Source: an uncultured Alphaproteobacteria bacterium
Lineage (GTDB): Bacteria > Pseudomonadota > Alphaproteobacteria > SP197
Length of the DNA stretch: 64,000 nucleotides
Reading direction: 5' to 3'
NCBI GenBank assembly: GCA_943787175.1
Contig: CALSLK010000003.1
Span: forward strand, 67,409-131,408
In this document: piece after piece, positions 1 through 64,000 of the stretch
How positions within the stretch are numbered: the stretch's first letter is position 1
Layout of the letters: the number at the start of each line of letters is the position of its first letter
The notes under the pieces: model-generated
Seen by the model: the letters and a program-made list of their open reading frames with translations, nothing else
What the model was told of the DNA's origin: nothing
Database searches by the model: none
Made by a program: the position numbers and the translations under genes

Positions 1-76
1 CGGTATGCGACAGGCAAAGAAAAAGCCCGGCAGATGCGTCCTGCCGGGCTTTATGTGTCAACCAGACTTGCCTGGT

Positions 77-280
77 TCATGCGGCGCGGCGCAACTTTGC
101 GCCTCTGGGCCGTGCCGCCAGCTCCAAAGCAATGGAGGGGATGCTGGACGGTTCGACGCCGATGTCTTGCAGCGTGCGGGGGTCCATGCGGCCAAGAGCG
201 GCCATGCGGCGATTTGCACGGTTGTAATGGTGAATCTGGCCGATTGTGCGAGCCATTGAATTGAAGGTACGTGAAAACAT
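77..280 (-). CDS. DUF1127-type small protein
   Basis: Small ORF ending with an RRxxLxxLsDRtLqDIGV-like motif (NRANRRMAALGRMDPRTLQDIGVEPSS). Start taken at the internal Met (MFSRTF). Confidence 0.4.
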   Translation of the reverse strand: MFSRTFNSMARTIGQIHHYNRANRRMAALGRMDPRTLQDIGVEPSSIPSIALELAARPRGAKLRRAA

Positions 281-376
281 GATCCTGCTCCTGTTCGTTG
301 TTGCGTCTGAGGAGGAGATTGCCCTTGTCATGTTTCTGTTGAAGGCTGTTTCAGCGCGTTTGACGTTTCAAATGTT

Positions 377-1015
377 TCAGTAGAGTCCGGTTGTCTCATC
401 ATCGGTGAGCGCGTCATCCAGTTTTTGCACGTCCATCTTCAGTTTTGCATGCTGGACGATGGCAGCCGCCAGGCTGGGAACGCCGGTGAGATCGGGCCAC
501 TGGTCCGGGTTCCACAGGTTCGAGCGGACAACACATTTGGCACAGTGGAAAAACGCGCGTTCGACATGCACGACAATGGCAAAGTCCGGGACCTTGCCCT
601 GGACTGCCATGGAATCACGCAGGGTCTGATCGCGGACAATCTGGGCACGCCCGCCGACACGCAGCGTGTCCTTGCGGCCGGGAACCAGGAAGATCATACC
701 AATCTTGGGATCCCGCAGGATGTTGCGGAAGGTGTCTAGCCGGTTGTTGCCGGGGCGGTCGGGGATGGCCAGCGTATGGGCGTCCAGCACTTTCACGAAA
801 CCAGCAGGGTCGCCCTTGGGTGAGAGATCGACATCGCCCGTGCCACCGCCCGAGGCAATCACGGAGAAGGGTGAGCGTTCGATGAACATCTGGCAGATGT
901 CATCGAGATGGTCGATGACCTTGGTATCGGCGCCGGGATAAACGTCTCCCAGGACGGCCCGAATCTCTTCTTCTGAGCTTATGACATCCTGAAAGCGATT
1001 TGGATCCGACGGCAT
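377..1015 (-). CDS. Pyridoxamine 5'-phosphate oxidase-like FMN-binding family protein
   Basis: 212 aa ORF whose overall similarity pattern matches the PNPOx / general stress protein split-barrel family (GDVDLSPKGD..., GRKDTLRVGGRAQIV). Confidence 0.55.
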   Translation of the reverse strand: MPSDPNRFQDVISSEEEIRAVLGDVYPGADTKVIDHLDDICQMFIERSPFSVIASGGGTGDVDLSPKGDPAGFVKVLDAHTLAIPDRPGNNRLDTFRNILRDPKIGMIFLVPGRKDTLRVGGRAQIVRDQTLRDSMAVQGKVPDFAIVVHVERAFFHCAKCVVRSNLWNPDQWPDLTGVPSLAAAIVQHAKLKMDVQKLDDALTDDETTGLY

Positions 1016-1071
1016 GGCGTTCTCCCGCGTTGATGCCGGTTTTGTTTAGTCAAAGTGAGAACGATTCGCAA

Positions 1072-1443
1072 TCATTGCGGTGCTGATGTAGACCCGAACA
1101 TGTCCCATATAAGCGCGGCAACCTCGCCTTCGAGTGGGAAGGAGAGCATGCCAAGAACCGAATATCCCAGGACCCAGGGCACGATGTAGAAGCGGATGAT
1201 GAAGAAGAACCAAGCGACATAGAGCGGGATCAGAGGCGCGACCAGAAAACCCGGCGTGATCGGCTTGAACGCCATAAGGAACGGATCGGTCATCTTCACG
1301 AAGGCTTTCATGAAGAAGAAATCTGATTGGATGGGCAGAAAGAGGTTCATGGCGGCCCGCCCGATCAGGGTCCACATGATGATGCCAAGGAGGTAGTCGA
1401 GGGCGACAATCCACCAGGGTAGAACGCTGGCAAGGCTTTCCAT
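1072..1443 (-). CDS. YggT family membrane protein
   Basis: 123 aa, four hydrophobic segments, YggT/Ycf19-like sequence. Confidence 0.6.
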   Translation of the reverse strand: MESLASVLPWWIVALDYLLGIIMWTLIGRAAMNLFLPIQSDFFFMKAFVKMTDPFLMAFKPITPGFLVAPLIPLYVAWFFFIIRFYIVPWVLGYSVLGMLSFPLEGEVAALIWDMFGSTSAPQ

Positions 1444-1472
1444 GAAACCGGGCTTTCTTTGATCTTTCGTGG

Positions 1473-1515
1473 GTAAAAAAAAAAACGGGGCAGGGCGTTT
1501 CCACCCTGCCCCGAA
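1473..1515 (-). terminator. Rho-independent terminator downstream of actP
   Basis: On the minus strand a GC hairpin (CGGGGCAGGG-TGGAAAC-GCCCTGCCCCG) is followed by an 11-T run. It lies just past the end of the actP reading frames at 1533. Confidence 0.55.
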
Positions 1516-1532
1516 TGTCAGTTTCCGGCCAA

Positions 1533-3381
1533 CTAGTGGTTTTCGGCCAGGATCGTATCGCCTGTCGGGATACGGGTCTCGTCAACCATGGCCTGGATCT
1601 CTGCATCAGGCTCTGGCGTCATGAGCGACACCGCGACCATCGCGACCAGGGCTAACCGGCGCATGCCGATCATGCCGAACCGCAGGTGGTCGATGCCCAT
1701 CCATGAGCGGATCGCCACCGGTGTAGACGTAGTAGAGGTACGCCGAACCGGCGACCAAAGCCGAGCTGCCATGCCGGCTACCGCGCCCGCGTCGGTTCGC
1801 CCGTCTTCCACCAGATCGCCGAGGACCAGCGGGAAGAACAGCCCCGAACATGGCGAAGCAGAACGCCCAGGCCACCGCGCCCAGGATCCCGGTCAGCTTG
1901 CAGGGACTGGCAACCGCGCGCACGCCGCCGCCCCGATCACCAGCAGCAGGATACGGGCCACCATCAAGGCGCTGCTTCGTTTCCGCCTTGCGGGTCGATG
2001 ATCTTGTAGTAGAGATCGTGGCTCAGCGCGTTCGCGATCGCCAGCAGCAGGCCGTCGGCAGTCGACATGGCTGCTGCCATGCCACCGGCGGCGACAAGGC
2101 CGGAAATCACATACGGCAGACCGGCGATCTCTGGGGTCGCCAGCACGACAATGTCGGGCCGCATGAAGAACTCGTTGAGCTGAACCGTTCCGTTGCCGTT
2201 GGAGTCGACAATGCCGACCATCCCGACTTCCATCCAGTTCTGGATCCACTCCAGGCTCAGGACATGTTCGACCGATTGGCCGATGACCGCCGTTGCAAGG
2301 GTGGGATCAAGAAGCTGCAACTTCGTGAGCGTGGCAAGGGCCGGCGCCGTGAAGTACAGCAGGAAGATGAAGAACAGCGAAAAGGCCACCGACTTGCGTG
2401 CTGAACGCACAGACGGTGTCGTGAAGTAGCGCATGAGAATATGCGGCAGCGATGCCGTTCCAGCCATCATGCACAGGGCAAGTGTAACGAACTTCCACGA
2501 ATCAAACCCGCCCTGGGGGTCGAAATGCGGTGTTGTGAGAACCTTCAGGCTGCCCATAGCCTCCTGTGCGGCTGCAGCTGCTGGCTCTAGGCCGTATTCA
2601 GCTTGCAGTTCGGCGATGCGTTGTGCCGCCTCGCCATAAGTAAAATGCGGGACGATACCAAAGCCCTGAGCATTGGACATCCAGATGACCGGCACCAGAT
2701 AGGCGATGATCAGCACGATGTACTGGGCGACCTGGGTCCATGTCACGCCGCGCATACCACCCAGCATGGAGCAGAGCAGGATGCCCAGTAGTCCGAACCA
2801 CACACCAATCTCGAATGGAATGGCCAGAGCACGTGAGGCAATGGTGCCCGTGGCATTGATCTGCGCCGTCACATAGGTGAACGACGCAACCACCAGCACG
2901 ATTACGGCGCAAAGGCGCGCCATGTTGCCGCCATACCGGGTGCCGATGAAGTCCGGCACCGTGTAGCAGCCGAACTTGCGCAGGTACGGGGCCATCAACG
3001 CGTTCACCAGCACGTAACCGCCGGTCCAGCCGACGACGAAGCCCAGATATGCCGTGACCACCGAAATAGATGCCGCCGGCCAGCGCCACAAACGAGGCGC
3101 ACCGGACATCCAGTCCGCCGCCGTCGCCATGCCGTTGATACAGCGGGCGGTACTTCCCGGCCCGCGACGTAGTAGGCGCCCACCTCCATCGTCCGCGACA
3201 GCCAGCCGATGCCCGCGTAGATGACCAGGGTGAACAGCAGGAAGAGGATACCAATCAGACGCGCGCCGGCGCCAAAGGATTCCAGAACTGCCATGAGGGC
3301 GAAAAACGCGAGGAAACCTAGGGTGTACAGCGCATACACCTTACCCAGATTATCGATGAAACTTGAACTTTTGTTACTCAT
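1533..3381 (-). pseudogene. actP: Cation/acetate symporter ActP (sodium:solute symporter family), interrupted by at least two frame changes
   Basis: The N-terminus (MSNKSSSFIDNLGKVYALYTLGFLAFFALMAVLESFGAG...) lies in ORF 3004-3381. The core SSS-family body is in ORF 1964-3130 and the C-terminus in ORF 1533-1811, in three different frames. Either a pseudogene or indel errors. Confidence 0.7.
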
Positions 3382-3436
3382 GACGAGCCCTCCAACGATT
3401 CGCCGGCGTCGTATTCATCATCGATTTTGTCCTGGA

Positions 3437-3655
3437 TCATGTTTGAACAATGATCAGCAGAACAAAAACGATGAGCGAGCCTTGGACGATCATGTAATAG
3501 CCCAGTTCGAATCCAAGGAACGAAAAGGCGTCAAGTTCCTTGGCGAACCAAGGTACGATGAATCCAAAAGTGAACCAGATAGCAAGGACGATGTACGTCA
3601 AGCGTGACGTCTTCTTCCAATGGACTTTCCGCCTTGCGGCGTTGTCTTCCGACAT
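3437..3655 (-). CDS. DUF4212 small membrane protein, the usual partner of ActP-type symporters
   Basis: 72 aa with two TM helices, immediately upstream of and co-directional with actP. This pairing is conserved. Confidence 0.7.
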   Translation of the reverse strand: MSEDNAARRKVHWKKTSRLTYIVLAIWFTFGFIVPWFAKELDAFSFLGFELGYYMIVQGSLIVFVLLIIVQT

Positions 3656-3805
3656 GTCCGTCTCCTCCCCTCATTGATGACGCTGCCACATACTCCCTTT
3701 GCCAATTCTGCTAGGCGCCAGACCCCAGCCGACAGAATTAGATTGTGACAGTTGCAGGAACTATACTCGAAAAATGAAGTGTTTTGAAGCCATCGGAGCC
3801 GCGGG

Positions 3806-4461
3806 ATGATTGCCAGACTGCTCTCACGTCTGCCCGGACCACTTAGCTCTCTTGCTGTGCGGTTCCAGATGCAGCGCATTGACTCCACGGAAGCTCTTGC
3901 CGAGTTTGTGGGAACCCGTTCAGCGTATGTCACGCAAACGGCACTCTACGGCTATCTCAAAACCCGGATGGGCACACAGTTCACGCGCTACTTCGAGGAC
4001 GGCGTGTTCTCCGAAGCAATTCGTGGTGCAGCCGAGAAGCAGTTTCGGTCCGGTCTTTGTGACCTCGCCGTTTTTGCTGCGGCAACGGCAAACACGGGTC
4101 GTAATCTCTCCGATGATCAGGTTTCGGCGCTGGCCATGCATTGTTTCATTGAGGGACATCAGCGTGCTTGCCTGAAGGTGGCTCAACGGTGATCCCTGAA
4201 GATGTTCTGGGCGGATTCCAGACTCGTCTGGCGCATGCCGATTGGATCTGGGAAGCAGAAGGGCGTCACGCTTTTGCCCGTAGCGAGGCTGACTTGATCC
4301 GTAATGCCCCGGTGATCGATCAGTACAAGAAGGAAGATGAAGAGATCGTGACCAACTCCATCCGCTTCCGCTGGCGGGACATCAGGGAACAGCTGCGCAC
4401 CAGGATCGAAAGGGATGCGTTGTGTGAAGACTGGCGGTCTCTCGGCAACAAGACGGGCTGA
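3806..4461 (+). CDS. Hypothetical protein, two overlapping ORFs that may be one frameshifted gene
   Basis: ORFs 3806-4192 and 4168-4461 overlap by 24 nt in different frames. No recognisable family. Confidence 0.3.
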
Positions 4462-4477
4462 TGGAACGGAGTGTCTG

Positions 4478-5882
4478 ATGTCTCAGAGACAGCAACTCAG
4501 ACGATCCAATGCTCTTAAGGGCGTCCTGATCTGCATGGCGCTTGCTGCCCTGGCTTCCGGTATTCTGCTGATCCTGATCGTGGTCTCGTCCACTGCCGGA
4601 AATCGGAGTCATGTAACCGTGATCGCGGGGGGGCTGCATGATCGTTCTGATCGGTGCCTTCTGGTTTGCCATCCATCTTGTGAGAGGCTGGCAGCAAGAC
4701 CTGCAACGTCTCAGGGGAGCATTGTTACTGGCGCACGACCAGCCGGACTCCTTCAACGAACATGTGGTGCGCCTGGTTGAGAGTCAGGACCTGACGATGC
4801 TGGCAGAGACACTCGATCACATTCGGGCCCGCCGGCATGCCCGTCAGGTGGTGGCCGAAGAGCGCCTTGCTGCTGTGTTGGAGGCCATGCCAACCGCCAT
4901 CGTTGTCATCACCGGTCGCGGACTGGTCAGTCTGGTTGATGCCGCTGCAAAGCAGGTGTTGCCGTCCCAAGCCATTGCATCCGGCACGAGCATTTATGCC
5001 GCCTTGCGGCGCGAAAGCCTTGAGGCTGTGCTGCGGGACGCCGGCATGGGTCCTGGGCCGATCAAGGCCACGCTGACGACGACCGATGACCGCAAGCTCT
5101 CCGCGACGATTTCACGGTTGGGTGCAAGCGGTGGTTTTGTCCTGATCTTTGATGGCAACACCCAAGATGGATCTCCGGCAGCGCTCGAATATGACCTCGC
5201 GCTGCATGATGGTGTGCCCGAGGCAGGGCCCGCACATGCAGATACCACCCTCGAAGAGCTCCCGCTTCTTGCCTTGGATTGCGAAACCACCGGGCTTGAT
5301 CCTGCTGTGGATCGTGTGGTCTCGATTGGCGCTGTGCTGGCGCACGGCAGGCGTGTCTTTGTTCATGATAATCGCGACACCCTGGTGAAACCTGATGTTT
5401 CCATCCCGCCCAGTTCAACGGCGATCCACGGGATTGATGATGCCATGGTTGCTGGCGCCGGCGATGTTGCCGAAGAACTCCGGCAACTGGCGCAGATGGC
5501 TGCCGGACGGGTCGTTCTTGGACATAACATCGGCTTCGATCTGGCTGTTATGAGCGCAGAGGCCGCGCGCAACGGTGTTGTCTGGGAAACCCCGCTTGCC
5601 CTCGATACCAGCCAGCTTGTTGCAGCGTTGGAACCTGCCATGCAGCAGCTTGATCTTGACCGGGTGGCAGAACGCTTCGGCGTTGTGATTGCGGGCCGTC
5701 ACACCGCACTTGGTGATGCTCTTGTGGCTGCGGACCTGTTTTCGCGCCTGATACCGCTTCTGCATGACCGGGGTGTCAACACGCTGGGTGAAGCCTGGGC
5801 GTTTTCAGGCAAGGCCAAGGGGTTGCGCATGCGCCAGAAGCAGGCCGGATGGCACAGCGTTGGGGGAAGGGATGACGGCTGA
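4478..5882 (+). CDS. Membrane-anchored PAS-domain protein fused to a DEDDh (DnaQ/Pol III epsilon-like) 3'-5' exonuclease, probably frameshifted at a G7 run near 4628
   Basis: Exonuclease motifs are LALDCETTGLDP (Exo I), HNIGFDLAVM (Exo II) and HTALGDALVAADLF (Exo III). A PAS-like segment precedes them (LEAMPTAIVVITGRGLVSLVDAAAKQVL). Hydrophobic TM segments sit at the N-terminus. The first TM is in ORF 4415-4780 in another frame. Confidence 0.6.
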
Positions 5883-7033
5883 CCTTCTGGCGCGGATCGA
5901 TCCCTATCCCTATCGTCACAGGGTTCGTGAGGTGATGCGCAGCGAGCCGGTGTTCGTAGAAGCCGATATGTCCGTGGGTGAGGCCATTACGGTGATGATG
6001 TCGCGCAACATCTCGTCGGTTCTTGTCGCGTCGGGGCAGGGCACAGACGGCATAGGAATTGTGACCGAGCACGATGCCTTGCGGGCCATCGCTGGAGATG
6101 GCGAAAGCGGCCTTGCACGGCCATGTCGAGAGGTCATGTCGCACCCGCTTTTTCGTGTTTCTGCTGATGACTATCTCCACGTTGCCATCGGACGCATGGC
6201 AAGGCTTGGCCTTCGCCATCTCGTTGTCTGCGATGAAAAGGATGCGGTCTGCGGCATTGTGACCTCCCGCGCGCTGGTCAAACACCGATCGGTCCATGCG
6301 CTGATGATCGGTGATGAGTTACGTGCAGCAGGTTCCGTTGATGCACTAAAGGCTGCGCATGATCGGCTGGTGGGCATGGCTCAGGGCTTGCTTGGCGATC
6401 AGGTAACCGCATCGACCATTGCTGCCGTCATTGCCGGGTTTTATCGCGATCTCACCAGGCGAGCCATGGAGTTGGCCGAACAGGAGTGTGGCGTTAGCCT
6501 GCCGCCTGAATGTTGATATCTTCTTTGATCTGGTGCGGGTGCACGGAGACCGCGAGTTGGTCGATACCTTGCGTCAGCATGCTCTGGACGAGGCTGCCAA
6601 ACCCTTGTTGCCGCGAATGATGGCTGCTGAGGTCATGGATTATCGTCCGCCGTTGAGCCTCTTTGGACGGTTTCAACTTCAGAAGGGGCGTCTTGATCTC
6701 AAGATCGAGGGTCTCTTTCCGCTTGTGGCCGGCGCGCGTGCCATGGCGCTTGCGCATCGTGTGGAAGCTACGGGAACACGCGCAAGGCTGGCTGCCGTCG
6801 CTGAGCTTAGCTTGATGGGCTCAGGCGATCTTGAGCGGTTCGGAAAAGCACACGAACTGTTTCTGGAGTTGATCCTGCGCCAGCAGATCGAAGATATGGC
6901 CGCTGGGAAAACGCCGGGCTCACTGGTTGATGTCAGCGGACTACCGCGTGCAGCCCGACGACACCTGAAAGTGGCCTTGCGTGATATCGCACACCTGCCG
7001 CAGCTGGTGCTTGATGTCGCGGCCCGTGGCTGA
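5872..7033 (+). pseudogene. CBS-pair / DUF294 (putative nucleotidyltransferase) signalling protein, frame change near 6480-6516
   Basis: A CBS pair (VMRSEPVFVEADMSVGEAI..., LRHLVVCDEKDAVCGIVTSRAL) lies in frame 1. A DUF294_C-like C-terminal domain lies in frame 2. The nucleotidyltransferase motif region appears degraded. This is the classic neighbour of actP/exonuclease loci. Confidence 0.55.
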
Positions 7034-7082
7034 CCAGCGTCCTCTGTGGTAGGAGCCGCTGATGAAATCTGGAGATCAGTAG

Positions 7083-8504
7083 ATGTTTATCGATGGTGCC
7101 TGGCAGGAGATGGAACGCCGGTTTGATATCACCAATCCGGCCGATGGGTCCGTGCTGGAAAGTATTGGTGACGGCGGAGCAGAAGAGGCGACGCAGGCAG
7201 TTGAAGCCGCGCATGCGGCATTTGCCGGCTGGGCCGGAACAACGGCCTATGAGCGGGCTGCTATTCTTTCGCGTGCCCACAAGATCATGCTGGAGCGCCG
7301 CGACGAACTTGCCCGCACCATGACGCTCGAGCAGGGCAAGCCCCTGCGCGCGGCAACCCTTGAAGTGGGCTACGGGGCAGATTTTCTGTCGTGGTTTGCC
7401 GAAGAAGCCAAACGCATCGAAGGACGCACCATTCCCTCGGCCCGGCGCGACCAGCGTTTTCTGGCGATCCGTCAGCCGGTCGGTGTGGTCGCTGCCATCA
7501 CGCCGTGGAATTATCCGGTCTCGATGATCACGCGCAAGGTGGCTCCGGCATTGGCGGCAGGCTGTACGGTTGTCCTGAAACCCGCTGAAGCCACGCCGCT
7601 GACGGCCGTGGCGATGATGCGTGTGTTCGAGGATGCGGGGGTGCCCAAGGGTGTTGTGAACCTGGTGACCTGCAGCGATCCCCGCCCGGTGGGTGATGTC
7701 TTTGTGAATCATCCCAAGGTGCGCAAGCTGACGTTCACGGGCTCGACGGCGGTCGGCAAGATGCTGGCCGGCAAGGCTGCGGCCAACATGAAGCGGGTGT
7801 CCTGCGAGCTGGGAGGCCATGCGCCGTTCCTGGTGTTCGAGGATGCCGATCCCGTGCATGCCGCCAAGGGCGCGCAACTGGTGAAATTCCTCAACACGGG
7901 GCAGGCCTGCATCAGCCCAAACCGGATCTTCGTACATCGTGCCAATCTTGAGCCATTTGTGGCGACGCTGACCGAACGTGTCGCCAAACTGAAGGTTGGT
8001 AGTGGACTGGATGAAGGTGTTGCCATTGGCCCGCTGGTCAACGAAGCAGCGGTCGAAAAGATGTCCAGGCAGGTCGAAGACGCACGTGATCGCGGTGCCG
8101 GTGTCGCCTGTGGCGGCAGCCGACTCACTGATGGAGGCCTGGATCGCGGGCACTTTTATGCGCCGACAGTTCTGACCGACGTCACGCCTGACATGCTCAT
8201 CTATCGTGAAGAAACCTTTGGCCCTATCGCGCCAATCATTCCCTTCGAGGATGAATCCGAAGTGATCGCCATGGCCAACGACACCGAATACGGTCTGGCG
8301 GCCTATATCTACACCCGTGATATCGCGCGGGCGTTCCGCACATTCGAGGCACTCGACTTCGGGATCATCGGGATCAACGACATCAATCCGACCTCTGCGG
8401 CGGCACCCTTTGGCGGCATGAAAGATAGTGGGCTAGGGCGCGAAGGCTCCCATGAGGGGCTGGACGAGTATCTCGAAACCAAACTGGGCGGCTTTGCAAT
8501 CTGA
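7083..8504 (+). CDS. gabD: NAD(P)-dependent aldehyde dehydrogenase, succinate-semialdehyde dehydrogenase-like
   Basis: 473 aa with ALDH-family hallmarks: a catalytic Cys region (GQACISPNR) and a Glu region (VSCELGGHAPFLVF). The best fit is GabD-type SSADH. Confidence 0.75.
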   Translation: MFIDGAWQEMERRFDITNPADGSVLESIGDGGAEEATQAVEAAHAAFAGWAGTTAYERAAILSRAHKIMLERRDELARTMTLEQGKPLRAATLEVGYGADFLSWFAEEAKRIEGRTIPSARRDQRFLAIRQPVGVVAAITPWNYPVSMITRKVAPALAAGCTVVLKPAEATPLTAVAMMRVFEDAGVPKGVVNLVTCSDPRPVGDVFVNHPKVRKLTFTGSTAVGKMLAGKAAANMKRVSCELGGHAPFLVFEDADPVHAAKGAQLVKFLNTGQACISPNRIFVHRANLEPFVATLTERVAKLKVGSGLDEGVAIGPLVNEAAVEKMSRQVEDARDRGAGVACGGSRLTDGGLDRGHFYAPTVLTDVTPDMLIYREETFGPIAPIIPFEDESEVIAMANDTEYGLAAYIYTRDIARAFRTFEALDFGIIGINDINPTSAAAPFGGMKDSGLGREGSHEGLDEYLETKLGGFAI

Positions 8505-8926
8505 TGTCTGATCAAACCGTGTTTGTCCTCGACCCCAGATTGGAAGGTGATTCCGTTCCTGTTTGCGACCTTGGCCTCTGTACGGTGCGACTGATGAACG
8601 ATGCACGGTTTCCCTGGGTCATCCTGGTTCCACGCATCGCAGGCCTGGTCGAACTGATCGACCTTTCGGAAGCGGATCGCCGAACGGTGACCGATGAAAT
8701 CGACCGTGTGACACGTGCGTTATCATCGCACACCAGCGCCGAGAAGATGAATGTGGCTGCGTTGGGCAACATGGTCCGTCAGCTTCATGTGCACGTGATT
8801 GCGCGATTTGCTGGTGATGCGGCATGGCCGGGGCCGATCTGGGGTGTGGGAACGGCGCAGGCCTATGTCGAAGGTGACAGAATGGAACGGGTGGATGCTT
8901 TGAAAGCAGCGCTAATCGGCGCGTGA
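8504..8926 (+). CDS. HIT (histidine triad) family protein
   Basis: 140 aa with the HxHxHxx motif (QLHVHVIAR). Confidence 0.7.
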   Translation: MSDQTVFVLDPRLEGDSVPVCDLGLCTVRLMNDARFPWVILVPRIAGLVELIDLSEADRRTVTDEIDRVTRALSSHTSAEKMNVAALGNMVRQLHVHVIARFAGDAAWPGPIWGVGTAQAYVEGDRMERVDALKAALIGA

Positions 8927-8958
8927 TGCCCAGGTTGAATCCGGTTTAGGGTGGCTTC

Positions 8959-10563
8959 ATGAAATCGGAAAACGAATACGACTACATTATTGTCGGTGCG
9001 GGGTCGGCGGGTTGCGTGCTTGCCAATCGATTGTCTGAGGATCCCGATTGTCGCGTCCTGGTTCTTGAGGCCGGGGCAAAAGACTGGAGCCCGATGATCC
9101 GTATGCCAATCGGTGAAATCTTCACCGTGGGCAGCCGCTATGACTGGAAATTCGTGTCAGAGCCGGAACCCATGCTTGATGGTACCCGTGTGGGCCTGCC
9201 CCGTGGGCGTGTGCTGGGTGGGTCTTCGTCCATCAATGGTCAGCTCTACGTGCGTGGCCATGAACGTGATTATGACGAGTGGGCGCAGCTTGGCTGCAGG
9301 GGCTGGTCGTTTGATGATGTCTTGCCCTGCTTCAAGAAGTCAGAGCGCTGGAAGGGGCCTCAGAGCGAGCGGCGCGGCACCGATGGCCCCTTGCGAACGG
9401 CGTTGGGGCGCTATGACAATCCGCTCTACAGCGCCTTTCTGAAAGCCGGTCAGGAGATCGGCTATTCCCTGACGGAAGATTTCAACGGCGATGTGCAGGA
9501 AGGTTTTGGTCTTTCCCAATATACTCATGCGCACTGGTTCCCGCTGCGTCACTCCTCGGCCAACGCCTATCTACGTCCGGCCAAGCGGCGCCGCAATGTC
9601 ACGGTCCTGACGGATGCGCGGGCACTGAAGCTGATTCTGGAGGGTGACACCTGCAAGGGCGTGTTGTGCGATGTGCGCGGGGAGATCAAGACGCTGCGTG
9701 CGACGCGCGAGGTCGTTCTGGCAGCAGGTGCCTATCAGTCACCCCAGCTCCTGATGTTATCGGGGATCGGTGACCCCGATCATCTGCGCGAGCTTGGCAT
9801 TGACGTGACCTGCCCGCTGTCTGGTGTCGGTGCCAACCTTCAGGATCACTTTGGTTCGATGGTGCAGCATCGGTGTACCCAGCCGATTACCTATCATCGC
9901 CTGCGCAATCCCCTGAAATTGGCTGCAGCGGTGCTGCAACTGGGTTTGACACGCAGCGGTCCGCTTGCCGTATTCCCGATGAATGCACAGGCCTATGTGA
10001 AATCCGACCCTGCGCTGGAACGTCCAGATCTGCAGTTCTTCATGTTCCCGGTCGCAGTCCAGCCTGACAGTGATGATCTGCACTACTCTGGCTACAGCGG
10101 GTACAACATCCATTGGGCGATTCTGCGCCCACGGTCCATCGGCTCGGTCAGACTGCGTTCAGCGTCGCCCTATGATGCGCCGGTCATCCGGCACAATTAT
10201 CTGGCTGATCCCGAGGATCGCAGGCTCAACCGTGAGGCCTTCCACATTGCGCGCCGAATTCATGCCGCCAGTGCATTCGATGCATATCGGGGTGAAGAGG
10301 TTGATCCGGGGCCCGAATGCATCAGCGATGCTGACATTGACCGTCATGTCGCCCGGTTCCATTCGACCCATTACCACCCGGCAGGAACCTGCAAGATGGG
10401 GATCGACGACCATGCCGTGGTTGATCCAAAGCTCAAGGTGCGGGGAATCGAAGGACTGCGCGTTGTCGATGCCTCGATCATGCCGCGTCTGGTTGGTGGT
10501 AATACGAATGCACCAACCATGATGATCGGCGAGCGTGCTGCCGAACTGATTGCACAGGGCTGA
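8959..10563 (+). CDS. GMC family oxidoreductase (choline dehydrogenase-like)
   Basis: N-terminal FAD fold DYIIVGAGSAGCVLANRLSE, GMC signatures and a C-terminal HPAGTCKMG motif. 534 aa. Confidence 0.85.
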   Translation: MKSENEYDYIIVGAGSAGCVLANRLSEDPDCRVLVLEAGAKDWSPMIRMPIGEIFTVGSRYDWKFVSEPEPMLDGTRVGLPRGRVLGGSSSINGQLYVRGHERDYDEWAQLGCRGWSFDDVLPCFKKSERWKGPQSERRGTDGPLRTALGRYDNPLYSAFLKAGQEIGYSLTEDFNGDVQEGFGLSQYTHAHWFPLRHSSANAYLRPAKRRRNVTVLTDARALKLILEGDTCKGVLCDVRGEIKTLRATREVVLAAGAYQSPQLLMLSGIGDPDHLRELGIDVTCPLSGVGANLQDHFGSMVQHRCTQPITYHRLRNPLKLAAAVLQLGLTRSGPLAVFPMNAQAYVKSDPALERPDLQFFMFPVAVQPDSDDLHYSGYSGYNIHWAILRPRSIGSVRLRSASPYDAPVIRHNYLADPEDRRLNREAFHIARRIHAASAFDAYRGEEVDPGPECISDADIDRHVARFHSTHYHPAGTCKMGIDDHAVVDPKLKVRGIEGLRVVDASIMPRLVGGNTNAPTMMIGERAAELIAQG

Positions 10564-10630
10564 TACGACCGTTGAACTGGGGTGTGGTTTTGATGCAAAA
10601 AGGCTTCTGGCAGGCAGGTGCGATTCCCAG

Positions 10631-11461
10631 ATGAGTTTGAAAGATCTCAGTTACGTCCGGCATGAATATCCCGCTTTGCAGCGTGTGATGTTCCGCATGC
10701 TGGAGCTGATAAGCGGTCAGGCGCGTTTCCTGCGCACCTATGGTGATCACTTTGATCCCTGGTTGGACGCGATGCGCAGGCGCGAGCCCTGGGCGTGGAA
10801 TGACGGCCTCGACCGTCTGGGCATCGAACGCCGCATTCATGGTGAGGCCTGGCCTGTCGATGTTCCCAAGGGTCAGCCGATCGTGATGGTGGCCAATCAT
10901 CCCTTCGGCGTGCTCGACGGAACCACGATGCTGGCCCTGGCAGAACATCTGGAGCGCCCCATCAAGGTTATGATCGACAAGGCTTTGCTGCGCTTTGAGC
11001 CGCTGCGCGAATACGCCCTGCCGGTTGATTTCACGGAAACACAGGAAGCCAGGCAGACGAATGTGGAGAGCCGGCGCGAAGCCCGCGCTTGCCTCAGTCG
11101 TGGCGAGACCATCATTGTCTTTCCTGCTGCCGGCGTTGCAATAGCGCGCAACCCCTTTGGTCCGTCTGTCGATCAGCCCTGGGGTCCGCTGACGGCCAGC
11201 CTGATTCTCGATACCCAGGCAACCACGGTGCCGGTGTTCTTTCCCGGGCGGTGCAGCACAATGTTTCACCTGTTTGGCCGCATCAAACTCGACCTGCGTC
11301 GAACGCTGATGGCCAGTGAATTTTTCCGGCGCTGTGGCACGCCCATCGACCTTCATGTCGGCAAGCCGATCCCGGCAGGCGAGCTTGAGGCGATGGACGA
11401 TCGAACTGCGATCATGCAGCACCTCCGTGCGGTCGTGCATCAGCTCGGTGGTTTGCGATAA
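10631..11461 (+). CDS. Lysophospholipid / PlsC-family acyltransferase (hemolysin-like)
   Basis: HX4D acyltransferase motif (VANHPFGVLDG) and a PAAG-like motif (VFPAAGVAIA). Confidence 0.6.
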   Translation: MSLKDLSYVRHEYPALQRVMFRMLELISGQARFLRTYGDHFDPWLDAMRRREPWAWNDGLDRLGIERRIHGEAWPVDVPKGQPIVMVANHPFGVLDGTTMLALAEHLERPIKVMIDKALLRFEPLREYALPVDFTETQEARQTNVESRREARACLSRGETIIVFPAAGVAIARNPFGPSVDQPWGPLTASLILDTQATTVPVFFPGRCSTMFHLFGRIKLDLRRTLMASEFFRRCGTPIDLHVGKPIPAGELEAMDDRTAIMQHLRAVVHQLGGLR

Positions 11462-11474
11462 TTCCATCTGCTGG

Positions 11475-11500
11475 CGCTGCATTAATACAGCGCCTGATGC
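11475..11500. repeat. Inverted repeat CTGCAT-N14-ATGCAG in the intergenic region upstream of the sigma-54 promoter
   Basis: A perfect 6-bp inverted repeat seen directly in the sequence. Candidate upstream activator site or weak terminator. Confidence 0.3.
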
Positions 11501-11608
11501 AGAAATTCATCGATCGTTGACGTTCTGAAGCACACACAAATCTGGCGTGTTTTCCTAAGTTGTTGAAACACAAGAGAAATGTGAGTGGTTCCCAAGGGCG
11601 CGGACTCT

Positions 11609-11624
11609 TGGCATGCTGCTTGCT
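11609..11624 (+). promoter_or_regulatory. Sigma-54 (RpoN) -24/-12 promoter TGGCAT-GCTGC-TTGCT
   Basis: Matches the TGGCAC-N5-TTGCW consensus with exact GG-N10-GC spacing, about 65 bp upstream of the first GS-like gene. A GAFTGA-containing enhancer-binding protein is encoded in the same gene string. Confidence 0.6.
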
Positions 11625-11689
11625 GTCTAATTGTACAACAAGCGCTAGCCGGCAATGTATCGGAGCGCAGGGAATGAGGGGCTGAGGGC

Positions 11690-13048
11690 ATGGCAGCGAA
11701 GAAGTCTGCGCGCAAAACGGCGGAAAAAGGTGCGGTCGCACGGCTGCGCAAGCAGGGCGTGAAAACCGTCCACGTTGCGATCCCTGATATGGATGGAAGT
11801 CTGCGTGAACGGCGCCTGGCGCTGGACGACGTGGAAACGGCATTCGGGCCCGGCGGAACCTTCGTCAACGTGATCCACAAGTGGGATACCGGTGAAAGTG
11901 TGATTGGCGAACCACCGTTCATCGGCGAGGCCACGTCGCTCGACTGGAACAGCGTGCGCGACTATCCCTTTGAAGACGATTCAGCCTTTGTCTTTGCAGA
12001 CTTTGCCGGTCCGTCGGCAGCGCTCAGCCCCCGCGAACTTCTCAAAACCCAGATTGCGCGTGCTGCAAAGATGGGTTTTGCAGTCAAGGCTGCCATGGAA
12101 TTCGAGTTTCATGTGTTGGATGAAACAGCCGAAGCCTGTCGCGCCAAGGGCTTCGAGAATGTTGACATGTTTGCCCCCGACAACCGGTGTTGGTCGACAC
12201 AGTCTGCGGCAATCTATGCCGATTATGTGGCCGATCTTGATGCTGTCCTGAAACATGCAGGTGTTGGCCTGTTCGGACTGGGCCTGGAGCTTGGGCCCGG
12301 CTGTTTCGAAGCGACCCTGCGCGCGACCGATCCGCTGCGTGCCGCCGACGATGCGGTGCTGTTCAAGACTTTCACCAAAGCGTTTTCGCGCAGGCTGGGT
12401 CTGACAGCGACCTTCATGGCCCAGCTCAGTGCCAACCATGCCGGTCTTTCCGGCCACGTTCATTTGTCACTGGCTGATGCCAGATCCGGCAAACCGGTTT
12501 TCCACGATGCAAAGGATGCCGATGGCATGAGTGCGACCATGCGTCATGCAGTTGGTGGCATTGTTGAACTGGCACCTGAAGCCCTGGCCATGGCTGCTCA
12601 TACCGCAAATGCTTATCGTCGGCTGACGCCGGGAAACTGGGCGCCCAAGACCGCGACCTGGGCCGTGCAGAACTATGCGGCTGCGGTGCGCGCCGTTCCG
12701 GCCCCTGCCAAGCTGGCGCGCTTGGAATTCCGATTGCCGGCTTCCGATACCAACCCCTATCTGGCATTGGCCCTGACGCTGGGGTCTGCGCTGCATGGTA
12801 TTGAGACCAAGGCCAAACTGCCTGCACCCATCACACGTGGTGGTCCCGATGAAACGCCGGAAGGCGTTCCGGGCCTTCCTCATGACTTGTTGGAAGCTGC
12901 GGACCGCCTGGAGGCCTGTAAGCCCGCACGCGCCATGTTCGGCGACGTGTTCATCGATCATTTTGTCGCCACACGCCGCCACGAAGAAGCGGTCATTCGC
13001 AAACATGTCAGCGCCTTTGAAAGGGCGCGTTACATCGAGGCCGTCTGA
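11690..13048 (+). CDS. Glutamine synthetase family protein (gamma-glutamyl-amine ligase-like), paralog 1
   Basis: 452 aa with a GS catalytic-domain pattern (AMEFEFHVLDE, GLELGPGCFEATL, NAYRRLTPGNWAPK). Lacks the GlnA adenylylation features. Confidence 0.8.
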   Translation: MAAKKSARKTAEKGAVARLRKQGVKTVHVAIPDMDGSLRERRLALDDVETAFGPGGTFVNVIHKWDTGESVIGEPPFIGEATSLDWNSVRDYPFEDDSAFVFADFAGPSAALSPRELLKTQIARAAKMGFAVKAAMEFEFHVLDETAEACRAKGFENVDMFAPDNRCWSTQSAAIYADYVADLDAVLKHAGVGLFGLGLELGPGCFEATLRATDPLRAADDAVLFKTFTKAFSRRLGLTATFMAQLSANHAGLSGHVHLSLADARSGKPVFHDAKDADGMSATMRHAVGGIVELAPEALAMAAHTANAYRRLTPGNWAPKTATWAVQNYAAAVRAVPAPAKLARLEFRLPASDTNPYLALALTLGSALHGIETKAKLPAPITRGGPDETPEGVPGLPHDLLEAADRLEACKPARAMFGDVFIDHFVATRRHEEAVIRKHVSAFERARYIEAV

Positions 13049-13065
13049 CGGTTTCTCGGGGGAGA

Positions 13066-14541
13066 TTGAACTTGACCAAAGATGTTGATGCCTATGCCGA
13101 GGCACCCGGCCGCGCGGATCTGATCAAGCAGGTTCGCGCCAAGATCGATGAGCTGGGAATTGATTTCGTTTACTATCAGTACATCTCGATCACCGGACGC
13201 ATCATGGGCAAGGCGGTGCCTGCGCCCCATTGGGAAACGATTGCCATGAAGGGCATTCAGACCTGGGTCGGTGGCCTCACCAACGTCTTGCCGAACCGTG
13301 CAGGAACCCTGCTCGGGTTTGATTCCAACGCCCATGAACTGGTCGCGCTGCCGGATCCGGAAACGTTCTGTCAGCTTCCCTGGAACAAGCGGACCGCGCG
13401 GGTTTATTGCACCGTCTTCAACGGTCGCGAGGAACCTGAAAACCCCGGCGCGTTCATGGATGAAGATTGCCGAGGCAATTTGCGGCGCGTGAACCAGAAG
13501 TTCATGGACGATCATGACGGTCTGCACATGCGCCACGGTTGCGAGCCCGAGATGGCTTGGCTGTACAAGCCTGAGGACGGGAAGTTGCAGGGTGGGCCGA
13601 CCAAGCCGTTGGCCTATCACATCGATCAGTTCGAAGAGCTTTCCAGCGTCTACATGAAGGTCATCGACTACGGTCAGGCCATGGGGCTCGACATGATCCA
13701 GGGCGATCACGAAGATGCGCCTGGCCAGCTGGAGCTCAACTTCACCTATGACGAAGCCCTGCGCACGGCAGATCGCCTGACGACCTATCGTCAGATCTGC
13801 GCCCAGGTCGCACGTGAAGAAGGCCTGATCGCCTGCTTCATGTCCAAGCCGTTCCTTGGTGTCACGGCCAATGGTTGCCATCACAACATCTCGTTGTGGC
13901 GCGGTGGTGAGGGTGAAGTCGTTTCGCATGTTGATGAGCCACGTCCGGGGATGGATGGCGTATTCGAACATCGTGTGGGCGGCGATAACCTGTTCTACAG
14001 CGGCCCCGACGACTGGATGCCAGGGCCAACCGGGCTCCAGGCCATCGGTGGCATCATGGAGCATCTCCCGGCTCTGACCGCGATTGGGTCATCGACCGTG
14101 AATTCCTATCGCCGCATGCTGGATCTTGGCATGTGGGCGCCGGTCTATGCCGATTGGGGTTTCCAGAACCGCACCACTGCGCTGCGTGTTTCCGCGCCGG
14201 GCCGCCTTGAGTACCGCGCGGTTGATTCCATGGTGAACCCGTACCTGATGGCCGCAACGCTGATCGGTGCCATGGACGATGGGATCAAACGCAACATTGA
14301 TCCCGGTGAACCGGAACAGCGCAACATCTATGACGCCATGGAAGCGGGCAAGGAAGTCAAACGCCTGCCCAAGTACTTTGGTGACGCGCTTGATGCGCTG
14401 GCTGCCGACGAGGTCGTGAAATCTGCGATGCCAGGCGGGCTCTACGATATCTATGACGAGTACAAGCGTGACGAATGGGATCGTTTCAATGCCGAGGTAA
14501 GCAGTTGGGATGTCGAAAAATATCTCGACTGCCTGCCATAA
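13066..14541 (+). CDS. Glutamine synthetase family protein (GlnA-like N-terminal beta-grasp plus catalytic domain), paralog 2
   Basis: 491 aa with GS-family motifs (HGCEPEMAWLY, QLELNFTYDEAL, NSYRRMLDLGMWAPVYADWGFQNR). TTG start with a GGGGGAG Shine-Dalgarno upstream. Confidence 0.8.
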   Translation: MNLTKDVDAYAEAPGRADLIKQVRAKIDELGIDFVYYQYISITGRIMGKAVPAPHWETIAMKGIQTWVGGLTNVLPNRAGTLLGFDSNAHELVALPDPETFCQLPWNKRTARVYCTVFNGREEPENPGAFMDEDCRGNLRRVNQKFMDDHDGLHMRHGCEPEMAWLYKPEDGKLQGGPTKPLAYHIDQFEELSSVYMKVIDYGQAMGLDMIQGDHEDAPGQLELNFTYDEALRTADRLTTYRQICAQVAREEGLIACFMSKPFLGVTANGCHHNISLWRGGEGEVVSHVDEPRPGMDGVFEHRVGGDNLFYSGPDDWMPGPTGLQAIGGIMEHLPALTAIGSSTVNSYRRMLDLGMWAPVYADWGFQNRTTALRVSAPGRLEYRAVDSMVNPYLMAATLIGAMDDGIKRNIDPGEPEQRNIYDAMEAGKEVKRLPKYFGDALDALAADEVVKSAMPGGLYDIYDEYKRDEWDRFNAEVSSWDVEKYLDCLP

Positions 14542-14553
14542 GAGGAGGACCGA

Positions 14554-15420
14554 ATGTTCGAACTGACCAAGGATCAGGTCACCAGTTTTCGGGACGACGG
14601 TTACGTCTTCGCCCAGAACATGGTCGATGAGTCGACCATTGAGACAGCGCACGAGAGCTTTGAGCGCATGTTCCGAGGTGAATTTTCGACCGGGGTTTTA
14701 CCCGATGAGGTGAACTGGCAGGAGGGCAAGAGCGACCCTTCGCTGACACGCCAGATCTGCTGCGGTTGGAGAGGCGATTATGACATTGCGCGCACAGTGC
14801 TTCGCGCTGATATCGGTCGTGCCTGTGCAACGCTTGCAGGCTGGCCGGGCGCCCGTGTCTTTGTCGATAATGTGCTTTGGAAACCGGCGGGAACGCGCTC
14901 ACTGGGTCTCCATCAGGATGCAGCCTATCTGCCCTGGATGAATCCTCAGGAAATGGTGTCCTGTTGGATCGCATTGGATGATACGACCGCCAATGGCGGG
15001 ACCATGGAAGTCGTGAAGGGCTCGCACAAGTGGGCTGTTTCCAAGCCCGAAGGCGAGTTTCATGGCCCCGAGGACTATCAAAAACAGATGCGTCTTGCTG
15101 CTGCCAACGAGGGTGTCGAAGATCCTGAGGTCGTTCCCATTGTGGTGAAGAAGGGTTCGGGATCCTTCCATCATGGTCGTACCTGGCATGGATCGGGCCC
15201 CAACGAGTCTGGAAATCCGCGTCGCTCACTGGTGGTGCACTGCATTTCATCGGAGACTCAGTTCGTTCCCGAACACATCGGTATTGGGGTTGGGCCGGTG
15301 TACGGTCGGTACATGCGCCGGGATGGCAACCCGGTGATGGACGAGGCCTATTTTCCGATCCTGTGGACCCAGGACGGTTATCGTACGCCTTGGGTCGATG
15401 ACTATATGGCTGCTGCCTGA
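14554..15420 (+). CDS. Phytanoyl-CoA dioxygenase (PhyH) family Fe(II)/2-oxoglutarate-dependent oxygenase
   Basis: HxD facial-triad motif (LGLHQDAAY) and distal His (GSFHHGRTWHGSGPN). 288 aa. Confidence 0.8.
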   Translation: MFELTKDQVTSFRDDGYVFAQNMVDESTIETAHESFERMFRGEFSTGVLPDEVNWQEGKSDPSLTRQICCGWRGDYDIARTVLRADIGRACATLAGWPGARVFVDNVLWKPAGTRSLGLHQDAAYLPWMNPQEMVSCWIALDDTTANGGTMEVVKGSHKWAVSKPEGEFHGPEDYQKQMRLAAANEGVEDPEVVPIVVKKGSGSFHHGRTWHGSGPNESGNPRRSLVVHCISSETQFVPEHIGIGVGPVYGRYMRRDGNPVMDEAYFPILWTQDGYRTPWVDDYMAAA

Positions 15421-16295
15421 TGACGAATGCAGGCATCACCGCTGACACCGTGACTCACGCGGGGCATGATGCCCTCGACAAAGCGTCACGTGCCGAGCTT
15501 GATGTTCTGCGCGGCATTCTCGAAACCTCGCGCGATGCCTGCTGGTGTATCGAATACGATGAGCCGGTCGATATGACCGCACCAGAGCCTGAGATTTTGC
15601 GGCAGTTTTTCGAGAACGTATCGTTCTGGCGTCTCTGCAACGACGCGATGGCAAAGCTCTACAAGTTGCCGGCGGGCCTCGATTTCAATGAGCAGTCCGT
15701 GCGGTTCTACTTTCCGCGTAACGGCGACAACGAGAACTTTGTGCGCCAACTGATACGCGCAAAATTCAACATGGATGACGTGCCCTCGGTTGATAAACGC
15801 CACGACGGCAGCGTGATGCATGCTCAAAACGATGTTCGTGCCGACATTCGTGATGGAGACCTGCACAGGCTGTGGGGCACGGTGCGTGATATCAGCGCCT
15901 TCAAACATGCCGAACAGGAGCTGACACGCCAGCTTGGTGCCATGCAGGATGTTCTGACTGCCTTGCCAGATCCGGTGCTGGTGATTGATGGTGAAGGTGT
16001 TGTCGAAGCAGCCAATCCGGCGCTTGAGGCATGCCTTGGGTTCGATCTCGATACGCTCCTTGGGCGTCACCTTGATGACTTGATTGATTCGAATGGAGGC
16101 TTTGCAGGCCTGGCATCGCGGCTGCGTCGGCTGGGAAGCCCGCTGCGCTGCGATGTTTCCATGGTCACGACTGCGGGTCATCGACGGGATGCCGAAATGA
16201 ACCTGGCACGGTCCAGCGATGGGGATGGTGCGGTGCGGTTTGTCGCAAGCCTGCGTTTGCGCGATGACCATCCATCGGTGGCGGCAATGTCATGA
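15420..16295 (+). CDS. PAS-domain sensor protein, possibly the N-terminal part of the downstream enhancer-binding protein
   Basis: PAS-like folds and no output domain. The stop overlaps the next start (ATGA). Confidence 0.55.
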   Translation: MTNAGITADTVTHAGHDALDKASRAELDVLRGILETSRDACWCIEYDEPVDMTAPEPEILRQFFENVSFWRLCNDAMAKLYKLPAGLDFNEQSVRFYFPRNGDNENFVRQLIRAKFNMDDVPSVDKRHDGSVMHAQNDVRADIRDGDLHRLWGTVRDISAFKHAEQELTRQLGAMQDVLTALPDPVLVIDGEGVVEAANPALEACLGFDLDTLLGRHLDDLIDSNGGFAGLASRLRRLGSPLRCDVSMVTTAGHRRDAEMNLARSSDGDGAVRFVASLRLRDDHPSVAAMS

Positions 16296-17707
16296 GATTT
16301 CGCGGGTTCGACGTCAGCCATCACGATGACTCCGTTCCGGCCGCTGATGTCCTGGCTTCCATGGGAAGCGCCGGTCTTGGCGCTATCGCGGAGGCCCTGC
16401 CTGACGGCCTGGTTGCGTTCGATGCTTCCGGCGTTGTGGTGCTCTACAACCAGGCCGCAGAATCGATCCATGATGTCGCACGCGACAGGGCCCTGGATGC
16501 ACGCCTGGAAGAACTGGTCGAGGACAGTTCACTCGATTGTGCCGAACTTTCCGAAGCTGTGTTGGCGAAACGGCGTAGCGACCTTTTTGCGCGAACCAGT
16601 GATGGTCGATCCATTCTGGTTTCGGTGCGGCCCGTGCGCGATCGCCGTCGCGAAGCAATGCTGACGCTGGTGGTTTTGCGCGATCTGGACGTAATCGACC
16701 ATCAACGTGATGCAGGTAACCGCCATGGCGCAGCTGAGACCTTCCGGTTTCGTGCCAGCAGCTCTCTGGGAACAAGCGTTGATCGCGACCTCCTTCTGGA
16801 AGGCGACCTTGAACGTGCTGTTGGATTTGGCATCCGTGCCATGGAAAGACGTGCGCGGGTTTTGATCACGGGCGAAACCGGTGTTGGCAAGACTGCGATT
16901 GCGCGCCACTTGCACGATGCTGTGTGTGGTTCGGCCCGGCCGTTCGTCCAGGTCAATTGCGGCAGCATTCCTGAGACCCTGTTTGAATCCGAGATGTTCG
17001 GCTATGAGCGTGGCGCATTCACCGGTGCATTGCAGGGCGGCAAGAAGGGCCTGATCGAATCTGCGGCAGGTGGCACCCTGTTCCTGGATGAAGTGGGCGA
17101 GATACCGCTGCAATGTCAGGCCAAACTCCTGAAGTTTCTTGAGGATGGATCGGTTCAACGTGTGGGTGGTGCGACGTCGCGTCGTGTCGATGTGCGCATT
17201 CTTGCAGCGACCAACCGTGATCTCGAGACCATGATCGGCGCAGGCTCCTTCCGGCGTGACCTGTTCCATCGCCTGAAGGTGTTGACCATCGATGTTCCTC
17301 CGCTGCGTGAGCAGCCTGAACTCATAGAGCCATTGATTGCCAGGTTGCTCGACCGCGTGAACGCCGGCCGAAAACCGGTACTGCGACTCGATGATGCCTG
17401 CCGCGCCAGGCTGGGGACCTATTCCTATCCCGGAAACATTCGCGAGCTGGCAAACATCCTGGAGCGCCTGTCTGTCATCTGTGATTCGATTGCGACCGTT
17501 GCGGATCTTGAAGAAGGCGCTGTGCCTGTCACCACCGGTTCGTCGATCGATGACACGATGCCGTTGAAAGATCGGGTGCGGGCTTACGAACATGGTCTGA
17601 TTGACGAAGCCGTGAGGCGTCATGGCAGCAAACGCAAGGCCGCAAGAGCGTTGGGAGTCGACATTGGTACGGTGGTTCGCAAGACGCAAGGGGGAAGGCG
17701 GATATGA
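16292..17707 (+). CDS. Sigma-54-dependent transcriptional activator (PAS, AAA+ sigma-54 interaction domain, Fis-type HTH)
   Basis: Walker A GETGVGKT, GAFTGA motif (ERGAFTGA), sigma-54 interaction region and a C-terminal HTH (KRKAARALGVDIGTVVRK). Confidence 0.85.
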   Translation: MRFRGFDVSHHDDSVPAADVLASMGSAGLGAIAEALPDGLVAFDASGVVVLYNQAAESIHDVARDRALDARLEELVEDSSLDCAELSEAVLAKRRSDLFARTSDGRSILVSVRPVRDRRREAMLTLVVLRDLDVIDHQRDAGNRHGAAETFRFRASSSLGTSVDRDLLLEGDLERAVGFGIRAMERRARVLITGETGVGKTAIARHLHDAVCGSARPFVQVNCGSIPETLFESEMFGYERGAFTGALQGGKKGLIESAAGGTLFLDEVGEIPLQCQAKLLKFLEDGSVQRVGGATSRRVDVRILAATNRDLETMIGAGSFRRDLFHRLKVLTIDVPPLREQPELIEPLIARLLDRVNAGRKPVLRLDDACRARLGTYSYPGNIRELANILERLSVICDSIATVADLEEGAVPVTTGSSIDDTMPLKDRVRAYEHGLIDEAVRRHGSKRKAARALGVDIGTVVRKTQGGRRI

Positions 17708-17912
17708 CACGCTTCACTTGCATGTCTGACATGAACAACACCCATGAATTTGTGAATTCGGGTGGCGGCGCCCCGATGGGTCTGATGGCCCGACTAACTG
17801 CGCCGTATCCTATCCCCCCGAACGGCGTTAGAAAGGTTCTCTTGCGCCGCCGGGGTACTTCACCCCACCAAAGAGCGGTGGTAACAATGGGCAATGGAGG
17901 AGGCTTTAAGCC

Positions 17913-18983
17913 ATGAAGACGATTGGTACCAAACTGGGAACGGCAGTTGCTGCCGCGGCCCTCGCTGTCACAGGCTTTGCCGGTGCAGCACATGCCGAAG
18001 GTGAGCTCAATCTGCTTACCTGGGAAGGTTACACCGACGAGAGCTTCGTTTCGGTGTTTGAGGCGAATACCGGCTGCAAGGTCACGCCGACCTATGTTGG
18101 CTCGAACGACGAGTTTCCGGCCAAGCTGGCCGGCGGCGGCGGCGTCTATGATCTAGTCTCGCCTTCGGTCGATACCACGACCATTCTGATGAAGGCTGGC
18201 CTGGTCGAGGAGATCGATGTCAGCCGACTGGAGAACTGGGATCAGGTGTTCCCTCAGTTCAGCAGTCATAGCGGTGTGAACCATGATGGTGGCGTCTATG
18301 GCGTACCCTATACGTGGGGTGCCATTCCGTTCATGTACCGTGCCGACTCGTTCGACGAAGCCCCGACATCGATCATGCAGCTCTGGGAAGATGAATCCCT
18401 CAGCGGCAAGGTCAGCCTGTGGGATGACAAGACCAACATCTATGTTGTTGCGCGCATGATCTATGGCAACGATGTCAACGTCTATGATCTCTCTGATGAT
18501 CAGTTGGCAGCAGTCCGCGACAAGCTCATCGAACTCAAGCCTGCGATCCGCAAGTACTGGTCGACGGCCGGTGAACTTGTGAACCTCTATGCCAATGGCG
18601 AGGTCACGATCTCCAACACCTGGGGCGGCTATCAGTCTGCTCTGTTGGCCGATGAAGGCATCGAGATGATCGAATTCATCCCAGCCGAGAACGCCGATGG
18701 CTGGGCTGATGCCTGGCAGATCGTTGCTGGTTCGCCCAATGAGGATTGTGCCTATCAGTGGCTCAACTTCTCGATCAGCCCTGAAGGTCAGTGTGGCGTT
18801 GTTGGAATCACCGGTTATTCCGGCTCCAACCCGACCGCGCTTGGCACCTGCAAGAGCGATGAAGAAATGATGATGCTGCACATGGACGACTTCGGCTATC
18901 TCGATAGCCTTGTCCTGTGGCAGGAGCCTGCTCGTGTTGATGCCTACATCAACACCTGGAATGCCGTGAAGGCCGCGCAGTAA
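17913..18983 (+). CDS. ABC transporter periplasmic substrate-binding protein, PotD/PotF (polyamine/opine) family
   Basis: Signal peptide (AAALAVTGFAGAAHA) and PotD-like fold signatures. 356 aa. Confidence 0.8.
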   Translation: MKTIGTKLGTAVAAAALAVTGFAGAAHAEGELNLLTWEGYTDESFVSVFEANTGCKVTPTYVGSNDEFPAKLAGGGGVYDLVSPSVDTTTILMKAGLVEEIDVSRLENWDQVFPQFSSHSGVNHDGGVYGVPYTWGAIPFMYRADSFDEAPTSIMQLWEDESLSGKVSLWDDKTNIYVVARMIYGNDVNVYDLSDDQLAAVRDKLIELKPAIRKYWSTAGELVNLYANGEVTISNTWGGYQSALLADEGIEMIEFIPAENADGWADAWQIVAGSPNEDCAYQWLNFSISPEGQCGVVGITGYSGSNPTALGTCKSDEEMMMLHMDDFGYLDSLVLWQEPARVDAYINTWNAVKAAQ

Positions 18984-19073
18984 GCGACCTTCTACCAACG
19001 TTCGGGCCGGTTCGGCTGATCTGAACCGGCCCGTAACGTTCTCTTTCTCTTGGACGAACTGCGGTGTGACGTG

Positions 19074-20207
19074 ATGGCCAACATTCTTGAACTCAGTAAC
19101 CTGACCAAGACGTTTCGCGGTGGCGTGGTCGCTGTCGACAACATCTCGCTCGATATCAGCGAGGGTGAGTTTCTGACCATGCTGGGCCCGTCTGGCTGTG
19201 GCAAAACAACCACACTGCGCATGATCGGCGGCTTCGAGTATCCAGACAGTGGCTCGATCCTGCTCGATGGCCAGGACGTGACCGACAATCCGCCCTATCG
19301 GCGCCCGGTCAACATGATGTTTCAGGATTTCGCGCTGTTCCCTCATATGAATTCTGCCGAGAACATTGGTTATGGACTAAAGATTGCAGGCGTTTCCCGT
19401 GGCGAGATTGACGAGCGCGTCAAACGCATGCTCGACATGATCGAATTGCCTCTGATGGGTGATCGGCTGCCTTCTCAGCTCTCTATCGGCCAGCGCCAGC
19501 GGATCGCTTTGGCGCGCGCGCTGATCAACAATCCTCGTGTTCTCCTTCTGGATGAGCCGATGTCGGCGCTTGACGCCAAGCTGAAAGAGACGATGCAGAT
19601 CGAGTTGCGGCACATTCACGACCGCATTGGCATTACCTTCATCATGGTGACCCATGATCAGACAGAATCCATGATCATGTCGGATCGCATCATTGTCATG
19701 CATGCCGGTAGGATCGAGCAGATCGGTTCGGCTACGGAACTCTATGATCACCCCCACAGCGCCTATGTCGCCGAATTCCTGGGTACCTCCAACATGATTC
19801 CCGCGACGGTCACCAAGGATGGCTCCAGCCTGATGGCACGGGCTGGCGACCTCTCCATTGCGGTTGATGACGATGGCTCGGGAATTGTGGATGGCTCCGT
19901 GCGTTCGCTTTTCATCAGGCCCGAAAAGATCCGACTACTTGGTGATGGCGGTGTCGCCTATGACGGCGCCAGCGTGTTCACCGGGAAGGTGAAAGAACTG
20001 TTTTTCAGCGGTAACGCAGTGCGGATCGACCTTGACGTTGGTGCTGACCGTCCCGTCATGGTGCACCATCAGCTCGACACCGGCCTGGAACAGGCCGGCC
20101 TGCCCACGATTGGTGAAACGGCAACCTGTTCGGTGCGTCCTGAAACTGTGCGTCTGTTTGATATTGCAGAGGTCGCAGCGGTGGAAGCTGAAGGGGTTGG
20201 CGCATGA
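19074..20207 (+). CDS. ABC transporter ATP-binding protein, PotA/PotG-like
   Basis: Walker A GPSGCGKTT, ABC signature LSIGQRQRIALARAL, Walker B LLLDEP and a C-terminal TOBE-like regulatory domain. Confidence 0.85.
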   Translation: MANILELSNLTKTFRGGVVAVDNISLDISEGEFLTMLGPSGCGKTTTLRMIGGFEYPDSGSILLDGQDVTDNPPYRRPVNMMFQDFALFPHMNSAENIGYGLKIAGVSRGEIDERVKRMLDMIELPLMGDRLPSQLSIGQRQRIALARALINNPRVLLLDEPMSALDAKLKETMQIELRHIHDRIGITFIMVTHDQTESMIMSDRIIVMHAGRIEQIGSATELYDHPHSAYVAEFLGTSNMIPATVTKDGSSLMARAGDLSIAVDDDGSGIVDGSVRSLFIRPEKIRLLGDGGVAYDGASVFTGKVKELFFSGNAVRIDLDVGADRPVMVHHQLDTGLEQAGLPTIGETATCSVRPETVRLFDIAEVAAVEAEGVGA

Positions 20208-21073
20208 AGCATAAAACCCGGCGGACCCTGAACTTCTGGGCGCTGTTCTCTGCCCCTGCGTTGTGGTGGGGAACAGTCCTGTTGGTGCCGTATCTGATCA
20301 TGATGTCGATCAGTTTCTACTCGCGCCAGTTCCCGTTTCATGTGCCGGACTTCCAGTTTGGCAACTACGCCATCCTGCTGGAAGACTCACAGTATTATGA
20401 CGTTCTGGTGCGCAGTCTGTGGATTTCGCTGTCTGTCTCGTTGAGCGCATTTGTTCTGAGTTACCCGTTGGCCTACTTCCTGGCATTCAAGGTCCGTTCG
20501 GAACGCATGCGCCTGTTCCTGTATACGGCAACGATTGTTCCGTTGTGGGTGAGTTATCTGCTGCGCGCTTATACGTGGAAGACCATTTTAGGCAGCGAGG
20601 GCATTCTCAATTCATTCCTGATGTGGACCGGGATCATCTCGGAACCTTCGACGATCTTTCTATACAACCAGGGCGCCATGATTGTGACGATGGCTTACAT
20701 CTTCACGCCCTTCATGGTGATGCCGATCTATGCATCGTTGGAAAAGATTCCGGTCAGCTTGATCGAAGCGTCCAAGGACCTGGGCGCCCCAAGGTTCAAG
20801 ACCTTCCTGAAGATCACCTTGCCGCTTTCCATGCCGGGTGTTCTGGCAGGCTTCACCTTCACGTTCGGCCTGTCGATTGGTGACTTCATTTCGCCGATCC
20901 TGGTCGGTGGCCCATACTCGAACATGATTGCCAATGTCGTGGCGACGCAGTTTGGTATGGCGATGAATTGGCCGCTGGGTTCTGCGCTGGGCGTCGTCCT
21001 GCTCTTTATCGTTCTGGGCGTTATCACTGCTTCCGACAAGCTTGAGCGCGTCGGCCGATTGAACATGGGTTAG
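20204..21073 (+). CDS. ABC transporter permease (PotB-like)
   Basis: Six TM segments with an EAA-like loop (IEASKDLGAPRFKTFLKITLP). Overlaps the ATPase stop. Confidence 0.8.
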   Translation: MKHKTRRTLNFWALFSAPALWWGTVLLVPYLIMMSISFYSRQFPFHVPDFQFGNYAILLEDSQYYDVLVRSLWISLSVSLSAFVLSYPLAYFLAFKVRSERMRLFLYTATIVPLWVSYLLRAYTWKTILGSEGILNSFLMWTGIISEPSTIFLYNQGAMIVTMAYIFTPFMVMPIYASLEKIPVSLIEASKDLGAPRFKTFLKITLPLSMPGVLAGFTFTFGLSIGDFISPILVGGPYSNMIANVVATQFGMAMNWPLGSALGVVLLFIVLGVITASDKLERVGRLNMG

Positions 21074-21084
21074 GGGAGAGCATC

Positions 21085-21927
21085 ATGGCTGTTACTAGTA
21101 TGAACGGTGTGGGCTTGCGCAAACGACCCATGGATATGGGAACGACCGGCCTTGGCGTTGCGGCGACGTGTGTGCTGGCGTTCCTTTACCTGCCCATCAT
21201 CACGCTGATCATCTTCAGCTTCAATTCCAGTTCGATCACACGACTGCCGCTCGAGAGTTTCACCCTCGATTGGTATGTGAAGGCGCTTTCCAACAACGAT
21301 CTGATGACCGCTGTCTGGAACTCCGTGCTGGTGGGGTCGGCTGCGGTCGTGATCTGTCTGGCGATCGGTATTCCCACAGCGCTTGCGCTCGACCGATACG
21401 ACTTTCCGGGCAAAACGGTGTTCCGCCGTCTGGTCATTCTTCCGATCACGCTGCCAGGTCTGATTACGGGCGTTTCCATGCTGACCTTCTTCCGGTCAGT
21501 CGATATCCAGCTCACGATCTGGACGGTTATCATTGGTCACGGCACAGCGTTGACTGCCATCGTGGTCACAAATGTCTTTGCGCGCCTGCAACGGTTTGAC
21601 CGGCGTATCGAGGAGGCCTCGGCTGATCTCGGAGCGACACCGCTGAAAACCTTCTGGTTCGTGACGCTGCCCAACATCCGTGCGGCCATCATCGGCTCGG
21701 CCATGATTTCGTTCACGCTGTCGTTCGATGAACTTCCCGTGACGTTTTTCCTGACCGGGCGCGACAATACGTTGCCGATGTATATCTGGTCGGTCATCCG
21801 TCGTGGCATCACCCCGGAGATCAACGCCATTGGCACGATCATCGTGGTCGTCTCGATCCTGTTGATTCTGATTTCGGTGCTGTTGATGCACAGCGATAAC
21901 CAGAAGGCCGGGCCGGTTAAACCCTGA
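21085..21927 (+). CDS. ABC transporter permease (PotC-like)
   Basis: TM-rich with an EAA-like loop (IEEASADLGATPLKTFWFVTLP). Confidence 0.8.
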   Translation: MAVTSMNGVGLRKRPMDMGTTGLGVAATCVLAFLYLPIITLIIFSFNSSSITRLPLESFTLDWYVKALSNNDLMTAVWNSVLVGSAAVVICLAIGIPTALALDRYDFPGKTVFRRLVILPITLPGLITGVSMLTFFRSVDIQLTIWTVIIGHGTALTAIVVTNVFARLQRFDRRIEEASADLGATPLKTFWFVTLPNIRAAIIGSAMISFTLSFDELPVTFFLTGRDNTLPMYIWSVIRRGITPEINAIGTIIVVVSILLILISVLLMHSDNQKAGPVKP

Positions 21928-21930
21928 CGA

Positions 21931-22674
21931 TCAGGGTTTCTGCGCAGCGATCAGGAATTCGCGGTTGCCGCCGGCACCGGTGACGGGGCTGTCGGTGAGT
22001 CCCAGGACGGTCCAGCCCATCTCCCTGGAGAGCCACAGGCTGATCTCTTCGCAAACGGCGTTGTGAACTGCTGAGTCGCGCACGATTCCGCCCTTACCGA
22101 CCTGTTCCTTGCCGGCCTCGAACTGCGGCTTCACGAGCGCGATGAGGTGCGCGCCTGATGCCGCCAGCTTCAGAGCCGGAGGAAGCGCTACTTTCAACGA
22201 GATGAAAGAGAGATCTGCGACGAGCACAGTTGGATTGTCTGGCAATGCGTCGGACTCGAGCGCGCGCACATTGGTCTTTTCCATCACGGTCACACGTTCG
22301 TCCTGGCGCAGACGCCAGGCGAGCTGGCCTTGGCCAACATCAATGGCACAAACATGGCCAGCGCCCCGCGACAGAAGAACATCGGTAAAGCCGCCGGTCG
22401 ATGCGCCAAGATCAAGCGCAGTCTGGCCAGTGACGTCGATGCCGAAGTGTTCCAGTGCCTGGTCAAGTTTGAGGCCACCGCGTGAGACCCAGGGGTGATC
22501 ACGACCGCGTACGGTCAGCTCCGTGTCGGATGGCACTTGATGGCCCGGCTTGTCGATACGGGCTTCGCCCACATAAACCACGCCGGCCATGATCAGTGCC
22601 TGGGCTCTTGTTCGACTCTCTGCTTGCCCGTTCGCTACAAGCAACTGATCGATACGAAGGCGCTTGGGATTTGC
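21931..22674 (-). CDS. tlyA: TlyA family rRNA 2'-O-methyltransferase (hemolysin A)
   Basis: S4-like N-terminus (RLDQLLVANGQAESR) and an FtsJ-like methyltransferase motif (LDLGASTGGFTDVLL). The ORF extends upstream to 22776, but the start is likely the GTG near 22674. Confidence 0.7.
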   Translation of the reverse strand, partial: ANPKRLRIDQLLVANGQAESRTRAQALIMAGVVYVGEARIDKPGHQVPSDTELTVRGRDHPWVSRGGLKLDQALEHFGIDVTGQTALDLGASTGGFTDVLLSRGAGHVCAIDVGQGQLAWRLRQDERVTVMEKTNVRALESDALPDNPTVLVADLSFISLKVALPPALKLAASGAHLIALVKPQFEAGKEQVGKGGIVRDSAVHNAVCEEISLWLSREMGWTVLGLTDSPVTGAGGNREFLIAAQKP

Positions 22675-22681
22675 CACGATG

Positions 22682-23167
22682 CTATCGGTAAAAGATATGT
22701 GCGCCGATCTGCACAGTCTGTTCATACGATGAGGCCCAATAGGGATCGACGTAATCGGCGTGGTACCAGAGCGCATTGCTGGTGGGGTCGTCGTCGCGGC
22801 CTAGCATGACGTTGCGTGCAATGCTGTGTGCTGCCCGCCACATACGCATGTCATAGGGCCAATCGTCCTGGCCATCGCACCACCAGCTGAACTGACAGGC
22901 TCCTCCAGCAGCGTTTTGGCCACCCTGTGCGACGACGTCACAGATCGAGTCAGGAAACAGGCTGCTTTTCACCCGGTTTATGGTGACATGGGCAACGGCG
23001 CGCAGGCCGGTCTCGCCCGTGCCACGTGCTTCCCAGTACATGTTGAGTGTCAGGCAATCGACCTCGGAGAGATTGAAGATGCCGTCTTCGGCGTGGAGTT
23101 TTGCCTGTGTGGCAGAAACAGTCAGCAAGCCGACGATCAGAGCGCCGGCAAGGGAGAACATCCGCAT
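22682..23167 (-). CDS. Cell wall hydrolase SleB family protein
   Basis: Signal peptide followed by a SleB-like hydrolase domain (CLTLNMYWEARGTGETGLRAVAHVTINR). Confidence 0.7.
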   Translation of the reverse strand: MRMFSLAGALIVGLLTVSATQAKLHAEDGIFNLSEVDCLTLNMYWEARGTGETGLRAVAHVTINRVKSSLFPDSICDVVAQGGQNAAGGACQFSWWCDGQDDWPYDMRMWRAAHSIARNVMLGRDDDPTSNALWYHADYVDPYWASSYEQTVQIGAHIFYR

Positions 23168-23180
23168 GGCAATCTCCCGC

Positions 23181-25107
23181 TCAGGCGCGCGCCGGCGTTT
23201 CCGAAGCGTCGCGTCCCAGGGCAGAAAGCGCCGTGGCGACAATATGCGGCGCGTTCAGCTCCGCCTCGTCATACATTTCCTCAGGCTTGGCCTGATTGAT
23301 GAATGTGTCAGGAAGCGTCATAGGCCGGATCTTGATGCCGTTGTCGAGCGCACCGCTGCGTGCCAGGTGGTCCAGAACATGGGCCGAAAACCCGCCGATG
23401 GAACCTTCCTCGATCGTAATCAGCACTTCGTGTTCGCGTGCCAAACGGTCAACCAGGTCGGTGTCCAGCGGCGTGCAGAAACGTGCGTCTGCAACCGTGG
23501 TGGAAAGCCCGCGTGTCGCCAGTTCATCGGCGGCCTTCATGCATTCCTGCAAACGCGCACCAAATGACAACAATGCAATCGTGGTTCCTTCGCGCATAAT
23601 ACGTCCCCTTCCAATCTCGATGGGGGTTCCACGCTCGGGAAGCTCCAACCCTACGCCTTCACCGCGAGGGTAACGCACGGCAGAAGGTCGATCGTCGATC
23701 TGGGCCGCGGTTGCTACCATGTTCATGAGGTCAAGCTCGTCGGCGGCTGCCATGGTGACGAAGCCGGGCAGGGAGGCAAGGTAGGCGACATCAAATGCAC
23801 CCGCATGGGTCGGACCATCTGCACCAACAAGGCCGGCGCGATCAATGCCGAAACGGACCGGCAGGCGCTGGATTGCGACATCGTGCACGATCTGGTCATA
23901 GGCGCGCTGCAGGAAGGTCGAATAGATCGCGGCAAAGGGTCGATAGCCTTCTGATGCAAGGCCTGCTGCAAAGGTGACGCCATGTTGCTCTGCCAGGCCG
24001 ACATCGAAGGCGCGATCGGGGTACTTGTCGGCGAATTTGTCGACACCTGTGCCTGACGGCATGGCTGCCGTGATCGTGCAGATGGTCTCGTCTGCATCAG
24101 CCTCGGCAATCAACGCCTTGGCAAAAACCGACGTGTAGCTCGGCGCCTTTGCAGCAGCTTTGGCTTGTGTTCCGGTGATGACATCGAACTTGCTTACGCC
24201 GTGATACTTGTCGGCGGACTGCTCGGCAGGTTCGTAGCCTTTGCCCTTTTGCGTGACGCAGTGGATCAGAACCGGACGATCCTGATCAGTCTCGCGAAGG
24301 TTTTTCAGGATCGGAATCAGATGCTCAAGATTATGACCATCGATCGGGCCGATGTAATAGAAGCCCAGTTCCTCGAACAACGTGCCGCCGGTCATGATGC
24401 CGCGGGCGTATTCCTCGAAACGTTTGGCGGTGGTTTCCAGGGTTTTTGGGAACCTTGAAGCAATGTCTTTGGCAACATGGCGTGCCGAGCGATAGGTGTC
24501 TGATGACAGCACCCGAGCGAGGTAAGCGCTCATGGCACCAACGGGCGGTGCAATCGACATGTCATTGTCGTTCAGAATGACGATCAGTCGGGTGTCGCGT
24601 GCGCCGGCATTGTTCATGGCCTCATAAGCCATGCCGGCCGACATGGCGCCGTCACCGATAACGCAGATCACCTCGCGTCGTTCTTTCTTCAAATCGCGCG
24701 CTACGGCCATGCCCAGGCCGGCTGAGATCGATGTGGAACTGTGCGCAGCACCAAAGGGATCGTATTCACTTTCTGCACGTTTTGTGAAACCGCTCAGGCC
24801 GTCTTTCTGGCGCAGGGTGCGGATACGGTCACGGCGTCCGGTCAGGATCTTGTGAGGATAGCACTGGTGGCCGACGTCCCAGATCAGGCGGTCATGGGGG
24901 GTGTCGAAGACATGATGGATGGCAACGGTCAGTTCGACGACACCCAGTCCGGCGCCCAGGTGACCGCCGGTCTGGGAGACCGCGTCGATCATTTCATGGC
25001 GGACCTCATCGGCCAGCTGCCGCAACTCCGGGATCGAGAGGTCACGTGTGTCCTCTGGAACGTCGATGCGATCGAGAAGTGGGGTGGCGTTGGAAATGGT
25101 CACGATA
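23181..25107 (-). CDS. dxs: 1-deoxy-D-xylulose-5-phosphate synthase
   Basis: Characteristic Dxs N-terminus ([29 protein letters not shown]), ThDP motif [15 protein letters not shown] and transketolase-like domains. GTG start inferred. The ORF extends further upstream. Confidence 0.9.
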
Positions 25108-25122
25108 ACGTCGCTCCTTGGA

Positions 25123-26034
25123 TCACGTTCGGCGTGTGACGACAAAACGCGCCACGTCACGGAGCGCACCGGCGGAATCACCGAACGCTTCCAGAGATTC
25201 AACGGCACGTTCGGCCAAACGATCCGCTTTCTGGCGTGCTGCATCCTTGCCCAGCACACCGACCAGAGTTGCCTTGCCGGCTGCGGCATCTTTGCCGACA
25301 GCTTTCCCCATGGCAGCCTCATCGCCTTCCTCGTCGAGCAGGTCATCGACAATCTGGAAGGCAAATCCGACATCACGACCATACGCCAGAATGCTCTCGC
25401 GCGCATCCGGGTCTGCCTCACCCAGAATGGCGCCTGCTTCGGCAGAGTAGGTAATCAATGCGCCGGTTTTGAGTGCCTGCAGGCGTTCGACCGTCGCCAC
25501 ATCGACCTGACGGTGTTCCACGGCAAGATCGATCATCTGGCCCGCGACCATGCCATGGGCCCCTGCGGCCTCTGTCAGACCACGCACCAGCTCGATCCGG
25601 ACGGCCGCGTCGTCATGGGTCGCGGGGTCGGCCAGGATGTCGAAGGCAAGCGTAAGCAAGGCATCGCCAGCCAGAATCGCGGTAGCCTCGTCAAAGGCGA
25701 TATGGCAAGTCGGGCGGCCACGGCGCAGTTCGTCATCGTCCATTGCGGGCAGGTCGTCATGGACCAGCGAATAGCAATGAAGCATTTCCACTGCGGCAGC
25801 GGCGCGGAAGGCCTGCTCCTCTGAAACCCCAAACAGGCGTGCGGTTGCAACCGTCAGATAGGGGCGCAGGCGCTTGCCGCCGTTCAGGCAGGCATAACGC
25901 ATGGCATCCAGCAAAGGCTTCTCGGGTCCGCCGCCATCGGGCAGGAGGCGGTCGAGCATGGCTTCGACGCGCGAGGCATTTTCGCCCAGAACCTGTGTGA
26001 TATCGGTCGTCTGGTGGGTCGAAGCGTGATTCAT
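25123..26034 (-). CDS. ispA: Farnesyl diphosphate synthase / polyprenyl synthetase
   Basis: FARM motif [17 protein letters not shown] and second DDxxD motif FQIVDDLLD. Lies in the conserved xseB-ispA-dxs order. Confidence 0.85.
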
Positions 26035-26282
26035 TCGATTTCCGCGGGCTCTGCACTGACGCTGCCGTCAGCGCCCAGGCGGATCTTTTCGACCTTGTCC
26101 TGAGCCTCGCGCAACTTGGTCTCGCAATGCTGTTTCAGGGCGGCGCCGCGTTCATAAGCACCGATGGCGTCATCCAGTTTGGCTTGCCCGCCTTCGAGAC
26201 GTTCCACGATAGTCTCAAGCTCGGCCAGAGCCTCTTCGAAGCTCATCTTCTTGATGTCATCGTGACCTGCTGCCTTGGTCAT
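26031..26282 (-). CDS. xseB: Exodeoxyribonuclease VII small subunit
   Basis: 83 aa XseB-like protein (SFEEALAELETIVERLE...). Confidence 0.85.
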   Translation of the reverse strand: MTKAAGHDDIKKMSFEEALAELETIVERLEGGQAKLDDAIGAYERGAALKQHCETKLREAQDKVEKIRLGADGSVSAEPAEIE

Positions 26283-27226
26283 GTCTTGTCTCCGTTGCCT
26301 GCCGCCATCAAACGTTCGATATGTACTGCAGCGCTGGAGCCCAGCGCCATGAGGTCATAACCGCCTTCGAGCACGGAAACAACGCGCCCGCCGGCGTGAT
26401 CCCGGGCAATTTCCGCAAGCCTGTCGGTTGCCCATGCGTAATCTTCCTCATGAAGATTGATCTGGGCGAGTGGATCACGCTCATGAGCGTCAAAACCCGC
26501 CGAAATGAAGACGATTTCAGGGCGAAAGTCATGAAGAGCGGGCAAAACAATTTCGTCAAAGGCCTTTCGGAAGGTTTCGCTGCCGGTGCCTGGAGCAAGG
26601 GGCGCATTGGCGATGTTGCCATGGCGTCCGGTTTCGTCGGGCCGGCCTGTTCCGGGGTAGTGCGGAAACTGATGTGTGGAGCCATAAAACAGGCCTTCAT
26701 CGTCCCAGAACATCGCTTGTGTGCCATTACCATGGTGAACATCAAAATCAACCACGGCAGCCCGCGCTAACCCATGCGCCTGTCGGGCATGTTCAGCCCC
26801 TATGGCAACCGAATTGAACAGGCAAAAGCCCATGGCCCGTGTTGGTTCAGCATGGTGACCTGGCGGCCGCACGGCACAAAAGGCATTGTCGGCTTTGCCG
26901 GTGACCACAGCGTCCACAGCGTCGACCAAGGCACCTGCGGCACGCAGAGCAGCTTCAGCAGAGCCAGGGGAAACAACGGTGTCAGGATCCAGATGCCTCT
27001 GTCCCTCCTGTGGAACCGCAGCAAGCACCTCCTCAACATGATCTGCCGGGTGCATGAGTTCCAGTCGGTCTCGTGTCGCCCTGGGGGCTTCATGATGCTC
27101 CAGACCGTCGAAAGAACCTGTCTCCACGGCCCTGTTAACCGCGCGCAAACGATCAATGCGTTCAGGGTGCCCGGCACCGGTATCGTGGTCCAGACAGGCA
27201 TTGTGGGTGTAGAAGCGGGTGGTCAT
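26279..27226 (-). CDS. Histone deacetylase / acetoin utilization AcuC-family protein
   Basis: HDAC zinc-site motifs (FCAVRPPGHHA, DFDVHHGNGTQ, ISAGFDAH). Confidence 0.8.
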   Translation of the reverse strand: MTTRFYTHNACLDHDTGAGHPERIDRLRAVNRAVETGSFDGLEHHEAPRATRDRLELMHPADHVEEVLAAVPQEGQRHLDPDTVVSPGSAEAALRAAGALVDAVDAVVTGKADNAFCAVRPPGHHAEPTRAMGFCLFNSVAIGAEHARQAHGLARAAVVDFDVHHGNGTQAMFWDDEGLFYGSTHQFPHYPGTGRPDETGRHGNIANAPLAPGTGSETFRKAFDEIVLPALHDFRPEIVFISAGFDAHERDPLAQINLHEEDYAWATDRLAEIARDHAGGRVVSVLEGGYDLMALGSSAAVHIERLMAAGNGDKT

Positions 27227-27352
27227 GGATGCTGAGAGCCTGATTTTTTTGCGAACCCGGCGTAGGGTTCGTCAGATTGGAACGTTTAACGTAGTGGCCC
27301 GTCAGGTTTGATGGGCCACTTTTCTTGCATCAGAGTGTACACCGACACCTCC

Positions 27353-28471
27353 ATGAATCTACGACATCTCGGCTTTCTCGTGGCCTTTCTGGCCCTGTTT
27401 GCACCAGCAAATGCATTGGCGCAGGACGATGCCATTGCAGTTGGTGTCGATGCCGTGTCTGCCGAACCAATCAGCGAAACCGCGGCAGTGATCGGGCGCT
27501 TTGTCTCCCGTCAGGCCGGCGAAGTTGCTGCCCAGACTGAAGGAGCGGTGGCTGATGTTCTGGTGGAAGTGGGTGACCGGGTCTCGACCGGGCAGGTTAT
27601 GGTCCAACTGGTGACGGACCGCCTGGAACTTGCCGGAGATCTGAAGCGCGCGGAAGTGCGCAGCGCTGAAGCTCTTTTGGGCGTCGCCAGGGCCCAGCAG
27701 ACGCTCGCAGAGCAGGAACTGACGCGAATGAGCAGTTTGAGCGAATCTGCGGCCTTCTCCCAGGCTCGATTCGAAGACAGTCAACAAATGGTCGCCATTG
27801 CTGAAGCGGGTGTGGCCGCAGCGAGGGCCAGATTGTTGAGCGCCGAGGCAGAACTTGCCCTGGTAGACGATGAATTGGCTGATGCGGCGATCCTGGCGCC
27901 CTATGACGGCGTTGTCGTGCTTCGCCACACTGAAGTCGGCTCCTACCTCAATGTCGGCGAGCCGGTAATCAACCTGTTGAACGACGCGTGGGTCGAGGTC
28001 GAGGCTGATGTTCCATCCAATCGAATCGCTGGCCTCACAGAAGGCACAGCTATTCAGGTCACGCTGGATAATGGTCTGTCCCGCGAGGTTTTCGTGCGCG
28101 CGGTTGGCGTTTCGGAAGACCCCCAGGCCCGAACCCGCCCCGTGCGTTTCACGCCTGCCTGGGAAGTGGTTGCCGGTGAACTGGCCCAGGGACAGTCGGT
28201 AACATTGAGAATTCCTTCGGGGCCACAAACAGACGTGATCACGGTGCACAAGGATGCCGTGATACGCTCCGGGCTCGAGACGACGGTATTTGTCGTGGCG
28301 GAGGCGGATGTGACAGCTGGTGTTGGAATGGCCGAGGAACGCGCGGTGACTCTTGGTGGTGCCATCGGCAACCGGTTAGTGGTCCTGAATGGTCTTGGAG
28401 TCGGCGAACTGACCGTCGTTCGCGGCAACGAAGGCCTTAGTGAGGGCAGCAGCTTGAGCTATACGCCATGA
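27353..28471 (+). CDS. RND efflux periplasmic adaptor (membrane fusion protein)
   Basis: Signal peptide, coiled-coil and beta-barrel HlyD-family features. Immediately precedes an RND permease. Confidence 0.8.
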   Translation: MNLRHLGFLVAFLALFAPANALAQDDAIAVGVDAVSAEPISETAAVIGRFVSRQAGEVAAQTEGAVADVLVEVGDRVSTGQVMVQLVTDRLELAGDLKRAEVRSAEALLGVARAQQTLAEQELTRMSSLSESAAFSQARFEDSQQMVAIAEAGVAAARARLLSAEAELALVDDELADAAILAPYDGVVVLRHTEVGSYLNVGEPVINLLNDAWVEVEADVPSNRIAGLTEGTAIQVTLDNGLSREVFVRAVGVSEDPQARTRPVRFTPAWEVVAGELAQGQSVTLRIPSGPQTDVITVHKDAVIRSGLETTVFVVAEADVTAGVGMAEERAVTLGGAIGNRLVVLNGLGVGELTVVRGNEGLSEGSSLSYTP

Positions 28472-31400
28472 AGGGTTTGATCAGCCTGGCGATCAATCGT
28501 CCGGTTGCGGTGATTGCAGCCGTGCTGATGATTTTGCTGTTTGGCCTGATTGCACTCAACACCATTCCGATTCAGCTTACGCCCAACGTCAATCGTCCGA
28601 TCATCACGATCAAGACCGGTGGCCGGGTGCTTCACCATCGGAAGTTGAACGCGAAATCATTCTGCCCCAGGAGGAGGTTCTGGCGGGCATTGAGGGCATG
28701 ACCCAGATGCTTGCTCGCGCCAAATCCGGAGCGGGCGCGGTTACGCTGGAGTTCCAGGTCGGAACCGACATGGACAAGGCCTTCCTGCTGGTTTCCAACC
28801 GCCTCGACAGGGTTTCGGGATACCCTGAAGAAGTCGATGAGCCAGAGCTGGATACAGCCACCAGTGAAGATACGCCAATTGCGTGGTTCAACATCATCGC
28901 CACGCCCGACAACACGCGTCCGATGTATGAATATGCCGACTTCATCGATGATGTGGTCGCAGACCGCTTGAAACGTGTGCCCGGTGTGGCCGACGCCGTG
29001 CGATGGGGCGGAGCCGAGCGTGAAGTGCGGGTGGAAGTGGATCCCGAAACCCTGGCGCGCTTCGGCCTGACTATACCTGATGTGATCGATGCGCTCCGTG
29101 CTGCCGACAGCACCGCAACAGCCGGTTACGTGGATGAAGGTAAACGCCGCTATACCGTGCGGGCTGAGGGTCAGTTTGCGTCATTAGACGACATTCGTGA
29201 CGTTGTGGTGGTCAGTACTGAGGACGCCCTCAGCGGACGTTTGGCGCGTGTCACGGTCGGCGATATTGCCACGATTGAATACGCCTATAAGGATTTGCAG
29301 ATCCTGTTCCGTTTCAATGGTGCTGAAGCAATCAGCATGCGCGCGATGCGGGAGCCCGGCGCTAATGTCATCACGACGATGGATGGTATCCGGGAAGCGG
29401 TAGACGAATTGAATGCCTTCGACTTGCCCAATGCCGGCCTGGAACTGGTGCAGGTCTATGATGAAACAACCTACATCAACGCCTCCATCGACCTTGTCAC
29501 CAACAACATCTGGGTAGGTGGTGTTCTGGCTGCGCTGGTTTTGCTCGCCTTCCTGCGTTCGCCGCGCGCAACGCTGATCATCTCGATTGCCATTCCTGTC
29601 TCGGTGATCGGCAGCTTTGTCGCCATGGCTGCGCTGGGCCGTTCGATCAACGTGATCTCTCTGGCAGGTCTGGCTTTCGCTGTTGGCATGGTGGTCGATG
29701 CCGCGATTGTCGTGCTGGAGAACATCTATCGGCTCCGCGAACAGGGGATGCCTGCCCGGAAGGCGGCCTATGAGGGCGCGCGCCAGGTCTGGGGTGCGAT
29801 CATGGTCTCGGCCCTGACGACCGTCATGGTTTTCATCCCCATCCTGGTCATGGAGATGGAAGCTGGTCAGGTCTTCGCGATATCGCGGTCGCCATTTCTG
29901 TTTCGGTCGTGCTGTCGCTGCTGGTCGCCATCACGCTGATTCCGGCCATGTGTGCGCGCCTGTTTGCCAAGATCGACGATACGAGCCGCTACCGGCTAGC
30001 AGCGCTGGACAATCTGGCTTCAACGACTTCTTCATGGATCCAGAATTTTACGCGTTATGTCGCACGCAGCAGCACGGGTTCTCTGGTAACGGTGGCGGGT
30101 ATTACAGGAACGGCTTTGCTGGTTGCCGCCATGTTCCTGCCCCAGCTTGAGTATTTGCCAGACGGCAACCGCAACTTCCTGTCGGGTTATGTAACACCGC
30201 CGTCCGGCTACAATCTTGGCACGATGGATGAAATTGCGACCCGTGTTGAAGATGCTACCCGTCCCTACTGGAAATCGGAGAACGAGGAAGGCCTGCCCGT
30301 TCACGAAGACGGTACACCGATCTTTGACCGGTTCTACTTCGGCTCTGGTGCTGGGTGGACCTGGATTGGAGCGGCCCGCTGTGGACGGCGATGATATCCA
30401 GGGTTTGAAGGCTGTTATGAGTGCTCCTGTTCTTCTGGAACCTGGGGCGTCGGTCTACTTTTCTCAGCCGAGCATCTTTGGTCGGGGACTTGGTGGCAAT
30501 CGCGCTGTGGACTTCAACATATCCGGTCCGCAGCTTGAAACGCTGATGGCCGTTGCGATCGACGCGCAACGGCGTGTCTATGCGTTGCTGCCTTCCGATG
30601 AAACTCAGGTGCGTGCGCAGCCGTCCATTACCGGCAGCGTGCCTGAGGTCAGAGTCATTCCAGACCGGATGCGTCTGGCCGATAACGGGTTGTCGGCGCA
30701 GGAATTGGCCATTGGGATTGATGCCTTCAATTCGGGCCTGCGTGTGAAGGAAATTTCCCTCGATGGCCAGGAAATCGACCTCACATTGACAGGCCCCTAC
30801 AAACATATCGTTGAAACCCAGGGCATTGGTGAGCTTCCGGTTGTGACACGTGATGGTCTGATCGTGCCGGTCTCCTCGTTGGCAGATATTATTGTGACCA
30901 ACGGGCCGATCGAGATTCGCCGGCTGGAGCAGAACCGCACGATCACGCTGGTCGTGAATCTTCCTTCAGACGTACCGCTCGAAACCGGCATTGACCTGAT
31001 TCAGACCGAGGTCATCGACATCATGCGCGATGCCGGGTTGCCGCCCGGTGTGCAACTCCGCCTTTCTGGTACAGCTGACAAGTTGACCGAGACCTGGGAT
31101 GCCATGGTCATCAACCTCCTGGTGTCGCTCGTCATTGTCTATCTGGTGATGGCCGTGTTGTTTGAGAGTTTCCTGCACCCGTTGATCGTGATGATCTCCG
31201 TGCCGGTTGCTGCTGCAGGCGGTGTTCTGGGCTTGCTGGCACTTAACGTCTTCCAGCATCAGCCACTCGATATGCTGACCATGTTGGGCTTCGTCATTCT
31301 GATCGGCATTGTCGTCAACAACGCGATTCTTCTGGTCCATCAGACCCTGCATCACATCCGTGAGGATGGCATGAGCTCTGAGGCTGCGATTGAGGAAGCG

Positions 31401-31664
31401 GTGCGCAATCGAATTCGTCCGATCTTCATGTCGACGCTGACCAGTGTGTTTGGCATGCTGCCGCTGGTCGTTTTCCCAGGGGCCGGTTCCGAACTCTATC
31501 GTGGTCTGGGTTCGGTGGTGGTTGGCGGTCTGTCGCTCTCGGCAGTTCTGACGCTTACCCTGGTGCCGCCTTTGCTTGGCCTGGTCCTGAAACTTCAGGA
31601 TGCCTTGCCCAAGGTTGGAGAGACGATTGCTACGGATCGTCCGGCACAGGAGCCGGCAGAGTAA
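28468..31664 (+). pseudogene. RND (AcrB/HAE1-type) efflux permease, interrupted by three frame changes
   Basis: Four consecutive ORFs (28468-28701, 28698-29939, 29909-30394, 30216-31664) carry contiguous AcrB-like sequence in different frames. Total length is about 1065 codons, typical for RND permeases. Junctions are near 28600, 29880 and 30350. Confidence 0.75.
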
Positions 31665-31700
31665 TAGGGGTTACGGCCTCGCAAGACACAGGGGCAGGAA

Positions 31701-32822
31701 ATGCAGGAATTTGACGTCATTATCGTGGGTGCCGGCGCAGTCGGTGCATCACTGGCTTATCGTCTGGCGCCACACAAAAAGGTGCTGATGGTCGAGCGGG
31801 AAGAACAGCCCGGCTATCACAGCACCGGCCGCTCTGCCGCCCACTACACAGATGTCATCGGCGGCACGGTGGTGCAGGTCCTGTCAGAAGAAACGCGGCG
31901 TTTCATCGATGCACCGCCTGACGGTTTTGCCGACGCGCCTCTGCTCAAACACAGACCTGTCCTGCTTCTGATGGGCAAGGATGCCGATCACGTGCGTCAC
32001 TATGAGGCGGAGCTGGACCACGTCATGGGACGTATTCTTCACCGCATTGATGTCGATGCCTGTCTTCAGCACTGCCCGGTTGTGCGGCCCGACAAGATCA
32101 GTCACGGGCTCTGGGAGCCGACTGCTGGGGATATCGATGTCCATGCCATCCACGGTGGTTACCTCCGCGGCGCGCGCCTGGATGGCGCCGAACTTGTCTG
32201 TGATGCAGAGGTCCGTTCTCTTGAGCGCCGCGATGGTGTCTGGAAAGTGCAAACGAAAGCCGGAATCTTTCAAGCCCCCCTGGTGGTCAACTGTGCCGGC
32301 GCATGGGGCGACGAATTGGGTAGAATTGCAGGTGCCAGACCGGTCGGTCTGCAGCCCATGCGGCGAACGGCTTTTACGTTCAAAGGACCCGAAGGTGTCG
32401 ATTGTTCGGCCTGGCCGCTGACGGCTGATGATACTGGGACTTTCTATTTCAAGCCGGAATCTGGCCTGATCATGGGCTCTCTCTCTGATGAAGCGCCCAG
32501 TGACCCCTGTGATGCGCAACCCGAAGAACTCGATCTGGCACAGGCCGCCCACAACATCATGGAATGGACCACGCTGGAGATTACGCGCCTGGAAAGTCGC
32601 TGGGCGGGGCTGCGAAGCTTCGTACCGGACCATCTTCCTGTCACCGGGTTCGATCCGGTCACGGATGGTTTTTTCTGGAACATTGGTCAGGGTGGTGCTG
32701 GTATCCAGACCTCGGCTGGCCTTTCGGCCTATGCGGCAGCGGTGATTCTGGAAACCGAGATTCCTGAAGCGCTGGCCGCCACAGGCATGACGAAAGAAAC
32801 GCTTTCGCCGGCCAGGCTCTGA
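31701..32822 (+). CDS. FAD-dependent oxidoreductase (DAO family; D-amino acid / amine oxidase-like)
   Basis: N-terminal GxGxxG FAD motif (DVIIVGAGAVGASLAYRL), DAO-family length and a C-terminal motif. Confidence 0.75.
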   Translation: MQEFDVIIVGAGAVGASLAYRLAPHKKVLMVEREEQPGYHSTGRSAAHYTDVIGGTVVQVLSEETRRFIDAPPDGFADAPLLKHRPVLLLMGKDADHVRHYEAELDHVMGRILHRIDVDACLQHCPVVRPDKISHGLWEPTAGDIDVHAIHGGYLRGARLDGAELVCDAEVRSLERRDGVWKVQTKAGIFQAPLVVNCAGAWGDELGRIAGARPVGLQPMRRTAFTFKGPEGVDCSAWPLTADDTGTFYFKPESGLIMGSLSDEAPSDPCDAQPEELDLAQAAHNIMEWTTLEITRLESRWAGLRSFVPDHLPVTGFDPVTDGFFWNIGQGGAGIQTSAGLSAYAAAVILETEIPEALAATGMTKETLSPARL

Positions 32823-32825
32823 GGA

Positions 32826-33977
32826 TCAGTTTCGGCTCGGTTGCATGCGATCTGCATACCAGCGATGAAAGTGCCAGATGGCGCGCTCCTTGTCGGAGTA
32901 ACGTCCCGGTATCCATGCGCCGCTTTCCATGCCGGCCTGCACGCCGCGGCAGGCCATTTCGTCTTCAGACTGGATGATGTCGATTCGTTCGGCGACATGA
33001 TCACGCCATGATGCGAAGTTCGGGGCGTCGATGCGCTCAGCTGGCACCATGACGCGCCAGACAAAGCGGTGGCGGCCCGGCCCCACGGGCTCGACGATGT
33101 AGGAGGTAACCTTCTCCGGGTTCACGTAGAATCCGAAACACGGCCAGACGTGGAAGAAAACCATCTCGCTGGACGCGAAGTCGGGAAGGTCTTTCAGCGG
33201 TTCAGGCCAGTCGGGTGAGGCGGGTGTTTGCATCGTCTCCGCGAAAGGGTGATGCAGGTCCGACCATGCCCCGCCGTCGCGGTCCAGGCTGACCCAGGAG
33301 AGCGAGGTCGGAATGGAATCCCCTGCACTGGTGCGGTGGAGCGCCGAGGTATGGTATCCCTCGATGGCGTTTTCCCACATGACTTTCCAGTCCCAGGTGA
33401 TCGGATAGGCCTTTTCATGGACCGTGACCATGTTGGACATGCGCCATGGGGCGACAATCGATTTGAGTGCCTCCAGGTTTTTGCCGAATGGCTCTGCATC
33501 CTGGTCCAGATTGATGGCGATGAAACCTTCCCAGTCCTCGCAGCGAACCGGGGGCAGTTTGATTTCGGATAAATCGAAGCCGGCCGTACGCTCCATCTCG
33601 GGCGCCGCGATTAACCGGCCTTTCAGGTCATAGGTCCACAGGTGATAGGGGCAGGCGAAACTCGCCTGGCGACCGCAGCCTTGCGCCACCCACATGCCGC
33701 GATGACGGCAGACGTTGTGGAAGGCGCGGACGACACCATCCTGGCCGCGGACCAGGAGCAATCGGGCTCCGGCAATCTCGATCGTTCGGTAGTCGCCCGT
33801 TTGCCGGAACTGATCACTGCGCGCGACCACCAGCCATGAACGCTGGAAGATGCGATCGTTTTCGGCCGGCCAGATGGCGGGATCGGTATAGGCGTGTGCC
33901 GGCAACCAGGACGCCTCTTCGAGAGGACGTCGTACTCCGGCCAGGTCGGCTTCGGTGAGCAAGTCTCTATCTGTCAT
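32826..33977 (-). CDS. Rieske [2Fe-2S] non-heme iron oxygenase alpha subunit (GbcA/CntA-like)
   Basis: Rieske motif CRHRG...CPYHLW and mononuclear iron motif WENAIEGYHTSALH. Start placed at a Met with a GGAG Shine-Dalgarno. Confidence 0.75.
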   Translation of the reverse strand: MTDRDLLTEADLAGVRRPLEEASWLPAHAYTDPAIWPAENDRIFQRSWLVVARSDQFRQTGDYRTIEIAGARLLLVRGQDGVVRAFHNVCRHRGMWVAQGCGRQASFACPYHLWTYDLKGRLIAAPEMERTAGFDLSEIKLPPVRCEDWEGFIAINLDQDAEPFGKNLEALKSIVAPWRMSNMVTVHEKAYPITWDWKVMWENAIEGYHTSALHRTSAGDSIPTSLSWVSLDRDGGAWSDLHHPFAETMQTPASPDWPEPLKDLPDFASSEMVFFHVWPCFGFYVNPEKVTSYIVEPVGPGRHRFVWRVMVPAERIDAPNFASWRDHVAERIDIIQSEDEMACRGVQAGMESGAWIPGRYSDKERAIWHFHRWYADRMQPSRN

Positions 33978-34063
33978 GCTCCAGTCCATCACACGTGGTG
34001 GTTGAAATGCAAACCGCCGGACCCTTGCGAGCCCGGCGGTTCCGGTAACCTCTGCGTGACGCC

Positions 34064-35454
34064 TTACTCGGCGGCGGCCAGCATGTTTTCCTTCTGGACG
34101 TAATCCCAGGTGTCGTCGAGCGCCAGCTTGAAGCGGTCGAAGAGTGCGTGGATTTCGTCTTCGGTGATGATCAGCGGCGGGCAGGCGGCAACCGAGGTGC
34201 CGGCTGCTGCGCGCAGGATGAGGCCGTGATCGAGGCAGCGGTCTCCGCAATAGGCTGCGACCGAGGCATCAAAGTTCTCACGGGTTTCCTTGTCCTTGAC
34301 CAGTTCCAGGGCACCGATCAGGCCTTCGCCACGGGCTTCACCCACGATGGGGTGATCGGCCAGGGCATGCAGACGCTCCTGCATGACCGGTGCGATCTTG
34401 TTGACGTGGCCGGCAATATCCAGCTCGTCATAGATCTTCAGGGTTTCGACCGCGACGGCGGCAGGAACCGGATGGCCCGAATAGGTAAAGCCAGTGGCCA
34501 GAACGCCGTTCTCGTCGGAGAAATCGCGGATCGGGCCATAGACCTTCTCGTTGATGATGACGGCACTGATCGGCAGGTAGGCCGATGAGAGCTGCTTGGC
34601 ACAACCATAATGTCAGGCTGAATTCCGTACTTGGTGCAGCCGAAGACTTCACCGGTACGGTGGAAACCACAGATGACTTCATCGGCGATCATCAGCACGT
34701 CGTATTTCTTGAGAACCGCCTGGACCTTCTCGAAATAGCCCTTGGGAGGCAGGATCACGCCGCCGGCACCCATGATGGGCTCAGCAACGAAACCGGCGAC
34801 CGTGTCGGGGCCTTCGTCCAGGATGAGCTGCTCGAGCTCGTTGGCGCGGCGGGTTGCGAACTGCTCCTCGGTCTCACCGTCTTCACCGAAGTGATAGAAG
34901 TGCGGCGAGCCTGTGTGGAGGATGTTCTTGATGGGCAGATCAAAGCCTGCATGCATCAGGGGCATACCGGTCAGGCTGCCTGACGAAACGGCGATGCCGT
35001 GATAGCCGCCCATACGCGCGATCAGTTTCTTCTTTTCGGGCTTGCCGCGGGCGTTGTTGTAGTACCAGACGAACTTGATCATGTGATCGTTCGCTTCGGA
35101 ACCTGAATTGGCGAACCAGACCTTTGACATCGGCGAAGGCGACATCTCGATCAGGCGCTCGGCCAGATCGATCGACGGCATCGAGGAGCGATGGAAGAAG
35201 GCGTGGTAGTAGGGAAGCTTGCGCATCTGATTGGCAGCAGCTTCGACCAGGCGCTCGTTGTTGAAGCCCAGGGAGGTGCACCAGAGACCCGCAAGGCCTT
35301 CGATGTACTTGTTGCCCTCCAGATCCTCGACATAGATGCCGTCACCCTTTTCGATGATCAGCGGCCCGCGCTCTTCATGCTTTTTCAGGTTGGAGTAGGG
35401 ATGCAGATAGTTTTTGATATCCCGCGCATGGGGGGAGTTTGGAAGCACGGTCAT
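34064..35454 (-). pseudogene. Class III (omega) aminotransferase, single frame change near 34600
   Basis: PLP fold-type I class III motifs (ADEVICGFHRTGEVFGCTKYGIQPDIM...). The C-terminal 106 aa continue in another frame. One base in GTGGCC seems missing. Confidence 0.75.
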
Positions 35455-35742
35455 GGGCTTTTTCCTCATTGAGTCGCTTGGATCAAAGAAAGGCCGCTCA
35501 AGGCGGCATGGCAGGTACTGCGGGCACTGCTGTCACGGCCATTAAAGGCCTGAATGGGCTTGATGGCAAGCCATCGCAGCCCACAATTGCGAAACCCGCC
35601 ACCGATGGTTCGGTGACGGTTTTTGCTGGTCGTGGGTATGGCCGGGACGCGGCCTTGGACGAAGAAAGAGGAGGTTTAAGGTTTCTTCGCCCCGTTTACC
35701 CGAAAGCATGAAAGCCGTTGGAAGTGCCAGTGTGGCGGCCTC

Positions 35743-36399
35743 TCAGGCCCGCTTTCCGATCCAGATGACCCGGCCGACCAAATCAAGATTGGCCAGACTG
35801 ATCGGCTCAAGGTCGAGATAAGCCGGATTATCGCTGGCAATGGCGACGCGCTGGCGCATCGGATCGACCGACAGACGTTTGATCAGGATGCCGCCGTTGT
35901 GGCGCATAACATAGATGCCATCGGAGCCTGGCGACCATTGGGTCAGGTCGATCAGCAGGCTGTCACCTGCATTGATCGTGGGCGTCATGGCATCACCGTC
36001 CATGGTGATCATGGCGAGCTGGTTGACGGGGGTTGTCGTGATCCGAGCCAGCCAAGTCGCCTGGAACGCCATTTCCGAAGCCGTGCCACCAGGGCTCGTC
36101 ATCGACGCGGTGCCCTTGTCGGTTTCGGGATCGAAACGCGAGATGATCAGAAAGGCGTCTGCATCGTCACCTGTACGTGCAGAAGGGCCGCTGCGTTCGT
36201 CAATCAGGTCGACGACGGTGCATTCAAGCGCGTTTGCCAGTTTCTGCAAGGTGTCATGACGAGGGTGTTGAGAACGACCGGTGACGATGTCGCGCACGGC
36301 CGTCTCGTTGAGCCCAGCCATCAGAGCCAGCCGTTTCTGGGATAGGCGTGCCAGCGTCATGCGACGCTGCAATTCACGAACCAGATGGGTGTCGTTCAT
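35743..36399 (-). CDS. XRE-family HTH regulator with a C-terminal S24 (LexA-like) peptidase domain
   Basis: HTH (LSQKRLALMAGLNETAVRDIVTG) and an S24 Ser/Lys dyad region (MTPTINAGDSLLID...ILIKRL). Confidence 0.7.
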   Translation of the reverse strand: MNDTHLVRELQRRMTLARLSQKRLALMAGLNETAVRDIVTGRSQHPRHDTLQKLANALECTVVDLIDERSGPSARTGDDADAFLIISRFDPETDKGTASMTSPGGTASEMAFQATWLARITTTPVNQLAMITMDGDAMTPTINAGDSLLIDLTQWSPGSDGIYVMRHNGGILIKRLSVDPMRQRVAIASDNPAYLDLEPISLANLDLVGRVIWIGKRA

Positions 36400-36475
36400 G
36401 GCGCTATCGTGCATGAGCACAGCATGGAACCCAAGCAGGAATTGCCGAATTCATGTCGTGCTTTGCACCGAACAC

Positions 36476-36721
36476 TCAAGGCATGCCGATTGCGGTTTTG
36501 TAGGATTCGAGCAGGGCTTCAAGTTCCTGGCGATCATCGGCTTCCATCTTCCGCAGCTTGATCAGCTGGCGAATGATCTTGGTGTCGAATCCGGTGCCTT
36601 TGGCTTCGCGATACACTTCGCGGATATCCTCGCCTATATTGGTGCGGTCTTCTTCCAGATTTTCGATGCGCTGAATCAGCGAGAGAAGTTTCTCGCCTGC
36701 AATACCTTCAACATTAATCAT
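36476..36721 (-). CDS. DUF2312 (GapR-like nucleoid-associated) protein
   Basis: 81 aa with the conserved alphaproteobacterial DUF2312 sequence pattern (LLSLIQRIENLEEDRTNIGEDIREVY). Confidence 0.7.
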   Translation of the reverse strand: MINVEGIAGEKLLSLIQRIENLEEDRTNIGEDIREVYREAKGTGFDTKIIRQLIKLRKMEADDRQELEALLESYKTAIGMP

Positions 36722-36730
36722 GGTTGGTCC

Positions 36731-37558
36731 CTAACTGCCGTCGTTTTCTTTTCCATAGCCGAACATTCTTGTGATGTTCGGGCACATCTTCAGAACGGTC
36801 TCTGCTTCGTCCTCTGTCAGCACCTTACGCCATCCACCGATGCGTTCATCGGTTACGGCCTTGCCCCAGAGGTCAGAGACATAATTGCCCCCAAGTTTGT
36901 TTGCCTCGACCCGGCCATCGTCCCAGCCAGGCCAGGCACCTTCCGGGTCGTAGCCAGAGAGGTCCAGCCCGGTAAAACCGGCCACTTGCTGGGCGACTCC
37001 GACGGGATCGCGCACCAGCCGTTCGTATTGAATCCAGGCCAGCCGGCCGTTCCATATCTGGCGTTTGGCCCGGAACAGGATGGCATAGGACTGCTCGATC
37101 CGTTTGCCGAGCAATTCCATGTCGCGGGGATAGGCGTTGCCCATGCCGGCCTTGTCGAGTTTCCTGCCGATCGCCAGCAATGACACTGCGATATCACGGG
37201 GGTCGCGGGCCAAAACGACAAAGCGGGCATCGTTCAGCAGCCGTGCCAGGGTCGGGAAATGAAAGGTAAGTTCCGGTTGCTTGATGATGACGTGGTGGCT
37301 GCCGGGCCAGCGTTCAAGCAAATGGTCCAGGTACTGGCGGATCTGGTTTTCGCTGAACCGGGCAAGATCTTCGGTGTCATGGAACTGATGACGCCCATGA
37401 CGATCCCACCAGCGCAGCGAATCTTCATAGGCCATGGCCAGAAACCGCAGATAGCGGTCTTCAGGAATAGCGGGATGGCTGCCCGGTGCGCCGCACAGAA
37501 TGCTGCGCATCAGCGTTGTGCCGCTTCGATGGGTGCCGCCAATGAAGACAATGCTCAT
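36731..37558 (-). CDS. Sulfotransferase family protein
   Basis: PAPS-binding 5'-PSB loop (GGTHRSGTTLM) and 3'-PB region (RDPRDIAVS). Confidence 0.65.
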   Translation of the reverse strand: MSIVFIGGTHRSGTTLMRSILCGAPGSHPAIPEDRYLRFLAMAYEDSLRWWDRHGRHQFHDTEDLARFSENQIRQYLDHLLERWPGSHHVIIKQPELTFHFPTLARLLNDARFVVLARDPRDIAVSLLAIGRKLDKAGMGNAYPRDMELLGKRIEQSYAILFRAKRQIWNGRLAWIQYERLVRDPVGVAQQVAGFTGLDLSGYDPEGAWPGWDDGRVEANKLGGNYVSDLWGKAVTDERIGGWRKVLTEDEAETVLKMCPNITRMFGYGKENDGS

Positions 37559-37567
37559 GGAAGCGAC

Positions 37568-38743
37568 CTAGACCGCAGCGAGCGCCTGTTCCAGTTCACG
37601 GATCAGATCATCGCAGTCTTCGACGCCAACGGAGAGGCGCACAAGGGCATCGGAAATGCCAATTTCCTCGCGAATTTCCTTGGGAATCGAGGCATGAGTC
37701 ATGATCGCGGGGTGTTCGATCAGGCTTTCGACGCCGCCCAGGCTTTCGGCCAGGGCAAAGAGTTCGCAACGTTCGAGAAAGCGGCGCGCGCCTTCGATGT
37801 CGCTGTCGAGCACCGCCGTGACCATGCCGCCGCCACCTTTCATTTGCCGTTGGGCGAGTGCGTGCTGTGGGTGGCTGGAGATTCCCGGGTAGTAGACCCG
37901 GGCAACCTTGTCGTGTGCTTCAAGGAAGTCGGCGATTGCCAGGGCGTTCTCGTTGTGGCGTTCCATACGCAGATGCAGGGTCTTGAGCCCGCGCATGGCA
38001 AGAAAGCTGTCGAAGGGACCGGCAACGGCGCCAACGGCGTTCTGGAGATAACCCATCTTATCTGCGATCTCGGTGTTATCACCCACGACCACCATGCCGC
38101 CGACCATGTCGGAATGGCCGTTTAGATACTTGGTGACCGAATGCACAACCAGATCAAAACCATGTTCCAGCGGGCGCTGGGTCCAGGGTGTCGCAAAGGT
38201 GTTGTCACAAACGGTGATTGCGCCGACTTCACGGGCCAGACGTGTGACCAGCGAAAGGTCAACGATGGTCAGCAGCGGGTTGGTCGGTGTCTCGATCCAG
38301 ACCATATCTGTGCCTGGCGTGATTGCCGCGCGCATGGCGTCCTCGTCAGACATATCGGTAAAGGCAAAGGAATGGCCGGCGCTCTTCTCGCGGACATCAG
38401 CAAACAGGCGATAGGTGCCGCCATAAAGGTCATTGCCGGCAACAATACGGCTACCCGAATCCAGCATGTCCAGAATGGTGGCCGAGGCTGCCAAGCCTGA
38501 GGCAAAGGCATAGCCGCGATTGCCGCCTTCCAGATCAGCAACGCAGGCTTCAAACGCCATGCGCGTGGGGTTCTGCGAACGGGAATACTCATAACCCTTG
38601 TGGACGCCGGGGCTTTCCTGGACATAGGTCGAGGTCGCATAGATCGGTGTCATGATAGCGCCGGTCGTGGGGTCCGGCTGCTGCCCGGCATGGATGGCGC
38701 GCGTGGCAAAGCCAGGGCGGTTAGGTCGTGATGTGTCGGTCAT
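37568..38743 (-). CDS. Cys/Met-metabolism PLP enzyme (cystathionine gamma-lyase / gamma-synthase family)
   Basis: PLP-lysine motif SVTKYLNGHSDMVGG and full-length MetB/MetC/CGL-family similarity. Confidence 0.8.
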   Translation of the reverse strand: MTDTSRPNRPGFATRAIHAGQQPDPTTGAIMTPIYATSTYVQESPGVHKGYEYSRSQNPTRMAFEACVADLEGGNRGYAFASGLAASATILDMLDSGSRIVAGNDLYGGTYRLFADVREKSAGHSFAFTDMSDEDAMRAAITPGTDMVWIETPTNPLLTIVDLSLVTRLAREVGAITVCDNTFATPWTQRPLEHGFDLVVHSVTKYLNGHSDMVGGMVVVGDNTEIADKMGYLQNAVGAVAGPFDSFLAMRGLKTLHLRMERHNENALAIADFLEAHDKVARVYYPGISSHPQHALAQRQMKGGGGMVTAVLDSDIEGARRFLERCELFALAESLGGVESLIEHPAIMTHASIPKEIREEIGISDALVRLSVGVEDCDDLIRELEQALAAV

Positions 38744-38867
38744 GCTTCGTTTCCCGTTGGATGCCCTTCCATGGGCCGCAACGCAGGTGTTCGTCAAGCC
38801 AAGAGCCGTTGATATCGGGTTGTTTCGTCAAGTTTGCTGTGCAGACTGCCCACTCCCGGAGGTGACC

Positions 38868-40295
38868 ATGTCTGACGACGATCTCAATTATCTATCTGCC
38901 CGTGAAGCCGCACGGCGGTTTCGTGACCGCTCTCTTTCACCGGTTGAACTGCTGGATGCAATGATCGCCCGCGCAGAAGCGATCAAAGAGAGCGTGAACC
39001 CGTTTGGGGATTGTTACTTCGACGAGGCGCGGGACCGGGCCAGGGAGTCAGAAAAGGTCTTTGCCGGGAAGGGGGGCGATGCCGGTCCTTTGGAAGGGCT
39101 GCCGCTTGTCGTGAAGGATACCAGTGCTATCGCTGGAAAGCGCACGGCCAAGGGCTCGATGATCTATCGCGATCACGTCGATACCGAGACCGATCCTGAC
39201 ATCGACCGTCTGTGCAGTGCCGGCGCAAACCTCTTCGCGCGCACCACCACACCGGAGTTCGGCTGGCTCTATACGACGCAGTCACGAATCTGGGGTGTGA
39301 CTCACAATCCCTGGCGTCACGGCATTTCACCAGGTGGCTCGTCGGGCGGTTCGGCTTCGGCGCTGGCAGCCGGAGCCACTGTCCTGGCAACCGGCGGCGA
39401 CAGCACGGGTTCGATCCGGCAGCCGGCCAGCCAATGCGGCGTGGTGGGTTATCAGGCACCGTTCGGTCGTATACCCATGCCTGGCTCCAGCAGCTTTGGC
39501 TACTACCTCCACCATGGTCCAATGACGCGCACGGTGGCTGATGCAGCGTTGATGGCCAACGTCATGTCAGGCCCTGATATCAGGGATCATAACTGTCTCC
39601 AGGAGCGCGTTCTGATCCCTGACGAACTGGATGGCATCAAGGGCATGCGTATCGCAGTTTCCATTGATCTGGGATTCTACGAGATGCTCGATGATGTCGT
39701 GCGCGAAACCATGGTGTCGCTGGATGCCCTGCGAGACGCCGGCGCGATTGTCGATCTGATCGAGGTCGACTGGGCCGAGGAACTTGTGCGTCTGGGGCAT
39801 GGCGGACAGGAATTCCTGTATGCCGATGGCATCAATGCTGCCCTGGAAGAACACGGCGACATTGTCAGTGATTATTTTCCGCAACTAGCCGAAACCGCGA
39901 ACAGTTACACGGCAAATGATTATCGCCGCGCCCTCACCATGGCCGGAGAGGTCTGGAAGGATCATCTGGGTCCGATGTTCGGCAAGTACGATGCCTTCAT
40001 CACTCCAACCGTGTCATCCCCGGAAATTCCGGCGACCGGCTGGCAAAAGGACACGATCACGGTGAACGGCAAGGAGGTCACCGATACCCAGACTGCCATG
40101 ACTGTGCTTTGGAATATGTACGGGTATTGCCCCGTTCTCTCCGTACCTTCGGGGATGACCGATGCCCGATTACCGACTGGCCTACAGGTCATCGGCCGAC
40201 CCTGTGACGACATTACGGTGTTCCAGATTGCCGCGGCCCTGGAACAACGTCGCCCCTGGCTGGATACGCCTGAGCGTAGGCCCGTGCTTAGCTGA
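38868..40295 (+). CDS. Amidase (amidase-signature family)
   Basis: AS-family Gly/Ser-rich signature (GGSSGGSASALAAGATVLATGGDSTGSIRQPAS) and a Ser-cisSer-Lys triad context. Confidence 0.8.
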   Translation: MSDDDLNYLSAREAARRFRDRSLSPVELLDAMIARAEAIKESVNPFGDCYFDEARDRARESEKVFAGKGGDAGPLEGLPLVVKDTSAIAGKRTAKGSMIYRDHVDTETDPDIDRLCSAGANLFARTTTPEFGWLYTTQSRIWGVTHNPWRHGISPGGSSGGSASALAAGATVLATGGDSTGSIRQPASQCGVVGYQAPFGRIPMPGSSSFGYYLHHGPMTRTVADAALMANVMSGPDIRDHNCLQERVLIPDELDGIKGMRIAVSIDLGFYEMLDDVVRETMVSLDALRDAGAIVDLIEVDWAEELVRLGHGGQEFLYADGINAALEEHGDIVSDYFPQLAETANSYTANDYRRALTMAGEVWKDHLGPMFGKYDAFITPTVSSPEIPATGWQKDTITVNGKEVTDTQTAMTVLWNMYGYCPVLSVPSGMTDARLPTGLQVIGRPCDDITVFQIAAALEQRRPWLDTPERRPVLS

Positions 40296-40313
40296 GGCGG
40301 ACCGCCTGCGCGA

Positions 40314-41678
40314 TCAGAGGCCTCGGCGTAGGTGATTGAGAAGGTCGATGCGTGTGATGACACCAAGGAAGGTGTCGCCGTCGACCACGATGGCTGTGAG
40401 GTCGCGCCGGAAGATCGGCATCAGATCTTCGATGCTGGCTGAACGCTCGACCGTTTCCAGATCAGACGTCATGGCAGACGAAACCGAATCCTGAAAACTT
40501 TCCCGCTTCTGATGGATCGCCAGCAGAACATCCGACTCATCGATGATTCCTACTGCCCTGTTCTGGTCGAGCACAGGCAGCTGGCTGACGTCATAGAGTT
40601 TCATGCGTGAAAGCGCGGTGGCCAGCGTGTCGTCCGATTTGACCGTGACAGATGCCTTGTTGTCATGCGGGCGCGCAATCAGGTCGCGCAGATCGCCATG
40701 CTGTTCACGTTCGATAAAGCCCTGATCGAGCATCCAGTAATCATTGTACATCTTGGAGAGGTACTTGTTGCCGCTGTCACACACGAAGGTGACGACATTC
40801 TTGGGCTCGGTCTGGTCGCGACAATAGGCCAGTGCAGCAGCGATCAGGGTGCCCGATGACGATCCCGCCAGGATCCCTTCGTCTTCCAGAAGCTTGCGTG
40901 CGGTGAGGAACGCCTCCTTGTCGGGAACGGTATAGGCGCTCGAGACCAGCGAAAGGTCACTCACGTCGGGAATAAAATCCTCGCCGATGCCCTCAACCAG
41001 CCAGGAGCCGAGATCGCCGATCTCCCCTTTGTTGACGTAATCGGCCAGAATCGACCCTTCAGGGTCTGCCAGAACCATCTCGAGATCAGGTGCAACTTTT
41101 TTGAAGAAGCGCCCCAGGCCGGTGATCGTACCGCCGGAGCCCACACCACAGACCATGGCATCCATGCGATGGGACATCTGGGCCCAGATCTCGGGACCGG
41201 TGCTGGTTTCATGGGCCAACGGGTTGGCCAGATTGCCGAACTGGTTGATGAAGACGCTGTTCTCGATCTCTCCGTTCAGGCGCAATGCCATGTCCTGGTA
41301 ATACTCGGGGTGCCCTTTGCCCACGTCCGAGCGGGTCAGCAGAACTTCCGCGCCCATGGCCTGAAGATTGAAGATCTTCTCCTGGCTCATCTTGTCGGGG
41401 ATCACCAGGATCAGGCGATATCCTTTCTGGCGCGCGACCAGGGCCAGACCCAGGCCGGTGTTTCCCGCGGTTGCCTCGATCAGTGTGCCGCCGGGCTTGA
41501 TGGCGCCGGATTTCTCGGCTGCCTCGATCATGCTGAGCGCCGGGCGATCCTTGATGGACCCGCCTGGGTTCTGGTTTTCCAGCTTCAGGAACAAACGGCA
41601 CTTGCCGGTGTCGAACTTGGTAACCTCGACCATCGGCGTATTGCCGATCATGTCGAGAACGTTGGTGTGGTAGGTCAT
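40314..41678 (-). CDS. Cystathionine beta-synthase (CysK-like PLP domain plus C-terminal CBS pair)
   Basis: PLP-lysine motif (PGGSIKDRPA), GTGGT loop (GVGSGGTITG) and a C-terminal CBS tandem. Confidence 0.8.
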   Translation of the reverse strand: MTYHTNVLDMIGNTPMVEVTKFDTGKCRLFLKLENQNPGGSIKDRPALSMIEAAEKSGAIKPGGTLIEATAGNTGLGLALVARQKGYRLILVIPDKMSQEKIFNLQAMGAEVLLTRSDVGKGHPEYYQDMALRLNGEIENSVFINQFGNLANPLAHETSTGPEIWAQMSHRMDAMVCGVGSGGTITGLGRFFKKVAPDLEMVLADPEGSILADYVNKGEIGDLGSWLVEGIGEDFIPDVSDLSLVSSAYTVPDKEAFLTARKLLEDEGILAGSSSGTLIAAALAYCRDQTEPKNVVTFVCDSGNKYLSKMYNDYWMLDQGFIEREQHGDLRDLIARPHDNKASVTVKSDDTLATALSRMKLYDVSQLPVLDQNRAVGIIDESDVLLAIHQKRESFQDSVSSAMTSDLETVERSASIEDLMPIFRRDLTAIVVDGDTFLGVITRIDLLNHLRRGL

Positions 41679-41765
41679 GGCGGCTCCGGCGACAGAGTTT
41701 ACGTTGGATTTCGGCTACCATAAGCCAAGTCGCCTGACACAACACCCGATGGAACCGGCATCAAC

Positions 41766-42167
41766 ATGGCCCATCCCCAGAATTATCGTGCCTATGGTGT
41801 GCTGCTTCGCGCTGGAAAGGTGCTGATCTCTGCCGAATGGATCGGCCCTGTCTTTGCCTGGAAGTTTCCCGGCGGTGGTGTCTGGCCCGAAGAAAGTGCG
41901 GAAGACGCTGTGCGCAGGGAGTTGATTGAGGAAGCAAGCCTTGAGGTAACCATCATAAGCGAACTCCATGATCCCGGCACGCGGGTAAGCCCCTGGACCC
42001 GGGCTCCCTACACGCCGATCTACTTTCTGATTGCAGCAAACGGCGAGCCGTTGGTGCCAGATGGCGAGACAGTGGAACTTTCCTTCATGGACCCCCAGCA
42101 GGTGCTGGCAAGCGAGCTTGTGGCTGACCCTGAGAAGGTCGCACTACATAAAGCGCTCGGTATCTAG
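41766..42167 (+). CDS. NUDIX hydrolase
   Basis: Nudix box GGGVWPEESAEDAVRRELIEEASL. Confidence 0.75.
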   Translation: MAHPQNYRAYGVLLRAGKVLISAEWIGPVFAWKFPGGGVWPEESAEDAVRRELIEEASLEVTIISELHDPGTRVSPWTRAPYTPIYFLIAANGEPLVPDGETVELSFMDPQQVLASELVADPEKVALHKALGI

Positions 42168-43318
42168 GCGTTCACCGGCATGTCTCGCGGCGCATGGCTG
42201 ATGACCTCGCAGGCTCCATCGGTCACGATTGCCTGCTCGCCCAGGGTCATCATCAGGCCTTTGTTGCGATTGACCATCAGCATGTGCATGAAAAAGACCA
42301 TGCCCGGCTCCAACACCAGGGGATCGGCTTCGCGGATCAGTGGATCTTCCATCCAGGTCGGCGGATAGACTGCACCCATGGTGTAGCCGCAGACGTTGAG
42401 GAAGCTGTCGCCAAAGCCGCCATCGACAAAGGCCTTTTTGTGGGCGTCAAACACCTCTCCAACCGTATTGCCTGGGCGCAGGGTCGCCTCGCATGCCTCC
42501 AGCCCGTCGCGGCAGGCGTCAAACATGGGCTGATGCAAGGGGTCAGGCTTGCCGGTGACCACGGTCAGCGTCATGGCTGCGTGATAGTGCCGGTAGGAAG
42601 CAGCAAACTCGTGGAACATCTGATCGTTTTCGCCGATGTGACCGCCTCCGGCCTTGTAGCGGACCAGCAGGGCAGAAGGCCCGCTTCCCATGGGCCAGAC
42701 ATGAGACGGTGTGTCGCCATCACGTGACCAGTTGATCGACTGCATGGCGCCGCGAATATCGCCTTCAAAGGCTCCTGGTACGGAAAGCCGGATGCCTTCG
42801 TCGCGCATGGCATCACAAATTTCGCCTGATTTGCGCATGTAGTCGAGTTCCGCCGGGCTTTTGACGATGCGCTGCAAGCGCACGATGTCGGATGCGTCTT
42901 CGAGTTTGCAGAACGTGTCCAACTCAGCTTCCAGCATTTTGCCGCGCGCTGCCGAGAGACCATAAGCGTCGTACTCCACGCCGATGCGTTTGCCTGCCAC
43001 GCCATGGCTCTCGAGCATTTCGCGGACATCGCGAGCCGGGTTCTGGTTGCCGGAATCAACCCAGATGCGGATGTCTTCAATGGTGGAAGTATAGGCCGCT
43101 TGCACCCGATCGGCCGACCTTGTGACGAGTGTGAGCTCACCGTTCGTGCCAAAGAACAGGCTTTGGAACAGGACGAAGCCGTCGGTGTCGTAGCCGGTCA
43201 GGTAATACATGCTCTCCTGACGGAAGAGCAGAATACCGTCGAGCCCCTTGTCAGCAAGCGTTTGACGCAACCTGGCCTGACGGGCTTCGAACTCGGCGAT
43301 TGAGAAATGCAGATTCAT
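42164..43318 (-). CDS. M24 family metallopeptidase (Xaa-Pro peptidase / creatinase-like)
   Basis: Creatinase/prolidase N-terminal domain plus a pita-bread fold with metal-ligand His/Asp/Glu pattern. 384 aa. Confidence 0.7.
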   Translation of the reverse strand: MNLHFSIAEFEARQARLRQTLADKGLDGILLFRQESMYYLTGYDTDGFVLFQSLFFGTNGELTLVTRSADRVQAAYTSTIEDIRIWVDSGNQNPARDVREMLESHGVAGKRIGVEYDAYGLSAARGKMLEAELDTFCKLEDASDIVRLQRIVKSPAELDYMRKSGEICDAMRDEGIRLSVPGAFEGDIRGAMQSINWSRDGDTPSHVWPMGSGPSALLVRYKAGGGHIGENDQMFHEFAASYRHYHAAMTLTVVTGKPDPLHQPMFDACRDGLEACEATLRPGNTVGEVFDAHKKAFVDGGFGDSFLNVCGYTMGAVYPPTWMEDPLIREADPLVLEPGMVFFMHMLMVNRNKGLMMTLGEQAIVTDGACEVISHAPRDMPVNA

Positions 43319-43621
43319 GGCTGGCTCCGGTGTTTGTTTTCAGACCTTGACCGCGTCACTGCTGGAAATCTCGGTTTCGCCGGTGATGAAGCGATTGGTT
43401 GGTGATGAAAAGGATGCGACGACCTTTGCAATGTTTTCGGGTTCTGCGGCCCGCTGTGCGCGTCACCGGCATGTAGGTTACTTGCAATGGCAAATCCAAT
43501 GCCTTGCGCAGCTCAGGTCGCCACGGCGACCTGTCGGTCAAGTTTTGGTCCAATCATACCTAGCTCACTTGTATGTCAGCGAAACCTTGCAGTGTTGCGC
43601 AACCAGCGGCAAGTCGCTGGT

Positions 43622-44347
43622 TCAGACGCCCAGATATTCCGCCAGTGCAGGGACGTCGGGGTTGTCGAGCAGTGATGCTGTGGGGCCGAAATCTGCAATG
43701 CCGCCATCATGCAGGAAGGCCGTGCAATCTGCGACACGTCGCGCGTCTGCCGGGTCATGACTCACCATGACGACGGTCATGCCGGTGTCGCGGCGCAGGG
43801 CGTTGACCAGATCCAGCATGTCGCGGCGCAGGGCGGGGCCAAGTGCGGCAAATGGTTCATCAAGCAGCAGAAGAGGGCGCTGACGCACCAGACTGCGCGC
43901 GATGGCGACCCGTTGGCGCTCGCCGCCAGAGAGTTCGCGCGGCAGACGTGCCTCCATGCCGGCTAGCCCGACACGTTCCAACGCGGCTGAAATGTCGGAC
44001 TTCTGCGTGCTCGTGAGCCGCAGGCTGGGGTCGATGCCAAGGCCGATGTTCTGCAAAGCGGTCAGGTGCGGGAAGAGATTGTGCTCCTGAAACAGCGTCG
44101 TTACCGGTCGTTCCGCAGGAGCAAGGTTGGTCACATCCTTGCCCTGCACTCCGATTGCACCTGCAGTCGGACGCTCGAAACCAGCGACCAGGGAGAGCAG
44201 GGTACTCTTGCCCGCTCCGCTGGCCCCCAACAATGCGGCAAACGAACCTGAAGGAACGGCGAGGTCGTATGTGACCTGCCAATCACCATAGCCAAACCGT
44301 ACGCCGCTGAGTTCAAGTCCGGTTACGTCCACCGATCCCTCCTTCAA
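43622..44347 (-). CDS. thiQ: Thiamine ABC transporter ATP-binding protein
   Basis: Walker A GASGAGKST, signature LSGGERQRVAIAR and Walker B LLLDEP. Last gene of the thiBPQ order. Confidence 0.8.
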   Translation of the reverse strand: MKEGSVDVTGLELSGVRFGYGDWQVTYDLAVPSGSFAALLGASGAGKSTLLSLVAGFERPTAGAIGVQGKDVTNLAPAERPVTTLFQEHNLFPHLTALQNIGLGIDPSLRLTSTQKSDISAALERVGLAGMEARLPRELSGGERQRVAIARSLVRQRPLLLLDEPFAALGPALRRDMLDLVNALRRDTGMTVVMVSHDPADARRVADCTAFLHDGGIADFGPTASLLDNPDVPALAEYLGV

Positions 44348-45914
44348 TCACAACAAAAACGACAAGACATAGCCCGACAAGAAGAAGCGCCAGCACGGCG
44401 GCTTCGTCCATCCGGTAACTTCCCAGGGCGCGGTAAAGCATGAGGGAAAGCGTGGCGTCACGCTGGGTTCCAAACAGCGCGATTGCCGTCAGGTCACCAG
44501 TTGCCAATGCGGAGGCCAGGGCCCAGGCCGTTGCGATACCGCGCCGCGACGCCGGCCATTCCAGGTGACGGATGCGGGCCCAGCCACGCAGACCCAGGCT
44601 GGCACACAGACGGTCATGGTGCTCTGCCGTGCGTCTCAAGGTGGGTGCCAGAATGCGCAGGACATAGGGTACGGCAACAATGCCGTTGACCAGGGCGGCA
44701 AGGGGCAGGGCCCAGTCGAAGACCGGCACGAGCGGTAGCAGGAGCACAAACAGGCCGGCGCCAAGTACGATGGGTGAGATCACCAGAGTCAGGCTTCCTG
44801 CAAGCTCCATTCGGTCTGCCAGCCTTGTGCGTCCTGCGCGTACGGCAAGGTCACGCGTGGTTGCGAGCAGGGCGATGCCCAGAACAAGAGCTAAAAGCCC
44901 TGCACCAACGCCTACCGACACGCTGCGCAGAGCCGCGGCCCAAACCTCCCGGCGCGAAAGAACATCGATAACGGGACCTGAAAGGCCTGCGATCACGATC
45001 GCGATAAGAGGCCCAAGGACCCAGAGACTGCCTGTCACAAGCGCCAGTGTGTCGATGACACGTCCAGGCAAATGGTCCGTGTCGGGCCGCGCAATCAGGC
45101 GCTCCTCGGTGGCCTGACTTTCGGGTGTTTTTGCAAATCGGAAGAAGATCACAGCCATGACGGCGCAGGCAGCAACCTGCACCAGGGCCAGCCCGACGGC
45201 CCTGGCAATGTCAAAATCCAGACGCAGCGCCTGATAGATCGCGACTTCCAGCGTGGTGTTTCTTGGGCCGCCGCCCAAGGCCAGAACGACGGCAAAGCTG
45301 GTGAAACACAGCAGAAAAACAAGCATGGCAACGCCGGGAATCACGGCGATCAGGCGTGGTAGCTCGATGAGCCGGAAAATTGCCCAGGGGCCCATGCCGA
45401 GCTGGCCGGCCAGACGCCAGCTTTCCCCGGGAATGGTTTGCCACGCGCCAAGCAGCAAGCGCACGGCAAGCGGCATGTTGAAGAAGACATGGGCAATCAG
45501 AATGCCCGAGAGGCCATATAGAGGTGACAGACCTGGCAGGCCGCTTGCCTCCATTGCGTTGCTGATGGCGCCGTTCTGGCCCCAGATGGCGGCAATGCCG
45601 AAGACTGCGACAATCACGGGCAGGACCAGCGGCAGGCCCATCACACGCAGCAGAAACGTGCGGCCGGGAAAGCTGGTCCTGCGTGCAAATGCACGTGCAA
45701 CCGGCAGTGCAAACGCCAACGACAGGGCCGTTGACAACAACGCCTGGATGACCGTGAAGCGCAGGACACGCAGGGTGTAGCTGTCCCAAACCGCAGCCAT
45801 CGATAACTCCGGCGCAGCATGGAGCAGTGCTCCAAGAGCGACTGCTGCCAGACCCAGTGTGCTCAGGAGAGCAAGACCGCCGGGCCAGAGAAGTGGCCGG
45901 TAGCCCGTCATCAT
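44313..45914 (-). CDS. thiP: Thiamine ABC transporter permease (duplicated permease domains)
   Basis: 533 aa with two tandem six-TM permease halves, typical of ThiP. Confidence 0.8.
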   Translation of the reverse strand: MMTGYRPLLWPGGLALLSTLGLAAVALGALLHAAPELSMAAVWDSYTLRVLRFTVIQALLSTALSLAFALPVARAFARRTSFPGRTFLLRVMGLPLVLPVIVAVFGIAAIWGQNGAISNAMEASGLPGLSPLYGLSGILIAHVFFNMPLAVRLLLGAWQTIPGESWRLAGQLGMGPWAIFRLIELPRLIAVIPGVAMLVFLLCFTSFAVVLALGGGPRNTTLEVAIYQALRLDFDIARAVGLALVQVAACAVMAVIFFRFAKTPESQATEERLIARPDTDHLPGRVIDTLALVTGSLWVLGPLIAIVIAGLSGPVIDVLSRREVWAAALRSVSVGVGAGLLALVLGIALLATTRDLAVRAGRTRLADRMELAGSLTLVISPIVLGAGLFVLLLPLVPVFDWALPLAALVNGIVAVPYVLRILAPTLRRTAEHHDRLCASLGLRGWARIRHLEWPASRRGIATAWALASALATGDLTAIALFGTQRDATLSLMLYRALGSYRMDEAAVLALLLVGLCLVVFVVIEGGIGGRNRT

Positions 45915-45915
45915 G

Positions 45916-46908
45916 TCACTGGCTCATGGCGTCCAGCCATTCCTTGGTCCACTGATGCCGCTCGCGGCTGACTTCCATGGGCCCCAGCAGGAGGGAAATT
46001 TCAGGTTCGGGGAGGTCGAGGAATTCCTGGGGCAGGGCATCACCGATGTTGATGACAGGGAACATCCAGTTACCGGTGGGAACAATCTCCTGGAATGCCG
46101 GTGTGATCATGAAGGACAGGAATTCCCGCGCCAGATCGGCGTGCTGAGATCCGGCAACGAGTGCTGCGACCTCAATTTGAAGGTAATGGCCTTCGGGGAA
46201 GATGATCGCCTTATAGCGGTCGCTGCCCTCAACGATCTGGTGATAGGCCGGAGAGGTCGTGTAGCTCAACACCATGGGTGCTTCGCCTTCCAGGAACAGG
46301 CCATAGGCTTCGCTCCAGCCTTTGGTCACGGTCAGGACACGCTCCGACAGGCGCTCCCAGTTTTCTCCAGCGTCGGGGCCATACACTGCCTTCATCCAGA
46401 GCAGCAGGCCCAGACCTGGCGTACTGGTGCGTGGATCCTGGATGATGATCTGGGGTTCGGGCGCACCGCTCACCAGATCATGGAGTGAGGCTGGAGGAAT
46501 GGGCCAGGCCTCGCTGTCATAAATGACAGCGAAATAGCCATAGTCGAAGGGAACAAAGACCGGATCATTCCATTCCAACGGCAGATCGAGGCCTTCCAGG
46601 CTGATCCCGTGTGCCTGCACCAGACCTTCGATTTGCGCCTCGGCCATCAGGTTGTTGTCGAGGCCCAGCACAATGTCGGCACGGGTTTGATCACCCTCAA
46701 GGCGAAGCCGTGACAGCAGCGTGGCGGCATCTTCAACAGCGGTCCATTCGATGGCGCAATCGCATTGTGCTTCAAACGCCTCTTGGATGGCGGGACCAGG
46801 TCCCCATTCGCTGATGAAGGAGTCATAGGTGTAGATGGTCAGCACTTCCGCGCGTGCGGCAGTGGCCATCAGAAGGGCAGAGATCGCCAGGGTAGACAGA
46901 CGCAACAT
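45916..46908 (-). CDS. thiB: Thiamine ABC transporter substrate-binding protein
   Basis: Signal peptide and ThiB/TbpA-like sequence. Directly downstream of a TPP riboswitch. Confidence 0.8.
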   Translation of the reverse strand: MLRLSTLAISALLMATAARAEVLTIYTYDSFISEWGPGPAIQEAFEAQCDCAIEWTAVEDAATLLSRLRLEGDQTRADIVLGLDNNLMAEAQIEGLVQAHGISLEGLDLPLEWNDPVFVPFDYGYFAVIYDSEAWPIPPASLHDLVSGAPEPQIIIQDPRTSTPGLGLLLWMKAVYGPDAGENWERLSERVLTVTKGWSEAYGLFLEGEAPMVLSYTTSPAYHQIVEGSDRYKAIIFPEGHYLQIEVAALVAGSQHADLAREFLSFMITPAFQEIVPTGNWMFPVINIGDALPQEFLDLPEPEISLLLGPMEVSRERHQWTKEWLDAMSQ

Positions 46909-46945
46909 CAAACATTCCTCTGTTCGCCGGGCGAAGAGGAAGGGG

Positions 46946-47041
46946 ATGCGGTTCTGCAGGAAAAACCGTCGCCTCAATCCCTACGCCGGCATGATCCGGA
47001 TCAGGTTCGACGGGTCGGTGCGCTGGCACCTCTCAGCCCGA
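46946..47041 (-). promoter_or_regulatory. TPP (thiamine pyrophosphate) riboswitch, THI element, in the thiBPQ leader
   Basis: Minus-strand sequence GGGGAGCCC...GGGCTGAGAGG...ACCC...GAACCTGATCCGGATCATGCCGGCGTAGGGA contains the invariant CUGAGA and ACCUGAUC(C/U)GGAUAAUGCCGGCGUAGGGA THI-box elements. Confidence 0.85.
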
Positions 47042-47105
47042 ACTGGGCTCCCCGTGAGTGACAGGACAACAGATAGGTGTTCCGTGCTGCGTTGGCAAGG
47101 GTGCG

Positions 47106-47327
47106 TCAGGCGCGACGCAGCTCGAAGGTGTAGACGCCCTCGTCTTCCGTGCTGGAAAGCAGGGCATGCCCGGTGAGTTCGCTGAAGGCTGCAAAATCCT
47201 TCACGGCACTGGGGTCGGTGGCGTGAACGGTCAGCACATCGCCTGCTGCCATGGCCTTCAGGCGCTTCTTGGCCTTGAGTACGGGCAGCGGGCAGGCCAG
47301 TCCCTTGACGTCGAGTTCTTCGTTCAT
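47106..47327 (-). CDS. TusA-family sulfurtransferase (SirA/YedF/YeeD-like)
   Basis: CPxP motif near the N-terminus (LDVKGLACPLPVLKAKK). About 74 aa. Confidence 0.65.
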   Translation of the reverse strand: MNEELDVKGLACPLPVLKAKKRLKAMAAGDVLTVHATDPSAVKDFAAFSELTGHALLSSTEDEGVYTFELRRA

Positions 47328-47352
47328 GACGCCTTCATAACCCAATCAGGCG

Positions 47353-48381
47353 TCACAGAACACGCTTGCCATAGGCGAAAAGCGCGGGCGTGCCGCCGGT
47401 ATGGATGAACACCAGATTTGCCTCGGGTCCTTGTTCTTTGGCCCGGTTCAGGAAACTTGCCATCGCCTTGCCAGAATAGACGGGATCCAGGATCAGTCCT
47501 TCCTGGCTTGCACCAGCATGTATGGCAGCACGGGTGGGTTCGTTAAGCAGGCCGTAGCCCGGCGCCAGCGCGTCATCCACCAGAAGGACGTCTTCCGCAC
47601 AGACCGGTGAGGACATCTCGAGAAGTGCAGCAATTTGATCACAGCGATCGGCAATGCGACCGGTCTGCTCTGGTGCGCTCCGTCGGACGCAGGCCCCCAC
47701 TACAGGCGTTGTCACACCAAGTGCGCGGAGTCCGAAAAGGAGACCTGCATGGGTGTTGCCGCTGCCCGAGGGAACAATGATTTCGTCAGGCGTTACGTTC
47801 ATCTCCTGGAATTGCGCTACCAACTCCATGGCAGCAACAATGTACCCCAAAGCGCCAAGGGGTTTGTGCGCAGGTGAAAGCGGGATGATGTAAGGCGACC
47901 TGCCTTCACCACGCAGTGAACTGGCAATCAGATCCAGATTGGCGTCCGCGCCTGCTTCGTCCTCGCCGCGAGGGTAGGTATGAATGACCGCGCCCAGCAG
48001 TTGATCAAGCAACACATTGCCGGATGTCCGATAGAGATCATCAACATCGGCAACCCGTTCCTCAAGCTGGATATGGCAGGCCAGACCCAGCTTTGCTGCT
48101 GCAGCGGCCGCAAGGCGCACAAAGTTCGACTGCACCGCGCCGGTGATCAGGATGGTGTCGCAGTGTTGTGCCAGAGCCTCGCCCAGATAGAACTCCAGCT
48201 GGCGCACCTTGCTGCCACCCATGGCAAGGCCTGTGCAGTCATCACGCTTGATGAGGAGCCGTCCGACGCCCGTGAGAATCGCAAGGCGCGGCATGTCCTC
48301 CAACGGCGTGTGTGGGGTACAGAGCCTCGTGCGCGGGAATGCTTCCAGGCGCTGATGCAGTTGGCTGGTGGTGGCTGACAT
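47353..48381 (-). CDS. PLP-dependent D-cysteine desulfhydrase / ACC deaminase family protein
   Basis: Fold-type II PLP enzyme pattern of the DcyD/ACC-deaminase family (KRDDCTGLAMGGSKVRQLEF). 342 aa. Confidence 0.7.
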   Translation of the reverse strand: MSATTSQLHQRLEAFPRTRLCTPHTPLEDMPRLAILTGVGRLLIKRDDCTGLAMGGSKVRQLEFYLGEALAQHCDTILITGAVQSNFVRLAAAAAAKLGLACHIQLEERVADVDDLYRTSGNVLLDQLLGAVIHTYPRGEDEAGADANLDLIASSLRGEGRSPYIIPLSPAHKPLGALGYIVAAMELVAQFQEMNVTPDEIIVPSGSGNTHAGLLFGLRALGVTTPVVGACVRRSAPEQTGRIADRCDQIAALLEMSSPVCAEDVLLVDDALAPGYGLLNEPTRAAIHAGASQEGLILDPVYSGKAMASFLNRAKEQGPEANLVFIHTGGTPALFAYGKRVL

Positions 48382-48472
48382 GCGTCTTCATCCAGAACAG
48401 GTCTGAAGACAGACTTAGCACGTCTAGGTCACACTTCGTCTGCTCGTGCGGCCGACGAAAAAAGCAGGGAAA

Positions 48473-48547
<75 letters not shown>

Positions 48548-48848
48548 TTTGAAACCGGGCCGGAACCTGCCCACAGTGGAAGGGGTGAAGCAAGTATGTC
48601 CGAGGGCAAAGGTGGTGAGCGATAGCAAGGCCGATAAGTCGGCTGATTCAGGGGGCTGACAATCCGACTGACCTGAAGGCTCAGCGGCTGGCAGAAGCCC
48701 TGCGTGCAAACCTGAAACGGCGCAAATCCCAGGCGCGGTGATCGCACGCAACCAGATGACGGCGATCAACAGGGCCAAGACTAGATTTCTGGCCTGGTTT
48801 TTGCTTGTCTAAAGCTGATGTCCAAGCGGTTTTCGCCAGTTTGTTACG

Positions 48849-49241
48849 ATGAGTGTGTTACTTTGGGTCGCGGCTGTTTCACAACAGGCCGCAGCCGAGG
48901 TGCTGGATTTTTACGTTCTGCGTGAAACGCTGATCGAGGAAACCCAGTTCGGCAAAGACAGCCAGGAATACATCAACGGAATGGCGGTCATCGGCACCTG
49001 GGCGCGATGGCGTGGTGTGGTTGATCGTGTCATCGAGTCACAGGACGGTCTGTGGCTGATCCTTGTCGAGATGGATGAGCCGGAGTTTCCAGGGCCCAGT
49101 CACGATCTTGAAGTCTGGACCGATGACCCTGCCGCCGCCCTTCTAGAACAGGGTCATGCGATCACGATCAAGGGCAACATTGTCGACTTTCGGCGTCTTC
49201 CCGGCGCCGTCGTGCGGATCGTGATTGACGCGCGCATCTGA
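48849..49241 (+). CDS. Hypothetical protein
   Basis: 130 aa ORF between tRNA-Thr and murA. No recognisable motifs. Confidence 0.3.
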   Translation: MSVLLWVAAVSQQAAAEVLDFYVLRETLIEETQFGKDSQEYINGMAVIGTWARWRGVVDRVIESQDGLWLILVEMDEPEFPGPSHDLEVWTDDPAAALLEQGHAITIKGNIVDFRRLPGAVVRIVIDARI

Positions 49242-49341
49242 TTTGTCCACGCCTCAAACGCGCCGCAGCACCGCCTTAGTTTTGCACCCGCACTGCTCCA
49301 GTGTATGAGGGGGGCGCGCCTGAAACCCGGGAGCTGAAAGC

Positions 49342-50610
49342 GTGGACAGGATTGGTGTGGTTGGCGGTGTGGCGCTGCAAGGCGAGATCGCCATTGCAGG
49401 CGCAAAGAATGCAGCTTTGAAATTGATGGTGGCGTCGCTGTTGAGCGATGCGCCTCTGGTGCTTGAGAACATGCCTAGCGTGGCTGATGTCGGTGCCTTG
49501 ACCAGCGTGCTTGAGGAACTGGGCGTTCGTGTTACCAGGGATGCCGACGTGCCTGGCCGCATGTGTTTGCATGCCGAATCCATTACATCGACCACTGCCC
49601 CCTATGATCTGGTCCGCAAAATGCGCGCCTCGGTCCTGGTCTTTGGTCCGCTGCTGGCGCGCTGTGGCAAGGCAAAAGTATCGCTGCCCGGCGGCTGTGC
49701 AATCGGAACACGCCCGGTTGACCTGCATATTCTGGGACTTGAGGCGCTGGGTGCCAGAATTCATCTCGAAGAGGGTTACCTGCTGGGCGAGGCACCAGGA
49801 GGGCTGAAAGGCGCCAGGATCGACTTTCCCATGGTTTCGGTCGGTGCGACTGAACACGTGATGATGGCCGCAACGCTGGCACAGGGCACAACGGAACTTC
49901 ACAACGTGGCGCAGGAGCCGGAGATTCTTGATCTCGCGGAATGCCTCAATGCCATGGGTGCCCGGATTACTGGCGCGGGCGGTCCGGTCATTCGTATCGA
50001 CGGCATCGAGGGTCTTGGTGCGGCAACGCATCGTGTTGTTCCAGATCGTATCGAAACCGGCACCTACATCATGGCCGCGGCGGCGACGGATGGTGAGATC
50101 GAACTGCTCGAAACCAACCTGGATCATCTGGGTGCTGAGGTCTGCGCGCTCACCAAGGCCGGCGTCGAGATTGCAGAAACCAATCGCGGCATCCTGGCCA
50201 AACGCGCCAATGGCCGGCTTTCTGCCGTCGATCTGGAAACCCAACCGTTCCCAGGCTTTGCCACTGACCTTCAGGCTCAGTTCATGGCACTGATGGCCAT
50301 GGCGCAAGGTGAGTCGCATATTGATGAGACGATCTTCGAGAATCGCTTTATGCACGTGCCCGAACTGATGCGCATGGGTGCTGACATCCAGGTCCATGGC
50401 GGCTCGGCGATTGTGAAGGGTGTTGAGCGTTTGCATGGCGCACCGGTCATGGCGACGGATCTGCGTGCTTCGGTTTGTCTGGTTTTGGCCGCCCTGGCCG
50501 CAGAAGGTGAGACGATCGTCAATCGCGTGTACCATCTGGACCGCGGCTACGAGCGGCTGGTAGACAAGCTTGCCGCGTGTGGCGCAAGAATCGAACGTTT
50601 GGCGGATTAA
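49342..50610 (+). CDS. murA: UDP-N-acetylglucosamine 1-carboxyvinyltransferase
   Basis: 422 aa with a typical MurA N-terminus ([28 protein letters not shown]) and an active-site Cys region ([13 protein letters not shown]). Confidence 0.9.
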
Positions 50611-51066
50611 ATGCAGGACAGTGGACTGAAACTCAAAGCAACGGATGATGACGATCTGGAAGTCTTTTCGACTGTTCTCCAGGACGCATCCATGCCCTTG
50701 TCCGAAGTGACCTTCTTGAAGGAAGAGAAGCAGTTCGCTGCGCTGTTCCGCCGCTTTTGCTATGAGCAGATGCAGGACATGGTTACGGGCCATGGCTTGA
50801 TGCAGGTCGAATGTGCACTTGTGTTCGATGAAGTCAGCGACGCCAGTGCATGGGATCTTGGTGGGCTTGGAGGCGGTGGCATGGCCGAACTCATGACCAT
50901 CGTCAGTGATAAAGCATCCGACGACGGCGTGGCCATCACGTTGGTGTTTCACGGGGGCGGGCATATCAAGGTTGATGCCGCACGGGTCACCGGTCGTCTT
51001 GCCGACATCGGCGAAGCGCAGCCAGCGGATCGCAGGCCCCGCCACGCTCCAACGTTCGATAGCTGA
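50611..51066 (+). CDS. DUF2948-like conserved hypothetical protein
   Basis: 151 aa acidic protein immediately after murA, as in many alphaproteobacteria. Confidence 0.45.
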   Translation: MQDSGLKLKATDDDDLEVFSTVLQDASMPLSEVTFLKEEKQFAALFRRFCYEQMQDMVTGHGLMQVECALVFDEVSDASAWDLGGLGGGGMAELMTIVSDKASDDGVAITLVFHGGGHIKVDAARVTGRLADIGEAQPADRRPRHAPTFDS

Positions 51067-51093
51067 TACGCGGTTCCGGCCCGCAATTTCTGG

Positions 51094-51597
51094 ATGGAAA
51101 TGGTGATGGCCGACAACGATCAGGACCCCAACGCCAGAATTGTCGACATCCAACTCGACGATAAACTTGTGGTGCGCCGCAGTGCCGAGGTTGAGCACGA
51201 GATGGGTGTCGCCATCTTTGATCTTCTTGAAGCCAACCTTTTTGCACCTGTCGATGCACCAGCAGGGCCCTATAGGGTCCGGCTGGCCATTCGCGATGGA
51301 CGCAGTCTGATATTCGAGATCAGCGACAACGATGGCAAGGAACTGACCAACGAGGTCGTGCCTCTCAATCTGTTCCGCCGCATCGTAAAGGACTACTTCA
51401 CAGTCTGCGAAAGCTACTTCGATGCCATCAAGAATGCGCCCGCCTCACGCATCGAGGCACTCGATATGGGTCGCCGTGGCTTGCACAATGAAGGGGCGGT
51501 ACTGCTGCGCGAAAACCTGGAAGGCCGCATCACGATTGATGATGAAACCGCACGGCGTCTGTTCACGCTGATCTGCGTGCTCCACATTCGGGGCTGA
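51094..51597 (+). CDS. UPF0262 family protein
   Basis: 167 aa with conserved alphaproteobacterial UPF0262-like sequence (VRLAIRDGRSLIFEISDNDGKEL). Confidence 0.5.
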   Translation: MEMVMADNDQDPNARIVDIQLDDKLVVRRSAEVEHEMGVAIFDLLEANLFAPVDAPAGPYRVRLAIRDGRSLIFEISDNDGKELTNEVVPLNLFRRIVKDYFTVCESYFDAIKNAPASRIEALDMGRRGLHNEGAVLLRENLEGRITIDDETARRLFTLICVLHIRG

Positions 51598-51602
51598 GGT
51601 TC

Positions 51603-52055
51603 ATGGCCGATCTTCCTGGCGCGGTTCTGTTCGTGTGCAACTTCAATGCCGTGCGTTCTCCCATGGCGGAAGGCCTCATGAAGAGCCTCTATGGGCAGCA
51701 GGTCTTCATCGATTCAGTCGGCGTGCGTCCCTATGAGGAACCTGATTCTTTCATGATCGCTGTCATGGAGGAGATTGGGGTAGATATGTCTCGCCACAAA
51801 CCTAAGACCTTTGATGACCTGGAAGACGAGGCCGAAAGTTATGACCTCGTCATTACCTTGTCACCGGAAGCGCATCATCGCGCGATCGAGCTGACCCATT
51901 ACGCGTCGCTGGATATCGAGTACTGGATTACCTTCGACCCGACTTCGACTGAAGGCAGCCGGGAGGTGCGACTGGATGCCTACCGGCAGGTGCGCGATCA
52001 TCTTCGCCAACGCATCGAGGAGCGCTTTCCCAAGGGCTCGGTTTCGGCGATCTGA
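51603..52055 (+). CDS. Low-molecular-weight protein tyrosine phosphatase / ArsC-type arsenate reductase family
   Basis: CX5R P-loop LFVCNFNAVRSPMAEG. Confidence 0.7.
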   Translation: MADLPGAVLFVCNFNAVRSPMAEGLMKSLYGQQVFIDSVGVRPYEEPDSFMIAVMEEIGVDMSRHKPKTFDDLEDEAESYDLVITLSPEAHHRAIELTHYASLDIEYWITFDPTSTEGSREVRLDAYRQVRDHLRQRIEERFPKGSVSAI

Positions 52056-52128
52056 GGTTCCTGGAAATTGTGCTAAGAAACGATCCTGTGACGATGGGTC
52101 ACGGATCCAGGATGGATGAGCAGATTTC

Positions 52129-53482
52129 ATGGCCACGAAAACCCCGCAAAATGAGCAGGCTTTGGAGCAACAACGCCAGCAGGCGCGTGCGGCGGCGGCC
52201 AACGGTGATCATCAAACTGCATTGAAGTTGTTTCGTGCCGCTGTAGAAGCGGCATCTGGGGACTGGACCTGCCATGTTGATCTGGCGCGTGAATTGCGTT
52301 TGCTGGGATACCTGCAAGACACGATCAACAGTTTGAGGCAGGCGATTGCTCTGGCGCCCCGGCCAGATCGAGTTACGCTGTGAGCTCATCGATGTTCTGG
52401 GCAAACTCGGCCGTGAACGTGTGATTGCAGCCGAATGCGAAGAACTCCTCAAGCTGGTTCACAACCATCCCGGCGTTCTGCTCCAGGTTGCCCTGGCGTT
52501 CGAGGAGTCGGACCAGATCGACGCCAGCCTGATGGCCCTGCGGCGCCTGATCGCGTTGCAGCCCGACCATTTCGATGCCCTGCAACATTTGCGGCGGCTG
52601 CAGACCAAACGCATTCCGCCGTGGCATTTCGCCATGATGAATGATGAACCGCGCAACCGCGCCTATGAAGCAGCCCTGCGGCGGGCCGTTACTCCCGACA
52701 CCCACGTATTCGAAATCGGTACCGGTTCGAGCATTCTTTCCATGATGGCGGCAAGGGCCGGCGCAGCGCGCGTTACGACCTGTGAGGCCAATACCCAGAT
52801 CGCCGCGGTCGCGCAGCAGATCGTCAAGGACAACGGCTATGACGACATCATTACCGTCATTCCACGCCCCAGTTGGAAAATCGACGTTGAGAAAGACCTT
52901 GGCGGCAAGGCCGATCTTTTTGTTGCCGAGATCCTGAGCGATACCCTGCTTGACGAAGGTATCCTGCGCATCACCGACCAGGCACGCTGTGACTTGCTGA
53001 AGCCTGGCGCGCAGCTCATTCCCCACGGCGTGTCGGCAATGGCATGTCTGGTCGGGGGAGAAGCGCTAGCCTCCACCACGAAGGTTACGGAAGCGGCCGG
53101 TTTCAATCTGTCTGCGTTCAACCGCTATATTCCGGCCTCGCTGTCCATCAACTCCGATAGCCGTGAGCTCCTGACCCTGAGCGACGATATCGAAGTGTTC
53201 CGGTTCGACCTGGACCAGGAACTGCCCAAGCCCGAGCAGCGGGATATCACATGTCAGGCACGCGAGGACGGGCTATGCATCGGCGTCCTGCAATGGGTTC
53301 GCCTCTATATGGATGAAGAAACCATCTTCGAGAACCGACCGGCTGATCGGTTTGCGCCTTCGGCATGGCGTCAGCGCCTGTTTCCGTTTGCCGAGCCGAT
53401 CACCGTCAAAAAGGGTGAACAGGTCGATTTTCGCGCTTCGCACAACATCGCCAGCCTTGCTTTTGATCGGAGAGTGGTTTGA
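52129..53482 (+). pseudogene. TPR-repeat N-terminus fused to a class I SAM-dependent (protein arginine methyltransferase-like) methyltransferase, frame change at a C4/G run near 52350
   Basis: TPR-like N-terminus in frame 1. SAM motif I (VFEIGTGSSILSMMAARAGA) in frame 2. The overlap of 52346-52383 suggests a single-base indel. Confidence 0.55.
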
Positions 53483-54057
53483 GCGATGTCCGGCCACTGA
53501 TTCTGGCTTCCCAATCGCCGCGTCGCCTCGACTTGCTGGCCCAGATTGGCATCACACCGGATTCTGTTGTGCCTGCCGAGCTGGATGAATCACCGCTGAA
53601 AAACGAGGCGCCCGGTCAGCTTGCTCGACGCCTGGCACAGGCCAAGGCGCAAGCCGTCGCGGTAAGTCGCACCGATGCCGCGGTCATCGGCGCCGACACC
53701 GTGGTGGCCTGTGGCAGACGGATTCTCGCCAAACCCGCCGACGCTGCAGAGGCCAGACGGTTTCTGACATTGCTGTCGGGAAGGCGTCATGTCGTGCACG
53801 GCGGATTGTGTGTGATTGTGGATGGTCGTGCTCACGTGCGTCATGTCGCGACGCGCGTGGGCGTGAAGCGTCTGTCGGATCAGGAAATCGACTGGTACCT
53901 CGACAGCGGTGAATGGCATGGCAAGGCAGGCGGTTACGCCATCCAGGGCCGCGCCGCTGCCTTCGTGGACCTCGTCAACGGCTCCTACAGCAATGTCGTG
54001 GGCCTGCCGCTTCACGAGACCGCGCAACTGCTTGGCGGGCTGGGTCTGCTGCGATGA
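53479..54057 (+). CDS. maf: Maf-like nucleoside triphosphate pyrophosphatase (septum formation protein Maf)
   Basis: Maf-family motifs (LILASQSPRR, GADTVV, SNVVGLPL). Followed by an rng-like gene, as in the E. coli yhdE-rng order. Confidence 0.85.
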   Translation: MSDVRPLILASQSPRRLDLLAQIGITPDSVVPAELDESPLKNEAPGQLARRLAQAKAQAVAVSRTDAAVIGADTVVACGRRILAKPADAAEARRFLTLLSGRRHVVHGGLCVIVDGRAHVRHVATRVGVKRLSDQEIDWYLDSGEWHGKAGGYAIQGRAAAFVDLVNGSYSNVVGLPLHETAQLLGGLGLLR

Positions 54058-55194
54058 GCGTCGATGCCATTCTTGCCGAGACGACCCCGCGTGCCATGCG
54101 CATTGCCCTGATGGAAGGCGATCGGCTTGTATCACTGCATGTTGATCGGCCAGGTAAGGGCCACAGACGAGATGACGTCTTTGCCGGCAGGGTTACACGG
54201 GTCGTGCCAGGCCTGAATGCGGCCTTTGTCGATCTTGGTGAAGGTGTGACGGGATTTCTGCGTGCCCGGGAAGCCGATGTTGATGGCTCCGGTCTGGGAA
54301 TCGCCAAACTGGTGCAGGAAGGCGGCAAGGTCACCGTTGCGATCAAGACCGATGCCCATGATGAAAAAGGCCCCGTCCTGACCCGCAAGTTCAAGGATTC
54401 TGACGGCGTGATTTCGGCTGCAGGTGTGCGGGCACAGCCGCCGCGCCTTATCAGCCGGTCCGAACAGATGCTGGTGCATCTGGCTGGGCTCTGGCCACAG
54501 GCCCGTGTCGTGGCAGACAGCCCCGCTGACCTGGTGGCGCTACGGCGCATCGAACGGGCTGGGGCGGTAACCCTGCATCAGGGCATGCAATCGTTGTTTG
54601 AAGGCGCTGGCGTCGAAGATCAGCTTGAAGAAGCGCTTGCGCCGGAGGTTCGGTTGCATTCGGGTTCCGTTTTGCGGTTTTGAACCGACCCGCACCCTGG
54701 CTGCCATTGATGTCGACAGCGCCGGGGCCAGTGAATCTGCCGGCGATGCTGTTGCCATCAATCTGGAAGCCGTGCCGGTGCTGGCCCGCCAGATCCGCTT
54801 GCGCAATCTGGGCGGTCTGATTGTCATCGACTTTCTCAAGATGCAGGACGCTTCAGCAGGCAAACGCCTGATGGGGAATCTGAGCGAGCACCTCGTGTCT
54901 GATCCCGCTGAAACGGCGCTGGATGGCCCTTCGCGTTTCGGCCTTGTGGAGATTGCCCGCCAGCGAGCCGGACCGACTCTGGCCCAGTCAACGGGAACGC
55001 CTGTTGTGGCGGCAACCGAGCGACTGATCCGTCGCTTGCGTCAGGAGTCACGTGCGCAGGGCGGGGCAGCGCTCGAGATCAGGGCGTCACCAGACGTTGC
55101 TGCTGCATTTCAGGGCGATGACGGCGGCGCATCCATTGCGCGCTGGTTGGGAAGGCGCCTGGATCTGATTGCTGAACCGGGTCCGTTCGTATGA
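54054..55194 (+). pseudogene. rng: Ribonuclease E/G family protein (RNase G-like), frame change near 54600-54680
   Basis: S1 domain plus RNase E/G catalytic-region similarity (AIDVDSAG..., GLIVIDF). The N-terminal 210 aa and C-terminal 198 aa are in different frames. Confidence 0.65.
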
Positions 55195-55262
55195 CGGGTT
55201 TGACATCATGGCCGCTCTGTAGTTTTCAGTTACATGGATGATCGCTGAGAAGAGACCGGAAC

Positions 55263-55547
55263 GTGGCAACAAAATCCTCCAGGCAGGGCAAACCCTGCCC
55301 GATCTGTGGAGAGGCGGTTTCTCCCCGCTACAAGCCTTTTTGCTCGGATCGCTGCAGAATGCGCGATCTTGCCCACTGGATCGGTGGCGATGAGCCCTAT
55401 GTCATTGCCGGGCCGTCCATTGGCACCCGAGGGCATGGAGATGAGCGAGGAAGACCTTGCGATCCTGACCGAGGAACTGGGAGAAAGCGTGCTGCCTGGC
55501 GGCAACGTCATCCGCCCCGACTTTGGCCAACGCAAACGCCGCAGTGA
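55263..55547 (+). CDS. yacG: DNA gyrase inhibitor YacG-like zinc-finger protein
   Basis: CPICG...PFCSDRC...DL..W zinc ribbon. The C-terminus is longer than usual and an acidic tail lies in another frame (55306-55566), so there may be another indel. Confidence 0.45.
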   Translation: MATKSSRQGKPCPICGEAVSPRYKPFCSDRCRMRDLAHWIGGDEPYVIAGPSIGTRGHGDERGRPCDPDRGTGRKRAAWRQRHPPRLWPTQTPQ

Positions 55548-55633
55548 TGAAGACAGCGATCCTTGAGACCGTTGTTCGGGGTGCTGGACAAGCACCCGCG
55601 AATTCCTAAACAAGCCGCGCTGTTATGGCATGT

Positions 55634-55671
55634 GCCCGGGTAGCTCAGTTGGTAGAGCAGCGGATTGAAAA
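55634..55671 (+). repeat. Partial copy of the tRNA-Phe 5' half (positions 1-38), a putative att junction of an integrated element
   Basis: 38 nt identical to the 5' half of the intact tRNA-Phe at 58733-58808, diverging exactly after the anticodon loop. Confidence 0.7.
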
Positions 55672-55804
55672 CCCGATTTAGGGCAATTTCGTACATATAC
55701 ATAGCTGACCATTTCTACCGCTAATCGGTTGATATAGCGTAATGATTCTGGACATGGCGATACTCTCCAGCACATGCAATTGATGTGACTATGAGGAGAC
55801 TAAG

Positions 55805-56341
55805 ATGCCACCGCTCGCGCTCACCGACCTATCGGTGAAGGGCCTGTCCGCACCCGAGGCGGGACAGAAAACCTATTGGGATTCGACGCTCAAGGGCTTT
55901 GGTGCTCGTGTCTCTCAAGGGGGCACCAAAAGCTTCGTCGTTATGCACGGGCGCAACCGCGAACTCACGACTTTGGGGCGATATCCCACAATCCGGTTGA
56001 AGGATGCACGAAGCGCGGCGAAAACCGTTCTGGCGGAAAGAGCGTTAGGGAAACATCGGTCCACAGCAGTCAAATTTTCTGACGCTCTGGATCGTTTTCT
56101 AAAGGAGAAAGAACGCACCGTTCGCTCAAAGACGTACCGCGACTACAAGCGACTTCTCGAACTCCATTGGAAGCCAAGGTTCGGTCTGCTCGATCTTGAA
56201 GTACACCCTAATTCCCTAGACCGTGATCTGGCCGAAGTCGTGTTCGCGGCGAGTGTCGTTGTGCGTAAGATGAACCGGGCACATTGCAGTGAGGTGGAAT
56301 ACCTCGCGTTTCCGTTCCGCGCAGGGTGTGGATCAAGCTGA
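55805..56341 (+). pseudogene. Truncated P4-type tyrosine integrase (arm-binding DUF4102 N-terminus only)
   Basis: N-terminus LTDLSVKGLSAPEAGQKTYWDSTLKGFGARVSQGGTKSFVV is typical of the arm-binding domain of tRNA-associated integrases. Only 178 aa, and the catalytic domain is absent. Confidence 0.7.
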
Positions 56342-56713
56342 CAGGTGAGATGCGCTGCGCGTCTGCAACAAGCCATAAATGAGCAGAACCTTTCAAAGCC
56401 GGAGAGACTGGGGAATTCCGCCCCTCTCTGTTCCGGCCAGGGGGTTTGCTGTGGAGAGAGATGCGAACCGGTGTTCGGCGCCTCAGTAAAACAATCTTCG
56501 ACAATGTGAGAGTGCCGCTCTGAGCCTAGGTCAACCCCACTATCACCACCTACATTAATGCCCGATACGCCGACCCAAAACCATGTTCGCAAGGCTAGAT
56601 CAAGGTAACCATTGTCTGCCGTCAGCGCCTTTGGGACAGATTGAGTGGTTTTCATAAGGGAGTTTTCTGGCTCATCGTAGTGACCGTAGGGAACGAAGAT
56701 GAGGCAGAAAACC

Positions 56714-57073
56714 ATGAGCAAGAGCGACCCGGCAGAACAGGCCATCCGCGACATTCGGCGCAAGACGCGCAAGCGTTATTCGGCTGAGGAGAAGATCCGG
56801 ATTGTGTTATCGGGCCTGCGCGGCGAGGAGAGCATCGCGGCTTTATGTCGCCATGAAGGCATCGCCGAGGGTCTTTATTACAGTTGGTCCAAGGAGTTCC
56901 TGGAGGCTGGCAAGAAGCGCCTTGCCGGCGACACGGCGCGTCAGGCCAGCAGTCCCGAGGTTAAGACACTGCGTGTCGAAGCCCGCGATCTCAAGGAGGC
57001 GCTGGCCGAACAGATACTGGAGAACCGGTTACTCAAAAAAAGCATGATCGGGGATGGGGGAGACGAGGAATGA
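56714..57073 (+). CDS. IS3-family transposase OrfA (HTH plus leucine zipper)
   Basis: IS3 OrfA-like sequence RYSAEEKIRIVLSGLRGEESIAALCRHEGIAEGLYYSWSKEFLEAGKKRL. Confidence 0.8.
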   Translation: MSKSDPAEQAIRDIRRKTRKRYSAEEKIRIVLSGLRGEESIAALCRHEGIAEGLYYSWSKEFLEAGKKRLAGDTARQASSPEVKTLRVEARDLKEALAEQILENRLLKKSMIGDGGDEE

Positions 57074-58044
57074 GATATCCCGCATCTGAGAAACTGGAAA
57101 TCATCAGGCTGGTCGAAGGCTCTCATCTACCGGTCCGGCGGACGTTGGATAAGCTGGGCATCCCGAGCACGACGTTTTACCGGTGGTACGACCGGTATCG
57201 AGGTGGAGGCGGCCTTGATGACCGCACCAGTGGCCCCGGTCGGGTGTGGAACCGCATCCCCGACGATGTGCGCCAGCAGATCGTGGAGATGGCCCTGGAT
57301 GAGCCGGAACTATCGTCCAGGGAACTGGCCGTGAGGTTCACTGACACGAGACGCTATTTTGTCTCAGAAGCGTCTGTCTACCGGCTGCTCAAGGCCCACG
57401 ACCTGATCACCAGCCCGGCCTTCATCGTCATCAAGGCAGCGAATGAGTTCAAGGACAAGACCTCAGCTCCGAACCAGCTCTGGCAGACCGACTTCACCTA
57501 CTTCAAGGTCATCGGATGGGGATGGTTCTATCTGTCGACCATTCTCGACGACTACTCGCGCTACATCATCGCCTGGAAGCTGTGCACCACCATGAAGGCG
57601 GGCGATGTGACCCAGACACTGGAACTCGCGTTGGAAGCATCAGGCTGCGACCAGGCCGAGGTCATCCATAAACCCCGGCTGCTCAGCGATAATGGTTCGT
57701 CCTATATATCCGGCGATCTGGCCGAATGGCTTGAAGGCCAGGGTATGGAGCACGTTCGCGGTGCACCCTATCACCCGCAGACCCAGGGTAAGATCGAGCG
57801 TTGGCATCAGACGCTCAAGAACCGGATCTTGCTGGAAAACTACTATCTGCAGGGCGATCTCGAAAACCAGATCGGCACCTTCGTGGATTATTACAACAAC
57901 CATCGCTACCACGAGAGCATTGGCAACGTCACACCATCGGATGCTTACTTCGGGCGCCACACAGCCATCATCGAAAAGAGGGAAAAGATCAAAAAACTCA
58001 CCATCCAAACCCGCCGCTTGAACCATCAACAACAAGCGGCTTAA
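57070..58044 (+). CDS. IS3-family transposase OrfB (DDE rve integrase core)
   Basis: DDE region: WQTDFTYF, LSDNGSSY, YHPQTQGKIERWHQTLK. Confidence 0.85.
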   Translation: MRYPASEKLEIIRLVEGSHLPVRRTLDKLGIPSTTFYRWYDRYRGGGGLDDRTSGPGRVWNRIPDDVRQQIVEMALDEPELSSRELAVRFTDTRRYFVSEASVYRLLKAHDLITSPAFIVIKAANEFKDKTSAPNQLWQTDFTYFKVIGWGWFYLSTILDDYSRYIIAWKLCTTMKAGDVTQTLELALEASGCDQAEVIHKPRLLSDNGSSYISGDLAEWLEGQGMEHVRGAPYHPQTQGKIERWHQTLKNRILLENYYLQGDLENQIGTFVDYYNNHRYHESIGNVTPSDAYFGRHTAIIEKREKIKKLTIQTRRLNHQQQAA

Positions 58045-58073
58045 CATCAAATCAAGATGAGCCAGATACTCAA

Positions 58074-58421
58074 TTAGAAAACGAGCTCACGCGTCCCAAA
58101 TGTTCTGACGACGGACAGGGCGACCATCGGATAGTCGGACGGCAATTCCCATTTGTCGCAGTACTCCTTTGGCGTCAGATTGTGCTCGGAATACAGATGC
58201 CGTTTGAGTGTCTTGAACTGCTTGCCGTCCTCCAGGCACACCAGATAGTCCGGCCTCACGGACTTCTTGATGGAGACAGCGGGCACCTGATCCTTGGCAG
58301 TTGTTGTATTGTCATCTGCCGAGATCTGGTCGAGTGACTGGAAATTGGCCTGCATGAACTCGGGAAGTGTCTCTGCAGACATCTGATTGTTGGCGCCGAA
58401 GGCAGCGACGATCTTTGTCAT
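58074..58421 (-). CDS. MucR/Ros-family zinc-finger transcriptional regulator; the C-terminus is probably altered by the IS insertion
   Basis: Ros/MucR C2H2-like motif (VCLEDGKQFKTLKRHLYSEHNLTPKEYCDKWELPSDYPMVA). The sequence after PMVA does not follow the family pattern and its last codons lie within the IS right inverted repeat. Confidence 0.7.
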   Translation of the reverse strand: MTKIVAAFGANNQMSAETLPEFMQANFQSLDQISADDNTTTAKDQVPAVSIKKSVRPDYLVCLEDGKQFKTLKRHLYSEHNLTPKEYCDKWELPSDYPMVALSVVRTFGTRELVF

Positions 58422-58732
58422 GCATAGGAGTAGCTCTTGGCGCGTTCGGCTCCGCTGAGCCAGCATCTTAGCCTCTTTTCAAATGTGACTAAGGCGATTT
58501 CTGGAATCCGGTGTCTGCTCTGATGGGATGGGATTCCATCTGGATTGGGAACATGAGCCAGATCGTCCAAATTGCTTGCAAACTTGGGCTCGATCCTCTT
58601 TTCGTTTCAGTAACGATGTGTTAGCAAACCGCTCCCGTCGAGGGAGTTAGCCACATGCCGAGTCAAATCATGTGACTATGAAGTGACTAAGAAATTGTTG
58701 ATATCTTCTAAGTGGTTGATTTTAAACAGTTT

Positions 58733-58808
58733 GCCCGGGTAGCTCAGTTGGTAGAGCAGCGGATTGAAAATCCGCGTGTCGGTGGTTCAAATCCGCCCCC
58801 GGGCACCA
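58733..58808 (+). tRNA. tRNA-Phe (anticodon GAA)
   Basis: GCCCGGGTAGCTCAGTTGGTAGAGCAGCGGATTGAAAATCCGCGTGTCGGTGGTTCAAATCCGCCCCCGGGCACCA. Forms a cloverleaf with anticodon loop TTGAAAA and an encoded CCA. Confidence 0.9.
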
Positions 58809-59017
58809 CTTCCCCCCAGTTCGCATTGATGGCGTCCGAAACGTATTGGTATCGCGTGATAACCGTCCTTACGAGTCATCGGCCCGCTTGCGCTGTGTGG
58901 ACTATAAGACCGTTGCAGAAATGCTGATCTTCACCCCGGCCCTATCGGTCGTCCGATTCCGCTGCCATGGTGGTGAGCGCTTTATCCTCAACCAGCCGCA
59001 CATGGAGGCGGCAGATC

Positions 59018-59407
59018 ATGAAACATGTTCCCGGACTGTCGCTTGCCGCAATCCTGATCCTTGCTGCTACGTCCTGGGTGCAGGCCCAAGAGCTGATGGC
59101 TGAGTTCCATGATCGTGACGTTGAGGTCCATAATTACTCGGATTACAGCATGGACACGCTCACGGCCACGCCGAGTTCAGGCCAGACCGAGTCTGTCAAC
59201 CTGTTGCACTTTGCACTACCAGGCAACCAAGGCGTCGAAGTCTTCATCAGCAATACCGAGCCCGAAACTTGCGAATTTGACCTTCGTGCATCCTTCTCTG
59301 ACGGCAGCCACCAATGCAGGAAAGCTGTCGATCTGTGCTGGACTGAAAGGGTCACGTTCTTTGATCTGAACACGGATGAATTGGAAGCTGAATTTGCCTG
59401 CGACTAG
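59018..59407 (+). CDS. Secreted hypothetical protein
   Basis: Signal peptide (MKHVPGLSLAAILILAATSWVQAQ) and four Cys residues. No recognisable family. Confidence 0.4.
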   Translation: MKHVPGLSLAAILILAATSWVQAQELMAEFHDRDVEVHNYSDYSMDTLTATPSSGQTESVNLLHFALPGNQGVEVFISNTEPETCEFDLRASFSDGSHQCRKAVDLCWTERVTFFDLNTDELEAEFACD

Positions 59408-59530
59408 CGTTGGGTGTCTGTTGCATAGTGTCGAGATCAAATCAACGATTAACGCACTCAAACCACTAGGCTGACGTCGGCACCAACGCTCCCCCTGCGG
59501 GCTCTGCGTCACGCTGATTGACTTACCCGC

Positions 59531-60496
59531 ATGGTGAACGACAAGATTGGCACTATGACGAACAGCATGGTGGGCCAGGACGCGATGACTTCCCTGATAT
59601 CGACCGACGATTCCTACAGGATCAGCCCGCCCAGCAGCGCTGATGGTGTGATGCCGCCGGCTTATGATGTCGAGGGCGGAAGATCGGTGTCGGAAGCTGC
59701 GGTCGAACAGTTCGAGAGCGATGGCGTGATCTGTCTGCGCAACGTGATCGATGAAAGAACAATCGACCTGCTGCGCGCAGAAGCTGACGATGCCGTTGCC
59801 AATCCCAGCGAAGACGCCAGGTTTGTGCGCACGCCAGGTAATGACGCGATCTTCTATTACGAGTTTAACTTGTGGCGTCGCCATGCCGAGCTCAGGAGAG
59901 TCCTCCACGAGAGTCCGATTGCTGATCTGGGTGCTGCCCTGATGCGCTCAAACGGCGTGGCGTTGCATTATACCAACACGTTCGTGAAAGATGCCGGTGC
60001 ATCCGACAAGCCCACGCCCTGGCATGAGGATGCCTCCTATCATCGCATGATGGGCAGCAACGCCCTGGCGATGTTCCTGGCCTATGACCACATGCCGGCC
60101 GAGACGACGCTTAAATACAAGCAGGCGTCGCACCTGAAGGACGATCCGATCTATATGGCATCAACCTTCCTGAAAGGAGAGGAGTATGGGGAATGGATGG
60201 AAGACCATGTTCCCATGCCGCCCCAGGCCGAACTGGATGCACGGTTCCGCACGATCTATTGGGAAGTCGACCCTGGCGACGTGCTCGTGTTCACGCAACG
60301 CACCTTGCACGCAGGGCCGCCCAACACACTACCAACACGCCGCCATGCCACGTCGTTCAACATGATCGGTGATGGCATCCGCTATGACGGCAGGCCCGGG
60401 CCCGTGGATGCGCCGGGCGGGCTTGATCCAAAGCTCGAGCATGGTGCCATTCCGGTTTCGGATGCCTATCCGATTCTGCGAGGCAAGCTCAGCTAA
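59531..60496 (+). CDS. PhyH-family Fe(II)/2OG dioxygenase, paralog 2
   Basis: HxD (TPWHEDASY) and distal His (RTLHAGPPN). N-terminal FESDGVICLRNVIDERTIDLL resembles that of the paralog at 61991. Confidence 0.75.
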   Translation: MVNDKIGTMTNSMVGQDAMTSLISTDDSYRISPPSSADGVMPPAYDVEGGRSVSEAAVEQFESDGVICLRNVIDERTIDLLRAEADDAVANPSEDARFVRTPGNDAIFYYEFNLWRRHAELRRVLHESPIADLGAALMRSNGVALHYTNTFVKDAGASDKPTPWHEDASYHRMMGSNALAMFLAYDHMPAETTLKYKQASHLKDDPIYMASTFLKGEEYGEWMEDHVPMPPQAELDARFRTIYWEVDPGDVLVFTQRTLHAGPPNTLPTRRHATSFNMIGDGIRYDGRPGPVDAPGGLDPKLEHGAIPVSDAYPILRGKLS

Positions 60497-60502
60497 CCGG
60501 GC

Positions 60503-61216
60503 TCACCAGGCAAGTGGCGCGCGGTCCCGGAAAAACCCTCCGGTGGGACCGCCGTCGGGCAGGGTTGCCAGATAGATCGCCGTATCGGCCCCTTCTTCGG
60601 GTGTTCGGTCGGGTACGCTGCCGCTGGGATCCCAGGGCGCGCTGTCCTCACCCATGCGCGTCTGCACCCAGCCTGGGCAAAGCGCATTGATCAGGATCTC
60701 GGGGCCGGCTTCGCGTGCCAGATGCACGGTCATTGCGTTCAGTGCGGCCTTGGTGATGGCATAGGACGGCGTGCCTTCAAGACCCTCGGCGAAGGAGCCC
60801 CAGGCCGAAGAGACGTTGACCACCCGACCCCAGCCGCGCTCCATCATGTCGGGCACGAAGGCTCGGGCCGTATTGAGCGGCCCCAGAAAGTTGATGGCAA
60901 TTGACTGGCCCATGGGGTCAGGATCCCTGAGCAGAGAGCCTGGCACAAAGACCCCGGCATTGTTCACCAGCACATCCACCGCGATGCCCCGGGCCTTGAG
61001 TTCCTTGGCGCAATGCAGGGCAGATTGCGGGTCGGCGACATCCAGAACGACTGAGGTGGCATCAAATCCTTCGCCTTTGAGGACATCTGCCGCTTTGAGG
61101 CCGAGAGCTTCGTCGCGGGCAGCCAGAATGATGCGATGACCGGAAAGTGCCAGGCCCCTGCAGATGGCAAAACCAATGCCACGGTTGCCGCCGGTAACCA
61201 GAGCCGTGCGCATCAT
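60503..61216 (-). CDS. SDR family oxidoreductase
   Basis: TGGNRGIG cofactor motif, NNAG, and a catalytic YxxxK (YAITKAALN). Confidence 0.85.
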   Translation of the reverse strand: MMRTALVTGGNRGIGFAICRGLALSGHRIILAARDEALGLKAADVLKGEGFDATSVVLDVADPQSALHCAKELKARGIAVDVLVNNAGVFVPGSLLRDPDPMGQSIAINFLGPLNTARAFVPDMMERGWGRVVNVSSAWGSFAEGLEGTPSYAITKAALNAMTVHLAREAGPEILINALCPGWVQTRMGEDSAPWDPSGSVPDRTPEEGADTAIYLATLPDGGPTGGFFRDRAPLAW

Positions 61217-61372
61217 GCCTCTCCCTTCAGGTTCACAATCGGGACCAGTGTGCCCAATTGCCGGGTCGTCTGCCAGCCCGGCAGATTGTCAGTCCATCAC
61301 CATGGCCACCAACGTCTTTGGCGTTATGATTGTTGTCCGGTTATCACCAGTATCATCACCAAGAGAGAGCCA

Positions 61373-61972
61373 ATGACCCTGACGGTTTACGAAGTTTCAT
61401 CGACCCGCTCGGACCGGGTGCTCTGGGCCTTGCAGGAACTGGGTGTGGATTATGAAAGCCGCAACGATCGCAGCCTGTTCGGCTCCGATGAACTCAAAGC
61501 CGTGCATCCGCAAGGCAAGCTGCCCGCGATCACGGATGATGGCAGGCCTCTGTTTGAATCGGCTGCGATCTGCACCTGGCTTGCCGACAAACATGCCGAC
61601 AAGGGACTGAGTTTTGCCTCAGGAACCTGGGAGAGGGCCCTGCATGACCAGTGGACCGCCTTTGTCCTGTCGGAGCTTGAAGCGCATTTATGGATCCATG
61701 CCCGCAATGCCATCATCTATGAGAAAGAAGATCGCCTGGAAGCAGTTTTCGTGCAGGCAGACAAGGAAGCCGTGGCAAGTCTTGCGGTGCTTGATACGCA
61801 TCTCTCGGCCAACGACTACATGGTCGCTGGCCATTTTTCCGTCACGGACATTATCACGGGGTTTGCCACGAATTGGGCCCAAAGCACCGGACTCACCAGC
61901 AATGCTCCCCATGTCGAAGCCTACAATGCGCGCCTGCGCGAGCGCTCGCATTGCCCTCTTGATAACGCCTGA
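61373..61972 (+). CDS. Glutathione S-transferase family protein
   Basis: Thioredoxin-like N-terminal domain (LTVYEVSSTRSDRVLWALQELGV..., KLPAITDDGRPLFESAAICTWL) followed by a helical C-terminal domain. Confidence 0.7.
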   Translation: MTLTVYEVSSTRSDRVLWALQELGVDYESRNDRSLFGSDELKAVHPQGKLPAITDDGRPLFESAAICTWLADKHADKGLSFASGTWERALHDQWTAFVLSELEAHLWIHARNAIIYEKEDRLEAVFVQADKEAVASLAVLDTHLSANDYMVAGHFSVTDIITGFATNWAQSTGLTSNAPHVEAYNARLRERSHCPLDNA

Positions 61973-61990
61973 CGCGAGCCTGACGGCAAT

Positions 61991-62830
61991 ATGAGCGATC
62001 AAACCCTTTCCCAGGAAGATCTGGAGACATTCAGGCGTGACGGCGCGGTTTGTCTGCGCGGTGTGATCGACCAACCCTGGCGCGACCTGCTTGCGCACGG
62101 CATCGCGCGGTCCATGGAAACACCCACCATCCATGCGCAAACCTATGCGCGCGATGATCAAGGTGCCCGCTACTTCATGGATACAGTCCATTGGGGCCAT
62201 ATCCCCGAATTCATGACCTATGCAAACGATGGCCCGGCATCTGCGTTGGCAGCACAGGCGTTGGGTGCGTCGACCATGGTTTTTCTGGAACAGGACTGGT
62301 TCTACCAGGATGCGGGGTCAAGCGGGCGCACACCATGGCATCACGATCTGCCCTACTACGACCTCGAAGGCACCTTTGCGACGGTTTGGGTGCCCCTTGA
62401 TCCGGCGCCTGATCAGGTACGCCTTGAACTGATCGCAGGTTCGCATCTCTGGCCGGACCTCTATGTTCCCAACAGTTTCGACGGCAAGGGCGCAAAGGCC
62501 GATGTCGGGGTTGTTCGGGGCAAGCACTTTAAGTCGATGCCTGCCTTCGACGACGAACGCGACCGCTATCATATTCTGGGCTGGGACATGGAGCCGGGTG
62601 ATTGCGTTCTGTTTCATTGCCGGACCATCCACAGCGGCGCGCCGTCCCAAACGCAGGGGCAATTTCGCCGTGCTGCGACACGGTTCGCTGTTGCGGATGA
62701 TTGCCGCATTGCCCGAAAGGGCGTGTCCTGGTCGGATTTTTACGAAAATCTGCCGCTGAACCTTGACGACGGAGCGCTGGTTTCCAGCAACCCTGACTAT
62801 TTCCCCCAAGTCTGGCCCAGAACGCCATGA
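61991..62830 (+). CDS. PhyH-family Fe(II)/2OG dioxygenase, paralog 3
   Basis: HxD (TPWHHDLPY) and distal His (RTIHSGAP). Confidence 0.75.
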   Translation: MSDQTLSQEDLETFRRDGAVCLRGVIDQPWRDLLAHGIARSMETPTIHAQTYARDDQGARYFMDTVHWGHIPEFMTYANDGPASALAAQALGASTMVFLEQDWFYQDAGSSGRTPWHHDLPYYDLEGTFATVWVPLDPAPDQVRLELIAGSHLWPDLYVPNSFDGKGAKADVGVVRGKHFKSMPAFDDERDRYHILGWDMEPGDCVLFHCRTIHSGAPSQTQGQFRRAATRFAVADDCRIARKGVSWSDFYENLPLNLDDGALVSSNPDYFPQVWPRTP

Positions 62831-62849
62831 CCAATCAGGATGCCCCCTC

Positions 62850-63278
62850 ATGAAATTTGCCATCGTTTCGATTACGGCCTTGATGCTGTTGTTTGCAAGC
62901 AGCAAGACCCAGGCGCAAACCATCGACCTGGAGCCGTTCTCCGGCGAAGCTTTCTGCTACGGCACTGAGCCGTTCTGGTCGCTTGACTATGCAGACGGGC
63001 AGGGGCGCTGGTCGAACTATGGCAGCGATGGCTGGTTGGAGTTTTCGCTTTCCGGCACGTTCCGTGTTGCCGGGGCTGCCTATGGCCCAATTGCGGTGTG
63101 GCGCGGAAACACGGGTGAACCCGATGCTGGCGACTATGTCATCGTTGCAGAACCTGCAGAAATCGAGGTTTCCGAACAGGATGACTTCCTGCCGACCCAT
63201 GCAGCGGTGGTTGTGACGCCCAAAGGCGAATTGTTGCGCGGCACCTGTTCGTTGCCCGCCCGTGCTATTGGCTGGTAG
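62850..63278 (+). CDS. Secreted hypothetical protein
   Basis: Signal peptide MKFAIVSITALMLLFASSKTQAQ. 143 aa. Confidence 0.4.
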   Translation: MKFAIVSITALMLLFASSKTQAQTIDLEPFSGEAFCYGTEPFWSLDYADGQGRWSNYGSDGWLEFSLSGTFRVAGAAYGPIAVWRGNTGEPDAGDYVIVAEPAEIEVSEQDDFLPTHAAVVVTPKGELLRGTCSLPARAIGW

Positions 63279-63359
63279 GTCCCTGCAACTGGCGGCTTCC
63301 TTTCGACGGCGACATGCCTGTATGATGTCGCCAACAGGTTCTAAGGAACCGTTTCAGGA

Positions 63360-63569
63360 ATGACGTGGAGATTGCCGATGTTCGCTTTGACCCGACATGT
63401 ATTGCGGACACTTGCCGCGTTTTCCAGCCACGAAGAGGGCCTGGTCAAGGCCGAGCGCTCGCTTCTGACGGGTTGCTTCGTCATGCTGGTGATCACGATC
63501 CTGGTGCTTCTGGGCACGGACATTGCCGGATGGTTCGGCATTGAGCCTCCGGTCGAAGAAGACGCATAA
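63360..63569 (+). CDS. Small hypothetical membrane protein
   Basis: One hydrophobic helix (LLTGCFVMLVITILVLLG). Weak call. Confidence 0.2.
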   Translation: MTWRLPMFALTRHVLRTLAAFSSHEEGLVKAERSLLTGCFVMLVITILVLLGTDIAGWFGIEPPVEEDA

Positions 63570-63598
63570 GCCTCTGGCTGTCGGTTTGCGTTGACGGC

Positions 63599-64000
63599 TC
63601 AGCGCGAGCTCTCCTGAACACCTTCCAAAATCTCGACCCGAATTGGTGTCGGTTCCCCGTCATTGCAGGGATTGTTCATTTGTGGACAGTTCGAGATGAC
63701 CGCGAGTGTGCGCATCTCGGCACGCAGTTCCACGTGATCTCCGGCATGTGAACCGCCGCCGGGAATAGGAACAAAGGAACGTTCGGCAAGCTGGCCGTCG
63801 TTCACGACGGGAACATTGCAGAAAAAATTGACGTTGGGGACGATGTCGCGCCGCCCCAGGTTGTGATCCGACAGCGCGGTCAGGAAGTTCTCGCGGCAGC
63901 CCGGGCAATCCTTAACGCCATAAAGCATCTCGTTGCTGTGGGCGCTGCAACAACCCCCAATGGTGTCATGGAAGCCGCCCACGCTATCGGCGACCATGGT
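63599..64000 (-). CDS. Hypothetical protein, 3' part only (the gene continues beyond the window edge); possibly DUF1989 / urea-carboxylase-associated family
   Basis: ORF runs off the window. The NVNFFCNVPV segment resembles the NFFMNVP motif of DUF1989 proteins. Low certainty. Confidence 0.3.
   Translation of the reverse strand, partial: TMVADSVGGFHDTIGGCCSAHSNEMLYGVKDCPGCRENFLTALSDHNLGRRDIVPNVNFFCNVPVVNDGQLAERSFVPIPGGGSHAGDHVELRAEMRTLAVISNCPQMNNPCNDGEPTPIRVEILEGVQESSR

What the first reader, a model, noticed from the sequence alone, without database searches (positions are those of the whole stretch)
11609..11624. Textbook -24/-12 RpoN promoter with correct spacing
TGGCAT-gctgc-TTGCT places GG and GC exactly 10 nt apart, as in the TGGCAC-N5-TTGCW consensus. 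It lies about 65 bp upstream of the first GS-like gene (start 11690). A perfect inverted repeat CTGCAT-N14-ATGCAG at 11475-11500 lies about 110 bp further upstream, a plausible enhancer-binding site. The only sigma-54 activator in the window is encoded 4.7 kb downstream in the same gene string.
Basis: seen in the sequence. Interest (0 to 1): 0.55.

Follow-up and report, generated by a model that had tools for sequence, protein, structure and literature searches.

The report
Conserved sigma-54 promoter with enhancer sites
The motif is very probably a working sigma-54 promoter, with two upstream activator-binding sites and a DNA-bending site, that switches on an uncharacterised amine-breakdown operon in marine alphaproteobacteria; it is a well-supported but ordinary kind of bacterial switch.

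Summary
TGGCATgctgcTTGCT is at 11609-11624 (+), as reported. Alone it is not significant: the window has 3 one-mismatch matches against 3.7 expected. It is the only one of those that lies between genes.

Comparison with other genomes decides the case. Every related locus that keeps the operon's own sigma-54 activator gene and shows the upstream DNA (11 besides the window) has TGGCAY-N5-YTGC at the same place. This holds even where the flanking DNA is unalignable.

About 95-127 bp upstream lie two 16-bp dyads, consensus GMTGCAAAWTTGCAKC, with centres 19-20 bp apart. In the window they are at 11476-11491 and 11496-11511. An IHF-like site lies between them and the promoter (11556-11568). In 534 kb of related DNA the tandem dyad occurs only at this spot.

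It consists of the left halves of the two dyads and is not the conserved unit.

The likely activator is the PAS/AAA+/HTH protein encoded at 16292-17707. It has an intact GAFTGA motif, and its DNA-binding helix is nearly invariant across orthologues. Most loci lacking this gene also lack the promoter.

This is a new member of a known kind, of modest interest.

The parts
11476..11491 (.). Distal enhancer dyad (UAS-1), GCTGCATTAATACAGC. Its centre is 127 bp upstream of the -24 GG.
   Evidence: It matches G[AC]TG-N8-CA[GT]C. A tandem pair of such dyads is found at the same relative position in all 12 protein-derived loci listed, with one dyad degenerate in L034 and one N7 variant in L004. The tandem pair occurs nowhere else in 534 kb.
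11496..11511 (.). Proximal enhancer dyad (UAS-2), GATGCAGAAATTCATC. Its centre is 107 bp upstream of the -24 GG and 20 bp (about two helical turns) from UAS-1.
   Evidence: In orthologues the proximal dyad centre lies 94-111 bp from the GG.
11556..11568 (-). IHF-like site TAAGTTGTTGAAA. It is the reverse complement of WATCAANNNNTTR with one mismatch, and lies between the enhancer and the promoter.
   Evidence: YAA-N4-[CTA]TGA[ATG][AT] is found 32-52 bp upstream of TGGCA in 11 of the 15 loci listed. It is a perfect match in L029. The pattern was defined after seeing the first six loci, and the IHF consensus is from my own knowledge. IHF binding is inferred.
11609..11624 (+). Sigma-54 -24/-12 promoter element TGGCATgctgcTTGCT.
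   Evidence: TGGCA, TT and GC are invariant in 12 loci except one CTGC. No sigma-70-like promoter was found in 11000-12000.
11635..11635 (+). Predicted transcription start. It is 24 nt downstream of G(-24) at 11611 and gives a 55-nt leader.
   Evidence: Inferred from the standard geometry of sigma-54 promoters. It has not been mapped.
11690..13048 (+). GS-like gene 1 (452 aa, Gln-synt_C only), the first gene of the operon.
   Evidence: It scores below the cut-off for every GlnA, GlnT and PuuA equivalog.
13066..14541 (+). GS-like gene 2 (491 aa), always paired with gene 1.
14554..15420 (+). PhyH-family Fe(II)/2-oxoglutarate dioxygenase (288 aa).
   Evidence: In the L053/L054 variant a P450, a ferredoxin and a ferredoxin reductase take its place.
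15420..16295 (+). Stand-alone PAS protein (291 aa). Its stop codon overlaps the activator's start codon by 4 nt.
   Evidence: A gene for this protein lies immediately upstream of the activator gene in every locus whose gene table was read. No homologue was detected in L004.
16292..17707 (+). Sigma-54 enhancer-binding protein with PAS, AAA+ and HTH_50 domains. Walker A is at residue 194, GAFTGA at 241 and Walker B at 263.
   Evidence: The C-terminal helix GSKRKAARALGVDIGTVVRKTQ is nearly invariant in orthologues.
17913..21927 (+). PotD/YdcS-like ABC importer: binding protein 17913-18983, ATPase 19050-20207, permeases 20204-21073 and 21085-21927. It is probably part of the same functional unit.
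   Evidence: No terminator, sigma-70-like or sigma-54 motif was found in the 205-bp gap 17708-17912. In L053/L054 these genes lie inside the operon, between GS2 and the PAS gene.

Best explanation
11609-11624 is a functional sigma-54 (RpoN) promoter for the operon GS-like 1, GS-like 2, PhyH dioxygenase, PAS protein and activator, and probably for the ABC importer that follows.

Proposed mechanism, by analogy with characterised enhancer-binding proteins:
1. RNA polymerase carrying sigma-54 sits on the -24/-12 element as a closed complex.
2. Dimers of the activator encoded at 16292-17707 bind the two dyads at 11476-11491 and 11496-11511. The dyad centres are 20 bp apart, so both lie on the same face of the helix.
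3. A bend at the IHF-like site (11556-11568) brings the activator to the polymerase.
4. After a signal is sensed, probably the amine substrate or a derivative, the AAA+ ring uses ATP and its GAFTGA loop to open the promoter. Sensing would be through the activator's own PAS domain, possibly with the co-encoded PAS protein.
5. Transcription starts near 11635.

The activator gene lies inside the operon it activates, so the circuit would be positively autoregulated.

Shown here: the sequence elements, their conservation, their fixed geometry and their co-occurrence with the activator gene. Inferred: protein binding, the role of IHF, the inducer, the start site and the extent of the transcript.
For: **Motif and setting**
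- The motif and its spacing are exact.
- It is the only such site in the window that lies between genes.
- No sigma-70-like promoter was found nearby.

**Conservation of the promoter**
- TGGCAY-N5-YTGC lies upstream of the GS1 orthologue in L001, L002, L004, L014, L029-L032, L034, L053 and L054.
- GS1 identity falls to 58% (L014) and activator identity to about 45-51% (L014, L034, L053, L054) in these loci.
- The flanks are unalignable and the upstream neighbour gene differs from locus to locus.
- The background rate of this pattern in 1.07 Mb of strand is 13 hits. That is about 0.002 per 150-bp promoter region.

**The dyads**
- The tandem dyad pattern was defined on the first five loci. It was then found at the predicted place in all seven loci fetched later through the activator protein. 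One dyad is degenerate in L034.
- It has no other occurrence in 534 kb.
- A metagenome-wide scan for the whole architecture returned 18 contigs. Seven sit directly in front of GS1 orthologues of 48-83% identity.

**Link to the activator**
- Loci lacking the activator gene lack the promoter (L005, L006-L013) or have a decayed -12 element and a single dyad (L003).
- The activator has an intact Walker A, GAFTGA and Walker B, and matches solved NtrC, NifA, FleQ and PspF cores at E of about 1e-58.
- Its HTH is nearly invariant across orthologues, matching the invariant dyad half-sites.
- In L040 a paralogous PAS/AAA+/HTH activator gene overlaps the start of the same kind of tandem dyad and -24/-12 promoter.

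**Precedent**
- GcsR of Pseudomonas aeruginosa is a PAS/AAA+/HTH activator that binds tandem palindromes upstream of an RpoN site. That site lies 79 bp before the first ORF (PMC4894688).
Against: - No experimental data exist: no start site, no rpoN or activator mutant, no footprint.
- rpoN is not in the window. No RpoN box was found, so its presence in the genome is assumed from the GAFTGA activator.
- L002 keeps a near-consensus promoter and both dyads. Yet its PAS and activator genes have been deleted, leaving only a remnant of the HTH-coding sequence. Either another activator acts there or the deletion is recent.
- Only two strong dyads are conserved, whereas a hexamer is often nucleated from three dimer sites.
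- The upstream acyltransferase gene reads in the same direction and no clear terminator follows it. Read-through transcription cannot be excluded.
- The strict dyad positions were used to find the sites. Their invariance is therefore partly by construction in the pattern-derived loci L035-L052.
Confidence: 0.8

Rival explanations
1. The sigma-54 promoter is real, but a different enhancer-binding protein activates it, for example NtrC under general nitrogen control as at glnA p2, glnII and glnT. The in-cluster activator would then serve another target, and the dyads would bind some other factor.
For: - The first genes are GS-like, and GS genes are classic NtrC targets (my own knowledge).
- L002 retains the promoter and dyads without an in-cluster activator gene.
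- Two weak NtrC-like matches, each with 3 of 12 positions mismatched, lie 21 bp apart at 11415 and 11436.
Against: - The NtrC-like matches are at chance frequency: 44 found against 47.5 expected.
- They lie inside the acyltransferase coding sequence and are absent from L001, which lacks that gene but keeps the promoter.
- The conserved dyads (GMTGCA-N4-TGCAKC) differ from TGCACC-N5-GGTGCA.
- The promoter and dyads co-occur with the in-cluster activator in 12 of 12 loci listed and are missing where it is missing, except in L002.
- The activator has no receiver domain.
Confidence: 0.1
2. The -24/-12 match is a chance motif. The operon is transcribed from a sigma-70-type promoter or by read-through from the co-directional acyltransferase gene.
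For: - One-mismatch matches are as frequent as expected by chance in the window: 3 against 3.67.
- No convincing terminator follows the upstream gene.
Against: - The motif is conserved in position in 12 loci, including ones with unalignable flanks and different upstream genes.
- It co-varies with the presence of the activator gene.
- No sigma-70-like site was found.
- The background rate is about 0.002 per promoter region.
Confidence: 0.04
3. The inverted repeats at 11473-11511 act as RNA hairpins, either as a terminator or as a stabiliser of the upstream acyltransferase transcript, and not as DNA binding sites.
For: GGCGCTG-N8-CAGCGCC forms a 7-bp GC-rich stem directly after the stop codon at 11461. 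The fold energy of the 69-nt region is -21.2 kcal/mol, z = -2.2.
Against: - No U-tract follows, and the terminator scan finds nothing there.
- The predicted folds differ between loci.
- The dyads persist in L001, L029-L032 and L053/L054, where the upstream gene is different.
- What is conserved is the half-site sequence and the 19-20 bp phasing, not a stem.
Confidence: 0.03

Closest known systems
GcsR-dependent gcvH2 (gcs2) promoter of Pseudomonas aeruginosa, a TyrR-like enhancer-binding protein system (PMC4894688)
   Same: - The activator has PAS, AAA+ and a C-terminal HTH, and no receiver domain.
- It is encoded next to its catabolic operon.
- Tandem palindromic binding sites lie upstream of an RpoN site.
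- The RpoN site lies about 80 bp before the first ORF: 79 bp in gcvH2 and 81 bp here.
   Different: - The binding sites differ. GcsR uses an 18-bp TGTAACG-N4-CGTTCCG in three copies. Here there are two copies of a 16-bp GMTGCAAAWTTGCAKC.
- The operon differs: glycine cleavage there, GS-like ligases plus a dioxygenase here.
- Here the activator lies inside the operon and is preceded by a translationally coupled stand-alone PAS protein.
- Nothing here has been tested experimentally.
NtrC-dependent sigma-54 promoters of glutamine synthetase genes (glnA p2; rhizobial glnII and glnT). This comparison rests on my own knowledge.
   Same: A -24/-12 promoter precedes a GS-family gene. Two strong activator sites lie about 100-140 bp upstream and act through DNA looping.
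   Different: - The activator here is a one-component PAS protein, not a response regulator.
- No NtrC-type sites were found above chance.
- The GS-like proteins score below the cut-off for every true GS equivalog. They are probably gamma-glutamyl-amine ligases.
NifL-NifA and classic IHF-assisted sigma-54 promoters such as nifH and Pu of the TOL plasmid. This comparison rests on my own knowledge.
   Same: - The order enhancer, IHF site, -24/-12 promoter.
- A PAS protein gene is translationally coupled to the activator gene, as nifL is to nifA.
   Different: - The PAS protein has no recognisable kinase-like or FAD-binding signature beyond one PAS domain. Its partnership with the activator is speculation.
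- The enhancer motif is unrelated to the NifA site TGT-N10-ACA.
Ipu (isopropylamine utilisation) pathway: IpuC gamma-glutamyl-isopropylamide synthetase plus a P450/ferredoxin/reductase hydroxylase (PMC6776027, which cites de Azevedo Wasch et al. 2002)
   Same: - A GS-like ligase is combined with an oxygenase.
- The L053/L054 variant of this operon has exactly P450, ferredoxin and ferredoxin reductase next to the GS-like genes.
- An alcohol-type (GMC) oxidoreductase and an aldehyde dehydrogenase lie just upstream in the window.
   Different: - This comparison concerns what the promoter controls, not the promoter itself.
- Here there are two GS-like paralogues, and a PhyH dioxygenase replaces the P450.
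- The substrate is unknown.
- I know of no sigma-54 control reported for ipu.

Membership tests
Sigma-54 (RpoN) dependent -24/-12 promoter | GG and GC dinucleotides exactly one helical turn apart, within TGGCAC-N5-TTGCW | tested here: met
   TGGCAT-GCTGC-TTGCT is at 11609-11624, with one mismatch (C to T, the common variant).
Sigma-54 (RpoN) dependent -24/-12 promoter | Lies between genes, on the coding strand, within about 150 bp of a downstream gene start | tested here: met
   The motif begins 81 bp before the ATG at 11690. The other two window matches lie inside ORFs.
Sigma-54 (RpoN) dependent -24/-12 promoter | Conserved in orthologous regulatory regions beyond the background level | tested here: met
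   12 of 12 loci listed have it. The background rate is 13 hits in 1.07 Mb of strand.
Sigma-54 (RpoN) dependent -24/-12 promoter | A cognate enhancer-binding protein with an AAA+ domain and a GAFTGA loop is available | tested here: met
   Sigma54_activat scores E = 2.7e-60. GAFTGA is at residue 241, Walker A at 194 and Walker B at 263.
Sigma-54 (RpoN) dependent -24/-12 promoter | Upstream activating sequences about 80-150 bp from the promoter | tested here: met
   Two conserved dyads are centred 107 and 127 bp upstream of the GG. Binding itself was not tested.
Sigma-54 (RpoN) dependent -24/-12 promoter | An rpoN gene is present in the same genome | not testable with these tools
   No RpoN box was found in the 64-kb window or the fetched loci. 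The rest of the genome is not available.
Sigma-54 (RpoN) dependent -24/-12 promoter | Transcription starts about 12 nt downstream of the GC and depends on rpoN and on the activator's ATPase | not testable with these tools
   This requires 5'-end mapping and mutants.
TyrR/GcsR-like enhancer-binding proteins and their regulons | PAS, AAA+ and C-terminal HTH_50-type HTH, with no receiver domain | tested here: met
   Pfam gives PAS_4 at 34-132, Sigma54_activat at 182-333 and HTH_50 at 423-465. The NCBIfam TyrR model aligns over residues 28-463 but scores below its cut-off, 212 against 576 bits.
TyrR/GcsR-like enhancer-binding proteins and their regulons | N-terminal ACT domain, as in TyrR proper | tested here: not met
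   There is no ACT hit. The NCBIfam TyrR alignment starts at model position 81.
TyrR/GcsR-like enhancer-binding proteins and their regulons | Binding site of the TyrR-box type (TGTAAA-N6-TTTACA) or the GcsR type (TGTAACG-N4-CGTTCCG) | tested here: not met
   The conserved dyad is GMTGCAAAWTTGCAKC. It is palindromic and tandem like those sites, but its sequence differs (PMC4894688).
NtrC/NtrB nitrogen-regulated GS promoters | The activator is a response regulator with a receiver domain | tested here: not met
   There is no Response_reg domain. The N-terminus is a PAS domain.
NtrC/NtrB nitrogen-regulated GS promoters | NtrC sites TGCACC-N5-GGTGCA upstream of the promoter | tested here: not met
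   Only 3-mismatch hits were found, at chance frequency. They lie in coding sequence and are not conserved in L001.

The most novel reading that the evidence does not exclude
The PAS/AAA+/HTH activator, its translationally coupled stand-alone PAS partner and the 16-bp GMTGCAAAWTTGCAKC tandem dyads may define a previously undescribed TyrR-like activator subfamily. Its core regulon would be an uncharacterised, Ipu-like amine catabolic pathway: two GS-like gamma-glutamyl ligases, a hydroxylase that is either a PhyH dioxygenase or a P450 system, and a PotD-like importer. The pathway is widespread in uncultured marine Alphaproteobacteria and is present in cultured Dongia mobilis. The PAS partner would act as a NifL-like co-sensor. 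Paralogous activators would use the same enhancer grammar at other catabolic operons, such as L040 and L051.
Probability: 0.4. Interest if true: 0.5.

Novelty: new member of a known kind. Interest (0 to 1): 0.33.

Why it matters
The promoter itself is a standard bacterial device. The analysis does turn a bare motif into a complete, testable regulatory module: two activator sites, a bending site, a -24/-12 promoter and a self-encoded activator.

The module controls an operon of unknown function that recurs in many uncultured marine alphaproteobacteria. It gives a precise reporter and footprinting target, and the dyad consensus can be used to search genomes for further regulon members.

It also points to a cultured host for experiments, Dongia mobilis. 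There, inducers such as candidate alkylamines or polyamines could be screened, which would reveal the substrate of the paired GS-like enzymes and the hydroxylase.

Loci that lost the activator show step-wise decay of the promoter. They are a small natural experiment on how orphaned sigma-54 promoters erode.

Tried and rejected
- **Window-only statistics.** The motif count equals the chance expectation, so this alone was uninformative.
- **Plasmid collection.** A distant blastn gave only two short GS matches and no useful context.
- **Sigma-70 and terminator scans.** Nothing relevant was found around 11000-12000 or 17600-18000.
- **Second promoter before the transporter gene.** TGGCCCGACTAACTGC at 17786 has the wrong spacing, and no dyads lie there.
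- **Rfam.** Nothing was found in 11400-18000. Elsewhere in the window there is only a TPP riboswitch and two tRNAs.
- **RNAalifold on the conserved leader before the binding-protein gene.** It gave a weak structure with a covariation term near zero. No RNA element can be claimed.
- **RNA-hairpin or terminator reading of the dyads.** The folds are not conserved.
- **NtrC sites.** Hits are at chance level.
- **RpoN box in the window and loci.** None was found.
- **Third conserved dyad.** I looked for one by eye 20 bp either side of the pair. Only a degenerate GTTGACGTTCTGAAGC (11516-11531) is present. It is shared with the close relative L004 and was not seen in L001, L014 or L029.
- **Sigma-54-like TGGCATCGCGGCTGC at 16111, inside the PAS gene.** It is not present in L001, so it is treated as chance.
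- **Literature searches.** None found a described two-GS-like plus PhyH cluster, or this activator.

Full report
**1. The observation**

The sequence TGGCATGCTGCTTGCT occupies 11609-11624 on the + strand. The GG lies at 11610-11611 and the GC at 11622-11623, which is the canonical spacing. It ends 66 bp before the ATG of a 452-aa GS-like ORF (11690-13048).

The motif on its own is not remarkable. TGGCAC-N5-TTGCW with one mismatch allowed occurs 3 times in the window, against 3.67 expected from shuffles. The looser TGGC-N8-TGCW occurs 9 times against 8.1 expected. The other two one-mismatch sites (6377 +, 32861 -) lie inside long ORFs. The 11609 site is therefore the only one that lies between genes and points at a nearby start codon. 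No sigma-70-like promoter is found in 11000-12000.

**2. The gene string**

| Coordinates | Product |
|---|---|
| 11690-13048 | GS-like 1 (Gln-synt_C) |
| 13066-14541 | GS-like 2 |
| 14554-15420 | PhyH-family dioxygenase |
| 15420-16295 | PAS protein |
| 16292-17707 | PAS + Sigma54_activat + AAA_lid + HTH_50 activator |
| 17913-21927 | PotD/YdcS-like ABC importer, after a 205-bp gap |

The first five genes are separated by gaps of 17 bp or less, or they overlap. Both GS-like proteins score far below the NCBIfam cut-offs for GlnA, type III GS and gamma-glutamylputrescine synthetase.

The activator has Walker A (GETGVGKT, residue 194), GAFTGA (241) and Walker B (LFLDE, 263). Its core matches solved NtrC, NifA, FleQ and PspF structures at E of about 1e-58. 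It is the only such domain in the window.

**3. Related loci**

A scan of species-representative genomes with GS-like 1 gave 26 loci. Fourteen have clear orthologues (58-97% identity), all from uncultured marine alphaproteobacterial or Rhodospirillaceae genome bins. The state of the upstream region differs by locus:

| Locus | Upstream of the GS1 orthologue |
|---|---|
| L001, L004 | Identical TGGCATGCTGCTTGCT, 81 bp before the start codon |
| L002 | CTGGCACGGCCCTTGCG, in flanks that no longer align |
| L014 | TTGGCACGGGGCTTGCG, in flanks that no longer align |
| L003 | TGGCAC kept, but the -12 element has become TTAAT |
| L005 | No motif |
| L006-L013 | Gene directly follows another gene that I read as an S-formylglutathione-hydrolase-like esterase; no motif |

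Synteny mapping explains the pattern. L001, L004 and L014 carry the activator gene in the cluster. L003, L005 and L006-L013 do not.

L002 is the exception. Its PAS and activator genes have been deleted, leaving only the last ~35 codons of the activator (the HTH) directly after the PhyH stop codon. Its promoter is nevertheless intact.

**4. The enhancer**

Comparing the first five promoter-bearing regions revealed two 16-bp dyads of the form G[AC]TG-N8-CA[GT]C, separated by 3-4 bp. In the window they are GCTGCATTAATACAGC (11476-11491) and GATGCAGAAATTCATC (11496-11511). Their centres are 20 bp apart and lie 127 and 107 bp upstream of the -24 GG. L001 and L014 have exactly the same distances. 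L004 and L002 differ by 0.5-4 bp.

It is not conserved; in L001, for example, dyad 1 is GATGATTCTGAACATC.

I then treated the pattern as a prediction and tested it on loci fetched independently:
- Orthologues of the activator protein were found and their contigs retrieved.
- Seven of these loci include the DNA upstream of GS-like 1: L029, L030, L031, L032, L034, L053 and L054. Their activators are 46-72% identical to the window's.
- All seven have a tandem dyad followed 82-100 bp later by TGGCAY-N5-YTGC.
- The only deviations are one degenerate half-site and a CTGC -12 element in L034.

In the 534 kb of window plus protein-derived loci, the tandem dyad occurs nine times under the strict pattern, each in front of GS-like 1. 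That scan predates L053 and L054, and it misses L034, whose first dyad is degenerate. The sigma-54 pattern occurs 23 times on both strands in the same DNA. Ten of those are the GS1 sites, which leaves a background of about 1.2e-5 per position.

The consensus from 23 dyads is GMTGCAAAWTTGCAKC. The promoter consensus is yTGGCAYG-N3-CTTGC.

**5. A bending site**

Between enhancer and promoter, 11 of the 15 loci listed carry YAA-N4-[CTA]TGA[ATG][AT], 32-52 bp upstream of TGGCA. In the window it is TAAGTTGTTGAAA at 11556-11568. This is the reverse complement of the IHF consensus WATCAANNNNTTR (my own knowledge). It is a perfect match in L029 and has one mismatch in the window. I defined this pattern after seeing the first six loci, so it is weaker evidence than the dyads. 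IHF binding is inferred.

**6. Metagenome-wide scan for the architecture**

An exact-pattern scan for two dyads, a 75-105 bp gap and then TGGCAY-N5-TTGC returned 18 contigs. My rough estimate of the chance expectation is about one. The hits sort as follows:
- Seven lie directly upstream of GS-like 1 orthologues of 48-83% identity: L037, L038, L042, L047, L048, L050 and L052. Where the contig is long enough, the PAS and activator genes follow downstream.
- L040 has a paralogous PAS/AAA+/HTH activator gene (32% identity over the full length) whose last 9 bases overlap the first dyad. There the module drives what looks like a branched-chain-type ABC operon.
- L051 precedes what look like a CoA-transferase gene and TRAP transporter genes.
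- L035, L044 and L049 precede what looks like a CobO-like gene.
- L041 and L046 lie inside a coding region and are probably chance hits.

This suggests that the dyad grammar belongs to a wider activator subfamily. That point was not pursued.

**7. The link between activator and site**

The C-terminal helix-turn-helix, GSKRKAARALGVDIGTVVRKTQ, is almost invariant in activator orthologues. It is conserved even where overall identity is only about 45%. This matches the invariance of the dyad half-sites.

The promoter-enhancer module travels with GS-like 1 whatever gene lies upstream:
- an acyltransferase in the window, L002, L004 and L030;
- a GMC oxidoreductase in L001 and L003;
- a creatinase-like peptidase in L029, L031 and L032;
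- a ferredoxin reductase in L053 and L054.

**8. Rivals**

- *NtrC control.* A search for TGCACC-N5-GGTGCA gives only 3-mismatch hits at chance frequency. The two near the promoter lie in the acyltransferase coding sequence and are absent from L001. The activator also has no receiver domain.
- *RNA hairpin or terminator.* Dyad 1 forms a GC-rich stem in the window, but no U-tract follows. The terminator scan is negative, and the predicted folds differ between loci.
- *Chance motif.* This is excluded by the conservation described above.
- *What remains open.* L002 keeps the module without its activator. Only two strong sites are conserved. rpoN itself is not in the window. Nothing has been tested experimentally.

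**9. Mechanism proposed**

Sigma-54 holoenzyme forms a closed complex at 11609-11624. Activator dimers occupy the two dyads on one face of the helix. IHF bends the intervening DNA. A signal is sensed through the activator's PAS domain, possibly with the co-encoded PAS protein. That signal permits assembly of the ATPase ring, which opens the promoter through the GAFTGA loop. Transcription starts near 11635.

The transcript would cover GS-like 1 through the activator, giving positive autoregulation. It probably continues into the ABC genes, for two reasons. No terminator or promoter motif is found in 17708-17912. In L053 and L054 the ABC genes sit inside the operon.

**10. Comparison with known systems**

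The closest described system is GcsR of Pseudomonas aeruginosa, a TyrR-like PAS/AAA+/HTH activator. It binds tandem 18-bp palindromes (TGTAACG-N4-CGTTCCG) upstream of an RpoN site that lies 79 bp before gcvH2 (PMC4894688). The logic is the same here. The site sequence, the number of sites and the regulated pathway differ. TyrR's ACT domain is absent.

The regulated genes resemble the Ipu pathway, which combines a GS-like gamma-glutamyl-alkylamide synthetase with a hydroxylase (PMC6776027). The L053/L054 variant, which includes cultured Dongia mobilis, has a P450, a ferredoxin and a ferredoxin reductase in place of the PhyH dioxygenase. The pathway assignment is inference only.

**11. Verdict**

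The enhancer is redrawn as two conserved 16-bp dyads plus an IHF-like site. This is a new, well-documented member of a known kind of regulatory element. Interest is modest. The added value is a precise experimental handle on an uncharacterised, environmentally widespread amine-catabolic operon.

Noticed in passing
window 17763-17912; also L001-L005, L027, L029-L032: The non-coding leader before the PotD-like binding-protein gene is conserved. It has the blocks GCGTCGTTTCAWCGC ... TTCGGCGTTAMAA (in the window: CGAACGGCGTTAGAAAGG) and a CCACC...GGTGG hairpin just before the ribosome-binding site. There is no Rfam hit, and RNAalifold gives a weak structure with almost no covariation. It could be a sigma-70-type promoter or a leader element.
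   Followed up: partly
L002 10734-10960: The PAS gene and most of the activator gene have been deleted. The last ~35 codons of the activator (..AVRRHGSKRATARALGVDIGTVVRKTQRG..) remain directly after the PhyH stop codon. The sigma-54 promoter and both dyads upstream are still intact. This is either an orphaned promoter or control by an unlinked copy of the activator.
   Followed up: partly
L053 1-11371 and L054 1-11374 (Dongia mobilis type): A variant operon reads P450, ferredoxin, ferredoxin reductase, GS-like, GS-like, binding protein, ABC genes, PAS protein, activator. A P450 system replaces the PhyH dioxygenase, as in the Ipu isopropylamine pathway. The dyads and the -24/-12 promoter sit between the reductase gene and GS-like 1.
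   Followed up: partly
L006-L013, about 6700-10700: In eight alphaproteobacterial genome bins the GS-like 1, GS-like 2 and PhyH trio directly follows a gene that I read as an S-formylglutathione-hydrolase-like esterase. The gap is about 15 bp, and there is no PAS gene, activator gene, dyads or sigma-54 motif. The link to formaldehyde detoxification hints at a demethylating step.
   Followed up: no
L040 27-6209; L051; L035/L044/L049: The same tandem-dyad plus -24/-12 architecture precedes unrelated operons. One is an apparently branched-chain-type ABC importer whose PAS/AAA+/HTH activator gene overlaps the first dyad. Another appears to encode a CoA-transferase with a TRAP transporter, and a third a CobO-like adenosyltransferase. 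This suggests a wider activator subfamily that shares this enhancer grammar.
   Followed up: partly
window 11650-11664: A small hairpin, CCGGCAATGTATCGG, lies in the predicted 5' leader of GS-like 1. It is conserved in L001 (CCGACGATGTATCGG), L003 and L004. Its function is unknown.
   Followed up: no
L034 417-432: A third dyad, GATGCGGAATAGCATC, lies downstream of the promoter, in the leader of GS-like 1. It is seen only in this locus.
   Followed up: no
window 15417-15420 and 16292-16295: The PhyH and PAS genes overlap, and so do the PAS and activator genes (ATGA). This implies translational coupling of the stand-alone PAS protein with the activator, reminiscent of nifL-nifA. The N-terminal ~170 residues of the PAS protein have no Pfam match.
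   Followed up: no
window 11690-14541: The two GS-like paralogues are only about 27% identical to each other, yet they are adjacent in most loci where both were seen (L007 is an exception). Gene 1 has no detectable N-terminal beta-grasp domain. They may form a hetero-oligomer or catalyse two different ligation or hydrolysis steps.
   Followed up: no
window 7083-11461: Just upstream, on the same strand, lie an aldehyde dehydrogenase, a HIT protein, a GMC (choline-dehydrogenase-like) oxidoreductase and an OlsF/GlsA-like acyltransferase. The first three are syntenic in L001-L003. They could carry out later steps of the same pathway.
   Followed up: no
window 46960-47064 (-), 48476-48547 (-), 58733-58805 (+): A TPP riboswitch (75.7 bits) and two tRNA genes were found by the Rfam scan.
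   Followed up: no
L027 9481-12653; L029 13762-17446; L032 13621-15228: Downstream neighbours in several loci are an FMO-like monooxygenase, a 2OG-Fe(II) oxygenase and a further GS-like gene. This again points to metabolism of methylated or alkylated amines.
   Followed up: no

Follow-up and report, generated by a model that had tools for sequence, protein, structure and literature searches.

The stretch of DNA analysed here (the window, 64,000 nucleotides from an uncultured marine alphaproteobacterium) carries the 5' half of tRNA-Phe(GAA) twice and its 3' half once, an arrangement with a chance expectation of approximately zero. The duplication takes the form of a 43-nt direct repeat, at 55633-55675 and 58732-58774, that is identical at 42 of 43 positions and has a spacing of 3,099 nt. 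It corresponds to tRNA nucleotides -1 to 42: identity is perfect from nucleotide 1 through nucleotide 38, the end of the anticodon loop, position 39 is T in the intact gene and C in the fragment, and there is no similarity past position 42, the divergence falling within the 3' anticodon stem, a pattern that fits a site in the anticodon loop. An earlier sequence-only reading, which had reported nucleotides 1-38 of the tRNA as duplicated 3.1 kb upstream of the intact gene, is thus borne out. The fragment lies upstream of the intact tDNA, is co-oriented with it and is separated from it by an integrase gene, as in islands that displace a 5' fragment. The features of the locus are the following:

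55585-55612, plus strand: presumed ancestral tRNA-Phe promoter (alignment with the tRNA-Phe upstream region of relatives)
55634-55675, plus strand: displaced tRNA-Phe 5' fragment, nucleotides 1-42, putative attL core (direct repeat D1)
55676-55804, plus strand: int-proximal arm, Y, resembling the P' side of attP (repeat D3)
55805-56341, plus strand: integrase pseudogene (Pfam PF13356 and PF14659)
56186-56612, no strand: unassigned stretch of 427 nt from the integrase breakpoint to the insertion sequence (IS) (database and locus comparisons)
56613-58117, plus strand: IS3-family insertion sequence of 1,505 bp, apparently intact (Pfam HTH_Tnp_1 and rve; NCBIfam)
58074-58466, minus strand: Ros/MucR-family regulator gene, 3'-truncated (PF05443, E 5.9e-36)
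58467-58732, plus strand: tRNA-proximal arm, X, resembling the P side of attP (repeat D3 and motif counts)
58733-58808, plus strand: intact tRNA-Phe(GAA), putative hybrid gene and attR (ARAGORN; Rfam tRNA, 71.8 bits)

The displaced fragment spans the 5' strand of the acceptor, the D-arm, and the 5' stem and loop of the anticodon arm, and its 3' stem is imperfect (CCCGA vs TCCGC). Its Rfam tRNA score of 25.9 bits falls under the threshold, as expected of half a gene, and the folding of the fragment with its downstream flank is unremarkable (z -1.74). The same fragment is present in two independent marine metagenome assemblies (L003 and L004).

The integrase gene is a stump. Its product matches Arm-DNA-bind_3 (PF13356; aa 6-84, E 8.6e-12) and Phage_int_SAM_3 (PF14659; aa 91-131, E 9.5e-06, profile positions 2-42 of 58 only), and its homology to full-length relatives stops at 56185, about aa 127. 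Residues 1-127 comprise the arm-binding domain and the SAM-like N-terminus; the other 51 codons are unrelated read-through. The P4-type integrase fragment of 178 aa described previously therefore stands as an N-terminal, P4-like stump, but one with a true homology of ~127 aa. Over ~115 aa the stump is 59-60% identical to the full-length integrases of L088 and L094, and its best matches are classical-type integrases of 375-412 aa, on which account its placement as a specific member of the short (~326-aa) clade of L002 was rejected. Searching the window by tblastn for the missing 3' part, with the catalytic domain (PF00589, R-H-R-Y), yielded no match beyond aa 127, in agreement with the claim that this domain is gone, and on these grounds the gene is judged to be a fragment of a P4-like tyrosine integrase family member and not a functional integrase. 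An 18-aa similarity to the region of the catalytic tyrosine at 56497-56550 (minus strand) was dismissed as chance (E ≥ 0.025 for a search space of 455 nt); it is recurrent but devoid of catalytic residues. Scanning genomic contigs with the stump recovered only two loci.

Between the integrase breakpoint and the IS, the 427-nt segment has no match in Pfam, PHROGs or the plasmid collection, and its only similarity among the fetched loci is to the identical contigs L003 and L004. The insertion sequence that follows was correctly recognized by the sequence-only reading as an IS3-family element lying between the tRNA copies. It contains orfA (56699-57073, HTH) and orfB (57070-58044, DDE rve), with an A7G slippery run at 57035-57042 that reads as a -1 frameshift site, and it is bounded by imperfect TG...CA terminal inverted repeats of ~27 nt as judged by eye (TGTCTGCCGTCAGCGCCTTTGGGACAG vs TGTCCGTCGTCAGAACATTTGGGACGC). 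This anatomy is that of IS3; the cut-off of the NCBIfam model for IS3 transposases is exceeded, and annotated plasmid elements of the family are ~72% identical over query positions 456-1979. A target-site duplication is absent, the flanks being CAT and GGG, which implies a probable later deletion or recombination and not exclusion from the IS3 family.

The right end of the IS (58117) coincides with the end of the match to the Ros/MucR domain. The PF05443 match covers profile positions 3-108 of 123 only, short of a full-length ROS_MUCR domain; the native part of the gene (58118-58466) has 116 codons, after which the IS right end contributes the final 14 and the stop. At the first zinc-ligand pair the sequence is C-L-E-D instead of CxxC. 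A regulator of this family, putatively a xenogeneic silencer, has been retained, as claimed, insofar as the PF05443 match is strong, but its 3' end is clipped by the IS and the gene is not intact. An exact-protein look-up of this ORF returned no record, and the right junction (mucR-X-tRNA) has no independent assembly copy.

Each inner end of the 3.1-kb segment bears a copy of repeat D3, and the four matches to GACTA[AT]GA in the 64 kb all fall within these two copies. The GACTA-type repeats, with the consensus GTGACTATGA(A/G)G(T/A)GACTAAGA, are putative arm-type sites of the integrase. In the int-proximal arm, a CATAGC motif at 55699 is followed by a tandem pair, GTGACTATGAG-GAGACTAAGA, at 55785-55805, which overlaps the int ribosome-binding site and start codon. 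The layout of this arm is also found in L002, L109, L011 and L092, and the CATAGCT motif in members of the integrase family with the classical orientation. In the tRNA-proximal arm, a GAGACTA motif at 58485 accompanies a tandem pair, GTGACTATGAA-GTGACTAAGA, at 58672-58692; a comparable pair lies upstream of an element-borne tRNA-His half in L109/L110. The tRNA-proximal arm is unrelated to the region upstream of tRNA-Phe in relatives. By eye it shows a promoter-like match, TTGATA (58698), a 17-nt spacer and TTTAAA (58721), that ends 6 nt before tRNA +1 and constitutes a candidate element-borne promoter for the recombinant tRNA-Phe; a sigma-70 consensus scan called no promoter upstream of 58733.

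Comparison with relatives, which the sequence-only reading had proposed, identifies the original position of the tRNA gene. In L006, L007 and L008 the genes maf, rng and yacG are followed directly by an intact tRNA-Phe, and the DNA upstream of tRNA-Phe in L005 and L006 aligns with what precedes the window's fragment and not with what precedes its intact gene. This alignment, together with the yacG-tRNA-Phe synteny of L006, L007 and L008, indicates that it is the displaced fragment, and not the intact gene, that keeps the ancestral upstream flank. The presumed ancestral promoter (TGGACA at 55585, a 16-nt spacer and TAAACA at 55607), which aligns with L005 and L006 as GCTGGACAA...GCGAATT.C.TAAACA, now fronts the displaced 5' fragment; its promoter activity is putative, and a consensus promoter scan did not call it. 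The available relatives are distant, with ~70-77% YacG identity over about half the protein; the DNA to the right of tRNA-Phe differs among them, and the ancestry of the window's right side is not demonstrable from these genomes. Exact-protein look-ups of YacG, with two start choices, returned no record, and no same-species empty site was found.

We surveyed 69 informative loci of the integrase family that targets tRNA anticodon loops. In 57 of them the arrangement is classical, the opposite strand bearing a tRNA 3' half or T-arm. Seven carry instead a co-oriented tRNA 5' half like that of the window: His (L002, L109), Arg-TCT (L011), Arg-CCT (L018, L019), Thr-TGT (L089) and Pro-TGG (L092). 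In all cases the anticodon loop is turned towards int, ~130-170 nt away, and similarity to the true tRNA stops 0-4 nt beyond the loop. Five integrases that are 47-50% identical to the stump (L028, L033, L038, L046, L054) use the same tRNA-Phe loop in classical orientation. Some members of the family adjoin a complete tRNA and not a fragment (tRNA-Gln in L044, L070 and L072). In L109/L110, represented by two assemblies, a tRNA-His 5' half has to its left a tandem GACTAA pair and element genes of phage-like character, and to its right Y and int; with element DNA on both sides, this junction is attP-like or part of a tandem array. The far end of the reverse-type loci was absent within 10 kb in all of them, so that the intact-tRNA end with its X promoter is seen in the window only, no intact reverse-type relative having been captured with both ends. 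Scans of viral contigs found, for the tRNA-Pro half of L092, only the int-side copy on the L092 contig and, for the tRNA-Phe half, only an unrelated complete tRNA-Phe (L108).

These results make it highly probable that the locus is an integrative element, decayed to 3.1 kb, whose insertion in reverse orientation took place at the anticodon loop of the chromosome's tRNA-Phe gene. This reading builds on observations of the repeat, of the domains encoded, of how the IS is built and of where the fragment sits relative to the ancestral gene, and also on an anticodon-loop geometry found across the family and a reverse orientation that recurs in it. The element would have encoded a P4-like tyrosine integrase with an N-terminal arm-binding domain, from a family that recombines at tRNA anticodon stem-loops, and its attP would have had the order X, tRNA-Phe nucleotides 1-38, core, Y, int. 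Integration, with a crossover presumably inside the anticodon loop and the reverse of the usual orientation, would have joined the host promoter and the original 5' half to Y and int at the left junction (55634-55675), and, at the right junction (58733-58808), placed the X arm and the element's own 5' half in front of the chromosomal 3' half, fused to it. By inference from the repeat geometry and the upstream alignment with relatives, the intact tRNA-Phe is a hybrid whose nucleotides 1 to ~38 are element-derived and whose remainder is chromosomal, and the cell's tRNA-Phe would now presumably be transcribed from element DNA. The earlier proposal that the element supplied the tRNA 5' half is in this way sustained by the ancestral flank of the fragment, the seven co-oriented 5'-half loci and the element-borne half in L109/L110. 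Decay probably involved the loss of everything past ~aa 127 of the integrase, the arrival of the IS3-family element and, given the missing target duplication, a deletion beside the IS or between IS copies that would have removed the interior and clipped mucR; the order of these events is tentative. The outcome would be an immobile 3.1-kb remnant with both att ends still looking intact.

An element larger than 3.1 kb, which brought a complete tRNA-Phe and carried the PhyH, SDR, GST and PhyH genes as cargo, with a right end and a chromosomal tRNA fragment beyond the window, would be compatible with the family members that adjoin a complete tRNA-Gln, with the variability between relatives downstream of tRNA-Phe and with the fact that the window stops 5.2 kb past the tRNA. 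Composition speaks against it. The AT-richer DNA noted by the sequence-only reading between the tRNA copies is real, the non-IS parts of the element having 50-55% GC vs 58.6% for the window, but GC profiling gives a typical value for the right flank (58.5%, the window average). The right flank is moreover free of mobility genes, 58809-64000 contains no second tRNA-Phe 3' piece, and the GACTA arm pair is situated left of the tRNA, where an element end would be expected to have it. We consider this larger element improbable, and the suggestion that the PhyH, SDR, GST and PhyH genes are island cargo is not upheld: they lie outside the att bounds, their GC is typical of the genome, and the window contains no tRNA-Phe 3' fragment beyond them.

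The partial tRNA copy might also have arisen from a duplication or rearrangement, IS-mediated or illegitimate, with the integrase stump as unrelated debris, and an active-looking IS3 element with no target duplication between the copies shows that rearrangements did occur here. Such an origin is nevertheless very unlikely: the fragment ends exactly at the anticodon stem-loop, a co-oriented integrase begins 171 nt downstream (tRNA start to int start) in a geometry that matches seven independent relatives, an arm-type repeat is present at both ends, and the IS ends are separated from the repeat copies by 940 nt and 615 nt. Scarcely credible, finally, is an assembly chimera such as a mis-join at the conserved tRNA sequence. 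Sequences of tRNAs and IS copies are classic causes of mis-assembly, and the contigs L003 and L004 do break at the tRNA and inside the IS, but these contigs, from two independent metagenome assemblies (JGI 3300025890 and ENA SRR1699484), reproduce the left junction from fragment through Y, stump and filler to the IS, differing from the window by two SNPs and a 1-nt indel inside the IS, and L003 adds the yacG-side flank GCATGT. Nor would the logic of the locus, in its arm repeats and family geometry, result from a chimera.

In annotation, the short tRNA-like sequence at 55634 is to be read as an att scar, and the DNA in front of the functional tRNA-Phe as foreign. Roughly one in ten of the family members sampled are inserted in reverse, at six tRNA identities, and related integrases use the same tRNA-Phe loop in both orientations. 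The survey suggests that orientation flips occur repeatedly within a single anticodon-loop integrase family. If these flips hold up, the integrases would offer a natural system for how attP cores are re-oriented and re-targeted, and a warning to island-finding tools that expect 3' fragments. More speculatively, and on balance doubtfully, reverse insertion could be a recurrent and selectable mode in this family that arose independently several times and is locked in by promoter capture. If true, reversal puts int immediately behind a strong tRNA promoter of the host, and an essential, probably single-copy tRNA comes to depend on element-borne transcription signals. The attR end could then not be lost by imprecise deletion, even with the element dead, and this lock-in would account for the persistence of the wreck, almost unchanged, in separate marine populations. 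More broadly, the locus would exemplify a seldom described result of tRNA-targeted integration, a host tRNA that relies on a putative mobile-element promoter.

This is a genuine and uncommon configuration that was known before, and the window holds a new, decayed example of it. An anticodon-loop class of tRNA integration sites was reportedly delineated by Williams in 2002, in Nucleic Acids Res 30:866. The window shares with that class an apparent crossover at the 7-nt anticodon loop flanked by a symmetric stem, and an integrase that adjoins attP; the 57 classical loci among our 69 informative relatives, several of them in tRNA-Phe, belong to it in its usual orientation. The window differs in having its core reversed, so that the 5' half comes with the element, which has to provide transcription signals as well. 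The symbiosis island of Mesorhizobium loti, which Sullivan and Ronson are said to have described in 1998 with a P4-type integrase at phe-tRNA, is likewise alphaproteobacterial and shares a P4-like integrase and a tRNA-Phe target. That island, however, is reportedly large and functional and uses the 3' end of the gene in classical orientation, whereas the window holds a reversed, 3.1-kb wreck in the anticodon loop.

Recombination on the 5' side of tRNAs is rare but real (PMC6563490, PMC8371274, PMC4383910), and Islander admits 5' fragments in just this arrangement, upstream of an intact tDNA with the integrase between them (PMC4383910). A bacterial integrative element is cited as the bacterial example of 5'-distal recombination (PMC6563490). 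To the extent that the citing paper portrays it, this example resembles the window in that the displaced piece is the 5' side of the tRNA; the window differs as a decayed tRNA-Phe remnant in an uncultured marine alphaproteobacterium, and in that reversal here recurs within one integrase family. In classical integration the recombinant tRNA retains its own promoter 'with very few exceptions' (PMC8371274). The pTN3-like archaeal integrases (Cossu et al. 2017), as summarized in the same source, have the tRNA 5' half as attB and a recombinant tRNA expressed from the element (PMC8371274). The window shares with them the tRNA 5' half as site; expression of its tRNA-Phe from element DNA would be a further resemblance. 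On that summary, the pTN3-like integrases are archaeal and 'suicidal', with an att site inside int that is split upon integration, whereas the integrase gene of the window would have remained whole after integration, beside its att site, and encodes a bacterial P4-like arm-binding N-terminus.

A single tRNA-Phe(GAA) gene was called by ARAGORN in the window (58733-58808; Rfam score 71.8 bits). A repeat finder returned a 43-nt direct repeat (55633-55675 and 58732-58774; 42/43 identical, spacing 3,099 nt) corresponding to nt -1 to 42 in tRNA numbering. The copies agree throughout nt 1-38, which span the acceptor 5′ strand, the D-arm, and the anticodon 5′ stem and loop; nt 39 is mismatched and the likeness stops past nt 42. 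Since mismatch-tolerant searches of the 64 kb found no further copy of either tRNA half, the duplicated 5′ half noted in the sequence-only reading, which had placed it about 3.1 kb upstream of the intact gene, is real and far beyond chance.

Features between the two tRNA-Phe copies
55805-56341, integrase (int) stump ORF; Pfam Arm-DNA-bind_3 at aa 6-84 and part of Phage_int_SAM_3 at aa 91-131
56613-58117, IS3-family element of 1,505 bp, ends read from sequence
56699-57073, IS3 orfA; Pfam and NCBIfam assignments agree
57035-57042, A7G slippery run in the IS3 element
57070-58044, IS3 orfB; Pfam and NCBIfam assignments agree
58074-58466, minus strand, Ros/MucR ORF; strong PF05443 match to only profile positions 3-108 of 123

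Tblastn with full-length relatives located no integrase catalytic domain in the window and ended the stump homology at 56185; the P4-type fragment noted earlier and its missing catalytic domain thus stand, and its proposed 178 aa contract to ~127 aa of homology. The adjoining filler (56186-56612) had no match in Pfam, PHROGs, the plasmid collection or the fetched loci other than L003 and L004. With window 56150-58250 as query, plasmid-borne IS3-family elements aligned at ~72% identity to its positions 456-1979. The IS termini in the window are, by eye, imperfect TG...CA inverted repeats of ~27 nt. The IS3 element lacks a target duplication (flanks CAT versus GGG), which implies that it took part in a deletion event or recombined with another IS copy. 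Because the PF05443 match stops where the IS3 right end starts, the Ros/MucR gene is clipped and ends in a 14-codon tail derived from the IS3 element. This MucR homologue reads VCLEDGKQFKTLKRHLYSEH, with Asp in place of the second Cys of the usual CxxC zinc ligands. GC content is 50-55% in the parts of the element outside the IS, lower than in the whole window (58.6%) or its right flank (58.5%), in agreement with the AT-richer segment first described between the tRNA copies.

The partial tRNA copy might be an assembly chimera, but L003 (JGI 3300025890) and L004 (ENA SRR1699484) both run from the fragment through the int-proximal arm, stump and filler into the left end of the IS, differing from the window by 2 SNPs and one 1-nt indel inside the IS. 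In addition, L003 starts with the yacG-side bases GCATGT. Because these assemblies reproduce the left part, the remnant is present in natural marine populations and is no artefact.

In L006, L007 and L008, contigs of Rhodospirillales-like relatives reached via YacG homologues, maf, rng and yacG are followed by an intact tRNA-Phe gene 54-98 nt after yacG. At 86 nt after yacG, the window has the fragment in place of an intact gene. Alignment of tRNA-upstream DNA (A1) identified blocks CTGGACAA, GCGAATT and TAAACA, common to L005 and L006, in the 50 nt upstream of the fragment; the 90 nt that precede the intact gene in the window bear no relation to that DNA. Synteny and shared blocks thus indicate that the fragment occupies the ancestral tRNA-Phe position, probably retaining the ancestral promoter, and that the DNA upstream of the working gene is foreign. 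The claim that the element gave the tRNA 5′ half is upheld, the ancestral upstream flank lying at the fragment.

Between maf and yacG, a frameshift near 54680 splits the RNase E/G-like gene (54054-55176): frame 3 matches residues 1-209 of the L005 homologue and frame 1 matches residues 209-374. Either the gene is a pseudogene or the sequence has an error here. The L005 contig (GCA_018700655.1, JABIUG010000404.1; 8349-8391) ends exactly at tRNA-Phe position 43, just past the anticodon stem; the population may be polymorphic at the integration core that was used in the window.

In two assemblies (L109, L110), a tRNA-His 5′ half is followed by the int-proximal arm and then int. To its left are a series of phage-like genes, all co-oriented, and a tandem GAGACTAAAAA-GCGACTAACG pair that nearly repeats the sequence at the int start codon. 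The junction is either the attP of a free element or an internal junction of a tandem array, and under either reading the element itself bears the tRNA 5′ half. In the window, repeat D3 (GACTA-type) occurs as GTGACTATGAG-GAGACTAAGA overlapping the int start (55785-55805) and as GTGACTATGAA-GTGACTAAGA 40 nt upstream of the intact tRNA-Phe (58672-58692). All four matches to GACTA[AT]GA in 64 kb, and all five plus-strand matches to G[AT]GACTA, fall inside the element. From their position and the arm-binding domain we infer putative arm-type integrase sites in both attP arms. In the window (55785-55805) and in L002, L109 and L092, a tandem GACTA(A) repeat overlaps both the ribosome-binding site and the start codon of int; integrase bound at this repeat might control int expression.

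The first relative of the stump, L002 (a Rhodobacterales MAG), encodes a complete 326-aa integrase with a co-oriented tRNA-His 5′ half ~170 nt upstream, diverging right after the anticodon loop. A protein search returned several thousand homologues, the top 120 of which span 285-362 aa and share the stump's two Pfam domains. Contexts were taken from named genomes, 80 metagenomic loci and viral contigs, and the 330 nt upstream of each int were classified by D-arm and T-arm structure tests; 69 distinct loci offered 200 nt or more of upstream DNA. In 57 of them, the classical type, the opposite strand carries a T-arm (3′ half); seven, the reverse type, have a co-oriented 5′ half; the tests recognised no tRNA piece in the other five.

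Reverse-type loci by tRNA
His: L002, L109
Arg-TCT: L011
Arg-CCT: L018, L019
Thr-TGT: L089
Pro-TGG: L092

Because both classes share a tRNA piece broken at the anticodon stem-loop, with the loop toward int at ~130-170 nt, and a CATAGCT-type motif ~20 nt inside the element, geometry on the element side is constant and tRNA orientation alone flips. Since the nearest neighbours of each reverse-type integrase are classical, the reversal appears to have arisen more than once. The stump's closest relatives (L088/L094; 59-60% identity) are classical, with a CAT-anticodon tRNA, and L028, L033, L038, L046 and L054 (47-50%) use the same tRNA-Phe loop in classical orientation.

In some family members the opposite strand holds, at the usual int distance, an entire tRNA-Gln(TTG) instead of a fragment (L044, 617-690; L070, 1439-1513; L072, 240-314); the element may carry the whole tRNA, or int may lie at the intact-tRNA end. 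A Sulfitobacter element (L010), whose own att fragment is tRNA-Thr(TGT), contains an intact tRNA-His(GTG) 2.4 kb after int (12445-12520). An Rfam match to RF02649 ('Ruegeria trans44 sRNA'; 166.8 bits) directly adjoins the downstream end of the L002 integrase gene (11168-11432), which suggests that this curated 'sRNA' family belongs to the mobile elements themselves; L010 holds a weak echo (10993-11104). The module common to L009, L010, L011 and L109 (int, AlpA-like excisionase, FtsK/TrwB-like ATPase(s), Replic_Relax, primase zinc-ribbon protein) suggests that the intact elements are phage-like or satellite-like elements of Rhodobacterales; some of these four also encode a terminase small subunit (GP3_package).

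The ancestral-copy alignment, the integrase-family geometry and the L109/L110 junction support the central interpretation of the sequence-only reading. The attP would have read X - tRNA-Phe nt 1-38 - core - Y - int, where X (58467-58732) and Y (55676-55804) are the tRNA-proximal and int-proximal arms. Recombination in or just before the loop would have yielded U - 5′ half - Y - int ... X - 5′ half - 3′ half - D, with U and D the chromosomal flanks. The nt 39 mismatch fits this model because the fragment right of the loop would be wholly attP-derived. The tRNA-Phe gene would now depend on transcription signals in X, where a candidate promoter (TTGATA at 58698, 17-nt spacer, TTTAAA at 58721) ends 6 nt before +1; a consensus scan called no promoter upstream of 58733. 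Later, int would have been truncated, and the element's interior, together with the 3′ end of mucR, would have been lost in an IS-associated deletion.

No evidence ties the PhyH, SDR, GST and PhyH genes right of the intact tRNA-Phe, once proposed as possible island cargo, to the element: they lie outside its att ends, their GC is genome-typical, and the window has no tRNA-Phe 3′ fragment after them. They could be part of a separate, older island, since the DNA downstream of tRNA-Phe differs among relatives.

Recombination on the tRNA 5′ side is 'considerably less frequent' than on the 3′ side (PMC6563490, which gives Zhao and Williams 2002 as the bacterial example). According to a review (PMC8371274), recombinant tRNAs in bacteria retain their own promoter 'with very few exceptions', and the 5′ half is the site used by archaeal pTN3-like integrases; the Islander configuration filter explicitly admits 5′ fragments upstream of the tDNA (PMC4383910). 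Because these sources describe or accept 5′-side cases, 5′-fragment elements are already known, if rare, and the element in the window is a new, decayed example. What this comparison adds is the recurrence of the reversal inside a single anticodon-loop integrase family, in which tRNA-Phe itself is used in both orientations.
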